Assembly: GCA_965240325.2 (NCBI GenBank)
Contig: OZ251225.1
Coordinates: forward strand, 2,914,001-2,978,000
From: Rebecca billardiae RCC1528
Taxonomy: Eukaryota; Protista; Haptophyta
Length of the DNA: 64,000 nucleotides
Direction: 5' to 3'
Below, in pieces: positions 1 through 64,000 of this stretch. Under the pieces are notes generated by a model. That model had not been told where the DNA came from. It saw only the letters and a program-made list of their open reading frames with translations, and made no database searches. Numbering within the stretch: the first letter of the stretch is position 1; every line of letters starts with the position of its first letter. The translations under genes were made by a program, and so were the position numbers.

Positions 1-599
1 CCAGTGCACGGAGGCGGCGCGCTGCTCCGCCGAGGCGCTGCGCGCGCGGCCCTCCTTCGGCGCCAACTCCACAGAGCGCGCGCCGCCGCCGCCGCCGCCA
101 CCCCCGCCGCGCCCGTGCCGGCCCGCGGCAGCCGCGCCGCGCGCCGCCGCGCGCTCGACGGCGGAGAGCATGAGTGCAACCTTTGCCTGGCATTCAGCTG
201 TCTCCAGTCCCGGCGCGGAGCGGAGGGCGAGGCGGCCGCACGCCCACGCGCACAGCGCGAGCGGGCCCGCCTCGTGCGGCAGGAACACATGCAGCCCCTC
301 CCACTCCGCCACGATCTCGAGCCGCTGCGACCCAAACAGTAGCACAGGGCCGCCGGCGCGCGACGGCGGCGCGGGCGGCGCCGAGGGCGGCGGCGCGGCC
401 GGCGGCGCGTGCGGCCGCGAAGCGGCGGAGGCGGGGACGCCGAGGGCGGGGGCGTCGGTGCGTGGCTGCGCGGGACTGCCGCCCACGTGCACGCCGCCGC
501 CGCCGCCGCCCGCCCCCGCCGCCTCCTCCTCCTCCTCCTCGCTGCCCACAAACCCCACCTCCGCCTCCGCCTCCGCCGCCGCCGCCGCCGCCGCCGCCT

Positions 600-630
<31 letters not shown>

Positions 631-2147
631 CAGCAAATCGCCCGGCCGCGGCGCGCGGGCGCCGGAGCGGAGGAGCGAGGCGGGCGCGGTGCCCGCGCGG
701 CCGAGCGTCGCGGCGAGCGAGCGCGCCGCCGCCGACGGCGTCGGCGTCGGCGGCGGCGCGTCGGGGCCGCGACGCTCGGCGGAAGCGGGCGGCGGCGGCG
801 CGCGGCCGCGGCCGCGCCACCGCAGCGGCCGCCAGCCGCCACCGGACTGCATACGCGCCGCCGCGCGCGCGCCCGCCGGCGCGGCGGCGTTGGCGCGCGG
901 CGGTCGGCGCGGCGGCGGCGGCGCGAGCGCGCGCTCCGCCGCCGCCACCGCCTCCGCCGTGCACGCCCGCCCCGCGCCGCACCCGCCCTCCTCCGCCTCC
1001 GCCTCCGCCGGCGGCAGCGCACTCCCCGCGTGGAAATCGAACGCTCGTGCGCACGGCGCCACGGCGTCAAGCCACGCCGCCGCTTCAAGAAGCGGCGCTG
1101 GGGAGGCGAAGAGGGCGAGGTGGCGCACGCCGAGGTGGAGGGCACGTCCGCCGTGCACGCGCCGCTGCAGCGAGAACTCCACCATCGGCGGCGGCCCCTC
1201 GGCGTCGACGCCGCTCCCGCCGGCCGCGCGCGCGGCGGCGGCGCCGTTCGCGCCGCCGCCTGCGCCGCCGCCCGCGCCGCCGTCGGCGGCCGCGCCGCCC
1301 GCGGCGCCGCTTGGACGAGGCACGTCGTCGTCGTCGTCGTCGTCCTCGCCCTCGCCCTCCTCGCCGGCGCTGCCGTCCCGCCCGGCGACGGGCGCGTGCG
1401 TGCGCCCGACCAGCTCGACGCACGAGATGGCGGCGGCGGCGGCGGCGGCCGCCGCGTTCGCCGCGGCCGCCGCCGCTCGGCGCGAGGATGGGCGGGAGGC
1501 TCGGGCGGAGGGCTCGCGCGGCGGCGGCGTGGCGGCGGCGGCGGCGGCTGCGGACGCGTGCGCCTCGCGCGCGTTCGCCGGCGCGCTGCCCGCCGCCGCG
1601 CGGACGCTGCCCACGCGCACGCTCAGCGCCATCGTCGGCGCCTCAGCCGCCGCGCCCGCCGCCAACTCGGCGTGAGCCGCCGCCGCGTCGACGCCGTCGC
1701 TGCCTGCTGCGGCCGCCTCGGCCGCCAGGGCGGCGGCGCGGCGCGCGGCGACGGCGGGTGCGGCGTAGGGCGAGCGCGCGCCGATCTCAAGCACGAGCTC
1801 GTGCGCGACGTGCTCCGCCTCCACCACGGCGCACAGCCGCTGCGGCCGCGGCGGCTGCGCCGGCGGCGCCGGCGGGCGGCCGCGCGGCGGCGTGCTCGGC
1901 GGCCCTCGCGCGCCGCCCGCGCCGCCCGCGCCGCCCGCGCCGCCCGCGCCGCCCGCGCCGCCCGCGCCGCCCGCGCCGCCGCCGTTGGCCGCGCTCGTCT
2001 CGAGCACGTCGACGACGAGGCGCTCGACGCGCACGCCCAGCTCGAACGCCGTCACCAGCCGGTGCGCCCACTCCAGCTCCTGCGCTAGCTCGAGCGCCGG
2101 GCCGGCGCGCAGCCGAGCGGTCCGCAGCGACACGCGCCGAGGCGCGC

Positions 2148-2243
<96 letters not shown>

Positions 2244-4140
2244 GGCTCGCGCCGGGCCGCGCGGGCGCGCCGTTGCGCGGCTTCGGCTCGGCGGAGGGCG
2301 GGCGCACGCCCGGCCTCGGCGCCCCGAACGCCGCGCCGCCACAGCCGCCGCCGCTCGCGCTCGCCTGCCAGGCGGCATCGGCCGCGCCGGGCAGCGGCGG
2401 CGGCAGCGGTGGCGGCGCGGCGTCCGCCAAGCCCTCACCCGCGGCCGCGGCGGCCGCGGCTGCGACGGTGGCGGCGGTCAGCGGCCTCGACGGGTCCCAG
2501 CGGTCGCCGTCGACGGTGTGCAGCGCGGAGAACGCGTCCGCGAGCGTGTGCACGCGCACCAGCTGGTCGAGCGCCACCGCCGCCGGCAGTGGTGCCGGGG
2601 TGGCGCCACCGGCGCCGGCGGCGGCGGCGGCGCCGCCGCCGCCGCCGGCTCGCGCCGCGCCGCCGCGCTTGCCGCGGCTTCGGCGGCTCTCCTGCGCGGC
2701 GCGCGCGTGGAGCCGCGCGAGGAGCGAGGCGGTGTGCGGGTCGAGCGCGCGCGTGCACGCCTCGCCCGCGAACTCCTCCGCCACCGCCGCCCACCACGCG
2801 TAGTAGCAGCGGCTGATACCTCCCACATCTCTCACTGCCGCGGCGGTGTGCATGTCAGCACGCACGCGGACGGCGCGCGCGCTCGCGTCGACGCGGATGC
2901 GCGGGAGGAGGGTGACGACGGCGCGGAAGGCGTGCACGGTGATCACGGCGGGCGCGGCGTGCACCGTGCCCTCCACCGGCTCGGCCTCGGCGCGCGCCGC
3001 GTCGCCACGCTCCGCCGCGCCGCCCGCGCGACCATCAGCGCAGCCGCCGCCATCCGTACTTGCCCGCGCGCCGCGCTCGGCTGCGGAGCCGCTCGGCTCG
3101 GGCAGCGCGCGCGGCGCGTCGGGCGCGGCGCCGCCCACGCCCGCGAGCACGAGCGCACGAGCCGCCACCAGCGCGCGCTCCGCGCCCGCGCGCAGCGCCC
3201 GGACTAGTCCGGTAAACTCGTGGGCGGCCGACACGGCGGCGGCGCCTGCGGCAGCAGGGTCGGCCGACGCCGCGCGCGCCGCGGCGTCGGCGGCGTCGGC
3301 GACGGCGGCGGCGGCGTGCGCGAGCGGCCCGGCGGCGTGCGTATCGGCCGGCCCACCCTCCGCCGGGTCGCGCAGCAGCTCCACCGCCTCCGCCGCCACC
3401 TCCACCACCGCGGGCACGCAGCCCAGCATGGAGGCGGGCGCCGTGTCGTGCGGGCGCGTCCTGAGGCGCATGCGGCGCACGCGCTGCCAGACGAGGCCGC
3501 GGGGCTCGGCGGCGGCGGGCGCGCGGTGCGCGGGCGAGATCGGCCCGACCGGCGCGTCCATCAGCAGCAGCTCCGCCTCCTCCACGTCCACACGCACGCG
3601 GTTCACGAGCGAGTCGACAAGGCGAATCCAGAGCGCGCGGCGCGCGCGCAGTGCGTACGCCGGGCCGCCGGCGAGGTGCTCGTCGAGCAGGTGGCGGAGG
3701 TGGCCGACGCGCCAGGTGCGGCTCGCGCCGAGGTACTCCCGCGCGCCGCGCCGCCCGCCCATCCACCCGTGCCGGCTCTTGGGCACGGCGCCGCGCATCG
3801 TCAGCCGGTTGGCGCGCACGTGCACATACGCGAGCGACCACGGGATGATAAACTCGAGCGAGTCTCCCCACGCGGTGTCGACCTCGGCGGCGAAGATGTA
3901 GATGATCCAGTACGGCCACTGCGCCATCCAGCGCGTCATCTCCCACCGCTCGAAGCATAGCACGAGCCCCTCGCGCCCGAGGCGCGAGCTGAAGCTGAAC
4001 GTGGGCCGCAGCACGTTGGCGCGCGCGAGCAGCCAGCGGAAGAGCTTCTCGAGCACGGCGTCACGCACGCGCACGGCGAGGGCGACGAGGGCGAAGAGCC
4101 CGAGCGCCAGCAGCGCGACGGGCGGCGCGTACAGGAGCAT
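1..4140 (-). CDS. Large protein (>1380 aa, runs off the left edge) with an N-terminal hydrophobic anchor, beta-strand-rich segments and long Gly/Ala linkers; possibly a bridge-like lipid transfer (VPS13/BLTP-type) protein
   Basis: ATG at 4140 reads MLLYAPPVALLALGLFALVALAVRV..., then LVDSLVNRVRVDVEEAELLL and GVRVERLVVDVLE. The frame appears open to position 1, so it is absent from the ORF track. The antisense shadow ORFs 170-1675, 1892-2803 and 2846-3901 are all in the same register. The family assignment is weak. Confidence 0.7.
1910..1980. repeat. 9-bp tandem repeat (GCGCCGCCC) about x7, encoding Gly-Gly-Ala repeats in the minus-strand gene
   Basis: Read directly from the sequence. Confidence 0.85.
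2152..2241. repeat. (GCC)30 trinucleotide repeat encoding poly-Gly on the minus strand
   Basis: Read directly from the sequence. Confidence 0.95.
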
Positions 4141-4354
4141 GGCGTGCCGCGAGCCGTGGCGGCAGCGCGGCTCCTGCCACCACCGTCGGCTCGCGAGTCC
4201 GCCGACGACTCGAATGAGAATGGCGGCGGCAGAAGGACTCTTCTTCTCTGTGCTGCTGCTGTGCGTCCATCTTGGGCGCCATCGTCACCGCGAACGCATC
4301 AGACTCCTTGCGCCGCCGGCCAGGCTGCCTCGTGGGCAGCGCGCGGCAGGCAGC

Positions 4355-5065
4355 ATGGACGAGCTCACGGCCGAGCTCGTCTCTGAGCCGCTCGAGTCGG
4401 CGCTGCGCGGCGCCGTGTACGGCGCGAAGATCCGCGGGCCGCACGCGCTCGTCATGGCGCTCGTCTTCGGCCGCCACTCGCCGCGCCGGCTCGCGCGCGG
4501 CGTGCTGCGCGCGACCGCCTCGCACTCGCGCCGCCTCGCCGTCTTTGCGCTGTGCTACAAGCTGCTGCACGGCGCGCTCGCGCGCGCGCTCGGGCAGGCG
4601 CGCTCGCGCGCGGGCGCCTTCGTCGCCGGCTGCGCCTGCGGCGCGTACGTGTGGGGCGACGACACGCCCATCAACACGCAGCTCAATCTGTACCTGCTCG
4701 CGCGCGTGCTGGTTGGACTCACTCGCGCGGGCGCGGCGCGCGCGGGCGTGGGCGGCGGGAAGGCGTGGTTCAGGCTGTGGAGCGCGGCGATGTGGGGCGC
4801 GGTGATGTGCATGTTCGAGGCCGACTCCCTGCACCGCCACATGCAGCCCTCGCTCGTCTCGTCGATGAAGTACATCTACGAGCCTCGCGAGCACGCCGCG
4901 AGCGCCGCGGACGTCGCGCGCGGCGGCGGCGCGCGCGGCGCGGCGACGGACGGCGAGGGCAGGCTGGTCGAGCTGCGCGACGTGGTACCGACCGCGCTGG
5001 TCTGGCTTGTCAACGCGCTCCTCGCGCGCCGTGCCGACGCCGAGCGCGCGCGCTTGCGCGGCTGA
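4355..5065 (+). CDS. PXMP4: Peroxisomal membrane protein 4 (PMP24, Tim17 family)
   Basis: GAVYGAKIRGPHALVM, INTQLNLYLLARVL and QPSLVSSMKYIYE match PXMP4 motifs. Confidence 0.9.
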   Translation: MDELTAELVSEPLESALRGAVYGAKIRGPHALVMALVFGRHSPRRLARGVLRATASHSRRLAVFALCYKLLHGALARALGQARSRAGAFVAGCACGAYVWGDDTPINTQLNLYLLARVLVGLTRAGAARAGVGGGKAWFRLWSAAMWGAVMCMFEADSLHRHMQPSLVSSMKYIYEPREHAASAADVARGGGARGAATDGEGRLVELRDVVPTALVWLVNALLARRADAERARLRG

Positions 5066-5500
5066 CCCAGTGCCGACTCATAGCGCCGGCGGCGGCAACG
5101 ATGCCGACGCGCAGCGTAACGACGTAACGTCGCGGCTGCTCACACTGTGAGCATTCTTAGTGTCAGTGACGATGATCATGTGGCTGTGAGGCCACCGGGT
5201 TGGTCACTGCATGGGAGATACAGCAGCCGTTAATAATAAAGAATCGAGATTATCACTCAGCAGTGGTGTCAAATCTGCGTGCGGCGAAGACGATCGACAT
5301 CAGCCACAAGGCCGTCGTCCGGACTCGATCGCGCCGGACGAGTTCAGTCGTTACCGTACGATTAATGGCGGGCCGTATTAGAATAAATCTTGCATGTCGC
5401 CTCAATCAAAGCGACGATTGCCGGCTCATCTCAGCACCCCTTGTTGACGCCGGCCCGGCTGTACTCGGCGTCGACGATCGCGTGCTCGCGTTCGTGTGCG

Positions 5501-8500
5501 ATGCGGCTTCTCGCGTTCGCCCTCGTCATCCTCGCGCTCTCGCCCGCGGATGGCGCGTGGGCGAGCCCGCACCTCGAGTGGCGCTACGCCTGGCACCCCG
5601 GCTTGGAGAAGCAGGTGATGTCCGCAGCCACCGCCTCGCCCGTCGTGCCAGACGAGCCGGCACTGACCGCAGAGGAGCTCCGCGTCTTCACGCCGTACGC
5701 GCTGGCCATTCTCGCCGGTGTTCAGACGCTGCGCGACGTGATCGAAGAGCCCCTGCTTGTGCGCTGGCTCACGGACGAGATCATCGAGGCGCTCGTCGCC
5801 GTCGACGAGATGTATGTCGAGGGCCACTTCCGGCTCTGGTGCGAGACGCGGCCGGGCACGGACGAGGCGCAGCTCACCGCCGAGCAGCTCCGAGACGCGT
5901 GCGACAGGATGCCGGCGGACGCGCCGCGCGTGGGCGATGTAGACGCCGGCGATGGTGGCGAGCAGTCGACCAGCGCGGTCATCATCCCAGTCGTGATCAC
6001 CGTCTTTGCGCCGACCGACCCGTCCATCGATGTGCCATCAGAGCGGCATGTGCGGAACAACTTCGCGCAGCTGAACAACATCTTCGGCGGGTTCCAGTGG
6101 CGCGAGGGCTACGCCAACACGCGCACGCCACCGCGCGACGGGCCGCGCCCTGACACACGGCTGCGCTTCGAGCTGTCCGCTCTCAAGTTTGTGAGTAATC
6201 CAGAGTACGCGGAGTGCCCGCACGCCGCACTGCGAGCTGACCACGACGGATCGTACGGTGCGATGCTGCGATCATGTGTGCGTGAGATCGGCGCCTGGAT
6301 GCGGAGTGGCTGGTGAGCGACACGCCCCCTGCTGAGTCCGCCCCCGCCCGCACGTGCACCCGTGCTGCCAACCCAGGCTTTCCTGGCACCGACGTGATCA
6401 ACGTCTTCGTGTGCGATATGAAGGGGACAGCAAGTGGCTACGCTGGCTTCTTCCGCAACGTGTTTCTGGCCACCGCGGAACTGCAGGGCTTGCCCGACCA
6501 GGGGCGGGGGCGGGGGTTGCCCTTTTCTGTAATGTACTCGCAGTCGATCACGCTCGCGCACGAGTTTGGCCACGCGCTGTGCCTGCACCACACCTTCCAG
6601 GTGTGCGGCCGCGCACCCTATGACGCATGGCGACAGGCATGCAGGGTTCACCGCACGGAGCCGTGCCCAGCTGCCTCTCGTGCGAGTGTGCCCCGCCCCT
6701 TACCCTCGCCATGCCCGCCTGCGGCTGCTCGGTGGACCTGCCCCTCTCCACTGCTGCTGCCCCCGCTGCCCCCGCTGCTGCACGTGCAGGGCGAGTGCGG
6801 GCTGGAGGGCGACGAGGTGGGGGACACGCCTTCGGAGCGTCATCCCGCCAAATACCATGATTGCGCACAGCGCGTCGACTGGGACATGGACCTGTACATC
6901 CAAGCCATGGAACGTGATGCTGACGAGATCTTGCACTCGGAGGAGATAAAGCAGTCATATATCTCTCTGTATGCGCGCGCATGCGTGGCCACACTCGCCC
7001 CACCGATGCGCTGTGCAGATGCGCACTGCTCGACGCAGCTGCGCTCGTGACGGCCTGCGCACGGCTGTGTGTGCCCCCGCACCACGGTGCCCGCTGCGCG
7101 CAGGTACCTTGACGCTGGATACACGCCGGAGGAGGCCGAGGCCGCGTACCAGCGATTCCTGGAGCACGCGGAAGATGCACCGAAGCCAGATCGCGAGGAG
7201 ATTGAGTTGATGTTCACCAACGGCAAGGGCCGTCCCCAGCAACCGGACACGTGTCCGACCCTGCCAGGCCTGGATCCGGTGTACAACGTGATGAGTGCGC
7301 GCGCGTGCCATGACGCGTGGCGTGCGCCGCGGCCGCGCGAGTGCTGCCAACGCCACGGCAGCGGCTGCGGCGGCAGCGACACACCGCTGGCGACGGTGCC
7401 CGCCGCTGGAGCCTCGCTCACGGCGGCCGCGTTTGCCCGCGCGCTCACCCGTTGCGTGTGCGCGGCGCTTGCGTGCAGGCTACAGCTCGTGTGGCGTGCG
7501 CTTCAGCGACGGCCAAATCCGTCGGATGCACGCCTTCGGCGACGGGTCCGGCCCGCTGGGCTGGTGGTCTCACAGGCGCTCGCTCTTCGATCCATCCGCT
7601 TTTCGGCAGCGCTGGTGGGTTGTCGGCATTGGCAAGTGTTCAGCCGCCCAGCCCGCGGTGCAGCAGGACGCGGAGCACCTCTCCGCATGCCTCGCGCTCG
7701 CCGAGCGCACGGCGCCGAGCGCCGGCGAAGCCGTCGCCGCGTTCCGATCGAGCGGCGCTGGCTCCCCCGGCGAGTGCATCGTCCACGTGGACGGCGGCGC
7801 GTGCCGTGCCGGCAGCGAGTTGGATGACGACGGCAGCCGCTGGCTGACGTACGCGCCCCGCTTGGCCGCTGCCGCCGAGCTCGAAGGCGGGTGGGTGGCA
7901 GGCTCAGGCTCGACCGCCGCGGTGCACCACTCCACGCGTGCGCTCGAGCCGGGCGCGCCGCTGGTGGTCTACATCGTCCAAGACCCGTTCCTCACCTCCG
8001 ACGACAACTGGGCCGCGCTGTACGAGGAGGGGGCGCCGCCGTCGTCCAGCGCGACGCCGGTGGGCGGCGTCGAGTGGAAGCTGGGAGAGCTGCCCGTGGA
8101 TGGCGCCGACGAGACCGGCCACCGGCTCACGCGCAGGCTGGAGATCTCCGCGCCCGCGCAGGCGGGCGTGTACGCCGTCCGGCTGCACTGCTGCGGCGGC
8201 TACAGCAGCCTGCTCGGCGAGCGCGAGGCGAGCGCCGCTCGGTTCCTCGTGAGCGAAGACCCGGCCGAGCGCGCGGCGTTTGAGGCGGCGGTGGCGCGGG
8301 AGGAGGGCCCGGGCGGGGCCACGGATTCCACGCCGCCTGAGCCCACGTCGTCGTCGTCGGGCTCGATTGCAGTCGCCCTCTTGGCCATCGTTGCGCTGGT
8401 CGTTGGCGTGTACGCGGCCGACCACAAGGGGTGGCTGCCTGCGTGGCTCAAGCCATACGTGCCGCCGCTGCCGCCGTGGGTGCTCGCGGCGCTGCCGGCG

Positions 8501-8659
8501 AGTGCACGTCCGCCGCCGACTGGCAGCGCTGGGCAGCAGCCGCAGCCGCCAAGGGGAGGCGCGTCTGCAGCAGCTGCCGGGAGCGCGCCGCGCGCGCCGC
8601 CGCCGACCGCGAATACGCCTGCCGCTGGGGGCTGCCTGCCCTGTCTGCCAATGGTGTAG
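5501..8659 (+). CDS. Membrane-anchored M43 (pappalysin/ulilysin-like) zinc metalloprotease. Predicted exons 5501-6257, 6377-6600, 6790-6968, 7104-7294, 7479-8659
   Basis: Signal peptide MRLLAFALVILAL; TLAHEFGHALCLHHTFQG..GDEVGDTP; spliced Met-turn DPVYNVMSYS..FSDGQIRRMH; C-terminal TM IAVALLAIVALVVGVYAA. GT-AG junctions restore the frame. Confidence 0.8.
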
Positions 8660-8841
8660 ACGGTCATCATCAGTGTCGTCGTCGCCAGCCCTGATCACGG
8701 CGCTGATGTCGTCCCGCTGATCGGCTGCTGATGAGCCAGTTGACGACCGCCGAATCGGGTCAGCGCTTGGCCGCTTGCTAGTGACGCAATTTGATGCTGT
8801 CGCCAACCAGACGATGGTTATTGGTCCGTGGTCGCCTGCCG

Positions 8842-8909
8842 ACTAATTCTATGATTTAAAGACACAGGCACGAGGGCGCAGCTCTCCTGATTCGTCTGTA
8901 GTGGTACTG
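8842..8909. repeat. Dispersed repeat, copy 1 (copy 2 at 57594-57677)
   Basis: ACTAATTCTATGATTTAAAGACACAGGCACGAG is identical in both copies, and similarity continues to ...GTACTG. Confidence 0.85.
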
Positions 8910-9200
8910 GTCGAAGCTTGCAGCAGTGGCAGTGGTGTGAGCGCGTTGATGTTGGTCCCCATGGCGGATGTCGTTGTTGTCGTCGTCCGGACGTCGTCAG
9001 GCCCACCAGGAAGTGCATGGGTACGAAATCAAAGGCGAGGCCGTCGGTCGTCAATTTGACAATTTCATCCCATAATTATTTCAAATCATTTGATGGGGCG
9101 CCTCGCCAGTCGCCATTATTATTGATGAGTTATTGATCGTATCACGCCGACGACGGGCGTCGGCCGGTGGGGCTCGGGCGACCGGCGCCGCCGCACGACG

Positions 9201-11096
9201 ATGGCGCCGTGGACGGCTGCGCTGCCACTGGCGCTGCTGGTGCTGGCACGGCGTGTCGAAGGCAAGCACGTGGTCGTCGTCGGCGCGGGCATGTCGGGTC
9301 TCGCCGTCGCCGGCCGCCTGGCCCGCGCGGGCGTGCGCGTCACCGTGCTCGAGAAGAACGAGCGCGAGCTGCTCGGCGGCCGGCTGGGCGAGCTGAGCGT
9401 CGAGGCGGCGGGCGCGCGCTTCCGCTTCGAGACGGGCGCGTCGCTGCTCCTGCTGCCGCGCGTGTACGCGGAGACGTTCGAGGCTCTCGGCGCGCGGCTC
9501 CCCGACCTCGAGCGCGTGCGCCCCGCGTACCGCGTCTTTCTCGATGACGACGGCGGCGCGGCCGACGAGCGCGCGGACGCTGCCGTGCTGCGCGCGCGCG
9601 GGCCCATCGACCTGGGCGGCGACGAGGACGAGCTCGCCGCGCGGCTTGCGCTGGAAGTAGAGGAGCCCGAGGCGCTGCGCAAGGTGCACGCCTTCTTCGC
9701 CGCGGCGCGCGCCTTCCTCGCGTGCGGCCTCCCGCTCTTCATCGAGGCGCGCGTGCGCACAGGTCTGGCGTCACTCCCCCAGTTCGTGGCGCAGGCGATC
9801 CGGTTCAACCCACTCGGGGGGCTCGACGCGCAGCTGCGCGGCCTGCTGCCCGGCTCGGCACGGCTGCGCGCGCTGCTCTCCTTCGACACGATGTACGTCG
9901 GCCTCTCGCCCACCGCCGCGCCCGCCGTCTTCTCCCTCCTCGCAGCGCTCGCCTGCGACGAGCCGCCGCCGGAAGCCGCTGCTGGCTCGGCTCGGCTCGC
10001 GGAGAGCGGCGTGTGGTACCGGCGGGGCGGCTTCCACGCGCTGGCGAGGGAGCTGGGCGAGGTGGTGGAGGGGCTGGAGGGCGTGCACGTGCGCTACGGC
10101 TGCGCGTGCGCGCGCATCACCACCACGGACCCGCCAGACGACGGCGGCGCCGACGGCGGCGGCGCTCTGGGCCGCGCGCTCCGCGCCGCATGCTCCGCGC
10201 TCGGCCCGAGGCGCGCGCCGCGCGCCACTGGCGTCGAGCTGAGCTCCGGCGAGCGCATCGCGGCTGACGCGGTGGTGTGCACCGTCGATCTGGCGGGCGC
10301 CGAGCCCGCGCTGCTCGGCCCGACCCTCTCGCGCAGCGCGTACGACCCACCGCCCGCGGGCGGCTGGGCGTACTCGTCCTCTGCCGTGACTCTGCTCTGG
10401 GGTGTGCGGCGGCGGGCGGCGGCGGGCTCTGCGGACGACCGCGCGGCCGGCGCGTGCGCGGGCGCGGACACGCGCGTGCTGCGCCACCACAACGTCTTCC
10501 TCGCGGCCGAGCCGGGCGCGGAGGGCGACGAGTCGCGCTTCCGAGCCGCGTGGGCCGGCGTGCTCCCGGACGACGGCTCGCAAGGCACCTTTGCGCCGCT
10601 GCGGCCGCGCGCCGCCTCCTGTCTCAACATGTACGTGTGCGTGTCGGCGCGCACCGACCCGAGCGCGGTGAGCGACGCGGCGGCGTGGGACAACCTGATG
10701 GTGCTCGTGCCCGCGCCCGCGCTGGACGAGGGGTGGAGCGAGGCGCGCGCGCGCGAGCACGTCGACCGCTGGGTGTCCGACGCGCGCGAGGCCGCGCTGC
10801 GCGCGCTCGAGCGCGCGGGCTGCGACGGCCTGCGCGACTCAATCGTGCACGAGACAGTGATCGACCCGCTCGCGTGGCGCGAGCGGCACGGGCTGCGCCG
10901 GGGCGCCGTCTTTGGGCTCGCGCACGGCCTCGGCCAGCTGAGCGTGCTGCGCCCGGCGCAGACCACGCCGCTCGTGCGCGGCGTGCACTTTGCCGGCGCT
11001 TCGACCGCGCCCGGCAACGGCGTGCCCCTCGTGCTCATCAGCGCCGCGCAGGTGTCGCGCACCGTGCAGCGCGAGCTGCAGCTTGGCGACGACTAG
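9201..11096 (+). CDS. crtI: CrtI-type phytoene desaturase family FAD oxidoreductase with a signal peptide
   Basis: VVVVGAGMSGL Rossmann motif; RFETGASLLLLP; LLSFDTMYVGLSP..AP.VFSLL; GAVFGLAHGLGQ; VHFAGASTAPGNGVPLVLISA. Confidence 0.85.
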   Translation: MAPWTAALPLALLVLARRVEGKHVVVVGAGMSGLAVAGRLARAGVRVTVLEKNERELLGGRLGELSVEAAGARFRFETGASLLLLPRVYAETFEALGARLPDLERVRPAYRVFLDDDGGAADERADAAVLRARGPIDLGGDEDELAARLALEVEEPEALRKVHAFFAAARAFLACGLPLFIEARVRTGLASLPQFVAQAIRFNPLGGLDAQLRGLLPGSARLRALLSFDTMYVGLSPTAAPAVFSLLAALACDEPPPEAAAGSARLAESGVWYRRGGFHALARELGEVVEGLEGVHVRYGCACARITTTDPPDDGGADGGGALGRALRAACSALGPRRAPRATGVELSSGERIAADAVVCTVDLAGAEPALLGPTLSRSAYDPPPAGGWAYSSSAVTLLWGVRRRAAAGSADDRAAGACAGADTRVLRHHNVFLAAEPGAEGDESRFRAAWAGVLPDDGSQGTFAPLRPRAASCLNMYVCVSARTDPSAVSDAAAWDNLMVLVPAPALDEGWSEARAREHVDRWVSDAREAALRALERAGCDGLRDSIVHETVIDPLAWRERHGLRRGAVFGLAHGLGQLSVLRPAQTTPLVRGVHFAGASTAPGNGVPLVLISAAQVSRTVQRELQLGDD

Positions 11097-11335
11097 TATG
11101 GGGGTACAGTACACCATAGAATAGTGTCTCACAGCGGCCTCACCCCCCTGACTGTAGAAGCGTACTGTAGCCGTAGTCAGACAGTAAACCGGTACCAAGG
11201 CCGGTGCTAGTTACTGCATGTACAGTTTGCTTCTAAGAATAATGAGAGACGCACACAGCTTGCTCATCAGGCAGGCGAGATTGACGCCGCCCGCCAACTG
11301 TCGTCACCGATGGCGGAGCGCCGTCGGACAGTACA

Positions 11336-12412
11336 ATGGAGCGGCGACGGCCGAGGCAGGGCGCCCGACATGGCGCTCGGTGGGTTGCTGCGCTCCTGCT
11401 CGCAAGTGTCTTCAGGACTCGAAACGAGAGCCATGCATACCTCGTGGTCGGCGACCGGGGTTTGCCTTCACACTTTCGATCCCTGGACGTCGTTCCGGCC
11501 GTGCCACACGCAGTGATGGCCGACACGCCATTCATCATGTGCACGCCTCCCAAGACGGGCTGCACGGGCTGGAAGGCCCTCATATACCTGATCAATTGCC
11601 ACGCGCAGCCACCCTCCGACGTGGCGACCGACGCAGGCCGTGTGCACGATGTGACGAGCAGTGCGAGCAGCAAGCGCTGCATGCTGAGAGCGCCCGACGT
11701 GACGCGCCGGCATGCGACCAACCTCGCCAAATTCGACCGTGTCGTCGTCGCGCGCAACCCGTATGTGCGCTTCCTCTCGTCATACCAGGACTGGCAATTC
11801 AGGAACAGGCACCACCCAGCAGCGGCCAACGTGAGTTTCGCCCAGTTTGCGGCGATGTGGGATACACCGCGCCGCACGCCCCGTCGCTTCACGTTCCTCG
11901 CCGACCACGTCCAGCCCGTGGTGACGACGTGCTCGCACGCGGCGATGCGGTACAACATCGTCCTGCGCCTCGAGCAGCAGGAGCTCTGGTGGCACTCGTT
12001 CCTCGAGCGCTTCAACCTCACCCGCTACGTACTGGCGATGCCATTTGCGCTGTACACGCCCCGTCTCACGCCGGACACCGCGCTACGGGAGGTGATGGAG
12101 CAGGCGGCGGGCGCGGCGCCATGGACGGGGCTCGTGACGAGCATGGAACACCACCGGGGCTCCTCCGAGCGGGGGCGCCTCACCAGCATGTACACGCCGG
12201 CCGAGGCGAGCATCGTCACGCGCACGCACTTCGCGGACTTTGTTGCGTTCGGCTACCCGGTGTGGGACGGCAGGCCGCACACCTTCCGCTATGTGTACTG
12301 TAGCCAGGCAGCCGAGCGAGCAGCTACGGTAGCAGTAGTAACCCGAGGCCGAGCCCGATGCGCCATGCGGATGCGGCGCGGGCGTGATCTGTCAGTCTGC
12401 CGACTACACTGA
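11336..12412 (+). CDS. Carbohydrate sulfotransferase (Sulfotransfer_2 family), type II membrane protein
   Basis: 5'-PSB CTPPKTGCTGWK; 3'-PB VARNPYVRFLSSY; HVQP..C; YNIVLRLE; DFVAFGY; N-terminal hydrophobic WVAALLLASVF. The exact 3' end is uncertain. Confidence 0.8.
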   Translation: MERRRPRQGARHGARWVAALLLASVFRTRNESHAYLVVGDRGLPSHFRSLDVVPAVPHAVMADTPFIMCTPPKTGCTGWKALIYLINCHAQPPSDVATDAGRVHDVTSSASSKRCMLRAPDVTRRHATNLAKFDRVVVARNPYVRFLSSYQDWQFRNRHHPAAANVSFAQFAAMWDTPRRTPRRFTFLADHVQPVVTTCSHAAMRYNIVLRLEQQELWWHSFLERFNLTRYVLAMPFALYTPRLTPDTALREVMEQAAGAAPWTGLVTSMEHHRGSSERGRLTSMYTPAEASIVTRTHFADFVAFGYPVWDGRPHTFRYVYCSQAAERAATVAVVTRGRARCAMRMRRGRDLSVCRLH

Positions 12413-13116
12413 TGACTACGTGTCACGACTCGGACAGTATAGTGGCAGCATGTCCAGTGACCAGTGCGCGGTCTCGGTGCTGAGCAGTGCCAATCTGAAT
12501 CAGTGATCTGTGATACGTCTGATACGACCCGACGACCCGAGTGCGGAGTGGCCGGCGCCGTCACCCACGCCCACGGGCACGCCCACGGGCACGGCCACGG
12601 CAGGCACAGGCCGCCGCCCGCAGTCGGCAGTGCCAGTCACAGTGATGTCAGTGAGTAGTGACGGCCGTGACGGGCACGCCCGCACGGCCAGTCGCCAGTC
12701 GGCCACTGGCCGCTGCCGCTGGCACTGCAGTGACTGCCCACTGTGACTGCCCACTACTCGGTTTCTACTTTCTAAAAACGGCGGAGTCGGTGACGGTCTC
12801 GCATATTGTCGTCGGCGGCACCATACCACCGCGATCTGACAACGGACGGCGCCCCCTAGAGACCTAGAGGCGGAGCCAGCGCTATTGCATGACACGGCCG
12901 GGTTCTGACCACGGGCGCACGGGATCCCCCGGGGCCGGTGGCCCATGGTTATGGGCCATGGCCGGCGGCCGCGGGCCGGGGGCCCGGACTCTGTAGGACC
13001 GTAGTTACTAGCGTACGCCTACGCTGCGGTGGCGGCCTGGGTGTGCGTGTGGAGATGGTGTGCCGCGGGCGGGGACGGCCCTGTGCCCAGCGCCACCGCC
13101 ACCAGCCCCGGGCGGC

Positions 13117-14991
13117 CTAGTGGTGGAAGAGGCGCACGCCCGAGTGCGCCATCACCATGCCGTACTCGTTGGCGGCCGCAGTCACGCCCTCGTCCTGCAC
13201 CGAGCCGCCCGGGTGCACGAGGTATTTCACGCCGAAGCGAGAGGCGACGTCGATGTTGTCGCGGAAGGGGAAGAAGGCGTCGGACGCGATGCACACGCCC
13301 TGCAGGTGCTCCTGCAGGAAGGACTTCTTGTCCTCCGCCGTCAACGGCTGCGGCCGCACGGGGCGCGCGGGGGCGCGCCGCGCGCGCGTGAGCCGTCGCG
13401 TCGCGCGAGCGCGGACAGGGCGCAGGCGCGCTGATGCGTTTTGCGCGCGCGCGCGCACCTCGACGTCCGCGGTGAAGTTGGCCTTCCACTCGGCGAGCTG
13501 GATGTCGGTGAAGTCGCCCTCGATGTACTGCACGCGCGCGTTGATGCGGTCCTGCCGCTTCACCCCCTCCTTGAACGGCAGGCCGAGCACCTTGGGGTGC
13601 TGGCGCAGCGCCCACGTCTGCGTCTTCCGCCCGGCGAGCTTCACGCAGTCGACGCGCGACTGCTGCCCGGCGCCCACGCCGATCATCTGGCCGCCGTGCG
13701 CGTAGCCGACGGAGTTGGACTGGGTGTACTTGATGCAGATCTGCGCGAGCACCAGGTCGCGCTTCGCCCCGGCGGGCAGCTCCTTGTCCGCCGTCACGAC
13801 GGTGGCGAGCGTGCGCTCCGCGTTGATCCGCGCGTCGTTCCGACGCTGCTCGAAGCGCGCGCCGCCCATCTCGCGCCGCTCGAGCTGCGGCGGGTCGACG
13901 TCGGCGTGCGCGCGGAGGATGATGAACCCGCCCTTCTTCTTGGCGGCGAGGATCTCCAGCGCCGCCGGCTCGTAGTCCGGCGCGATGATCCCGTCGGACA
14001 CCTCCGTCTTGAGGAACTCGGCCGTCTGCACGTCCACCGGGTCGGAGAGGGCGGCAAAGTCACCAAACGAGCAGAGCGGGTCCGCCTGCCGCGCGCGGAG
14101 GTACGCGTTGGCGGCGGGGGAGAGCACCTTGCCCTCGACCTCGTACGCCTTCTCGAGCACCGGCGTGAGCGGCTCGAACACCGCCGCGCCCGCCGGGCTC
14201 ACGTGCTTGAACGACGCGGCGGCAGGCACGCCGAGCGCCGCGCGCGCCTCCTTGACCAGCTGCCACGCGTTGAGCGCGTCGAGCAGGTTGATGTACCCCG
14301 GCTTGCCGTTGAGCACGTCGAAGGGGAGCGGCGCGCTGCCGATGCCCGAGATGGACGCGGGGATCTGCTGCGGGTTGCACCCGTACTTGAGCGGCGTGAG
14401 CAGCTCCGAGCCCGCCTCGCGCTGCAGCCACGACGCAATTATGCTGTCGTAGTGCGCGGTGTGCGCAAACGCTTTCGCCGCCAGCTTGGCGCGCAGCTCC
14501 TTGGGCGGGCCGGCCGGGAGCGAGGAGATGACCGCGGCGTAGTCGGACGGATCGACCACGATGCTCACGCGCTGGTGGTTCTTCGCCGCCGCGCGCACCA
14601 TGCACGGCCCGCCGATGTCGATGTTCTCGACGCACGTCGCGTAGTCCGCGCCCTTCTCGACCGTCGCCTCGAACGGGTAGAGGTTGACGACGACGAGGTC
14701 GATCGGCTGCCCGCCGATCTCCTCGAGCTGCTTCAGGTCGGCCTCCAGCGGCCGCGCCAGGATGCCGCCGTGCACGCGCGGGTGCAGCGTCTTCACGCGC
14801 CCGTCCATCACCTCGGGCGACTGCGTGTACTCCGACACGTCCGTCACCTGCACGCCCGCGTCGCGCATCGCCTTGGCGGTGCCGCCTGTCGAGAGGATTT
14901 TGACGCCGCTCGCGGCGAGTGCCTTCGCCAGGTCGGCGAGGTTCGCCTTGTCCGAGACGGAGAGCAGGGCGCAGCGGATCTTCTCGGCCAT
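13117..14991 (-). CDS. ATIC: Bifunctional AICAR transformylase/IMP cyclohydrolase. Exons 14991-13459 and 13347-13117 (111-nt in-frame intron)
   Basis: ALLSVSDK, STGGTA, GRVKTLHPRVHGGIL, ENIDIGG, SFKHVSPAGAA, KYTQSNSV, GAGQQSR, ASDAFFPF, C-terminal RLFHH. Confidence 0.97.
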   Translation of the reverse strand: MAEKIRCALLSVSDKANLADLAKALAASGVKILSTGGTAKAMRDAGVQVTDVSEYTQSPEVMDGRVKTLHPRVHGGILARPLEADLKQLEEIGGQPIDLVVVNLYPFEATVEKGADYATCVENIDIGGPCMVRAAAKNHQRVSIVVDPSDYAAVISSLPAGPPKELRAKLAAKAFAHTAHYDSIIASWLQREAGSELLTPLKYGCNPQQIPASISGIGSAPLPFDVLNGKPGYINLLDALNAWQLVKEARAALGVPAAASFKHVSPAGAAVFEPLTPVLEKAYEVEGKVLSPAANAYLRARQADPLCSFGDFAALSDPVDVQTAEFLKTEVSDGIIAPDYEPAALEILAAKKKGGFIILRAHADVDPPQLERREMGGARFEQRRNDARINAERTLATVVTADKELPAGAKRDLVLAQICIKYTQSNSVGYAHGGQMIGVGAGQQSRVDCVKLAGRKTQTWALRQHPKVLGLPFKEGVKRQDRINARVQYIEGDFTDIQLAEWKANFTADVEVRARAQNASARLRPVRARATRRLTRARRAPARPVRPQPLTAEDKKSFLQEHLQGVCIASDAFFPFRDNIDVASRFGVKYLVHPGGSVQDEGVTAAANEYGMVMAHSGVRLFHH

Positions 14992-15711
14992 GGTCGGAGA
15001 CGTCGACGGGCGGCGGCGCTTTTGCTCCGTGGACTGCTGAGGCGACGCCACGCCCGCCCGGCCCGGGCGGGAAGCTTTTGCCGAAGGGAGTTGGCCCCGG
15101 ACCGCTCCGCTGTGAGTTGTGACACGCGGCACCTCTACGACTACGATGGCGCCGAGCGCCAGCGGGCAGTGTAGGCTTGCACTCGGCCTCCTCAGTCGCC
15201 GACCTCAACTGAGCGCTTGCAGAGCAGGGACAGCGTGTGCCACATGGCGCAGTCATGCATAGGCGCGCTCTCAGTGCACTCACCCCGTGCATCCATCCAT
15301 TCCCTCGGGCCCGAGCGAGCGGCGGCCTGCGGTCGTCAGTGACTCACATGAGCTGCAAGGCGTGCGCACCTTCACGTCAGTGCGTACGCGACACGAATAA
15401 TCGCGCGCACGCACTCGAAGTTCCCCGCCCGGCATGCGCACTGCCCGTGGGCTACAAAATATAATGTGAGCCACTGAGCCGTTCGGGTCGGCCGCCGACG
15501 CCATCGCCCCCGGGTCAGTGTCTGCCGTGAACAATCGCGACGCTGCCCCGGCTGCTCACGAAGATCAACGCTCGCAATCCTGATTTGTATTGATTGTCGA
15601 TTAGACGATTACCCACCTGCAAACTTCGATCAGATGATTAGATGAAGACGTGACGGTTGACCAGGACGCCGCTTTGCCCCCCGCCGGCCCGCCCGTGGTC
15701 CTCGCCGTACC

Positions 15712-16257
15712 ATGGCGCCGAGCTGCCCCATCTGCTTCACGGCGCCGCTCAAGCAGCCGCGGGCACTCGTCTGTGGGCACACGTTCTGCTCGCAGTGCGT
15801 GGCGCAGTGGCACGCGGCGCAGGAGAGTGCGGGGCGTGACAACTTGACGTGCCCCGTGTGTCGCACGCACACGGGGAAGCCTGAGCGCCCTCCCTCCGCC
15901 GGGCACATCTCGCATGCCTTGCCCAGGATGCACGCCGAGGACCGATCAACATCGCTCGCGCGGGCCGCGACCTCTCGCGCCAACCGGCTGCGCACCGACT
16001 ACCCGCGCGTGTCCATTCGTGCTCAGCTCGAGTCGGAGCACTCGCAGCGCACGGCAGCGTACGAGCGCCGGCGCGAGCTCTCGCAGCGCCTCGACCAGTA
16101 CCGCTCAAACCTCGTGTCTCCCATAAGCGGGAGGCCCCTGGAGGAGCTCGAGAGCATCCACGTCGCGGACTTTGACCGCGTCTTCGGCCGCGCTGCGGCA
16201 CGCCGCGCCATTTTCGGAGACATCGGCATCTCGCAGAGCTCGGCACTGCACGCATAG
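15712..16257 (+). CDS. C3HC4 RING finger protein
   Basis: CPIC..CGHTFCSQC..CPVCR. Confidence 0.8.
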   Translation: MAPSCPICFTAPLKQPRALVCGHTFCSQCVAQWHAAQESAGRDNLTCPVCRTHTGKPERPPSAGHISHALPRMHAEDRSTSLARAATSRANRLRTDYPRVSIRAQLESEHSQRTAAYERRRELSQRLDQYRSNLVSPISGRPLEELESIHVADFDRVFGRAAARRAIFGDIGISQSSALHA

Positions 16258-16509
16258 GCATGGCCACGCGCGCGTGAATCAGTGCGCGCCGGCGAAGTAC
16301 GTCGTGCGGTCAGCGCCGCTATGTACTTTGTGCTGTATGCGGGCAACGGGGCCGGGCCAATGCAGCGCCGAGGCTCACTCGATCTGCTGCGCTCCTCGTC
16401 ATTGGGCGGTGGCTGATTGGCTGCGGCACAGAGTACGACACATTCCGACGGCATTTCGCGACAACTCGCGGGCGGCCGCGTGTTGACTAGTTGCGTTGGC
16501 AACACCGAA

Positions 16510-16541
16510 CACGGGCGTGGCTGTCACTGGCCACGCCCGTG
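16510..16541. repeat. Perfect 12-bp hairpin CACGGGCGTGGC-8nt-GCCACGCCCGTG; related CCCACGGGCACG units occur near 12570-12600
   Basis: Read directly from the sequence. Confidence 0.7.
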
Positions 16542-16619
16542 GGCCGTGCCCGTGGGGCCCCGCCCGCCGCACGCGACGGTCATGTAACCGGTGCGGTGCG
16601 CGCGCGCACTCTATATACA

Positions 16620-16852
16620 TCGACTACGACCTCACCCTCATCCAAGTGCTCCGGAAGGCGCTCGGCCGCGGCGGCATCTGCCGTCGCCGCCGCGTGCCCC
16701 AGGCCGAGGCGGTGCTCCATCCCGGCCCCGCTCCCGTAGGGGGGCAGGGCTGCGGGTGGCGCACTGTCTGACCTGGACGGAAGGCGCGGACGCATTCTAT
16801 GTGTCTGTTGCACTCTGAGCCTGACGCTTGTCCGATGCTGCCACGTCGTTAA
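16620..16852 (+). mobile_element. Degenerate 3' fragment related to the element at 39328-39758
   Basis: 16812-16852 aligns with 39724-39759 (both end CCACGTCGTTAA before TA-rich DNA). The upstream peptide LIQVLRKALG..QAEAVL resembles LLGTMRRELG..QAKML. Confidence 0.5.
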
Positions 16853-17529
16853 ATGGCGGGCCGTTATATTATATAATATATTATTATAATATCAATTATT
16901 TAATAAATTCTTTGACACTGGGTCCGACCATTCCATTGGCATCCGCTCGCGACCGCGTTCGGACGTTCGGTCCGCGTCAGAGCTCATGCTCTGCGCTCGG
17001 CTGCGGCGGCAATAAGCTGTTAGCGCTATATATATATATATATACGTACTGTCATGCCAGTCCCGGAGACCGTGTCCGTGATGCGCGCCTCGGTCTCGGA
17101 CTCGGACTCACGGACCGACGGAGAGTAATACCGCAATACGGTCCGCGTACGGAGTGAGTACACACCGTACTCTAGTGACCGTATACACTAAGCAGCGCCT
17201 GCGGCCTGACAGCGTTAGTGTTACTACATCACGCAGTGTTACGACGTAGCTACTGACGCAGACGTTACTGTTATCAGTACCGCGCCGCCGCCGGGCCCGG
17301 GACTCGCCACTCGGGAGCCGGCGGGCGCGGGGCGGTCCGAGGCCGGTTACACTCCGCGTGACAGTTCTGTGTTACCGCGGGTCACAGTACTGTGCCCCGC
17401 GGGCCGGGCGGCAGCCTGCTGCCGCTGGCAGCTGCTACCGCCAGTGAGCCGGTGCGCAGCCGGTTGGCGCGTCATGCCGTGTGGCGGGACAGTGCTGTCC
17501 CGACTCGTCCGCGCCACCGCGACGGGGCG

Positions 17530-18015
17530 TCATGCCCCGCCCACGGATGCGTGCCCGTCCTCCCCAAAGAGCACCAGCGGCGGTCCAATGGACTCCGCGC
17601 GGCGGCGGTAGAGCAGCACCGTGTGGCCCATCACCTGCGCTACGTGCGCGCGCTGGCCTGACGCGAGCTCCTCGGCGATGATCTTGGCTTCCTTCTTGGA
17701 GCCCACGTCGCGCAAGCGGAGCTTGATCAGCTCGTGCTCGTTCAGTGCGGCGTCGATCTGCGCAAGGTAGTCCGAAGAGAACTCCACACCCCTGACGCTC
17801 ATGATCTTGAGCTGCTCCTCGGTCCCCAGCCTACCAGCAAGCGCACGCAGCTGCCTCCTCTGTGCGCCACTGAGCACCTCCTCCTCAGGCGCTGTTGAGC
17901 ACGCTGCGAATCCGCGCACGAGCACGGGCGAGCGCACAAGCGCCCATGGCTGCACGCGCAGCGCTGCCGCCGACGAGTGAAGGAGCACCGAGTGGAACAG
18001 GAGGCCGGCCGACAT
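17530..18015 (-). CDS. YhbY/CRM-domain RNA-binding protein with an N-terminal organellar targeting-like extension
   Basis: [40 protein letters not shown]. Confidence 0.88.
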
Positions 18016-18439
18016 TGGCACTGCGCAGGACGAGTGGCACGTCGCCCTTTGGACGGTGGCGACGGGCGACGGCGAGAACGCACGCGTCGTCGAAGAGTTC
18101 CTCCGCGCTGGGAGTCCACCGGACGCCCGCTGCTCACCAGATTCCGGGCGCTTCAGACCAGTCCTGGACACTTCCCGTCGTCGTCGGCTTCACTATTGGG
18201 TTGCGCGAGCGCTGCGCAGGGCTGGCCCGCCGCTAAAAGCCACACCCGACAACTCAGTTGAAGGTGAGCCTCCGCCGCCCCCCCCCCCCACCTCCTCGCG
18301 CCGAACCGAGGCGCGTCCAGACGCGTCCGTGCGGCGCGCGCGCGCCCATCCGTGCTTGACGTGTCCGTCACCTGGTCCCCGGGCTCTCGCGCCCGCCCGC
18401 CGCCTTCCGCTCTCCCCCCCCCCTTCACGCGCGGCAGAC

Positions 18440-18970
18440 ATGGCGCGTACGAAGCAGACTGCTCGCAAGTCGACCGGCGGCAAGGCGCCGCGTAAGCAGG
18501 TGCGCGCGCGCGCAGTGCGTCGCGCGTGGCGTGCGCGCGCGCCCGACGCTCGCCGCGCCCTCGCCGCGCCGCGCGCTGAGACTCGGTCCGCCCGCCCCCG
18601 CTCTGCGCGCGCCGTGCAGCTCGCGACCAAGGCGGCGCGCAAGTCGGCGCCGGCGACTGGTGGCGTGAAGAAGCCGCACCGCTACCGCCCTGGCACGGTG
18701 GCGCTGCGCGAGATCCGGCGGTACCAGAAGTCGACGGAGCTGCTGATCCGCAAGCTGCCGTTCCAGCGCCTCGTGCGTGAGATCGCGCAGGATTTCAAGA
18801 CTGATCTGCGCTTCCAGTCGTCGGCGGTCGTCGCGCTGCAGGAGGCGTCGGAGGCGTACCTCGTCGGCCTGTTCGAGGACACGAACCTGTGCGCGATCCA
18901 CGCGAAGCGCGTGACGATCATGCCGAAGGACATCCAGCTCGCGCGCCGCATCCGTGGCGAGCGCGCTTAA
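18440..18970 (+). CDS. H3: Histone H3, copy 1. Exons 18440-18499 and 18620-18970; additional 5' UTR intron about 18264-18437
   Basis: Canonical H3 sequence after removing a 120-nt GT-AG intron following KAPRKQ. A31 and S87-A-V-V90 are replication-type-like residues. Confidence 0.99.
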
Positions 18971-19087
18971 GCGTGCGTCGAGGACCTGGCGCCGCGTGAC
19001 CGTCAATCGGATCCGATGCGGATCTGATTGATCGCGCCCCCAGCCGAGCGTGGCAACAAACAACATTCAGCACAAAGCCAACTACCT

Positions 19088-19103
19088 GGTGTATATCTAC
19101 ACC
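19088..19103 (+). promoter_or_regulatory. Histone 3' stem-loop-like element GGTGTA-TATC-TACACC (H3 copy 1)
   Basis: 6-bp stem and 4-nt loop; identical 16-mer downstream of all three histone genes. Confidence 0.85.
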
Positions 19104-19840
19104 TTTGTCTGATCTCACGGGCGTACTGACGAGGTACGCGCGCGCGCCCGCGCCACCTGCGACCCGACGCAGCAGACTTGACGTTTGGTCGTTAGAGCGG
19201 GACTAGTTGTGGTTCGGACTGGCACGGTGACAACTCGTACTTTCGGTAACAGTCTGCGGCCCGTATACCGTATACGGCTACAGACAGTACAGGACAGGCT
19301 GACTGAGCCCGCGCCTGACACTGGAAAAGTAGCCATAACACTTAACAGGAGCGGTGGCTGCGGTACGTAACTACCGTAGTTGGTCGCTGGTACTGTTAGA
19401 TAACTCCGGGATAATTCTGAATAATTAATAACTGGCCGCATAGGCTGTTACTTGTCTATAGGTCGGTAATGATGATTATTGAGTGATTCAGCAATGATTG
19501 ACGATGTCGATGACATTGCTGACCCCGTCGGACCGGCGGAGTATTCGCTGGCCCGAATGCCAATGGCGGACCGCGAGCGCGTTACGAAGTGACACTGAGA
19601 CTGAGTAGGTCTCTGAGTACTGACTCAGCGTGAAACGGTCCGCGGCCGGTCGCCGTCGGACCAGTGTAAAGTGTAATGGCGCACAGGCTCCGACTCAAGT
19701 TATCGGACTCGCGGCCGTCGCGCATAATCAGTTAGTTACTGCACTCTGCAGTCAATGCGCATGCAGAGTCGCATGCCCTGGCTTTCCGGCGCGCCCTGTC
19801 CCTGTCTCACTCAGACAATTGTTATTGTTAGAAAGTGACA

Positions 19841-20342
19841 GCCGGCTCTGGCTTCGGTTGACCCCTGCCAGAGACGGGCACTGTGAGCTCCTTCATGAAG
19901 TCACTCGTGAAAACTGCACAGCAGGACCTCAATGGATGCCTAGATGATGACTTCAGAGCGATATTGGGCCGACAAGCACTTCCTCTATAGTTCAGACTCT
20001 ATTTTTACTATGTATTTACCCATTTCAGACTCTGGTCAGAACACGGTCCGGGAGCGATCCGGATGCACCCGTAGCTATTGGAAATGTGTCACCGGACTGG
20101 GTAAATAGCTATGAAAAAATAGAGTCTGAAGTAGTCACAAACTGAGCCTTCACACCCTGGGCACTTATTGGCCATCCATATTATATTATAAGATATATAT
20201 ATATATATAGCAACCCTTACCCTACTTGGGGCCCCGTGGGACACTTCGGGCGTTCATTCGGCCGCAGGAATGCGAAGATCATTTTCGGTACGCCCGGTTT
20301 CTATGACCGGACTGGCAGGGGTCAACCGGAGCCAGAGCCAGC
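19841..20342. mobile_element. Non-autonomous element with nested inverted repeats, copy 1: outer 31-bp IR (19841-19871 / 20312-20342) and inner IR (19991-20130)
   Basis: Outer arms are 29/31 complementary; inner arms TTCAGACTCTATTTTT...AAAAATAGAGTCTGAA; same layout at 43923-44530. Confidence 0.75.
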
Positions 20343-20959
20343 CGGGCCCGTGGCCGTGAGCCGCGACTCGCCGCCGACGGCCGAGTGCGGGTGCCCGAGC
20401 CCGGCGAGGGCTCGGGGTCAAGCGCTGGCGACATCGTCCGGTCTCATCGAGACCTCGTGAGACGCAGCCAGTAATGGCATCAATGCCCGCCAATGGCGGC
20501 AATGCCCAACCAATTGGCGGATTTGGCGGGCGCCGCGCCGCCGCGCCCGCGGGGCTTCCGGAATCCGGCGGCGGCTAGCCTTGGATTAGTCCAGAACGGC
20601 GAAGCGCGTTCTGCTCCGCGCGTATCGGCCCGTCGGTATCGGCGACCGTCGTAAGAACGCCCGTGGCCGAGCCGAGCTAAGTAGCCATCAGCGTGCCGCA
20701 CGGCCTCGCGCTGCCGGCTGCTGCCCCTGCGGCGGCGGCGGTCATGACCGTGCCAGCTACCGCACCACCCGTCTCGGGCCGCAGTGGCTGCCCCCTCGTC
20801 GGCCACACGGCGGCCACGGCTCGCTCCGTCTCCCCTGCGCATCGGAGAGCTCGCGCGCGTGGATCCACCAGCCCGCCCGCCCCCCGGGCTGGGTGGCAGG
20901 CAGCAGGATCCGCTCGCCAGCCGCCCGCGTGCGCCGCCGCCGCCAGCCCCGCCGCGCGC

Positions 20960-21969
20960 TCAGAAGCCCGGTTGTTGCATGAGCACCGCGCAGCCCGCGA
21001 GCAGCAGGACAATCACGGGCCAAGGCGTGCCGCCGCCCCCTCGTGCCTCGGCGGGCGGCAGCGGCGGCGGCAGCGCGACGACGGGGCGCGCGGCGCCCTC
21101 GTCTTTGAAGAAGAGCTCGCGCAGCAGGCGCATCGTGTGCTCCGGGCTCGTCACCGCGTGCCCGATCGTCCGCGGGTGCGAGTAGATCTCGTAGTCGTTC
21201 CCGCCCGGGCTCGTCTTGTCGCCGAAGAAGTGAATCTCAGGGATGCCCTCGAGGTACCTCAGGCAGAACGTCTTGTCCCACCCCTTGGGGAAGACGTCGA
21301 AGGAGATCTGCCCGCCGATGGAGAACTGCAGCCCCATCTTCGTGCCGAACTTCTCGCGCAGCTCCTTCACGAACTTGTCGCGCACGCCGTGCTTCTTGTC
21401 GTACTCCTCGAACGCGTCCCGCTCCTCCTGCGCGCAGTTGCGCCCGATCGGCGACACGTTGATCATCCCGTTGCGGAACTCGACAAAGGTGCCGCGCTTG
21501 ACGGGGATGTTGAGCGCCGCGATGTACTTGAGGCAGTGGTTCACGAGCTCCTGCGCGCGACGCGTCGCGCCGCGCGGCGCACGCGCGGCGGCTCGATGGC
21601 GTGAGCGGCGCCGACGCCGGCGGTGCGCGCATGCAGCGCGCGGCGCGGCGCGAGCGGCGCGCCGGCCGAGCGCACCTTGATGTTCTGCTCGCCGAGGTAG
21701 TCCTTGATGGATGTGCTCGCGAGCATTTCGCCGTCCTTGAAGGCGCACAGCCCATTCTCGGCGAAGAAGAAGTCAAAGTCCTTCTGGCAGCTCGGCCCCA
21801 GCTGCGACTGCTGCTTGCCCAGGTTCGAGCCGCCGACCACGCCGGTGAGCACCTTGGCGCGCAGCTGGCTGAGCATCGTCATCATCTCGGGCGTCGCCTT
21901 GTTCATCGACTTGGCGAGCGTGCCGTCCACGTCGAAGAGGCATAGCACGTTTGTATTCCGCTCGGGCAT
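20960..21969 (-). CDS. PMM: Eukaryotic phosphomannomutase (HAD family) with a C-terminal hydrophobic tail. Exons 21969-21676 and 21550-20960
   Basis: [68 protein letters not shown]. Confidence 0.96.
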
Positions 21970-22164
21970 CTCGGCGTCGTCGTGGCCACGTCTGCCGCCG
22001 CGATGATTGCGGCTGGACCACCTGACGAGACGCCCACGGCCGGGGAGCCAGCTGCTCACCAGCCGCCACAGCGCTGCTGCGCCTGCTGGCGCAGCGCCTG
22101 GGCAGCTGCTGCAGACCTGCGTGAGCGCGGGCGACAGAGTGGACGTTTCAAGGCCCTTCAAGTC

Positions 22165-25100
22165 ATGGCGGACGCGGGCCTGGGCGACGATGACGAGCAG
22201 GTGCGCCCTCGCGACGGCGCGCGAGGCCGGCGGGGCGGTTGGCGAGGGTGTCGCCGCGCCGTGCCAGCCGTCGCCCCCTACGCCTCTGCCCCGAGCCGAC
22301 CCCCGCCCTGCGCGCGTGCGCGCCTGCCGGCGGCCGTGCGCGCGCGCGCGCGCAGGTCGACGGCGCTCGGCTGCAACTGCAGCACGCGTTCGGCGGCCGC
22401 GTCTCGAGCGCGCGCGACGGCGTGATGTTCACGAGCGACTCGTCGGCGGTGTACCCCGTCGGCAAGTTCATCGCGCAGCACGACCTGCAGAACGCCCTGC
22501 AGGCCTTCCTCTACGAGCAGCCAGCCGTGATACAGGAGATCACGGCTCTGGCGATCTCGCCCAATCTCAAGTACCTCGCGGTGTGCGAGCTGCACTCGTC
22601 GTCGGGGCTGAGCAAGCCGGGGCGCGCGCAGGTCTCCGTCATCTTCCTCCCCACCCGCCGCTTCATGCGCACGCTCTCGCACCCCACGATGGAGGGGCCG
22701 GTCACGTGCGCGGCCTTCTCGCCTGACAACAAGGTGCTGATCGCGCAGGTCGGCGCGCCCGAGCACTCCGCCATCGTGTGGCACTGGGAGAAGGGCAAGG
22801 TGCGCGCCGCCGCGCGGCGTCGGCGCGAGCCGAGCCGACCCGCGCCCCGCCCGCGCCGCGGCCCGTCCGGCGCCTCGCTGCGCGCTGCGCTCGCGCTCAC
22901 TGCTCCGCGCCGCGCGCGCGCTCGCGCCGCGCGCCCGGCCGGGACGCGCGCGACCGCGCAGATGCTGAGCACGCTCAAGGCGCGCGCGGCGGTCACGCGC
23001 ATCCGGTTCAACCCGGAGCAGGCGCAGATGGTCTCCTCCTCCTCCCCGATGCGCGTGGTCCGGCTCAGCGACAAGGGCTACTTCAAGGACGTCGAGATCC
23101 CGGCGTTCCGAAAGCTCGGGGGCATCGAGGTGGCCGAGCACATCTGGCTGTCGGGCAGCCGGCTGCTCGTGCTCACGGCGGACGGGCTGGCGCACGGCTT
23201 CACGTCGGGCGAGCACATGTACACGGCGCGCTGGTGGGTGCCCGCCGTGCCGCGCGAGCAGCTCACGCCGAGCGAGCCCAGGCTGCTCGGCACGCAGCTC
23301 GAGAAGGATGAGGACGACGAGGCGGCCGCCGGGGGCGACGGCGCGCAGCGGGGCCACGCGTATGCGGGGGCGGAGGGCGGCCGGCGCTCGCGGCGCGGGT
23401 CCGGGGCGCAGGCCTCGCCCGGCCGGCACTCGCGCGGCAGCCACAGCGGCGCCGACTCCGAGGCGGACGGCGGGCGCTCGGCCGCGCCCGCCGACGCCGC
23501 GCGCCGCCGCCGCCCGTCGCAGCAGCGGCGCGGCTCGCGGCAGTCCGCTGACCAGCCCCACGGCCCGCGCAGCGTGAGCACGCCGAGCTCGGCGGGGCGG
23601 CCGCCCAAGCCGCCGTCGGCCGGCAGCACGCCGGGGCGCGGCGCGGGGGCGCCCGCCGTGGCGCCCCTGCCGCCGATCGCGCCGCCCGCGTCCGAGCTGG
23701 CTGACCACGCGGCGGAGGTGGCGCAGCCGCAGCCCGCGGCCGAGGGCGGCGACGGCGACGCTGGCGGTGACGGCGGCGGCGGCGGCTCTGGCGAGGGCCC
23801 TGGGGAGGACGGGGGCGAGACTGGCGCGGAGGGCGGCGACACGGCGCGCGGCGGCAACCGGCCGCGCTCGCGCGCGGGCAGCGTCGCCGACTCGGTCTCC
23901 GCGCCCTCCTACCCGCCGTACCGCGTCACCTGCGTCTGCCCCTTCGCCCAGGGTGTCCTTGCCGGCACCTCAGACGGCGCCGCGCTGCTGCTCGTCGACG
24001 ACGGACCATCGCAGCGGCTGCGGCTGGCGGCGACGGTGCGGCTGGACATGCGGCCGACGGCGATGATCACGATCAGCGTGAGCCCGACGGAGGCGGACGC
24101 GCTGATGCAGTTCGCGGACAACCAGATCGGCACCTTCTCCCTCCGCGCCATCCTGCGCCAGCTCGGGCTCGAGAGCAACGTGCAGGGCGGCGCGGGCGTG
24201 GCGACCGCGACGGCTAAGCTCGACGTCTCGGAGGGGCGGCCGGCGCGGCCGAGCGGGGAGCAGCAGCCGCTCTCGCCCGGCTCGACGGCGGCGCGGCCGA
24301 TCCTCGACGTGCCGTACGAGCTGCTCTCGAGCGGCTTCCACCGCGGCGCGCTCACCGGCCTCGCCGCCGCCATCGCCAAGCCGCTCCTCGTGTCATGCGG
24401 CGAAGACGGCTCGGTGCGCGTGTGCGCGTACGGGACGCCGCGCGCCACGCTGCTCGTGCACACGTGCGAGGACGGCGTGCCGCTCTCGGTGGGGATCCAC
24501 CCGCTGGGCGTGCAGATGTGCCTGGTGCGCAAGGACCGCGTCTCGCTCATGGAGGTGGGCACCGACGCCCTCTGGATCGGCCGCGAGCTCCACATCGCGC
24601 ACGCGACGCGCGCCGTGTACTCGACGGCCGGCGCGTACATTGCGGTAGCATGCGGCTCGACGCTGACCATCATCGCGGCGTTCTCCGGGATGCAGGTGGC
24701 GCGGCTGCAGGGGCACACGGGGACGATCCACGCGATGCAGTGGGCGCCCGACGACATGTCCATCGCCTCCGCCGGCTCGGACGGCATGATCTACCGCTGG
24801 TCGGTCGCGGACGGCACGCGCATCGAGGAGCACCACGCAAAGGGCGTGAGCTACCACGCGGTCGCCGTCGTCGTCGGCGTGAAGAGCCAGTACAAGGAGG
24901 GCACGGGCAAGAAGGAGGAGGGCGAGGGCGCGCAGGCCGCCGCGCGCCCGGGCGACCCGGCGAGCGGGCTGCTCGGCGGCGCCACCGACGTCGCCGAGGC
25001 GCACGAGCTGCGCGCGCGCCAGTCGCGCGGCGTGATTGAGCCTCACACGCGCACAGCCACGGTCGCCATTGGCACGGACATGAAGCTGCGGCTGGTCTCG

Positions 25101-27937
25101 TCGGGCGACGTGTCCGAGGTGTCGATCCTGTCGAGCCTCGCGGCCGCGGACGAGCGCCATCGCGAGGGCGCCGACGCCGGCCGAGACGCCGCCGCCGCGA
25201 CGACCAGCGTCGCCGCCGCGGCCGCGTCGGCGGCCGCGGCCAAGTCGGGCGGCGTGGTCGCCGCCGGCGTCGGCTCCTCCGCACCCGTCAAGTTCACGTC
25301 ACTCGCGGCGATGCACGGCGAGCCGATCCTGTTCGCCGGCACGCAGAGCGGCGAGATCCACGTGTTCACGGTCGAGGCGCGCTACTCGGACGACATCAGC
25401 GACATCACCACGCGCCGGCTCAGCCTGGGCGGCATGGGCGGCCCGCGCGAGCTCGCGCGCCGACACGGCCTGCCGGACGGCGACCGCAGCACCGGCGCGG
25501 GCACCCAGGGCGGCCCGGGCGTGCTGCGGCTGACGGCGCACCTGAACGTGGCGGCCTCGTCGCAGTCGGGGGCGACGGCGAGCCTCGCCGACCCGATCGC
25601 CGTGCTCGTCCCCGGCGGCTCGGGCGCAAAGTGCTTCCAGGCGCACCACGGGCGCGTCGGGCGGCTCACCGTCACGGCCGACGACTGCTTCCTGCTGAGT
25701 GCCGCGGACGACGGCTCCGTGTTCATCTTCAGCATCTCGCTGCAGACGCGCGCGGTCGACGCGCTCACGCAGCCCGTCTCGCTCTCCACGCTCGCCACGT
25801 CCGACGTCGTCTCGATCGGCCGGCGCACCATCGACGAGCTCAAGGGACAGCTCGAGGAGGCGCAGCTCGCCGCCGCCGAGCGCGACCTCACCGCCGACGC
25901 GGCGGTCGCGCGCGTCGAGGCGGCGTGGCGCGAGCGCACAGACCAGAAAGAGCGGAGCCACAACGAGGCGGTGGCGAGGCTGGAGCGCTCGCTCGCCGAG
26001 GCGCACGCGGCGCGGATGGGCGAGGCGTCGGCGTTCACCAAGCGGCTCGGCGCGCTCGCGCAGCACGCGGACAACCAGCGGCGCGAGGCCGCTTCCCACC
26101 TGGAGGGCGTGCTCAAGCTGGAAATCGAGCGGGCAGAGGGGCTGCAGCACTCGCTGGCCGCGCAGCAGGAGAGCGCAGAGGCGCGGCTCGGCGCGCTCGG
26201 CGCGCAGCTCGGCGCGGAGCGGGCCAAGGCGGCGGAGGCCGCGGCGGTGCACGCGCGCGAGATCGACAAGCTCGTCGCCGAGGCGCAGTCGCAGCTCGAG
26301 CGCACGCGCGCCGCGTCGGAGGAGGTTGCGCAGATGGTCGAGGAGGAGTACGAGTCTGAAGTATCGCACCTGAAGCGTGACACGGCCGCCAAGCTGGATG
26401 ACGCGCTCGCGGTGGCGGCGCAGCTGCGCGTCGACCGGATGGTCGACCGCAACCAGATGGCGAAGCGGCAGGAGCGGATCGAGCAGCTCGAGCGCTCGGT
26501 GGCCGAGAAGCAGCAGCTCCTCGTCAACTCGCACGCGCGCATCGAGGCGCTCGAGGGCCAGCGCGCCGCGCTGCACGCCGAGATCGAGGCGCGCGAGCGC
26601 ACGCTGGGCGAGCGCGAGCGTCAGTACCACGAGCTGTCTGAGACGGCGGTCAAGCTAGTCAACTGCCGCGACATGCTCGACTCGCGCGTCAAAGAGCTCG
26701 AGGTGCGGCGGGCGGCGCGCGGCACACACCGCGCGCGCGGCGCACACCGCTCGCGCGCGCGCACGCGCCGCTGCGGACATCGCGCCGCGCGGCACCGCCG
26801 ACACGGCGCGCGCGCGGCGCGAGCGCGGCTCGCGCGGCGCGCGCGGCCGCCGGCCGCTTGCGCGCGCGCGCGCGCTCACTCGCGCCGCGCGCGCCCCGCC
26901 GCCCACCCTCACGCGCGCCGCCGCGGGCACAGTCGAACGAGCGCTCGTCTGAGGCAGAGCGTCGCGAGCTGCGCGCCACGTCCGACGCGATGATGGCCGA
27001 GCTGCGCGAGCACGCGCGCGGGCGCGAGGCGAGCGAGCGCGCGCTCGTCGAGGCAAAGGCGGCGGCCGATCGCGCGGCCGACGGCCGGCGCGCCGCCGAG
27101 CGCCGCGCCTCGTCGTTCGAGGGACGGCTCGCGGTGCTTGCGGACGAGCTGTCGCGCATCGTGCAAAAGTCCTCGCGCTCGTGGGACGACGTGACCGCGC
27201 TGCTACAGGCGCACAACGACAACCCGGCGCCCAAGCACCCGCCGCACTTCGAGGCGGCCGCGCTCGCCGAGATGACCTGGCAGCGCGGCCAGACCGAACG
27301 TGAGGCCGCGCGGCTGCGCGCGCAGCTGCAGCACGCGCGCATCGAGCGCAACGGCGCGCTGCGGCAGCAGAAGATGGATAACGCCGACCTGCTCGTCGAC
27401 CTGAACTCGCTGCGCCGCGAGAACCACCGCCTCAAGCGCGCGCTCGCCAAGACCAAGGACATGGTCGCGCAGCACGTCGCGTCGCGCTACGCGGGCGAGC
27501 TCGCCATCGAGCGTGCGTCGACCGTGGCGGAGGAGCTGGGCTCGGACGAGTCGGACGACGAGTCGGAGGAGGACTCGGAGGAGGGCGACGAGCGCGCGTC
27601 GCCGCCCGCCACCGCGGACGCGCGGCACAACAGCAGCCTGCTCACGTCGGTGAGCCGCGCGCGCATGACGGAGCAGGAGCTCGAGCTGCGCGCGCTGCGC
27701 GAGCAGGTGTCCTTCTTCATGTCGCAGCCGATCGCCGGCGGCGTCACGACGCACGCGGTCCCCACGAGCGTCGGCATGCTGCACGCCGGCTCGACCATCT
27801 CGTCGCCGTCGTCGGCGGTCTCGGCCGCGCCGACCGTCCGGCGCGGCCGCGCGAACGGCTCGACGCAGCCCGCCGTGCGCTGGGAGCGTGCGGGCAACAC
27901 GATGATGCGCAAGACGGTGCCGCTGCCGCCTGTGTGA
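22165..27937 (+). CDS. CFAP57: CFAP57/WDR65-like axonemal WD40 plus coiled-coil protein. Exons 22165-22200, 22356-22799, 22962-26702, 26933-27937
   Basis: HAFG..VYPVG..ITALAISPNLKYLAVCE..AFSPDNKVLIAQ..WHWEKGK; HRGALTGL..KPLLVSCGEDGSVRV; long C-terminal coiled coil. Confidence 0.8.
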
Positions 27938-28136
27938 AGCTTGGAACGGCGGTACTGAGGCACCACTGAGCCGTGTAACTGTCTGTAGTCTGTTTCGCGT
28001 ATTTTTGGCTCGCGGCTGTGTAGTATCATAGTACATTTTCATGCTATGGGGATCTAGATACAAGTATTGTACCGCTTCGGCTCATCACTGCATGCATGAT
28101 TCTGCTCGCGCTGGGCCGAGCGCCGCCCTGAACCTC

Positions 28137-29678
28137 ATGGCTGCCAGCAATGTCGATGCCCGGCCGCGGGGCCAAGCAGTCAGGCCGCTCGCCGGGTTGC
28201 TTCTCGTAGCGACGCGTGTTTTCGCGCCGTACTGCCCAAACGCGGCGATCGCACCTGCAGACGCTGCCGAGCGGCTGCGAGCTCACCACACGGAGCTGCG
28301 CAGCCGATGTGGCTTCCGGCCGCTCAACGGCGCGCCTGCGACCTCGGGCCGGATGCCGCCGCGCGATTTACGCCTGGCCTCTGCGTGGACGACGCCAGTG
28401 CTGCCGCACTACGAAAACGACGACTGGCCAAAACCCGCGCACTGCAAGACGCTGGACCCACACCTCCCCGCATTGACGTGTGATGTCCCCACGCGCTTCC
28501 TCACAACGCCACCTCGCGGGCAGCGCGAACCTCCTGGGCAGCCACTCGTCGTCCAGCTCGTATGGAAGGCGGGGATCACGACGCTGAAGCACTTTTGGCG
28601 GTGCGCGTTCGACCAAAAGCGCCACACTTCCTCTGCCGATTTTGTGCCCGAGTCGCAGCTCGGTGAAGCCACCGTGCGTGTCGGCATGACGCGCGATCCG
28701 ATCGAGCGGCTGCTGTCCTCGTATGGAGAGATCCTCAAGCGCACGACCGAGGTGGTGCGCGGCGAGCGCGAGGGGCAGGCCTTCCGACTGCCAGGCCTGC
28801 GACAGATCGAGCGCGTCGTCGCGTCCACAGACCGCTCGCTGAAGAAGGCACACCACGGTCGCAACCAAGCCTTGCGGCAAAGCACGCCCACGCGCGAGCG
28901 CTGGCGAGCGAAAATCACAGAGTCGGAGCGCGCAGCAGCCGCAGCTGGCGCGGCCGTCGAGACGCCGCAATCGGGAGCCGCAGACCCCACGGCCAGCGCA
29001 CGCAACGCTATTCTGCGCGACCCGATCGGCGCCCTGCAGCGGGCCGGTGTCGGTTGGCTTGTGGCTGGCTGGACAGGCGGCGTGCCGCAGTACGAGCCGG
29101 ACCGGAATGGCGGGCTGGCGCTGGTGGCGCGCGGTGAGCTGAACGAGAGCGAGCGCTTCTCGCACTTTGTCCGCTCGCTGGAGTGCGTCTAGCGCTACGT
29201 GAGCTGGCAGCATGCGGCGACAGCCTCCGCGTTCATGAGCGCAGACCATGTCGTTTCGACCACTGCGCAGGAGGCTGACTGGCTCGCAGCAGGGTGGTGG
29301 CAGCGGGAGCGGCGCAAAGCCGAGGGGCGGCGGCTGCAGCGCAAAGCCAAAGCCAAAGGGCAGTGCGCGCAGCATGAGCTGCCAGCACCGCGCGTGACCG
29401 AGCTGATTCGGCAGGAGTCCTTCGAGTCGGACCTTCTCCGGGTCGTCCGTCGGACCAACGCGACCATCCCGTCCAATTGCACAGTGGAAGCACGCAACCC
29501 GTCAAGACTGCACGCGCTTGAGCCTGGCTTCCCGTCTAAGAGCACACTGCGCGAGGTGCTTGAGCGCGACCCACAACTCATGCGCATCGTCTGCCGCGTG
29601 TACTTCCAGGATTTCACGTGCTTTGGCTACCCGCTGCCCCCGGCGTGCCGGGATCCGGATACTAGTCCGTGTCACTGA
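28137..29678 (+). pseudogene. Sulfotransfer_2 family gene interrupted by an in-frame TAG at 29190-29192
   Basis: VWKAGITT and RDPIERLLSSYGE lie upstream of the stop; RIVCRVYFQDFTCFGYPLP lies downstream in the same frame. Confidence 0.65.
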
Positions 29679-30466
29679 GTCTGACTCTGAGTCAGTGTTC
29701 GGAGACCCGGCCGCGGCGCCCACGGGTTCCGCAGGTGACGGGCGCAGGTCCAGGGCAGGGGGCGGGGCAGGAATGGGACGGCAGCCGACTCACTGGACGA
29801 GCAGTGCGGCGCGGTAAATTATTAGAAACGACGACGACGGATAATTCGTTGGTCAAGAAGGTCAACGACTGGACACTCGTCGTCTTTTTTTCGTAAGTCA
29901 GTGGGCAGACCGTGGCGCGTGCGGCGTCACTGTGACTGGGCCTGGCGACACTGTCCGAGACACTGACAGGCGAGACGCGAGTGGCGTCAGGCGTGACTCG
30001 GTGAGTCGGTGGCGGGCGCCCGGGCCCCGGGGCGGCCCGTGTGGCCGGCCCGCGGGCGGACTTTGTAGTGATGCTGCTTGATGGAGCTAGTGTAGTAGTG
30101 ATGACTGAGTTTCGACTTGGGAATAGTGGCAGCATCGTCCGGTCCGTGGCGCCCGTGCGATGTGCCCAGCGGCAGCGATACTATCACTAGACACTACTGC
30201 GCGCAATGATGATGCTGAAATATATATATATATATATACTTTATTTCGGAAAAATATTTCGGGTAAATCGGATATGACCGCGTTCCGCGGTCTTTTTCCG
30301 TAGAACGAACGTAGTTCGGGGCCCGCGGCGCACCCTCCGTCGGCTGCTGTGTCAGTCTGACATGTGTAACAGTTCGCCTGAGCTGCCACCGCCAACTCAG
30401 TCACTGCCGCCCACCGGGCCGGCGGGCCGAGGACTGTCGCCGCGGGTCCGCGGGCCGCCGCGGGGA

Positions 30467-31855
30467 CTAGCGGCCGGCGCGCGCGCGCAGGCAGGACGAG
30501 AGGCGCTGGCGCGGCGCGAGCCGGCGCGTGCGCGCGAGCGGGCGCACCTGCTTGAGGTACTCGCCCTGCGCCATGCGCTCGACGACGGGCCGCTGGTCGC
30601 TCGTGCCGGCAGAGCGAGAGCGCGCGCCACTGCTGGCCCCGGCCTGCCGGCTGCGCAGCCTCGCACCGAGACCGACCGAGCGGAGCTCGGGGCGGTGGAA
30701 CGAGGCGAGCGGCGCGTCGCGCCTGCCGCCGCGCGTGCGCGCCTGCTCCACCGCGCCGCCGTGCTCGCCCGCCGCCTCCTCCGCCGCGTCGGCCTCGAAG
30801 ACGGCGGCTGCCAGCGGCAGGCTGAGCCGCGCGCCGGCTCACTCACACTGTGAGTCACACCCGCGGTCGCCTCGACGGCCAACTATCCACAGCTGCTCGA
30901 GCTGCTGGAGGGCGCCGCGACGATGGCGGCGCGGGCGCCCAGCGCGTCCGTTGCTGCGTCGCTCAGCTCGTCGAGCTCGGCGCCGCACTTCGCCAGCTTG
31001 GCGCCTAGCGCCTCCGCGTGTCACGTGCTCGTGCACGTCAGCCTGCTGATACGCCGCCGCCCATCGGCACTTCTGGCATCTGCGCGCGCAGCTGCTGCAG
31101 CTCGACGGCGGAGTCGTCGCGGCTGGCGGCGAGGGTGCGCACCGCGTCGATTGCCGAGGCCTGCAGCCCGGTGATCGCCGCGTCGACGCGCGCGGCGATT
31201 TCCCCACGCAGCTCCTCGCGCCACGTGGCCGCCGCTCGCGTGGCAGGCAGCTGGGCACCGCTGCGCGACCCGGAACCGGCGCGCGTTTCACTGATGCTCC
31301 TGCTCGTCCTCACGCTGCTGCACCTCCGCGCCGCCGTCGACCGAGTTGAGGAGGAGCTCGCGCTCGGCGTCGAGGCGCGAGCTCGCGTGCTCGAGCTTGC
31401 CCTTCAGCCGCGCGAGCTCCGGGCGCATCCGGCTCATCAGCTCTGCCGCGCCCGCTCGCTCGCAGCGGCGCGCTCTGCTCCGGGCGGCGAGCGACGAGCT
31501 CGCGTGCTCCGGACTCGGCTCGCCCTTGCGCGCTGCTCCTCGAGTGACGAACGCCTGCGGGGCACGAACGAAAGTCGGTGATCAACCGCGCAGCGCCACC
31601 GCTGCCGAGTGCGCCCTCCGCCGCCAGCACCTTGCGGACCTGGCCAAGGAGCTGCTTGATCGCTTTTGTTGACACGCCGTACTCGCTCGCGGCGCCGGGG
31701 ATGGTCTGCTTGTGCCTGGCGACGGAGATGGCGGCAGCGGTGCTCTGGAACGTGGTGTTGTTCACCCGCGTCACCGTCCTCGAGTCGAGCAGCGCGTTCA
31801 ATACGCGGCGAACGTAGTCCTGGTCGGCGTCGCCGGTCGAGGTGCTGCTTGCCAT
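30467..31855 (-). pseudogene. Fragmented coding relic: N-terminal HTH-like segment followed by coiled-coil pieces in different frames
   Basis: AAISVARHKQTIPGAASEYGVSTKAIKQLL resembles psq/CENP-B-type HTH. Pieces such as LMSRMRPELARLKGKLE and WREELRGEIAARVDAAI are separated by stops or frameshifts that I cannot cleanly splice. Confidence 0.35.
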
Positions 31856-32171
31856 CGCCCCCCACCCACGTGCGATCGGGCCCACCTCTGTTGTTTTGCG
31901 TCGGTGACGGGGCCGCGACGACTTGACGCGAGCATCTTCAATAATCTATGATCATCTCAGGGTTACTACGTGAAGCGGTAGAATAGAATTTCATTTACGA
32001 GCATTGATACGACGCGGTGCAACGTGAAGCGGTTTTTTTTAAGATACGACGCGGTCTAATGACCCATTGTTCATACATGTACATGAATGGGTCGTCATAA
32101 ACGGCGGGCGGCTCATTTATGACCAGACCGGGCCCTGGGTGATTGATGATCAGAACCCGCAAAAGCTAGCG

Positions 32172-32231
32172 GCAGTCCAGCACACAAGTAATGAATTAAT
32201 AACAAGCGCAGTCCAGCACACAAGTAATGAA
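32172..32231. repeat. 24-bp direct repeat GCAGTCCAGCACACAAGTAATGAA x2 (32172-32195, 32208-32231)
   Basis: Read directly from the sequence. Confidence 0.9.
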
Positions 32232-32233
32232 CG

Positions 32234-32590
32234 AATGGCCCGCGGTGCCGGCTGGCTATCTAGATACGTCGTCATCGCTCCTTGATGACCTTGCGGCAAT
32301 CTCATTGGCTGGAAAAAATCGCTTGTAACGGTTCGTTACGTTATGGATCCTAAAGGGCGTGAAGTTTTTTGGACGGGCGTCACTCCAATATGAACTTGCC
32401 GTGGGCGCGACCTTTTTCGGCCGTGATGCATGTTATTAGAGAGGGTCTCAAAATTCGAAACTCGGTCTCCTCCAGCCCTGAAAATCGTCCCCCGTCCCTT
32501 TTTTCTTGATCAAAGATCTTTTTGAAACGTTGTTCGGGCCCGCTGGTGCGGGCTCCACGCTGCGCGCTCCGCCCTGCACCGCGGGCCATT
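32234..32590. mobile_element. MITE-like element, 357 bp, with perfect 15-bp terminal inverted repeats
   Basis: AATGGCCCGCGGTGC ... GCACCGCGGGCCATT; non-coding AT-richer interior; the right end recurs at 38960-39012. Confidence 0.7.
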
Positions 32591-32823
32591 ATAAATAAAA
32601 CTCAGTTGCAGCCGCATGCCGGGCATGACCAGCTTGACTTTGAGTTGTCAACTATCTATTGAGTTGTCAGACTTGGCGTCAGTTTATAGACACCGCCGGT
32701 CAGCACCCGACACCCACTACCCAGTCACCGTCTGTCAATCAGGTGTGAGTCGACTGGTCCCGCATATTGAGCCTGCGACGGCCGACACTGGGCCGACACC
32801 ACTCCCGAGGAGACAAGAGAAAG

Positions 32824-32839
32824 GGTGTAGATATACACC
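32824..32839 (-). promoter_or_regulatory. Histone 3' stem-loop-like element (H3 copy 2)
   Basis: Reverse complement is GGTGTATATCTACACC, about 130 nt after the stop codon. Confidence 0.85.
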
Positions 32840-32970
32840 TGGAAGAATTCAGCGTGGACACACGCTTGATGGAGTCGTGGCGAGTGCGCGGCCCGGGCGA
32901 CTGGGCCGGGAGGCCGGGCTCACCGCCAGCGAGACCAGGGTTGGCAGCGGCCAGCAACGGATGCTGGTGC

Positions 32971-33501
32971 TTAAGCGCGCTCGCCACGGATGCGGCGCGC
33001 GAGCTGGATGTCCTTCGGCATGATCGTCACGCGCTTCGCGTGGATCGCGCACAGGTTCGTGTCCTCGAACAGGCCGACGAGGTACGCCTCCGACGCCTCC
33101 TGCAGCGCGACGACCGCCGACGACTGGAAGCGCAGATCAGTCTTGAAATCCTGCGCGATCTCACGCACGAGGCGCTGGAACGGCAACTTGCGGATGAGCA
33201 GCTCCGTCGACTTCTGGTACCGCCGGATCTCGCGCAGCGCCACCGTGCCAGGGCGGTAGCGGTGCGGCTTCTTCACGCCACCGGTCGCCGGCGCCGACTT
33301 GCGCGCCGCCTTGGTCGCGAGCTGCACGGCGCGCGCAGAGCGGGGGCGGGCGGACCGAGTCTCAGCGCGCGGCGCGGCGATGGCGCGGCGAGCGTCGGGC
33401 GCAGGCGCACGCCACGCACGACGCACTGCGCGCGCGCGCACCTGCTTACGCGGCGCCTTGCCGCCGGTCGACTTGCGGGCAGTCTGCTTCGTACGCGCCA
33501 T
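32971..33501 (-). CDS. H3: Histone H3, copy 2. Exons 33501-33442 and 33321-32971; 5' UTR intron about 33665-33504
   Basis: Protein identical to copy 1, with the same 120-nt intron. Confidence 0.99.
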
Positions 33502-33665
33502 GTCTGCCGCGCGTGAGGGAGAGGGAGGGGGGGCGGCGGAAGGGGGCGAGCGACGGTCAATGCTATCAGTAGCGTGCACGACTCGCGCGCTGCGCGGCAC
33601 GGCGTTCGCGCGCACGGCGCCGCACGCGGCGCCTGCGCGCAACGTTGGGGGACGCGCGCGCGCAC

Positions 33666-33848
33666 CTGCTGAGTGCTTGTGTTCGAATGGGTGAACTTGG
33701 GAAGGTGAAAGACGAGCGGCGGCTGTGTCGCGCTCGCGAACGACGGTTGGGTCTCGTCAATACGAGTTTGAATACTACGAGGCTCGTCCGCCAATCTAAC
33801 GGTCAAATCTCGTGCCTCCAAGCCAGGTCAAACCGAGCCGCCGAGCAG
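33666..33848. promoter_or_regulatory. Compact bidirectional promoter and first non-coding exons of H3 and H2B; CCAAT at about 33791
   Basis: Only about 180 bp lie between the two outward-facing CAG|GTGCG 5' UTR intron donors. Confidence 0.6.
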
Positions 33849-34078
33849 GTGCGTAGCTCCCCCGCGTGGTTCGCGTGCGCGTCCTCGCGCTCCCGCGCGG
33901 TGTGCAGAGCTCTCGCGCCTGAGAGGCGGCGCCACGCGCGTGGTGTGTGTGGCGCGGCACTGCATGTCGCGCCGCCCGCGCCCCGGCTCACCCTCGCCTC
34001 CCACCCCGCGCGCGCGCACTTCACGTTCGCGCGGCCTCGCGATGGCCTGCCGTCGCCGCCGCGCGCAGTCCAGCAGCC

Positions 34079-34547
34079 ATGCCCGCCAAGAAGACGCCCT
34101 CCAAGAAGATCGTCAAGAAGTCCGTGAAGAAGTCGGGCGACAAGAAGAAGAAGTCGAAGAAGCGCACCGAGAGCTACTCCTCGTACATCTACAAGGTGCT
34201 CAAGCAGGTGCACCCGGACACGGGCATCTCGTCCAAGGCGATGTCGATCATGAACTCGTTCATCAACGACGCGTTCGAGCGCATCGCGACGGAGGCGGGC
34301 AAGCTTGTTCGCTACAACAAGAAGGGCACGCTTTCGTCGCGCGAGATCCAGACGGCGGTGCGGCTCATCCTGCCGGGTGAGCTCGCCAAGCACGCCGTGT
34401 CCGAGGGCACCAAGGCGGTGACCAAGTACACGAGCAACCAGGTGTGTGGACGCTCGCGGGTGCCCGCTGGTGTGTCTGTGTCGACGCGCGCTCATGCACT
34501 CACGGCTCGCGCCCCCCCATGCCGCCCCCGTCGCCCGCGCGCAGTAA
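34079..34547 (+). CDS. H2B: Histone H2B. Exons 34079-34441 and 34545-34547 (stop codon only); 5' UTR intron 33849-34068
   Basis: [47 protein letters not shown]; junction CAG|GTGTGT...GCGCAG|TAA. Confidence 0.97.
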
Positions 34548-34645
34548 ATGGTTGGCGTGTCCGACGCTGCCGCACTCTGGTGCTGCCCGTGCAGCAGTCA
34601 TGGGGATCGAGTCTGCGGCTGCGCCGCTGTTCGGACCCCTCTTTC

Positions 34646-34661
34646 GGTGTATATCTACACC
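34646..34661 (+). promoter_or_regulatory. Histone 3' stem-loop-like element (H2B)
   Basis: GGTGTATATCTACACC, about 100 nt after the spliced stop codon. Confidence 0.85.
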
Positions 34662-35721
34662 CCTGCAGACATCTCATCGGTGCAACCAGGGCTACGGCTG
34701 GCTTTGGCAGCCAGCCGCATTGTCCTGCGTGGCACACTACCCCGATCTTCATCGACCAACTGCGCGTCCCGCCGCGACGGCGACGGCCGGCTCGAACGCC
34801 CGAGCCGGGGTGACTCTGCAGTCTGCTGAGTGAGGAGTCGCGCGGAGCGCCAGCGAGGCCTGGCATGGTAAGGTAAGGCACGCGCGCGCGCCCCTGCTGC
34901 GCTCTACCGCGCGCGACGAAATCAAGAACCATTACGAATATATTTTTTAAATTAAATTTTAAAAGCTCTAGGACTAGGCGGTGGCGTCGGGCGCCTCTGG
35001 CGTCGGCCGATTGCCGAACCGTGACGACTAGTGACTGCAATAAAGTAACCGAGGCTAGAGTCTGACTCAGATACTGCTGCTATTAGATCGCGGCGGATCG
35101 AGAGAGCGTACCGATGTCGATGACTACGACGGATGTCGAGATGTCATCTAATTCCATCGGGCCAGGCCCGGGCCAGGGCCCGCCGGCCCCGGGCCCGGCA
35201 TCGGCCATCGGGCGGCCGTACCCGGGCGGCCGCGGCCGGTCGCCTCGGCCGGGCGGTGGTGAAGTGTCGAGCGAGCTGACTGAGTAGACAGTGGTGAGTG
35301 CCGTGGCGCCGCATCAATGGCGCATTAGACGCGAGATGGAGTGATGGCTCACTTGGATGGGGCGAAACTTCCGCCGCCTTCGGGGGGAAGACAGACGGGG
35401 AAGTGCGGCCGAGTGCCGTACGACTACGGAGTACGGGAAGTGGCGGCCGAGTGCCGAATGGCGAATGGGATGATGAGTGAGGATCGGCGAGCAGTGTCAG
35501 TTGATTGACAGAGCCGGGTCGCGGCAAAGGGCGAGATGATAGATGCCGCCAGTGAGGGGAGGATGCGGCGCCGTGCGGCCGTGCTCGGCGGGCCCACCCG
35601 TCGACTGCGACGCCGGTCTGAGCGACAGCTCAGTGCGCCGGAGCGCAGCAGGCCGCACGCTCAGCCGTCACCGATCGGCTCGGGGCACGGCACTGGCGCG
35701 GGCATCCGCGACGAAGCAGCC

Positions 35722-37157
35722 TTATTCCGCCCTCTTGCCCGCCGCCGGCGGCAGGCGCACCCACCCCTTGGAGAGCGCCGTCCGCATCGACCAAGGCGCC
35801 TCGTGCGCGGGTGCGTTCCACGTCCACCAGAACGTGCCGACCGTGTACGGCCAGCGGGAGTACGCGCGGAGCTGCCTCGCGGCGAAGGCGCTGTGCAGCT
35901 TGCTGCGCGCGCCGTCGTCGAGCCGATTGTACTCCTCCGAGAGGGCGCCCTCGAACGGTACCTGCACCCAGCACGCCGGCGCCGGGCGTGCACGGCCCGC
36001 GACCGCGGCAGGCGCGCGTTTGCGTGGTGAGCAAGGTGCACCACGCGTCGCGCGCGCGCGGGCGCGGCGTCCACCCACCCCGCCGCGCGTTTCCGCACGC
36101 GCGCGCGCCCCTCCCCACGCCCGCCCGCCCGCCGCGCCGCGCCGCCCCGCGCTCACGGGCGCCGCACCTTGAGCGACCACTCGCCGACGACCGTGGCGCG
36201 CCCCGCGAGCGCGAGGAAGAGCGCCTGCACGTCCACAAACAGACCGGTCAGCCGCGCGAGCGAGAGCGCCTTGTGCAGCTCCTGCGGCAGGAAGGCGTAG
36301 TAGAGGTGCGCGTCGTACACGAGGTTGGGGTACCGCCTCGGCGGCATGTCCACGTTCAGCCGCCAGCCGTGCGCGATCACGTTGGGCACCGGGTACAGGT
36401 TGACGACCACCGCCACCTTCTCCGGCGCGCAGCCCGCGCGCCGCACCGCGTCGTAAGCGCGCCTGTAGAACGGGAGCAGCGCGGCGTACGGCAGCTCGGG
36501 CTCGTTGAGCAGCTCGATGGCGACGAGCGCGGGCGAGGACGCGTACCGCTGCGCGACCGTCTCGATCGTGCGCACCGCCGCGTCCGCGTTGAAGCGGTGC
36601 GGCTCCCAGCCATGCAGCTGCTCGCCAGAGGTCTGTGCACCCGACTGGCTGCCGGGCGCGCCGTGCAGGTCGAGCATGACCTTGAGCCCGAGCTCCTCGG
36701 CCCAGCGCATCGCGTCGTCGAGGTAGCCGAGCCCTCGGCCCGCGAAGAAGTCGCTCTGGTGCACCGACTCGTCCACGACCCAGTACCCGAAGGGGATGCG
36801 CACCGCGTTGATGCCAAGCGCGCGCATCGCCTCAAAGTCCTTGCGCGTCACGTACTGCTCGCGGAAGGTGGCGAGGCGGTCCAGCTCGTCCTTCTCGCGG
36901 AGGATGCGCGTGAGCGAGTGCTCGCACTCCGCATGCGGACCGCCCTCGAACGGGCTCGCGATCGGGCCGTGCTCGACGGACTCCTGGTTGGCCCCCACCA
37001 GCCAGCGCTCGAGCACGAGCCAGCCGCCCACGTTGACGCCGACCAGGCCGCCGTGGGCGCGGCGCCACTCGGCGCCAGCCGGGTCGTGCACCGTGCGCGC
37101 AATCCACAGCCCGGCCAGCGCCGCGCCCACGCCCGCCAACAAGGCCGCCTTCACCAT
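35722..37157 (-). CDS. GH5 exo-1,3-beta-glucanase-like glycoside hydrolase. Exons 37157-36168 and 35961-35722
   Basis: GVNVGGWLVLERW, VRIPFGYW, LDLHGAPGSQ, IELLNEP (acid/base), DAHLYY, VVGEWS (nucleophile), FWWTW; N-terminal signal or anchor. Confidence 0.92.
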
Positions 37158-37452
37158 GGGCTGTGCGCGCCGACGACGGTCTTGGGCTGCTTGACCTTTT
37201 GCTGCGCACGCCCGCCGCTCCGGTGGGCGCGAGCAAGCGCGCGGGGGGCGAGGGCCGAGGGCAAATTCGCAGGACTGCTCGTTGTCCGGTGCCCACGGTC
37301 GGCGTTGATGGATCGACAACGCTGTGCAGGGGCAAGCAGGGCGGGGTGAGTCGAAGGTCCACGGCCGTCGTCGGCTGGACGAGGGCGCGCGGTTTGGAGG
37401 TTGCATGCGGCTGCGCTCGACGCGCGTGGTCCGCCGAGGGCGCAAGCCGGTC

Positions 37453-38769
37453 ATGCCCGAGAGCGACCGCGCGACACAGCGCATGCGATGCGCGCGCGAG
37501 GTCTGCGCCGTGGACGACCCGTTCTTTGCCAAGGAGACGCGCGTGCGCGGCATCCCCATCCGGGCAGCCGCGTGCGTCGAGGACGCGGCGCTCACAGTGG
37601 CGGCGGACCGCATGTCCCGCCAGCTCTGTGGGCTGCCGCAGTCCGTGATCAACCGGCTCGTCGCCCTCGACGCCTCGGTCCATATCATCGGCCGCGGCCA
37701 GGCCACCTCTGACCTGCCTGAGCACGCTCACATGCGCAACGTGCGCGGCGGCTACACCAAGGAAGACGACATCACGGTCGACCAGCGCACGCGCGGCATG
37801 GGCGGGCTCAAGTCGAGCTGCGGCGAGGAGAATCTGCTCAACATCGACGACGACCCGTGCTACGCCGGCCGCGACATCCTCACCCACGAGTTTGCACACG
37901 CCATCATGGACTACGGCTTGCCTCGCGCGGTGGTCGACGCGATCCGCGCGCAGCACGCCGCGGCCGTGGAGGCGGGGCTGTGGCGCCGGCCGGACGGGGC
38001 GCTCGCGTACGCCGGTTCAAACGCCTCCGAGTACTGGGCCGAGCTCTCCATGTGGTACTTCGGCTCGCACGGCGAGTGGGTCGACGCGACGGCGCGCGCG
38101 CCCGCCGTGGGCCCGGCTGCGCTCGCAGCGTATGACCGCGCGGGCTTCGAGCTGCTCGGCGCCGTGTACAACGGCTCGCACGCGGCGTACGCGGCGGGCG
38201 ACGACGGGCAGGACACGCTGATCCGCGTGCTCAACACCACGCCCATCGACCCCATCCCCGCCGACGCGCCCTCGGACGTGCTCGTCTCCGTCAACGCGGA
38301 CGGCGACCCGTCGACGCTCGTCTTCCGAAACTCGAGCGCTGTCGACCACGAGCTGCTGTGGGTCGACCCGTCGGGCGACGCGCATGTGTACGGGCGCGTG
38401 CCCGCCGGGAGCTCGACGGTGCAGAACACGTACGCCGGGCACGTGTGGCGGCTCGTCGCCTTGCCGCGCGCGGGCGCGCCCGCGCCCGCGCCCCCGCCCC
38501 AGGACCTGCACTACTGCGCACCCGCCGGCGCCTGCCTCGTCGTGCTCGGCGCGGACGGCAGCGCCGCCGAGCGCGCCGCCGGCGGGAGCACCGACGTGGC
38601 GTCGGACAAAAAGAAGGCGCGGCGCGGGCGTCGGGGCGCGCGGGGGCGCGGGGGCGGGAAGGGCAAGGGCGGAGGCGCCGAGCTCGCCGAGCCTCTCGCC
38701 GTCCTCTCCTCGCCCGCGAGCGCCGAGATGGCCGCGCCTTTGGTCGTGGGCGGCCCCGCGGCCGCGTGA
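37453..38769 (+). CDS. HEXXH zinc metallopeptidase-like domain fused to a VHL beta-domain
   Basis: RGMGG..GEENLL..ILTHEFAHAI..YAGSNASEYWAE; then LVFRNSS..LLWVDPSG..YGRV..G....QNTYAGHVWRL (VHL-like). The start codon is uncertain. Confidence 0.75.
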   Translation: MPESDRATQRMRCAREVCAVDDPFFAKETRVRGIPIRAAACVEDAALTVAADRMSRQLCGLPQSVINRLVALDASVHIIGRGQATSDLPEHAHMRNVRGGYTKEDDITVDQRTRGMGGLKSSCGEENLLNIDDDPCYAGRDILTHEFAHAIMDYGLPRAVVDAIRAQHAAAVEAGLWRRPDGALAYAGSNASEYWAELSMWYFGSHGEWVDATARAPAVGPAALAAYDRAGFELLGAVYNGSHAAYAAGDDGQDTLIRVLNTTPIDPIPADAPSDVLVSVNADGDPSTLVFRNSSAVDHELLWVDPSGDAHVYGRVPAGSSTVQNTYAGHVWRLVALPRAGAPAPAPPPQDLHYCAPAGACLVVLGADGSAAERAAGGSTDVASDKKKARRGRRGARGRGGGKGKGGGAELAEPLAVLSSPASAEMAAPLVVGGPAAA

Positions 38770-38959
38770 GTCGAGAGCAGCTCGCGCAGTTTCCGCAGCC
38801 TGCTGCGTGGTGCGCCCAGCGTGATACTCCATGGCGCAGGTCCGCGTGGCAGCCGCCTCGAGGAGGTGGCTGCAGGTGCGGACGGTTCACAGGGTGCGTG
38901 CGCGATTCGGGTCGGCCGACAGCCGCCCCTGCTCGGCGACCGGGCACCGGCGGTAGTGA

Positions 38960-39012
38960 GGGCCCCCGGCGAGGGCTCCACTCTACGCGCTCCGCCCTGC
39001 ACCGTGGGCCAT
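38960..39012. repeat. Second copy of the right end of the 32234-32590 element
   Basis: GGGCTCCAC.CT.CGCGCTCCGCCCTGCACCG.GGGCCAT is shared with about 32536-32589. Confidence 0.7.
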
Positions 39013-39236
39013 AATATGTATAACGATCTGACGATATATATATACATGACGGTCAGATACGTATAGGCTCCGTGAGTGATATATGGCGCTGCTGCTATAC
39101 TGGCACTATTACTGGGTGCTCGTCATCAGCAGCGCATCAGTCACAGATTCATGACAGATCAGTCATCAGACCCTGGGCCTGGCGGTGACCCGCCAGCTCA
39201 GTCTGCCTCAGAGACAGAGAAGCATGCATCGTCGTC

Positions 39237-39237
<1 letters not shown>

Positions 39238-39327
<90 letters not shown>
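39238..39327. repeat. (TA)45 microsatellite
   Basis: Read directly from the sequence. Confidence 0.97.
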
Positions 39328-39329
<2 letters not shown>

Positions 39330-39755
39330 CGCCAAGATGGGGCGGGACACGTGGCGCGCGCGCCTCAGCGCGCCCTCGCGCCCCGCCGCCGAGCGCGCGC
39401 TGCTCGGCACCATGCGGCGCGAGCTGGGCATGCGCTGCCTGCGTGGCCAGGCCAAGATGCTCATCGCCCGCGCGCGCATGGCGCACGTGCGCCCGGGGGC
39501 ACGCGCCCGCGGGGGCGCTGCATACGACGACTACTTCGAGACGACTGCTGACGACGCGTGGCACCGCGACCACCGCGGTGGCGCGTGCGCGTCGACGCCA
39601 GACGGTGCGTCGAGCTTCCGCTCGGCGATGGAGTGATGGGCGACTATGAGGGGGGGGACGACGGCGAGGAGCGCTGATCCTGGTGTTTGTCTCTGCTGCT
39701 CGATCTGCTGCTACAGCTTGCTGACTCTGACGCCTGCCCGTTGCATACCACGTCG

Positions 39756-39758
<3 letters not shown>
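39328..39758 (+). mobile_element. 5'-truncated non-LTR retrotransposon 3' end (CRE-like) embedded in a (TA)n tract
   Basis: GC-rich coding fragment with no 5' part (..MRRELGMRCLRGQAKMLIAR.., stop at 39636) plus a 3' UTR, flanked directly by (TA)n on both sides. The peptide resembles the terminal xLSxxLQRGNAxM helix of CRE-type ORFs. Confidence 0.55.

Positions 39759-39829
<71 letters not shown>
39759..39829. repeat. (AT)35 microsatellite
   Basis: Read directly from the sequence. Confidence 0.97.
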
Positions 39830-39830
<1 letters not shown>

Positions 39831-40173
39831 CTTATATTACGACTACTGCGCTACCTACGGCGCACTCGACGACGACGATACAGCTAGTCGTAGTCGTAGC
39901 TATGGTCGCAATATATGAGGCTACAACACTTAACATCACTGACATCACGACGATGACATCACACCAGACAGACGGCGACTACGGCGCCCGCCGGCGGCGC
40001 CGCGGCGGACGCGATTCGCACTGATTCGCGCGACGCCGCGCTGCCCGTGCTCGGCTGTTGGCTGAAGTTGGCTCACGTACTTTGAGGGGCGATGGCTACC
40101 CCGCGAACGCCATGGTGTGCCGCTTGCCACGCCGGAACTGCTGCTAGAGGCTGACTGTAGGGCTGCGCTGCCT

Positions 40174-42342
40174 CTACAGCTCATCCTGACGGATCGGCAT
40201 CTGCTGCGCGTCCAGGGCCTGGCGGAGCTTGAGGTTCTCCGTCTTGAGCGCCGCGACGTGCGCCAGCAGCTCTGCGAGTTGCACGCCGCTCGGCGCGCCG
40301 CCCGGCAGCTCAACGTTGGCCGACGCCGGCTTGGCGGCGGCACTCGGATCAGCCGAGTCGACCACCGGCGTAGCGGTCGCGCAGCCGTCCGTGCCATGCT
40401 GCGCGTGGTCGACGAGGACGTACTCGCGCTCCGCCGGCGATCCCGCCTCCGCCTGCACGGACTCGCCGCCCGCCTGCTCGGACCCGCCCGCCGCGGAGGA
40501 GCCGTCATCCGCCTCGGCCAAGTCGGTGTTCATCATCCCGGCGACGAGCAGCGCGTCGGCCGCGGCGTCGAGCTGCTCATCGTCGGCGCCCTCAGGGTCC
40601 TCAGGGCAGGGCGGCGTGTCGCTCGCGCCCTCGGAGCGGGAGGCCGCCGGCTCGGAGCGGACCATCTCGGCGATGAGGAGCGCGTCGCTCGCGGCGTCGC
40701 GCTCGTCGTCATCGCTCGACTCGCGCGCACCGCGGTCGTCCGCCTGGTCGGTGCCAGAGGCGGCGCCCGGCCGTGCGCACTCGGCGGCGGCGCCGGCGGC
40801 GCTCTCAGCCTTCGCGCCCGCGGCGCCATCGTCTGCCTTGCCGCCGGAGAGGTGCAGCACCAGGGGCGAGGCCTCGCCGCTGGCCAGCTCCTCCGCGTTC
40901 GAGGGCGGCGCGGCCTCCTCCGCCGCCGCCAGCGTGTCGAGCTGCTCAAGCCACGCGTTGATGGCGCGCGAGAGCGACTTGCGCTGGGCACGCGGCGCGT
41001 GCGCGTGCGCACCCGGCTTGTCGGCGAGAGCGTCGAGCGCCAGCAGCTGCTGCGTGAGGCGCTCGGCGGCGGCGCGCCGAGCCGCCGGCGTGCTCCGCGC
41101 GGGCGCGCTCGCGCACGACGCAGACGAGCCCGCCGCCTGCGCAGCCTCGGGCAGCACCTCCGTGGCGATGCGGCGCGCGGCGCGCTCGAGCTCGCACACA
41201 GCTGCGAGCGCGCGCAGCTCAGCGCGCGCCGCGCGGCCGCGCGCGGCCGCCTGAAGGGCGGTCGCGGCGGCGGTGCGGGCCGCGGCGATGCGCTCGCTGC
41301 GCAGCTGCGGCAGCGGCTTGCGAATCGCGCGCACGACGTACCCACGGGCCGCGGCGCCGATCGCCACGGCGGCGCGCGTGCGCAGGCGCTGCTGAGTCTC
41401 ACGCAGCTGCGCGCGCAGCGCGCTCAGCGGCATGGGCTCGGGCGAGGCCTTGGGGCTCGCGCGGGGGGAGGGCTTCGGCTTGGGCGCGGTGGGCTTAGGG
41501 TCGCGACTCGTCGTGACCGGCACCTTGGTGGCCTTGGGCTTGGGCTTGCTCTCCGCCGCTGGCGGCGCGAGATTCGGCTGCGGAGCGCCCGCGGCCGCCG
41601 CCGCGCCCGCAGGCGCGGGTGCCGCATGCGTGGGCGCGGGCTGCGGAGCGCGACTCGTCGTGATCGGCACCGCGGTCGTCTTCTGCTCGGACTTGGCCGC
41701 GCACGGCGCGTGCTTGGGCGACGCGTGCGCGCTCCCACGCCCCTCCGCCGCGCCGCCGGCCTCGGCCGCCTGCGCGCGCTCCGCGTGCGCCGCCGCCGGC
41801 TCCTGCTGAGTCTCGTCGAGGCCGAGCAAAGCGAGGAGCAGCTGCTGCGCCTCGAGCTGCTCGGCGGTGGGGCGCTGCTCCGCGGCGCGGCGCGCGAGCT
41901 CGCGCATCTTGGCCTCGCGGTCGGCGATCACCTTGCGCCGCGCCATCTCGACGTCCTCCGCGCTTGGCTGCGCGCCCCGCGCAGCGCGTGCGGGCGCGGC
42001 GCCGACAGGCGTCGCGGCGAATGAGTACGGCATGGCGTAGGCCCAGGGAGGGAGATGGGGCACGACGTGCGGGTCGTCGTAGGCAAAGGCGTCGTCAGGC
42101 GAGTGCCGATCTTCTGCGGCGAGGCGCGCGAGCTCGCGTGCCTTCGCCTCGCGCGCCGCTTGCTGCATCCGCCGCGCCATCTCGAGCTCCTCGGCCGCCG
42201 GCCGCGCGCTCCGTGTGCGGCGGGCGGGCATGGAGGCGACGGGCGGGGTGGGGTGCGAGTAGGGCATGGCGTACGCCCAGGGAGCGACGTGAGGGACTTC
42301 GTGCGGCTCGTCGTACCTGCCGGGGACGGCGTAGTAGTACAT
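40174..42342 (-). CDS. IQ-motif plus BAG-domain co-chaperone-like protein with an N-terminal internal duplication
   Basis: IQ-like AAVAIGAAARGYVVR and AATALQAAARGRAAR; BAG-like ERLTQQLLALDAL..RAQRKSLSRAINAWLEQLD. The true start is likely MYYYAVP at 42342; the upstream part of the listed ORF is the antisense of the next gene. Confidence 0.7.
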   Translation of the reverse strand: MYYYAVPGRYDEPHEVPHVAPWAYAMPYSHPTPPVASMPARRTRSARPAAEELEMARRMQQAAREAKARELARLAAEDRHSPDDAFAYDDPHVVPHLPPWAYAMPYSFAATPVGAAPARAARGAQPSAEDVEMARRKVIADREAKMRELARRAAEQRPTAEQLEAQQLLLALLGLDETQQEPAAAHAERAQAAEAGGAAEGRGSAHASPKHAPCAAKSEQKTTAVPITTSRAPQPAPTHAAPAPAGAAAAAGAPQPNLAPPAAESKPKPKATKVPVTTSRDPKPTAPKPKPSPRASPKASPEPMPLSALRAQLRETQQRLRTRAAVAIGAAARGYVVRAIRKPLPQLRSERIAAARTAAATALQAAARGRAARAELRALAAVCELERAARRIATEVLPEAAQAAGSSASCASAPARSTPAARRAAAERLTQQLLALDALADKPGAHAHAPRAQRKSLSRAINAWLEQLDTLAAAEEAAPPSNAEELASGEASPLVLHLSGGKADDGAAGAKAESAAGAAAECARPGAASGTDQADDRGARESSDDDERDAASDALLIAEMVRSEPAASRSEGASDTPPCPEDPEGADDEQLDAAADALLVAGMMNTDLAEADDGSSAAGGSEQAGGESVQAEAGSPAEREYVLVDHAQHGTDGCATATPVVDSADPSAAAKPASANVELPGGAPSGVQLAELLAHVAALKTENLKLRQALDAQQMPIRQDEL

Positions 42343-42609
42343 CTCGGTGTTGAAGCTGGCGGTCGGGTTGCGGACGGTCGGTCTCGGGGGCTGGTCTCGG
42401 CTTCGCGCCGCGTCCAGGCTCCAGCAAGCCTGCCGTTTGGCGCGTCGAGATGACGAGATCGCGTTCCAGACGCAGCTCCAGACGTACGTACGTTCAACGT
42501 GTACGAGTGCTTCCCGGCCGTTCATCCGAGCATTCCGAGTCCAGACGCGGGTGGTCCGGCTCTGCGCTCCGGTGGCGGTGGCGCCTCGGTCGACCGGTAG
42601 TCGCGCAAG

Positions 42610-43512
42610 ATGGCGGCGACCGCGGCGCTCATCCACTTGTTGGCCGTGGGCTTGTCTATGCCTCAGGGGACAATCCAGCTGGCGACAGCGCGCTCCCTCC
42701 TGAGCGCGTACGACCAGGGCCACCGTCGCGCCGCGGCAGAAGGCGGGGAGGGGATGGGCGGCGCGATCTCGGCCAACAAGTGGGCCGCCTCCGCAGACCG
42801 CGAGGCGCTTGCTGCGGCGATGCAGACGGTCTCCTCCCATGCGGAGCGGGTGATGCTCGGGTTCTGCGCGGACGATGTGGACAGCGGCGTGCGCGCGCTC
42901 AAGAGCTGGGTCGGCGCGCTCAGCCTGCCCCGCGGCCGGCTGCACGGGATGGACGCCGACGGCGTGCCGCTCGACATGAGCACCTTTGGCTCGTGCTACA
43001 TCAAGTACAACAGCCTGCCCACCGCGGGGGATCCGCCAGGGAGCGCGCTGCTGTCCGGGTACGACGGCGACTTCCGCGGCGTGTACTTCTCGCCGGACCT
43101 CGGCGAGGACTTTGAGTTCGCGCAGTACGGCGTGCTGCCGCTCGACGTCTTTGGCGCGGACGCGCGTGCGGACGGCTCCGCGCGCTCGGTCGCGCCCGGC
43201 TCGGCCAAAGCGTCGACGCCGGCCGACGGGCCGGGGCCGAGCTCTGCGCCGGCCGCGCCTTCCCCCTCGACCCGCGGGCCCCGCGCGCTCCACGCCAAGC
43301 TCGCAGAGGAGGCCGTGGCGGAGCTGCTCCCCGACGTGCACGCGGCAGGCGGCAGCCTGCGCCTCCTGGACGCCACGCCGGAGGGAGGGGTCACGCTGGC
43401 ATTCCACGGGCCGGCGCGGCTGCAGACGGGCGTCGAGGTGGCTCTGCGCGCCAGCAAGCTGGCGAAGATCACGGAGGTAGTCTTCGTCGACGCCGCCGCG
43501 GATGGCGCGTGA
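42610..43512 (+). CDS. DUF1824-like protein with a signal peptide and a C-terminal cysteine-less NifU-like domain
   Basis: MLGFCADD...GVRALKSWVGAL..YIKYN..Y.GDFRGV..YGVLPLDVF; C-terminal AVAELLPDVHAAGGSLRLL..VTLAFHG. Confidence 0.7.
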   Translation: MAATAALIHLLAVGLSMPQGTIQLATARSLLSAYDQGHRRAAAEGGEGMGGAISANKWAASADREALAAAMQTVSSHAERVMLGFCADDVDSGVRALKSWVGALSLPRGRLHGMDADGVPLDMSTFGSCYIKYNSLPTAGDPPGSALLSGYDGDFRGVYFSPDLGEDFEFAQYGVLPLDVFGADARADGSARSVAPGSAKASTPADGPGPSSAPAAPSPSTRGPRALHAKLAEEAVAELLPDVHAAGGSLRLLDATPEGGVTLAFHGPARLQTGVEVALRASKLAKITEVVFVDAAADGA

Positions 43513-43922
43513 CGGACCCGTGCGACTCGGAGGCGGCGCCAATCAGCGCCGCCACTCAGCAGTGACTCAGCTCCCGGCCCCGCGGGCCCCGGCGGTCGAG
43601 TCGTACCATGTCGAACGACCGTGAATCGTTACGACGATTTATTGCTGCGACGATACTGTATGTCCGATCAGGACGTTGGCCCGTCGCCGGTGCCCGTCGC
43701 CGGTGCCACCAGTTGCATGTCAGTGGCATGCGCAGCCCGAGCGCAGCATACGGTTGAGGAACTGCGCCCGTGTAGAGCAGGAGCTGAAGAGCACCGAGCA
43801 GACTGAGACTGGCTCCGTGGCTGACGTGGTGACTCGGCGCGGAAGCCGAAGTGTCGCAGCAGTAGCAGTTATAACTCGTCAGTCGTAGTAGTAGTCGTAG
43901 CATATATATATATATAGTTCAT

Positions 43923-44530
43923 GGCTCCGGCTCCGGTCCAACCCCCCCCCAGCTCCGCTACGTCTTGGCCCCAAGTTGCCGCCCAAGCCGGAAGTGGCGG
44001 AAGTCAACCCGATAAAGCGGATACCATGCAGCAGTATATTAGAGTCCCTTCCGACCCGGCCGGCGATTGATGAATTCAAGTTCAACGACGACTACGACGA
44101 GAAATGTCGTACTCGTCGCATCCGACCACCCCCCAATACTCAATAGGTTCAGACTCTAGCTATTTTTACTATGTAATTACCCGTCCCCTACTCATATTTA
44201 AGCACAGTCCGGAGCGTTCCAGACACGACTGTATACATATGCGAATTGATGATACCCGGACTGGGTATTTAGAGTTTAGTTATTGAAAATAGAGTCTGAA
44301 CCTATTGGAGGTGTGGCGCGCTGATTACTATATCCACCTGGCCGTATAATATATATGGCATCGTCCAAGGGACCGCCTGGGGTGGTCCGAGGAGAGCTGA
44401 TGCTCTATTGTAGATCACCAGAGGCGGCGATCCCGCCGATTACAGTAGTGTCAAGATGTAAGTATCATATAACGCTCCACTGATGACCGGACCCGGTGGG
44501 GGTGGGGTCGGGACCGAAGCCGGACGAGCC
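43923..44530. mobile_element. Nested-IR element, copy 2 (inner IR 44141-44307), lying between two (TA)n tracts
   Basis: CAATAGGTTCAGACTCT...AGAGTCTGAACCTATTG; interior similar to 19991-20130; degenerate outer arms GGCTCCGGCTCCGGT.. and ..ACCGAAGCCGGACGAGCC. Confidence 0.65.
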
Positions 44531-44824
44531 TCGAAATCTCCGGAATCACGAATATATATATATATATATATAATGCGCATATATATATTATTATTATATT
44601 GATGATGACGTCACGTCAATCGTGAATCGATGCCATCCGATCGATCCGACGCCCGCGCGGATAAATGCTGCAGCGCGCGCTGCGCATATATATATATCAT
44701 GCCGATTCGCATATATCGGATCATCAATCATCATCGCCAGGCTGCTGGAAAATCGTACGTAGTCCGTCGAATCGGCGGTCGCCGTAGGCGACATCGTCAT
44801 GCGCGTTGCGCACCAGCGCATTAC

Positions 44825-47446
44825 TCAGTCGTGATGCGCCGCGGGTGGCACCGCCCGAGGCCCGCCGTCGGGCCCAATGCCGGCGTGCGCGCCGTGGCCG
44901 TGGCCGTGGCCATGCGGCCCGCGGCCGTGGGCCGCGGCGACGACAGCGTGCGCGCGCGCGAGGCGAGTGTTCCTCCGCGCGCACGTCATCGCGACCGTGC
45001 GCCGGGCCTGCCGCGCCGCCTCCGCGACGACGGACGCCTCGTCCACGCCCTCGCCCATGCGCCCCCCCAGCCCCTCCTCCTCGCCCGCGCCGTCCGCGCC
45101 CGCGCCCGCGGCGCGCGCGCGCGCGCGCTCGTCCGTCTCGGCGGCGGGCTGGGTGCCGGCGCGGGCGAGCTCGGCAAGCCTCCGCGCGATGGCGCTGCCG
45201 CGCTCGTCCGCAAGCGCGAGCGCGCCGGGCTCGTAGAACGCCAGCTGCCACAGCGTGCGCACGGCGGCGAGCTGCTCCTCAGCGTCCGCGGCCGGCTCGA
45301 GCATCTGCGCGAGCGGGCCGAGCGGCATGGCCGGCCAGCCGAGCGCGAACGCGTCTTCGCCGACCTCGCGGCTGAGGTCGAGCAGGCAGTAGGCGGCGGC
45401 GACGCGGACGCGGCTTTCGTCCGCTCGCGTCGCGCCCATCAGCGCGCCGAGCCAGCGCGGCGCACCCTGCGTGAGCAGCGCGTGCCGGTAGGGGGCGCAC
45501 TCGCCGCCCTGCCGCGCGGGGTGCAGGAACCAGCGCAGCTGGCTGAGCACGTGCGCCGCAGCCTCTGGGTCGAACGGCGGCGGCGGCGCGCGGCGCACGC
45601 GCACGCGCACGCGCGCGTGGTCGGGCTGTGCGCCTTCGGCAAGCTCGTCGCCGTCGGCGCCGCCGCCCAGATGCCTCGGCTCGGCCACGGCCTGGCCCGC
45701 GCCCTCCTCCTCCTCCTCGCCCTCCTCCTCCGCGCCCTCCGCGCGCACGCCGCCCACGGCGAGCTCAACCGCGGCCGCGCCGACCGCGTCCGCCACCAGC
45801 TGCACGTCGGCGGCGGCGGCAGCGAGCGGGTCAGGGTGGGCACGGCGCTGGGGCGCGCCGGCGGGCAGAGCGGGCGCGCCGGCCTCGGCGCCACCGCCGC
45901 CGTTCGCGCCACCGCCGCCGTTCGCGCCACCGCCGCCGGCCGGGCCGCCCGCCGCGGCCGCGGCCGCGGCCGCGCCGCCTCCCGCGCCGCCTGCCGCGCC
46001 GCCTGCCGCGCCGTCTCCCACGCCGTCTCCCGCGCCGTCTCCCGCGCCGTCTCCCGCGCCCGCGCCCGCGCCCGCGCCCACCGCTTGGGCCAGTGGCATG
46101 CCCGCGGCCGGTTGTGCGGCAGCGTCCGCATCCGCCACCACGCGCCCGAGCTCGGCGAGGCGCGCGAGGAGCAGCTGCTCGCTCGCGCGATCCGCGCGCG
46201 CGGGGGCCTCCGCCTCCGCGCCCGAGCCGCCCTCCGCCGCGCAGCCGCGCGCGGCCGCGCGCTCCCGCTGCTGCGCCGCCTCGGCCAGCCGACGCACCGC
46301 CGCGGCCAGCGAGCAGACTGTGACCGGAGTGTGTGCGATAGCGCGGAGAGTTGGCGAGAGTCGGCGGAGTGAGCCGAGGGCGGCGCCGGCGACGCGGGGC
46401 GAGGGGCGCGGCACCGCGGCGCCGCTCAGGATCCGCCACGACACGTGCCCGCCCGTCCGCCCGCCGATCACCAGCTGCTGCAGCAGCAGCGGCAGCCCTG
46501 AGGCCGCGACCACGCGCGCGCCGTGCGCGCTCGCGCAGATTGTTTCGAGCAGCACGAGCGCGCTGCCGGCCGCCTGGTCGGCGAGCTCGACGTGGAGTAG
46601 CATGTGCAGCGTGATGAGCACGCCGGCGCGCAGCAGCTCGTGCGCGATCGGCGCGTCGCTCGCCAGGTCGACCAGGCAGCACAGCGCCGGCACCAGGTCA
46701 GGCTCGCCGAGCGCTGTCGGCGGCGGCGGCGGCGGCGGCGGCCGCGCGCCGCCGCCGCCGCCGTCCGCGTCGCCGCGCGCGCCCGCCGCCGCGGCCTCGG
46801 CGGTGATGCGCGCGTACTGGGTGACGTGCGAGAGCAGCTCGCGCGGCGCGCCGGCGGCCGCGAGCGCCCGCCGCCGCTGCGCCACGCTCCCGGGCCGCGG
46901 CGCGGGCACGGGCCCCGGCCCGGCGAAGGTGAGCTCCCGTAGGCCTCGCACCCAGGGGGCGAGCACGCGCGGCTGCAGCGTCGCCGCCGCGGCCCACGGC
47001 GCGAGGTAGGGCGGCGGCGGCGCGAGGCGCATCACACGCGTCACCGCGCCGAGCACCGCGTCCGGGTGCCCGCCCTCCGCGCCCTCCGCGCCGTCGCCCT
47101 CCTCGTCCAGCGGCCTCGGCGCGTCGGCGTCCGCGTCGGCGCCGTCGCTCTCGCCACCCTCCTCGCTGTCAGCCGCGCCGGCGGGGCGCGGGTGCTGGGC
47201 GCGCCACAGCTCGACGGCCTGGCGCAGGCTCACGTTGCGTGGCATGTCGCGCCGCGCGCGCCTGAGCGGGCGCGAGCACGTCACGCACGTCATCGGCAGC
47301 TGCTGGCGCGCGCGGCCGTCGAGCCAGCGCAGGATGCAGCGCTCACACACCGACTTGCCGCAGCACGTGAGGAGAACGGGCTGGCGCATGAGCGCGTGGC
47401 ACACGAGGCACATGAGGTGGTCGGGGACCTCCTCGTCGGCGCTCAT
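44825..47446 (-). CDS. RING finger plus ARM-repeat-like protein (putative E3 ligase)
   Basis: VPDHLMCLVC..PVLLTCCGKSVCERCI..CVTC..RNVSLRQAVE; helical repeats (ALCCLVDLAS, AAAYCLLDLS, AVRTLWQLAF). Confidence 0.75.
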   Translation of the reverse strand: MSADEEVPDHLMCLVCHALMRQPVLLTCCGKSVCERCILRWLDGRARQQLPMTCVTCSRPLRRARRDMPRNVSLRQAVELWRAQHPRPAGAADSEEGGESDGADADADAPRPLDEEGDGAEGAEGGHPDAVLGAVTRVMRLAPPPPYLAPWAAAATLQPRVLAPWVRGLRELTFAGPGPVPAPRPGSVAQRRRALAAAGAPRELLSHVTQYARITAEAAAAGARGDADGGGGGARPPPPPPPPTALGEPDLVPALCCLVDLASDAPIAHELLRAGVLITLHMLLHVELADQAAGSALVLLETICASAHGARVVAASGLPLLLQQLVIGGRTGGHVSWRILSGAAVPRPSPRVAGAALGSLRRLSPTLRAIAHTPVTVCSLAAAVRRLAEAAQQRERAAARGCAAEGGSGAEAEAPARADRASEQLLLARLAELGRVVADADAAAQPAAGMPLAQAVGAGAGAGAGDGAGDGAGDGVGDGAAGGAAGGAGGGAAAAAAAAGGPAGGGGANGGGGANGGGGAEAGAPALPAGAPQRRAHPDPLAAAAADVQLVADAVGAAAVELAVGGVRAEGAEEEGEEEEEGAGQAVAEPRHLGGGADGDELAEGAQPDHARVRVRVRRAPPPPFDPEAAAHVLSQLRWFLHPARQGGECAPYRHALLTQGAPRWLGALMGATRADESRVRVAAAYCLLDLSREVGEDAFALGWPAMPLGPLAQMLEPAADAEEQLAAVRTLWQLAFYEPGALALADERGSAIARRLAELARAGTQPAAETDERARARAAGAGADGAGEEEGLGGRMGEGVDEASVVAEAARQARRTVAMTCARRNTRLARAHAVVAAAHGRGPHGHGHGHGAHAGIGPDGGPRAVPPAAHHD

Positions 47447-47887
47447 CGGGCCGGTGTGGCCGCGCGCTCGCGCGCGCCGACTCGCAAACAGCGCCCCAGC
47501 CCGGCAGCCCCGCCAGCAGGATCTTGGCTGCCGCCTGCGCTGACGGTAGCGCTGCACCAGTCCTGCTGGTCGTCTTCACTCACTCGTCAAGTCGTCAGCC
47601 CGGATTTTCCACGCCGCACCAACCGGAGTTCCACGGCCGGGCGCCAGCGCCCCCGCTCACTTCAGCGGTCGCCCAATTTGCTCGCGGCTGTGATTCATCG
47701 AATCATCAGGCCCGCTATGATAGGCAGCGGAATACCCAGCTTCGTCGCTGCAACTTGCAAGCTACCGGTCGCCCGGGCGTCTTCGCGGCTCTGCCGTGCG
47801 ACGGGCCCGGCACATCCGTTGGCTCGCTGTGAGTCGCCACCGAGGGGGCGTAGAAAGGGGGCCTGTGGCCGAGCGCGCTGAGCGCCC

Positions 47888-50786
47888 ATGGAGGGCGCCG
47901 CGGGCTCGCCCGACGGCGCGGGTCGCGCGGCGCAGGCCGCAAAGCCATCGCTCACGCACGCCAAGCGCTCGTCCGCCGCGGGCGACCACGTCGCGTCCAG
48001 GACGCGCGGGCAGCCTGCCGACGGCGCGAGCGCGCCCAGTCTGCTGGCAGCTGACGCCGCCGCGCGCAGCGTGGCCGAGGACGGCACGGACGCGCGGCCC
48101 GCGTGCAAGCGGCCGCGAACCGCTCCGGGCATCACCATCTCCCGCCTCGGTGAGCTCCTCCCCCCCCTTCCCCCGGCAACCGCTGCCTGCTGCGCGCGCG
48201 CGTGCGCGCGCCCGCGCCCGCTCCCCCGCGCTGCCACGGCGCTCACGCGCGGCGTGCACGCGCGTGCACGCACCCCGCCCGCTCGCCCGCCCACACCGCG
48301 GCCGCGTGTCGCGCGAGCAGGTGGGACCAGCCCGATCCGCCCTTCGGCGAGCAGACCATCCGCCCGCGCGAGCGCGTTCACATCGGTGATCTCGCCTTTC
48401 AGCAACTTGCCGCTCCATCCGGCGCTGCTGCTGCCGACGCCGCTCGCGCGGTACGCGCCGCGCGCGCCCGGCTCGGCGGCGGCCGACCCCGCGGCGGCGG
48501 CCGACGCGGCCGCCTCGGCCGCGGACGCGGACGGCGGCGCGGCGCTTGCAGCGCGCGCTCGCGCCGTGCACTTTCTGTCCGCGCGCGGCGACGCCCTCGC
48601 GCCACCCGGCTCTGAGCTGGAGCTCGACGCGATGGACGAGGCGGTGAGCGCGCTGGCGGTGCTCTCGAGCGGGCGGAAGCGCACGCCGTTCGCGCCGTCG
48701 TCGCTCGGCGGCAGCCCCAGCGGCGCGGCCGACGCGGCCGCCATCTCGGGCCTGGAGCACGCGCTGTCCATTCTACCGACGCAGCGCGGGCCGAGCCTCG
48801 CAGGAACGCCGGTCGGCGGCGGCGGCGGCGCGGACGGCGACGTGCCGGGGCAGCAGCGCAAGCAGGCGGCGCACAAGCGGAGGCTGCAGTTCAGCATGGC
48901 GGCGGGCTCGCACGTGCCCGGCCTTGACGCGCTCGACGCCGACCCGCTCGGCGGCGCTGTGGACGTGCTGCATCAGCACGGCACGCCCGCGCGCACAGAG
49001 CAGGTGAGCCGCCGCCGCGCGCGCGCGCGCGCGCCCGCGCGCGCGTGTGCGCGCGTGTGCGTGTGCGTGTGCGCTGTGCGAAAGTGCGACGCGCGGCGGC
49101 GCCGGGCCGATGCGTCGGCCCGCTTCTCACGCCACACGCCGCGCGCCCTCCCCCTCCCCCCGCGCCGCGCAGTACCCCAACGAGCTGTTCCTCCGCGAGA
49201 CGCCACACGCGTCGCCGTCGACAGGACTTCTGCCGCCGCTGAATCTGACCGCCACGCCCAACTCGCTCAAGGAGTGCTTCAGGCTGGCGGACTGCCTGGT
49301 GGACGCGGCGTCGCTGCTGCACACGCAGGGCGAGGGCGGGCTCGAGCCGCCCGCCGCCGCCGCCGCGCCGCTCGTCCCGCCGCTGCCGGACGCGGCGCGC
49401 GCCGCGCCGAGCGCGCACGCGATGGGCGCGGCGGCTGTGGACGCTCCGGCCAAGCCCAAGCGCGACCGCAACAAGGAGAATGGGGGTAAGCCGGGTAAGC
49501 CGCGGATCTGCAACTGCAAGAACTCGAAGTGCATCAAGCTGTGCGCGCACGCGCCGCGCGCCGCGCCGCGCGCGGCGGCTCGGGCGCTCGCCTGCGCCCC
49601 CCCCCCCTGCGAGCGCCGCCGCGCGCGCTTGCGGGGCGCGCGCGGCGGCGGGCGGCGGCGCGCGCGCGGCGGGCGGCGGAGCGCGCGCGGCGGGCGCGCG
49701 GGCGGACGCGGCCGTGAGCGGGCGGGCGGCGGGGGCGCGCGCGCGCGCGCGCAGCGCAGGCCGCGCGCTGCGCGCGTCGGCCGCGCCACTCACCCGGCCC
49801 ATGCGCGCTCCCGCCGCGTGCACACGCCCCACCCCCGCTCTCCGCCGCCGCCGCCTCTGGCGCACGCGCAGCTACTGCGACTGCTTCTCAGCGGGTGTCT
49901 TCTGCGTCGACGGGTGCAAGTGCAAGGAGTGTCTCAACTCGGCGGAGCACGAGGCGAGGGTGGCGCAGGCGCGCAAGTCGATACAGGAGCGGAACAAGCA
50001 CACGTTCACGTGCAAGCTGAAGAAGCTGCAGCAGGTGTGCCGCGCGCGCGGCGGCGCGACCTCGCGCGGCGCGGCCGCGCGGCGGCGGGCGGCAGCGCGC
50101 GCACTCCGCCGCGCGCGCTGCTGCCTCACTCGCCTACGCGCCGCGCGTGCTCTGTGCGCGCGCAGGACGGCATGCACTCGAAGGGGTGCAACTGCAAGAA
50201 CTCGCGCTGCGTCAAGAAGTACTGCGAGTGCTACCAGGCGGGCGTGAGCTGCACCGAAAAGTGCCGCTGCGCCTTTTGCGCCAACGGCAAGCCCGGCGCC
50301 GAAGAGCCTCCGGCGCGCGACGGCTCGCAGGCGGTGGCGCAGCCTCCGGCGGCCGACGCGCTGGTGGGCGCGGCGCGCGCGGACGCGTCGTCGCCTGGCG
50401 CCGTGCCCGAGGTGGGCGCGCCCGCCAGCGCGGCGGGCGCGGGCGCGGCCACGCCCGCCTCGCTCCCGCCGCAGCCGCCCACCGCCTCGCCAGCCGCGGA
50501 GAGCGCCACCATGCCTCAGCTCGCTCCGACCTCGCTGCTGCCGCCGCCGATCATGATGCCGCGCCTCCCGCCGCTGCCTCCCGACGCTTACAAGCTGGGC
50601 GGCGGCTCGCACCCGGGCACGCCCTTCAAGCAGCTGATGCCCGAGCACCTGGTGGCCAAGGTGGAGAGCGTCGTGTACAACGACGCGGAGGCGGAGAGCG
50701 CCGCCGCGCTCGGCGCGGCGATGATGCTCGTCTCTCCGCTCAAGGTGTTCGCAGTGCACGACGCAGAGGGCATCGGCGTCGAGTAG
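47888..50786 (+). CDS. Tesmin/TSO1/LIN54-like CXC-domain protein. Exons 47888-48149, 48321-49003, 49173-49540, 49872-50034, 50166-50786
   Basis: Spliced [33 protein letters not shown]; hinge [10 protein letters not shown]; second [37 protein letters not shown]. Confidence 0.9.
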
Positions 50787-51180
50787 GGAGCGAGACGACA
50801 AGCGAGCGCGCGGCGCGCGGCCGCGCTGTGACAAGCGGCAGGGGCGGGCTCCGAGCTGCGAGTGCTTCTGCTTGGCCACTCGACAGCCGGGATCCCGCCC
50901 CTCACTCCACGCGTGAATCTTTGGGGCCTCGCGCTCGTCGGCGCACCGGGCCGCACCGGCGACGCGCTTGCCGATACTGTCTGTCTGTACAACTGTTTAT
51001 GGCCAAGCCGCTTGGCGGCGTGGACTACAGTTTACGACTCAGATTTCACGTCCGGCGTGCACACTGCTTGGTCCAGGCACTAAGTATACCGCCGATACAG
51101 CTAGTCTGATGAGCGCGCTAGTCATCATCGTCGCGTCGACAGTAGCATCGTCGTCAGATCATTATCATCAGTCAGCACCA

Positions 51181-54100
51181 TCAGATGACGGCGGACGACG
51201 ACGACGCCGCCTCGCACGAATCGGACGAGCAGCCGCACTGCGACTCGTTGGGCCGGCTGATGATGCTCGCCGCGGACGAGCCCTGCTGGGCGCAGCCGGC
51301 TGGCCAGGTGGGGTGGTCGAGCCCGCCCAGCTCGAGCTCGCTCCAGCGCACCTTCGAGGCCTTGGCCTGCTGCCACGCCCCGCCGATGCCCGCCGCCGCC
51401 GCCGCCCGCTGGAAACGCGCCGCGCGGCCGCCGCGCCTCGGCGGGGAGAAGGAGCGTGGAGCTCGGGGCACGCCGCCCGCGCCGCCGGCAGCGCGCACGG
51501 CAGGGCCGCCCTCGGCGCCGTGCGGCGCGGGCGGTGGCGCGAGCGGCTCGGCCGCGTGCTGCGCGCCGCGCACCGGCCAGCGCGCCCGCGTCGGCCCCGC
51601 CGAGGCGCTGCGCTGCCGCTCCAGCCGCCGCTCGGGCGAGGGCGATCGCGATCGGCTCGCGGCGGCGCCGGCGGCGCTCGCGGCGCGCTGCGCGGCGGCC
51701 CAGCGCGCGCGGCTCCACTGCGCGAGCGTCGGCGGCGAGTTGGTCGGGCGGCGGTGGGCGAAGGTGCGCCAGCCGAGCCGCTGCACGCCGCCGTCCGGCA
51801 CGCCCGCGCGCTCCGCGCCGCGCGCCGCGCCCATCGCCAACTGCCTCTCGCGCACGCCCTCGTTGCCTTGCTCCCACCGGTGCCGCCGCGCGAGCAGCCA
51901 TGCCGTGGGCACCGTGAGGGCGGTAAGAAGCGCCCACGACCAGAGCGAGAGCGCGCGCGCGGCCGAGCCGGCCCACGCGTCGGAGCGCGGGTCGAAGGGC
52001 GCGTGCGCGCCCCGCGCGCCCGCGCCGCCCGCGCCGTGCATCGCCAGCGCGCACAGCGCGCTCAGCTGGACGTAGGTGACGGCAAAGACGGCGCGGCAGA
52101 CGACCATTGCGACACACGCAGCTGGATGCGCCATGGGCTGGAACTTGAAGGCGAACCAGACCATCACGACGGCGGTGGCGAGCCACGAGCAGATGCTGAG
52201 CGCGCGCAGCGGCGAGAGCGGCGCCCCCTCGCGCTCCGTGATCACCAGGTCCGCCACCCAGTTCACCAGGATCGACAGCCGGCCGGTGAGGCCAAACTTC
52301 CAACCGTGCGTCGGGTGGCGCGTCCAGTGGCCTGCTCGCTTCACGACCGTCGAGCCCCAGTACGTCATCAGCTGGCGCAGCTTCTTGGAGGAGGAGGGCA
52401 GCGCGTCCTCGAACTCGGAGAGGAACGTGACGTCGTTGAACGACGCGGACATGCGGCACGCCACCACGATGTACAGCGGGAACACCAGCCCGGTCGTGAC
52501 GAGGTAAGGCAGGTGCGCGCTCGAGTAGCACCGCACGCGCGCGTCCACGCGCCACGCGCCGTCGTCGCACGCAATCGCGTGCAGCAGGAAGCGCGAGATG
52601 AGGATGAAGCCGCCGCCGCCGAGCACGATGATGAAGTAGACGAGGAAGCGCTCGACGTAGTACAGCGCGCGCCCCGTGCGCGTCTTGTACACCACCCTCG
52701 TCGCGCCCTTGTTGGCGAAATCCGTGACGAACGACGTCGGCACGGCGCGCAGCGCGTACACGCACCGCTCGTGCGCGCGGCTCACGAACAGCGCGATGGA
52801 GAGGAGGGCGAAGAAGACCATCAGCCAGTACACGCGCACGCGCAGCGCGTACGCGCGCGCCGCGCCGGGCGCGTCCGCGCCGCCCGCGCCGAGCACGCCG
52901 AAGAGCGCCGACGAGCCGCCCGCCGCCGCGCCGCCGCCGCCGCGCTCGGCCGCCGCGCCGCCGCCGTCGTCGCCGGCGCGCGCCGCGCCGCCGCCGCCGC
53001 CGCCGCCGATCGCGTTCCACGCCGGGTGCGAGAGCGCGTAGATCACCGCGGAGACGGTGACCATCGGGCCGTCGAGGATGGCGGTGAGCACGCTCGAGAT
53101 GGGCGTGTGCGTGAACCGCGCGGCCGACGAGCGCGGCAGCGTCTTGCACGCGGGGCCATCCGCGCCGCGCGCGCTCAGTCGGCTGTTGCTCCGCTGGGCG
53201 CGCCACCGCCGCAGCCGGTCGCTGAGCCTGCCCGGCCCAAAGCTCGAGCTGGCCGAGCAGAAGCTCGCGCCGATGTCGCTCGCGTCGGCGTCGGCCACCT
53301 CGGCGTCGGCCACCTCGGCGGCGCCCGCCTCCGCCGCGGCGGCGGGCGATGCGCACGGCGCCCTTGCGACACGCGCACCGCTCGTCGCGCTGCGCGCTGG
53401 CAGCGTCTGCAGCTCACACCCCGTCACGTGCAGCTCGCCCGCGGTGGCGGCTCGCTTGAACGCCGCCACCGAGCCCGCCGCGGTGCCCCCCGCCGCCGCC
53501 GCCGCGCGCGCGGCCGAGCGCGGCGGCACTGCCGCGCTCGCCGCCGCCGCCGCCGCCGCCGCCGCGGGGTGCGACTCAGTCGCCTCGGTTGGCGGGGTGG
53601 CGGCGGCGGCGGCGCGCGGCGCCGCCGCGTCGCCCCGCGCGGCGCTCGGCGGCGCGACGATGTCCGACGGGTCGACCGCGACGCTCGTCTCCCACATCAG
53701 CACCGTCGTGTCGTAGTGTGCGGAGAAGAGCCGCGTGCGCAGCTCGAGCTCGAGCCCGAGGCTCGCCGACGGGCCGCCTCTGTCGGCGGGCCGGTCGGCG
53801 GCCGAGCCGGCTAGCGAGCTGCCGAGCGCGCGCGGCGGCGCGAACGCTCGCTCCGCGAGGGCAATGGCGGTCACCGCCGTGCGGCACTCGATGCGCACGA
53901 GCGCGCACGCGCGCGCGATCGACCACTGCACGATGAAGCCGTCGTTGCTCCCGGAGAACACGAAGAGCGGCGCGCGGCCGCGCGGCAGCGCCACCGTCGT
54001 CACCTTGTCCTCATGGCCGCAGTACAGCTGCCGCGGACGGCCGCTCTGAGCGCTCCAGCGCCGGAGCGTGTGATCGTTCGCCGCCGAGAAGAGCGACTCG

Positions 54101-56511
54101 CCCGAGTCGTCGAGCGCGAGGCTGCGGATCCACTCGGCGCGCATCTGGTCCCGCACCGCGATCCCGCCCACCCGCTCCGGCCGGATCACCAGCACCGGCC
54201 CCAGCACGGCCGCGTGCTCCGACACGCGCGCGCTCGACGTTCTGAACACGCTCCACTTCCGGATGGTTCCGTCGTTCGACCCGGAGAAGAAGGCATCGCC
54301 GTCGGCGCTCGCGGCGAGGGCGCGCACCCAGCGCGTGTGCCCGACGTACCGCGCCACCACCAGCGCGAACGCGAGGTCCCACTGCAGGATCTCGTTCGAG
54401 CCGCCCTCCGCGTCGTTCGAATCCGAACCTCCCGCGCTCAGCAGCGATTGGTCGGCATCGACCAATAGGAGCGCAGACACTTGCGCCGGGTGGCGGTGGT
54501 GCTCGTCGCGGAGGGAGATGACGCTGAGGTCGGCGTCGGCCGGCGCGCCGCGCCCGACGCGCCACGCGCTGATCCGCCCGTCGTCCAGCCCGTGGAACAC
54601 CGCCTCCGTGTCCACCAGGTGTCCGCTGGGCGACGTGGCGATCGAGGTCACTGCCGTGGCGGCGTCCGCGCGCGGCGCACGGCGGGCGCCGCCCGCGCCG
54701 CCCGCGCGGCCGGCGCGGCCCGCGCCGCCGAGGCCGAGGGCGGCGCGCGCGCGGCGGGCGAGGCGGTGGCCCGCGGCGGGCGAGGAGGCGGCGTGGAGCA
54801 TCGACGCGCGGTCCGACGCGCCCGGCCCCACCGCGCCGCCCTCCTCCGCCGCCGCCTTGGCGTCGTCCGCCGCCACCGCCGCAAGCCTCACCGTCGCCGC
54901 CTGCCGAAGCACGCGCACGCACCCGCCGGTCCACAGGTCCCACAGCCGGACCGTGCCGTCGAAGGAGCCGGAGAGGATGCACTCGCGCGAGTGCACGACG
55001 CACGGCCGCACGCACATCACCCACCCCGCGTGGCCCTGCTGCACCTCGTGCCGCACGCCCGCGCCGAGCTCGCGCAGCGCCGTGCGCGCGCGCTGCAGCC
55101 GCGCGCCAGCCGACCAGCGGCCGAGCGCGACGACGAATTCAAACGTGGCGGTCAGGTGCGCGACCACCTTGGTGGCGGGGACGCGGTGGCGCGGCGCGAC
55201 GAAGAAGTGGTGCGGCACGCCGTTGATCTCGAGCCGCGCCGCCTCGAACGGGAAGATCTCGCGCGCGCGCGCGTCCTCCGAGTCGTGCAGTGCGAGCAGC
55301 AGCGCACTCACGTCATAGGCCTTGGAAGTGCCGTCGAGCATCGTCGCGATCGGCGTCGACTCGCCGAGCGCGTCGGCGCGGAGCTGGTCGAACTCGGCGG
55401 GCGAGACGCCGCAGAAGGTGACGAAGAACCAGCGCTTGTCGCGGTGCGGCACCTCGCCGCGGCAGATCCGCTCCCACAGCCCGACCAGCCCCAGCTCGGA
55501 CGCGCGCCGCAGGTAACGGAGCACCGGGTCATGCGGGTGGCGCGCCGCGAGCGCGCGCGCGACGCGCATCGGCACGTTCGGCACCGCGGCGCGCGAGATG
55601 AGGCGGAGCGGCACGCGGTTGCACACGCACCACGAGTAGGCGTACGCCGCGGCGGGCTCGTCGAGCATGTTGTTCGCCGCGTCGTCCGGCCGCAGGTACG
55701 TCGGCGCGTCCCGCACGGCGACGGCGCCGTCCGAGCCGAGCGCCACGCCGCCCATCACAGTCACACTCTCGAGCTTGGCGACCGCGAGGGAGGAGTGCGA
55801 GCCGAGGAGCTGCGCGAGGTCGGAGAGCGCGGAGATCACGACGAGCGTGAGCGACTTGTTGAGCACGTGCTCCAGCGTCTCCACCAGCAGCTGCGGCCCG
55901 TCGTGCAGCCGCGAGTCCTCCACCGCAGAGTAGCCGGGAAACTCGTACTCGTGTGCGCGCGCGCTGTGCCGCTTCGACGTCTGGTGGCCGATGCCGACCG
56001 GCACGGCGTCGAGGTCGAAGTAGTCGAGGATGGCGCGGGCGAGCGCGGCGCGGTTGCGCGCCTCCTTCAGCCCCGTCGTCGGGTGCACCCCGCCGCCATT
56101 GCACACGACCGCCGCGAGCACGATCCGGCCCTGCAGGTGCAGGCTGGCGGCCATCAGCAGCGCGACCAGATCATCCGGGTCGGGCCCCGGATCGGTGACG
56201 AGCACGATCGTGCGCGGGCGGAGGTGCTGGAACGTCGGCGTCGCCGCCAGCGCGCGCGCCTCGCGCCGCGCGATCATCCCCCCCAGCTCGCGCCGCACCC
56301 GGCGCGCGCAGCTCGCGCCGCCGCGGCCCACCGCCTCCGGCCGCCGCGCGAGCATCCGGCGGTTCTGCTCGACGGCGGCTTCGCCCGCGCGCGCGCCCGC
56401 GGCATCGCCGAGCTCGACATCGAACTCGTCCGCCGAGTCCACGCACACCGGCGCGAGTGCGCGGAACTGCGGCGGCAACGACTTCCGTCTGGCCACCTCC
56501 CGCGGGCTCAT
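51181..56511 (-). CDS. 1776-aa fusion: nucleoside hydrolase-like domain, WD40 propeller and multi-pass membrane domain
   Basis: IVLVTDPGPDPDDLVAL, LVVISALSD, VTVMGG, ANNMLD, YD; WD repeats SGSFDGTVRLWD, GHTRWVRAL..SGSNDGTIRKW, GHEDKVTTV; about 7-8 hydrophobic helices in the last third. Confidence 0.8.
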   Translation of the reverse strand: MSPREVARRKSLPPQFRALAPVCVDSADEFDVELGDAAGARAGEAAVEQNRRMLARRPEAVGRGGASCARRVRRELGGMIARREARALAATPTFQHLRPRTIVLVTDPGPDPDDLVALLMAASLHLQGRIVLAAVVCNGGGVHPTTGLKEARNRAALARAILDYFDLDAVPVGIGHQTSKRHSARAHEYEFPGYSAVEDSRLHDGPQLLVETLEHVLNKSLTLVVISALSDLAQLLGSHSSLAVAKLESVTVMGGVALGSDGAVAVRDAPTYLRPDDAANNMLDEPAAAYAYSWCVCNRVPLRLISRAAVPNVPMRVARALAARHPHDPVLRYLRRASELGLVGLWERICRGEVPHRDKRWFFVTFCGVSPAEFDQLRADALGESTPIATMLDGTSKAYDVSALLLALHDSEDARAREIFPFEAARLEINGVPHHFFVAPRHRVPATKVVAHLTATFEFVVALGRWSAGARLQRARTALRELGAGVRHEVQQGHAGWVMCVRPCVVHSRECILSGSFDGTVRLWDLWTGGCVRVLRQAATVRLAAVAADDAKAAAEEGGAVGPGASDRASMLHAASSPAAGHRLARRARAALGLGGAGRAGRAGGAGGARRAPRADAATAVTSIATSPSGHLVDTEAVFHGLDDGRISAWRVGRGAPADADLSVISLRDEHHRHPAQVSALLLVDADQSLLSAGGSDSNDAEGGSNEILQWDLAFALVVARYVGHTRWVRALAASADGDAFFSGSNDGTIRKWSVFRTSSARVSEHAAVLGPVLVIRPERVGGIAVRDQMRAEWIRSLALDDSGESLFSAANDHTLRRWSAQSGRPRQLYCGHEDKVTTVALPRGRAPLFVFSGSNDGFIVQWSIARACALVRIECRTAVTAIALAERAFAPPRALGSSLAGSAADRPADRGGPSASLGLELELRTRLFSAHYDTTVLMWETSVAVDPSDIVAPPSAARGDAAAPRAAAAATPPTEATESHPAAAAAAAAASAAVPPRSAARAAAAAGGTAAGSVAAFKRAATAGELHVTGCELQTLPARSATSGARVARAPCASPAAAAEAGAAEVADAEVADADASDIGASFCSASSSFGPGRLSDRLRRWRAQRSNSRLSARGADGPACKTLPRSSAARFTHTPISSVLTAILDGPMVTVSAVIYALSHPAWNAIGGGGGGGAARAGDDGGGAAAERGGGGAAAGGSSALFGVLGAGGADAPGAARAYALRVRVYWLMVFFALLSIALFVSRAHERCVYALRAVPTSFVTDFANKGATRVVYKTRTGRALYYVERFLVYFIIVLGGGGFILISRFLLHAIACDDGAWRVDARVRCYSSAHLPYLVTTGLVFPLYIVVACRMSASFNDVTFLSEFEDALPSSSKKLRQLMTYWGSTVVKRAGHWTRHPTHGWKFGLTGRLSILVNWVADLVITEREGAPLSPLRALSICSWLATAVVMVWFAFKFQPMAHPAACVAMVVCRAVFAVTYVQLSALCALAMHGAGGAGARGAHAPFDPRSDAWAGSAARALSLWSWALLTALTVPTAWLLARRHRWEQGNEGVRERQLAMGAARGAERAGVPDGGVQRLGWRTFAHRRPTNSPPTLAQWSRARWAAAQRAASAAGAAASRSRSPSPERRLERQRSASAGPTRARWPVRGAQHAAEPLAPPPAPHGAEGGPAVRAAGGAGGVPRAPRSFSPPRRGGRAARFQRAAAAAGIGGAWQQAKASKVRWSELELGGLDHPTWPAGCAQQGSSAASIISRPNESQCGCSSDSCEAASSSSAVI

Positions 56512-56751
56512 GGCGAGCGGGCACCCATCGTATGTCGCTGAGCCTGACTGTGATTCTGTGAAGCGCTCCCAGCGGTCGGCTCAATGTTCCTTCCGGCCGG
56601 GCCGAACTTCCGGCGCTCTCGCGCGAAGCTCGCCGCGTCTGGCGAGCGCGTCAAGGGTGGTCGCCGCGTTACCGGCCGCGGGAGTTCCGGCCTGGATTGC
56701 CCGAGAATCGTCCCGGCCAACCGCATCGTCGAAGGAGAAGGGCCGCCGCAT

Positions 56752-57306
56752 ATGGTGCGCGCCGAAGTCGTCGTCGCCGCTGCCTCCCTCTGCCTGGCTG
56801 TAGTGGATGCCGCCACGCAGTGCCGAGCGTATTCGCTAGCTCAAACTACACCGTCGCTCCGACGGGCGAGGCATCTTCTCTCGGCTGCAGACGATGGCGG
56901 CGGGGTCGCAGGAGCTGGCACCGGCGGCGATGATGGTGACGGCGGTGTGCCAGGCCTGCCCCAGCAACGCCCGAGCACAGATGTACCCCCTCAGCTGGCT
57001 CGATCACGCGCCCTCGCAAGTGAAGGGCTAGAGGGCCTGCCCAGTCGCGCATCACAGCTCTTGCAGCTCGGCGCGACGTTTTGGATCGGCCCCGTCGCCG
57101 CGCTTGTGTTCGCGGTGTCGTTGGCTGCTTTTGCAGCCCTCTACCTCTCACTGGGTGACCGCTTCTTGCACGGGGGGCGGCCAGCCGGTCGCGCACCAGC
57201 AGGCCTGTACACGGATGCATCAGAACAGCCGTGGAACGTCGGTGAGCAGGGGCGGGAACCGTTTGATGACGGCGCCCTCTCGCCACAGCAGCGCTTTGTA
57301 GACTAG
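56752..57306 (+). CDS. Small protein of unknown function with a signal peptide and one TM helix (possibly plastid-targeted)
   Basis: MVRAEVVVAAASLCLAVVDAA; TM IGPVAALVFAVSLAAFAALYLSLG. Confidence 0.6.
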   Translation: MVRAEVVVAAASLCLAVVDAATQCRAYSLAQTTPSLRRARHLLSAADDGGGVAGAGTGGDDGDGGVPGLPQQRPSTDVPPQLARSRALASEGLEGLPSRASQLLQLGATFWIGPVAALVFAVSLAAFAALYLSLGDRFLHGGRPAGRAPAGLYTDASEQPWNVGEQGREPFDDGALSPQQRFVD

Positions 57307-57593
57307 CGGTCTAGCGCGGACGCCGCCAGGGACGCGGTGCTCCCGGGCAGGCTTTGCTTTGCCCATCGGCAATCCGCGCTCAGACCGAAGCTCGAGCTGA
57401 CAGTCTATGAGCTTCGCGCTGTCCGGCGGACCTGATTGATTCGAAGACCGGTGCCGCCGGAGCACAGATGACAGAACCCGCCCGTTCCGAGTGCTCGGAC
57501 TACTGCTACAGTAGTGCTGAACGAATTCATCGTCGTCAATCTGACTATCTGAGCCAGCACGGAGCCAGAGTCATTCAGTCATCAGATTGACAT

Positions 57594-57677
57594 ACTAATT
57601 CTATGATTTAAAGACACAGGCACGAGCCCGAGGGCGCAGCTCTTCCGTGATTCGTCGACGTCTGTCGTGAAGTACTG
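57594..57677. repeat. Dispersed repeat, copy 2 (see 8842-8909)
   Basis: 33-bp identical core plus flanking similarity with small duplications. Confidence 0.85.
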
Positions 57678-59093
57678 ATTGGAGACATTGAGGGTGCGCG
57701 GGTGAGGACTGACGGGTCAGTCGGGGCCTCGCCGAAGCCTGCTGATTGATCACACGGAGCCAGTAGGTGCCCAGGGATGCCGCTGTAGTACTTGAAGCAG
57801 TCGTCGCCGGCCTTGGTCATCATGTACAGGTGGATACGGGCTAACTGGACACAGGGGCTATCTGGACACTCAGCGGGCGGCGGGCCTCGTGGCGAGGGCT
57901 CGTGGGCGAACGAGCACGAGCGCCCACTGGCGGGTCGCCACGACGGCGCACGATGTTCGCTGAACTCACCTGGTCGTGAGACGTCGTCTGCGCACGCGCC
58001 AGGTCGCGCTTCTCGCCGCCTTCGCCTTGTTTCGTGAGTCCCGCGCACAAGGGCGAACGCCAGCGTTTCAAGCCGCAAGGCGCGTGCGCGGACTCAGGAA
58101 GGGCGGACTCCGAGGCAAGGCGCGGTTGCGCTGGCGTGGGTAGGTCCCAGAGCAACCGTCCGAGCCGCTGCACACGCTTTTCCTCCGCGCGCGCGTCTCT
58201 GAGCTCGATTCCCATGCCTCAGCCAGTGCCAGGGGCTAATTGGACAGTGCCATTGCGGCCGCCACGCGCGGAGACGGGCCCGCAGCGCAGAAAGCGCGCT
58301 GTGGCGGAACTCCAGGGACCCCCTGAAGTCCGTCCCTGGCGCCCCTTCGACCCCAATGCTCCCAGGGAGGCCTCCGCGTGAGTTGGGTCGGCCACTGTCC
58401 AGATCACCCGTATCCACCTGTAGTTGTACGCGTCGACGTTCCGAGGCCGTAAGATGACACTGACTACTTTTCATCGTCATGATACGACGACGACGATATG
58501 CGCACTTTCAGCTGTCACTCTTGAACCGAGCAGCACTCGCGCTGCCTGACGCGCACACTCTCATGACTCATCATCATTGATGATGACGAATATGTATGTA
58601 TTATTAATATATATATAGCATATATATATTGTTATAATACTGGTGTGGAGCAGCCTGGGGCTCAGGCCTCAGCCTGATGAAGGGCTGCCAGGGCAGTCAG
58701 ACTTGGAGGCGGCGTCAACTCTAGCTAGGTTCAAATCCGCCGGATGAGTCGCGGTCGTCCTCGTCACTTCCTCGGGCTGCAAGAGCGGGTCGTACACACA
58801 GTCGATGCTCGTACTCGATGTCGCAGCCACGCGCCCCGTACGAAGAGCGAAGCCCGCTTGTAGTGGAAGACGCCGTGACCTCGAAATTCCCAGGCGGGTC
58901 GCAGGAGTCGGTATGGGAATTACCAAACGGTGCGCGAGGCCCGCGTGGTCGCACGTACGCTGCCAGACGAGACGCGAGCTGCGACGGACAGCCCGCCCAG
59001 GTGGCGCCTCGCGTTGCACCTCAAAGCCCTGCGGCGACTCGGCGTAGCCGTGGCAGGCGTACCCGCGACCCGCGCCGGCGCCCGCAGCGAGCT

Positions 59094-60041
59094 TCAGCCC
59101 GCCGCGCCCGCGCGCTCGGCGAGGAAGTCTCGGACGGCGCGCACAATGTGCGCCGGGCCGAGCGTGTGCCCGTCCGAGTGCACCTCCTTGCGCACGCTCG
59201 CGCCGTTGTGGATGAGCAGCTGCTCGAGCCAGCCGCTCACGAAGAAGGGGAGCGTCATGTCCGCGGTGCCGTGCGTCATCAACACCGGCACGCCCCGGTG
59301 CGTCGCGAGCTTGGTCGCCCACTCCTCGACGACGATCGGCGCTCCGCTCATGGAGAGGATCCCTGCGACGCGGCTGCCCGCCGGCATGGACAGCGCCGTG
59401 TCGATGGCCGTCATGGCGCCCTGGCTGAAGCCGCCGATGACCACGCGCGAGTACGGCGTGTCCATCGCGTACTTGCACACCTCTTCGACGAGCGCGACCA
59501 TCGCAGAGCGGCACTCGGGCAGGCCGGGCGGCACGTCTCGGATCAGCCGCGCGATCGCGTTCTCCCCGGACTGCATCGCGCCCACCCACTGCATCACGTC
59601 GATGGTCCACCACGCGGTCGTGCCCATCTTGCCCAGCGGCGCCTGCGGGAAGACCCAGAGCACCGGCCGGCCAACGGATTCGTGCAGTTTGAGCGCCTCT
59701 GGCAACGTGACGAAGTCGTCAGAGTTGGAGCCCAGGCCGTGCAGCACGATCACGACCATGCCGGGTGCGGTGCTTCTGGCGAGGACGTCGGCCTGCGCCA
59801 CGAGCGTGCAGTCGAACTGCGAGAACTTACGCCTCTCCGTCTTCAGCAGAGCCGACGGTGGGGCGTGGCCCTGTGCGCCGGCGGCTGATGCGGGGACGCG
59901 CGTGCCGTCCGAGTGGCGCCCGCGCGCCTCTTCCGCCCGCGCGCGGAGGTCGGAGATCTCGAAGCAGTCGTCGTGCTTTAGGCCGGCGCTGACGATATAG
60001 GCGCGCAGCTCCTTCACGCTCATGCTCGCGATGTCCGCCAT
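59094..60041 (-). CDS. Phospholipase/carboxylesterase (acyl-protein thioesterase family) with an N-terminal SAP/ARMET-like mini-domain
   Basis: LHGLG, FPQAP, AWW, GGFSQGA (nucleophile), HGTAD, GH; N-terminal MSVKELRAYI..GL..DCFEISDL. Confidence 0.88.
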   Translation of the reverse strand: MADIASMSVKELRAYIVSAGLKHDDCFEISDLRARAEEARGRHSDGTRVPASAAGAQGHAPPSALLKTERRKFSQFDCTLVAQADVLARSTAPGMVVIVLHGLGSNSDDFVTLPEALKLHESVGRPVLWVFPQAPLGKMGTTAWWTIDVMQWVGAMQSGENAIARLIRDVPPGLPECRSAMVALVEEVCKYAMDTPYSRVVIGGFSQGAMTAIDTALSMPAGSRVAGILSMSGAPIVVEEWATKLATHRGVPVLMTHGTADMTLPFFVSGWLEQLLIHNGASVRKEVHSDGHTLGPAHIVRAVRDFLAERAGAAG

Positions 60042-60352
60042 CGTCGATTCGTCGGCCCCGTATGCGTTTTTTTCGTTCGCGCCCAGGCGAGCCGCCTGCA
60101 CGCTCACCCACGCGTTGCACTGCCGGACAGCTCAACGAGAGTCAACGCTCTCGGCTAGAAGTTGTATCTGATGGACGTATCTGATTCGTCGGGTGGCCGT
60201 GTGTAAGTACCCGCCCCAACCCGGATTTACCCGCCGAGTTAGCAGATGATGAGCGCGATATCAACGATCACTCGAGCTCACGAGTCCCGGCCACTGCAAC
60301 CGGACGGTCGTGGCCCAGCGCCAGGGCCCATCCAGGCTGGTCATGCCGCCGG

Positions 60353-61768
60353 TCATGCGGCCGCCGGCCCACCGCCCACCGACCGCCCCGCAGCGCCGGG
60401 CCTCGCCACCCGCCCGCCACCGCGGCGAGGTGGCTCCCCCCCGCGCCCCGCCGTGCCGCGGCCGGGCGGATCACCCGTGGAGTTGGATCTGCGCCCTCCG
60501 CGCGCGCCGCTCCGCGGCCGCCCGCGCGGAGGGCCGCCAGCACCGCGCGCCCCGGCGTGTGAGGCCGGATTGCCGCCGTCAGGAATGGCGCGCGGAGCCT
60601 GCCCGGCGCCTGGCTGCTCGTGCTCGCCGTCCGCGCCCGGCGCAGCGCTGCCGCTGCCCCCGCCCTCGGCCGCCGCCTCGGCCTGCGCCTGCGCGCGCGC
60701 AATGCTTGCATGCCGCGCCTGCGCCGCGCGCACGCGCTCGAGCTCGGCTGGCTCGAGCTCGGCCAGCCAGCCTGGGGTGGGGGGGTCGGTGGGCGGGGCG
60801 TCCGCCGAGCCCTCCACTCCGCCACCCTCAACCCTCGCCCCGGCGCCATTCGGCGCGGCAGCCACGCCGGCCAGGCGGCCGAGGGCGTTGGCTCCGATCG
60901 GCAAACGGCAGACAGGGCACGGCAGCGGCCGCTGCTCCGCGCCGCGCGCGCGCAGATCCGCCGCGCTCGCGGCGGCGGAGAGCTCGACGTCGGCGCGTGC
61001 GCTCAGCTTCGCCGCACGCGCGCCCACGCGCTCGCACTCGCGGCGCGCGTCGGCGAGCGCCTGCTTCTGCGTGCGCGCCTGACGGGCCAGGCCAGTCGCC
61101 TGCGCGCGCTCGGCCTCGGGCAAGGCCGCCAGCTGTGCCTGCGCGTGCTCGAGCGAGAGCTGCAGCGCGCGCACGCGCTCGGAGGCCTCGCGCTCGCGAG
61201 CGCGCGCCTGCTCGAGATCTGCGGCGGCGGCTCGCGCGCGCTGCTCCTCCGCTGACGCGCCCGGCGCCGCGCTCTCCGCAGATGCCTGCTCGCGCGTGTC
61301 AGACGCGTGCCGCCAGCGCGCGACGCACGCGGCGTGGAAGCAGTGGTCGCACGGCGCGCGGAAGCCGTCCTCGGCACCAAGAGGCTGCAGGCAGACGGGG
61401 CAGTCGCCCCCCGCTTCCGTGACCTCGGTGATCGCGTCGAGCGCCGCGGATATTGCGTCGAAGCAGCAGCGCTCCCCGGCGCGCTCGGCGATCACCTCGC
61501 GCGCCGCGCTCACAATCAAAGCCTCCTCCTTGTCCACGAGCCCGCGCGCGTGACGCAGCCGCACGCTCGGCGGCATGGCATCGGGGTACCCACCCAGTTC
61601 AAGCTCGAGCTCGAGCTCGGCGGTGCACCGCCTCAGGGCCGGGTAGCCGCCACGCGGCAACAGCGTCAGGCGCAGCGCGCAGCGCGTCGCGGCCTCGTCC
61701 TCGTTCACGAGGAGGCCTTCAAACATCGCGGCGAGGAGGTCGATCTCCGCGCGTGTGTCGTCGTCCAT
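60353..61768 (-). CDS. RWD plus RING-H2 E3 ligase (RNF25-like)
   Basis: EIDLLAAMF, YPDAMP (RWD); CPVCL..CDHCFHAACV..(insert)..CPVCR. Confidence 0.8.
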   Translation of the reverse strand: MDDDTRAEIDLLAAMFEGLLVNEDEAATRCALRLTLLPRGGYPALRRCTAELELELELGGYPDAMPPSVRLRHARGLVDKEEALIVSAAREVIAERAGERCCFDAISAALDAITEVTEAGGDCPVCLQPLGAEDGFRAPCDHCFHAACVARWRHASDTREQASAESAAPGASAEEQRARAAAADLEQARAREREASERVRALQLSLEHAQAQLAALPEAERAQATGLARQARTQKQALADARRECERVGARAAKLSARADVELSAAASAADLRARGAEQRPLPCPVCRLPIGANALGRLAGVAAAPNGAGARVEGGGVEGSADAPPTDPPTPGWLAELEPAELERVRAAQARHASIARAQAQAEAAAEGGGSGSAAPGADGEHEQPGAGQAPRAIPDGGNPASHAGARGAGGPPRGRPRSGARGGRRSNSTGDPPGRGTAGRGGEPPRRGGGRVARPGAAGRSVGGGPAAA

Positions 61769-61935
61769 TGCGAGAGGGTGCCAACGGGGAGCATTCACGA
61801 CCGCGAGCCAGCCGTGTCGTCAGGCGTCTCGCGGCGGTCGAGCGCGGAGCCGGCGCTGCACGACGAGTCTCGGACGCTGCGCGGGTCGCGGGAGTCCGTT
61901 GTCCAGCACGGAGTTCTGTGCCGGCGAGCTCCACG

Positions 61936-62808
61936 ATGGCGGCCTCTCGCGCGTCGGCGCTCGCGCTGCTGGTTTTTGCCCCGCTGCACGCGATCAACGT
62001 GCACGGCAGCCGCACGGTGCTGCTGTACGACGCCTCAGATCGCCTCGTCCCCTACCGTGACGGGCTGCGCTGGCAGGAGGCGCTGCATGGCGAGCGAGTG
62101 AAGTGCGCAGTCGCGCGCGCGCGCGCCGTCGAGGACGCTTCGAGCTCGTCCGGCATCCTCGGAGTGCCAGACGCGCTCATCATGCTGCAGCACCAGGCTG
62201 TGCTGACGTTGGGCACGGCGAGCACGGAGGACAACATCCTCACGGCACGCGGGGACCTCCCCTTCGACGTGGTGCGCACGACGCGCGGCGGGGAGGTCAC
62301 CTACCACGGCCCTGGCCAGCTGGTCGCGTACCCCATCTTCGACCTCAGGGCGAGTCACACGGCCGACCTGCACTGGTATCTGCGCACGCTCGAGGGCGCG
62401 GTGATTGGCGCGCTTGGCGACTTTGGCATCGACGCCGGGCGGATCGATGGGCTGACCGGCGTGTGGGCAGGCGGCCGCAAGCTGTGCGCTATCGGCGTCA
62501 AGGTGTCGCGCTGGGTGACGATGCACGGGCTCGCGCTCAACGTCGACCCCGAGCTGCGCGACTTTGAGCACATCGTGCCGTGCGGCATCTCCGACAGGCC
62601 CGTCGGGTCCATCGCGCAGTTTGTGCCCGGCGTGCGCATGGACGAGGTGCGCGACTCGCTGCTCAAGCACCTGATGCACGCATTCGCCCTCGACGCGTGG
62701 CTTGACGCAGGGCCCGATCCATTGGCATTCGACGCTCCGCCTGCTCCCCAGGAGGCCTTGTCGTTCTATGCACCGGGCTCCGGGTATGACCGTGCCTCAG
62801 GTGCCTAG
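61936..62808 (+). CDS. lipB: Lipoyl(octanoyl) transferase with a signal peptide (probably plastid)
   Basis: LQH..VLTLG, RGGEVTYHGPGQLVAYPI, TGVW..KLCAIG, TMHGLALNV, IVPCGI. Confidence 0.95.
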   Translation: MAASRASALALLVFAPLHAINVHGSRTVLLYDASDRLVPYRDGLRWQEALHGERVKCAVARARAVEDASSSSGILGVPDALIMLQHQAVLTLGTASTEDNILTARGDLPFDVVRTTRGGEVTYHGPGQLVAYPIFDLRASHTADLHWYLRTLEGAVIGALGDFGIDAGRIDGLTGVWAGGRKLCAIGVKVSRWVTMHGLALNVDPELRDFEHIVPCGISDRPVGSIAQFVPGVRMDEVRDSLLKHLMHAFALDAWLDAGPDPLAFDAPPAPQEALSFYAPGSGYDRASGA

Positions 62809-63005
62809 GCTGCTCGTGAGCAGGGGTGTGGGGGCGGTGTGTGTGCGGGGCTGCGGGCGATTTCGACGCCGACGAAACCGGTGAAAGTCAAAAAGTCGCC
62901 CGTCCCATCATTCTTTCGAAAACGCATTATTATTCATTACCGACGAAACATATATATTCATATATCGGTAATAATCGCACGACCGCAAACGTTGCACTGC
63001 TTGTA

Positions 63006-63383
63006 CCTGGGACCACCCCACAGTGTTGGGCTCGTATGCTGTTGGCAATGGCATACCCGCCCCGCCCCCTCTGTATTGTACCCCCATCCTGTGTATCATA
63101 CGCGACTGTTCGTCGGCCAGCGGGAAGATACTGCATACAGTCGCCAGTCGCCGGCGACCACCCCCAACCGCCGGTCCAGACCTCGGGATTTACTCCTGGG
63201 ACCACCCCACAGTGTTGGGCTCGTATGCTGTTGGCAATGGCATACCCGCCCCGCCCCCTCTGTATTGTACCCCCATCCTGTGTATCATACGCGACTGTTC
63301 GTCGGCCAGCGGGAAGATACTGCATACAGTCGCCAGTCGCCGGCGACCACCCCCAACCGCCGGTCCAGACCTCGGGATTTACT
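63006..63383. repeat. Perfect tandem duplication of a 189-bp unit (63006-63194, 63195-63383)
   Basis: The two units are identical by inspection. Confidence 0.95.
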
Positions 63384-63504
63384 ATGATGACAGCCCTACA
63401 GTTCACTAAGACTAAGAGACGCACACAGCTCAGGCAGGCGAGATTACCTTACGGTGCCGGGTGCCCTTGCCGTCCTGACGACGACGCAGCTGTGATGCTG
63501 CTGC

Positions 63505-64000
63505 TCAGGCCCGGCTCCCCCCGGTCACACGCCTGGCCATCACCACGGGTCGTTCACACGACGGCGTCGAGACGACGCTGGCTGTGACCAGCTGCGGCAG
63601 CTGCGATGATCGCGGCCGCCGCGCTGCCACAACGTCCGGAGCAGTGGCTGTGCTGCTGGCGCGCTTCCGCTGGCGCTTGGCGGCGCTCGTCACTTCGTTG
63701 GGGCTCTTCATGTCTTGCTGCAGCCCGCGCTTGTGCCGACCTGAACTCCGATGGCGCTTCATGCCGGCCAGCTTGTGCGCAGCGCAACGGCTGGCGCGCG
63801 CGTCGCCCGGCATGCCGAATGAAGGCCCCGTGGTGCAGCCCGTGTGATCGCACTTGGGGTTCTTCAGGTCGACCATGCCGGCCAGCTTGTGCGCAGCGCA
63901 CCGGCTGGCGCGCGCGTCGCCCGGCATGCCGAATGAAGGCCCCTTGGTGCAGCCCGTGTGATCGCACTTGCGGCTGTTCAGGTCGACCATGCCGGCCAGC
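63505..64000 (-). CDS. EsV-1-7 cysteine-rich repeat protein (5' part lies outside the window)
   Basis: 38-aa (114-bp) repeats MVDL...KCDHTGCT.GPSFGMPGDARASRCAAHKLAG fit the C-x4-C-xn-C-x2-H..GMVD pattern; basic NLS-like AKRQRKR. Confidence 0.8.
   Translation of the reverse strand, partial: LAGMVDLNSRKCDHTGCTKGPSFGMPGDARASRCAAHKLAGMVDLKNPKCDHTGCTTGPSFGMPGDARASRCAAHKLAGMKRHRSSGRHKRGLQQDMKSPNEVTSAAKRQRKRASSTATAPDVVAARRPRSSQLPQLVTASVVSTPSCERPVVMARRVTGGSRA

Follow-up and report, generated by a model that had tools for sequence, protein, structure and literature searches.

Three core histone genes of Rebecca billardiae each carry the same hairpin, GGTGTA-TATC-TACACC, in the sense strand of the 3' UTR, and this element is probably (we put the chance at about 70%) the pavlovophyte form of the classical 3' stem-loop of replication-type histone mRNAs, most likely bound by SLBP and accompanied by a downstream box for histone 3'-end formation. 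The hairpin is histone-specific and strand-specific, and graded forms in related species join it to canonical stem-loops. This graded link argues that it is a variant of a known element rather than a new system. The original prediction, which had proposed a lineage-specific histone mRNA system, therefore holds for the hairpin variant and the box, which are the lineage's own, but not for the system itself, which is most likely that of the known histone stem-loop.

Histone genes and hairpins in the window

The window (the whole 64,000-nucleotide stretch analysed here, positions 2,914,001 to 2,978,000 of contig OZ251225.1) contains only three histone genes according to a six-frame motif scan, two encoding H3 and one encoding H2B. 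The first H3 gene, copy a, lies on the forward strand at 18441-18970; exon 1 (18441-18500) and exon 2 (18620-18970, stop codon included) are separated by a GT-AG intron (18501-18619) that is predicted from the sequence and is required for an intact H3 reading frame. Copy b, on the reverse strand at 32971-33501, is 96.7% identical to copy a, intron included. The H2B gene (forward strand, 34079-34547) consists of a coding exon (34079-34441) followed by a putative intron (34442-34544) that directly precedes the stop codon (34545-34547); H2B of relatives ends in KYTSNA and then a stop, with no intron there. A look-up of the exact window H2B product in the assembly index returned no entry.

Exact copies of the 16-mer occur in the window at 19088-19103 (forward strand, behind H3 copy a), 32824-32839 (reverse strand, behind H3 copy b) and 34646-34661 (forward strand, behind H2B), and the further matches are solely reverse-strand readings of the same three sites, with two mismatches each. 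All three copies are in sense orientation, separated from the stop codons by 117, 131 and 98 nt, respectively, so that the predicted hairpin does stand behind each of the three genes. None of 100 shuffled sequences contained a match, and the chance expectation is none. The claim that the UTRs are otherwise unlike was also borne out: the H3 copies are 96.7% identical across 18394-18972, beyond which their only similarity is a stretch of 36 nt that includes the hairpin, and the H2B UTR has only a 16-17-mer in common with either H3 UTR.

Retained and altered features of the stem-loop

At all three sites the element folds as a 6-bp stem with a 4-nt loop (-5.8 kcal/mol), and the hairpin belongs to the minimum-free-energy fold in all three sequence contexts. 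Two basal G-C pairs (GG...CC) are present at every site and are invariant in 38 distinct stem-loops of relatives. The second stem G, which in the known system is the sole base read specifically by SLBP, through a G7-Arg181 contact (PMC10388802), is thus retained in the window hairpins. The window loop, UAUC, has U at positions 1 and 3; in 79 stem-loops of relatives that were not chosen by a TNTN loop, T occupies position 3 in at least 90% and position 1 in at least 70%. Among perfect hairpins, a TNTN loop is found in 90 of 108 from histone-downstream zones versus 29 of 168 elsewhere. The geometry, the basal GG/CC pairs and loop U1/U3, all listed beforehand as retained features, are therefore present at all three sites.

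The features that had been singled out as non-canonical fall into two groups. The loop-closing pair is A-U in the window sites and in the loci L001 and L083/L084, instead of the canonical U-A that is found in 33 of the 38 distinct stem-loops of relatives, and this departure is specific to the lineage. An A at loop position 2 and an upper stem other than YYY, on the other hand, are common in protist relatives: numerous histone stem-loops have them, including some that pass the Rfam model RF00032. The window sites have neither the A-rich 5' flank nor the ACC(CA) 3' flank: the 3' flanks read TTTGT, CTTTC and CCTGC, and the 5' flank is partly A/C-rich only at the site behind H3 copy a, while relatives mostly have ...AACC ahead of the stem and ACC behind it. 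The distance of 98-131 nt from stop to hairpin also exceeds that of most relatives. What is truly lineage-specific, then, is the flipped A-U closing pair, the lost A-rich 5' and ACC(CA) 3' flanks, and the pyrimidine box described below.

The downstream box

The HDE of the known system is a purine-rich downstream element that pairs with U7 snRNA. In the window, an AAAGA-type purine box is absent downstream of the hairpins and a TCTC(A) box is found instead, at the same distance of +10 to +12. These candidate downstream elements are a TCTCA at 19113-19117 (forward strand, followed by CGGG) at +10 from the stem of H3 copy a, a TCTC at 32810-32813 (reverse strand, followed by CTCGGG) at +11 from that of copy b, and a TCTCA at 34672-34676 (forward strand, followed by TCGG) at +11 from that of H2B; the three distances lie within the +10 to +14 originally given. 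TCTC occurs at +10 to +12 in 6/6 UTRs of the GGTGTA class and in 0/5000 shuffles, and a word near-identical to the H2B box, cttctctcatcgg, is present at the relative L066. Relatives carry a purine-rich HDE at the position of the TCTC box, and UTRs of the GGATTT class have CAAA(GA) at +10 to +12 in 19 of 20 cases. The downstream word is thus kept throughout its class at the position where relatives have their HDE.

A graded series in relatives

A metagenome collection was scanned for H2B relatives. In the closest of these, L083 and L084 (94% identity), the 16-mer recurs without any change in UTRs that are otherwise unrelated, and Pavlovales sp. CCMP2436 (90% identity) has GGTGTA-TTTC-TACACC. 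The next relatives (89-93%) have GGTGTT-TNTN-AACACC, and more distant forms in the series have GGATTT and then GGCYCT stems. Every one of the 35 GGTGTN-N4-NACACC sites lies downstream of a histone gene, and the closing pair is complementary in all of them (6 A-U and 29 U-A), with no unpaired intermediates. Judged from these sequences, the swap between A-U and U-A is a compensatory double change, which is the kind of evidence that the original prediction had proposed to look for in related species.

Stem pairs 1 and 2 are invariant G-C, and pairs 3-6 show three to four pair types each. Frames of the form GG-N4-TNTN-N4-CC are fully paired in 93 of 115 cases in histone-downstream zones versus 31 of 142 elsewhere. 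Two alignments of relatives, A2 and A3, were picked for fully paired stems, and the A3 rows also for a TNTN loop; the 100% pairing in A2 and A3 is therefore circular, and the invariance of T7 and T9 in A3 holds by construction. The closing-pair counts at the 35 sites, the loop counts in perfect hairpins (108 versus 168) and the comparison of 115 with 142 frames are the less circular tests. Together, the window and the relatives' loci support the predicted lineage-peculiar, histone-specific and strand-specific 3' UTR hairpin akin to the SLBP stem-loop.

Detection by covariance models

The Rfam model RF00032 had no match in the window at the gathering score, nor at E values up to 5-10, so the suggestion that standard models may miss the hairpin was correct even under permissive settings. 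A permissive Rfam scan of the whole window likewise gave no match to U7, and a separate permissive scan of the first site gave only a chance lncRNA match. Among the loci searched, the RF00032 gathering score was passed by the GGCYCT forms, one of five GGATTT-stem sites and one related GGATCT-stem site. The GGTGTT forms scored 22-24.5 bits (E 0.003-0.03), in comparison with 34-42 bits for canonical relatives.

A second model, R1, was trained on relatives alone, leaving out the window, L001 and L083/L084. In a filter-free search of both strands of the 64 kb, R1 ranks the three window sites first, with 14.1 bits for H3 copy a (the best in the window) and 11.6 bits each for H3 copy b and H2B, although singly these scores are marginal (E 0.18-0.9). 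The three known sites being the three best matches agrees with the earlier statement that no other gene here carries the hairpin. R1 also recovers the left-out relatives, at 23.6 (L001), 23.1 (L083) and 16.2 bits (L084).

Comparison with known histone stem-loops

Like the metazoan stem-loop described by RF00032, which works with SLBP and with the U7 snRNP and HDE, the window element has a 6-bp stem, two basal G-C pairs including the G read by SLBP, and a 4-nt loop whose first and third bases are U; core histone 3' UTRs carry it in sense orientation, with a second conserved box starting about 10-12 nt past the stem. It differs from the metazoan element in its A-U rather than U-A closing pair, its UGUA/UACA upper stem, the lack of an A-rich 5' flank and an ACCCA 3' flank, and a box that is pyrimidine-rich TCTC rather than purine-rich AAAGAG. 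It also differs in lying 98-131 nt from the stop codon, in belonging to intron-containing genes and in being invisible to RF00032.

Also close are the GGTGTT-TNTN-AACACC stem-loops (L002, L006, L085-L096 and L100), whose carriers are GC-rich marine relatives, probably prymnesiophyte haptophytes. These share five of six stem pairs, loops of TTTC, TATC or TCTC, and the histone context. In the closest of the GGTGTT forms (L066, L085, L087 and L100), the downstream sequence already includes a pyrimidine run or TCTC. GGTGTT forms nevertheless differ in having a U-A closing pair, an ACC 3' flank, a distance of 20-60 nt from the stop and the RF00032 scores given above.

Among other algae, Fabry et al. 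are reported to have described in 1995 palindromes 3' of the Chlamydomonas and Volvox histone genes, which have been cited as canonical-like. These too are algal histone genes, some of them intron-bearing, with a stem-loop rather than a plant-type poly(A)-only arrangement; their stem-loops are near the animal consensus and are joined by purine-rich HDEs, whereas the window hairpin has neither property.

Divergent protist histone stem-loops are variable in sequence and farther from the stop, with stabilities of about 0 to -8 kcal/mol (Zhao, Bond and Ni Leathlobhair, bioRxiv 10.64898/2026.10.14.759114), and the window hairpin, at -5.8 kcal/mol, falls within that range. The main text of the preprint does not name haptophytes or describe a flipped closing pair or a pyrimidine box; its supplements may list the hairpin. 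Literature searches returned no publication that connects haptophytes or Pavlovales with SLBP or with the histone stem-loop, although Davila Lopez and Samuelsson (2008) may list haptophytes.

Proposed mechanism and alternative readings

The preferred reading is that the hairpin would be transcribed within the histone 3' UTR, fold as a 6-bp stem with a 4-nt loop and most likely be bound by an SLBP-type protein. The TCTC(A)...YGG box, 10-20 nt downstream, would sit where the histone downstream element is otherwise found and might be recognized by a partner such as a U7-like RNA. Hairpin and box would then, most likely, jointly direct histone-specific 3'-end formation, with cleavage presumably immediately 3' of the hairpin, and would couple the level of histone mRNA to DNA replication.

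A more specific version of this model, put forward only tentatively, is that the two-part signal was rewired as a unit in pavlovophytes. The closing pair would have been inverted, the flanks contacted by SLBP and 3'hExo lost, and the HDE replaced by TCTC(A)..YGG at equal distance. Such rewiring would call for a co-evolved SLBP together with a U7-like snRNA whose 5' end is complementary and rich in purines (..UGAGA..), or else for a factor that reads the box independently of U7; in both cases it would amount to a natural polarity swap of the HDE:U7 duplex.

It is also conceivable, but rather unlikely, that the hairpin, though derived from the histone stem-loop, has ceased to mark the mRNA end. 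Cleavage and polyadenylation would then occur further downstream, and the hairpin would serve as an internal stability or translation element, with or without SLBP, the TCTC word being another protein's site or part of a poly(A) signal. The UTRs lack both an ACCCA cleavage context and a purine-rich HDE, the stop-to-hairpin distance is unusually long, and stem-loop and poly(A) features co-occur in early-diverging fungi (2026 preprint, 10.64898/2026.10.14.759114). In addition, L083 and L084 resemble transcript contigs, since their 5' ends are identical, and the transcript-like contig L099 comes from a neighbouring JGI sample; L083 and L084 run 380-450 nt beyond the hairpin, so that some transcripts would read through if these are transcripts. 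However, their transcript status is only probable, and poly(A)-selected assemblies would enrich rare read-through forms. The exact conservation of TCTC at the HDE position, moreover, is more readily explained by a processing signal in two parts than by a lone internal hairpin.

Far less plausible is a palindromic site acting at the DNA level, for example a transcription terminator or the site of a histone-gene-specific DNA-binding protein. The stem arms do form a perfect DNA palindrome outside the coding region, but the asymmetric TNTN loop is in the gene sense in 6/6 GGTGTA-class sites (three in the window, L001, L083 and L084) and likewise in about 90 relatives, and the stems differ freely in sequence without losing their pairing, a pattern that marks an RNA or single-strand structure rather than a sequence-specific duplex site.

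A chance repeat, a gene-conversion relic or part of a mobile element is effectively refuted: the H3 genes are recent duplicates or were homogenised by gene conversion (96.7% identity over the end of the 5' region, the CDS and the intron), but the shuffles gave no match, the 16-mer sits in UTRs that are otherwise unrelated, it is also found behind H2B, which is a different gene, and the same element recurs at the same place in other species, with 35/35 sites linked to histone genes.

Significance

The single major departure from mRNA polyadenylation is histone stem-loop processing, whose evolution beyond animals is still under study. Haptophytes are a major marine algal group, and the window with its relatives traces, with unusual clarity, graded steps from the canonical stem-loop to an Rfam-invisible form. 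Because the series ends in such a form, current surveys probably find too few cases of the system in haptophytes. The hairpin can also serve annotators as a convenient marker for replication-type histone genes in such genomes. The closing pair inverted by a compensatory change, the disappearance of the flanks and the change from a purine to a pyrimidine box at a fixed distance are natural experiments that could test what the SLBP and U7-type machinery truly requires.

A shared hairpin at three histone genes

The exact 16-mer GGTGTATATCTACACC occurs three times in the window, at 19088-19103 (+), 32824-32839 (-) and 34646-34661 (+). A search allowing up to two mismatches returned, beyond these sites, only their own reverse-strand readings, and no match arose in 100 dinucleotide shuffles of the window. 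Scanning all six frames for diagnostic histone motifs showed that the 64 kb hold only three histone genes: H3 copy a (18441-18970, +; GT-AG intron 18501-18619), H3 copy b (33501-32971, -) and H2B (34079-34441, +; putative intron 34442-34544, stop 34545-34547). The original prediction had placed the 16-mer about 100-130 nt past each stop in sense orientation, and the spacings are indeed 117 nt (H3 a), 131 nt (H3 b) and 98 nt (H2B), with every hairpin sense to its gene. The hairpin is present in the predicted fold of all three sequence contexts (-5.8 kcal/mol for the hairpin alone). Past the stop the two H3 copies have in common a 36-nt island around the hairpin and nothing more, and the H2B UTR has only a 16-17-mer in common with either H3 UTR.

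The two H3 copies lie about 14 kb apart on opposite strands. They are 96.7% identical across 18394-18972 (matching 33552-32969), a stretch that covers coding sequence and intron and reaches into the end of the 5' region, and their flanks are unrelated; this pattern suggests gene conversion or recent duplication confined to the transcribed core. The 5' UTR directly upstream of both H3 starts (18240-18440 and 33505-33700) contains long C or G runs and an apparent GT...AG intron, and a comparable acceptor lies 10 nt ahead of the H2B ATG. The H2B frame runs to ...KYTSNQ at 34441 with GT immediately next, and TAA follows the putative 103-nt GT-AG intron, which would thus fall between the final sense codon and the stop. 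The H2B genes of three relatives (L001, the Pavlovales sp. CCMP2436 genome, and L083 and L084) have the stop immediately after ...KYTSNA and no intron. Although the genome has about 70% G+C, short and strongly A+T-rich islands (T and A runs, one with an AATAAA-like word) stand at 32500-32620 and 34930-34970, about 200-330 nt past the hairpins of H3 b and H2B; they may mark gene boundaries or act in termination.

Window G+C ranges from about 63 to 84%, peaking at 80-84% in 1-4000, clearly higher than in the remaining window. At 39227-39932, several Rfam models (snoRNA, miRNA and viral UTR) give weak matches below threshold; this clustering probably reflects repetitive or hairpin-rich sequence.

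A graded series in relatives

Among named H2B relatives the best is Pavlovales sp. CCMP2436 (90% identity). A PurH gene (13120-15132, -) is 82% identical to an MMETSP transcript and 74% to CCMP2436, with identity to prymnesiophytes (e.g. Chrysotila) down to about 63%. Judging from these two genes, the source of the window is a pavlovophyte-like haptophyte alga, itself absent from the protein collection. Relatives' H2B loci were taken from the assembly index and JGI metagenomes, and the hairpins 3' of their histone genes were listed.

Hairpin form shifts as H2B identity to the window declines. At 94%, L083 and L084 carry the exact 16-mer about 110 nt past the stop, in UTRs that resemble neither one another nor the window's in any other respect; at 90%, L001 has GGTGTA-TTTC-TACACC. 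Loci at 89-93% (L085, L087-L089, L100, L002 and L090-L096) have GGTGTT-TNTN-AACACC followed by ACC, and L006 (about 99% over residues 29-120) has GGTGTT-TATT-AACACC, also followed by ACC. Several loci mostly at about 81-89% have GGATTT-TCTA/TATA-AAATCC, then (A/G)CCC and CAAAGA, and several mostly at about 67-80% have the textbook GGCYCT-TTTC-AGRGCC, then ACCCA and a purine-rich box. Where a locus holds several histone genes, as in L005, L019, L032, L072 and L075, a single hairpin type stands 3' of H2A, H2B, H3 and H4. By sequence, the relatives link the window hairpin to the canonical histone stem-loop through a clear series of intermediates.

Some environmental relatives (L051, with hairpins at 924-955, 1700-1731 and 2948-2979, and L016, L036 and L052) have histone hairpins without U at loop position 1, farther from the consensus than the window element. 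Examples are GGTGTT-AATT/ATTT-AACACC after H3, H2A and H2B within one locus, and GGTGAA-AATA/ATTA-TTCACC, with two A-U pairs topping the stem. In the histone cluster of L081 (3316-3897, 5179-5251), two genes for 5S rRNA and one for a tRNA are interspersed among the histone genes, and poly(A) runs stand before the stem-loops.

Compensatory change and family models

Two patterns were chosen without presupposing inner or closing pairing. All 35 GGTGTN-N4-NACACC sites in about 350 kb (window plus loci) lie in sense no more than 500 nt past a histone motif. Their closing pair is A-U in 6 and U-A in 29, never unpaired, and the window's A-U pair is therefore a compensatory double change; such changes in relatives had been named as a check in the original prediction. 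GG-N4-TNTN-N4-CC frames form all four inner pairs in 93 of 115 cases in histone-downstream zones versus 31 of 142 elsewhere, and the density of perfect GG..CC hairpins in these zones is about fourfold higher. Among 38 distinct stem-loops, pairs 1-2 are always G-C and pairs 3-6 each show three to four pair types, a count that speaks for pair-type diversity and not for pairing itself because the rows were selected for full pairing.

With the Rfam histone 3' UTR stem-loop model, RF00032, the canonical forms, one GGATTT-stem and one GGATCT-stem site exceed the gathering score (34-42 bits); GGTGTT forms score 22-24.5 bits (E 0.003-0.03). In the window the model gives no match, even with E relaxed to 5-10; the original prediction had foreseen that standard models may miss the element. 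A covariance model (R1) was built from 79 relatives' stem-loops, excluding the window, L001 and L083/L084. In a filter-free search of both strands its top three window matches are the three sites (14.1, 11.6 and 11.6 bits), individually marginal (E 0.18-0.9), and the fourth-best scores 9.1 bits. Excluded relatives score 23.6 (L001), 23.1 (L083) and 16.2 bits (L084), the lower window scores being due to diverged flanks.

The downstream box

The TCTC word noticed behind the three genes recurs in all six UTRs of the GGTGTA class (the window sites, L001, L083 and L084), starting at +10 to +12 past the stem. It is mostly TCTCA, with YGG within a few bases after, and no 4-mer was so placed across the six in 5000 shuffles. 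In the GGATTT class the classical purine-rich CAAA(GA) likewise starts at +10 to +12 (19 of 20), and the TCTC box therefore occupies the position of the histone downstream element (HDE). The nearest GGTGTT-type relatives (L066, L085, L087 and L100) already have TCTC or pyrimidine runs there; in other GGTGTT loci a YCGGAA-like word takes its place.

Proposed function

The hairpin is most likely the lineage's histone mRNA stem-loop, judging from these comparisons. [quoted passage not shown] The window hairpin keeps what SLBP is known to need most, namely its geometry, the loop uridines and the G at the second stem position, but it departs from the canonical stem-loop in closing pair, flanks and downstream-box sequence. 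In the simplest mechanism an SLBP-type protein would bind the hairpin and the downstream element would set the cleavage position, perhaps with a U7-like partner.

In the main rival reading, the histone mRNAs are polyadenylated and the hairpin has become an element in their interior. The putative transcripts L083 and L084 extend 380-450 nt beyond it and have an identical 5' end, as expected of transcript isoforms, and a transcript-like contig (L099) comes from a neighbouring JGI sample. Poly(A)-selected assemblies would enrich rare read-through forms anyway.

Histone stem-loops, SLBP and U7 factors are already established outside animals, and the element thus counts as a variant of a known system, within the known kind of histone stem-loop. 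Among the papers accessible to the search, none links SLBP with haptophytes. Haptophytes are unnamed in the main text of bioRxiv 10.64898/2026.10.14.759114, whose hairpin screen, as described there, would catch the window element, which may be in its supplement. New here are the inversion of the closing pair, the loss of the flanks and a pyrimidine box where the HDE would sit, together with the clear series of intermediates.
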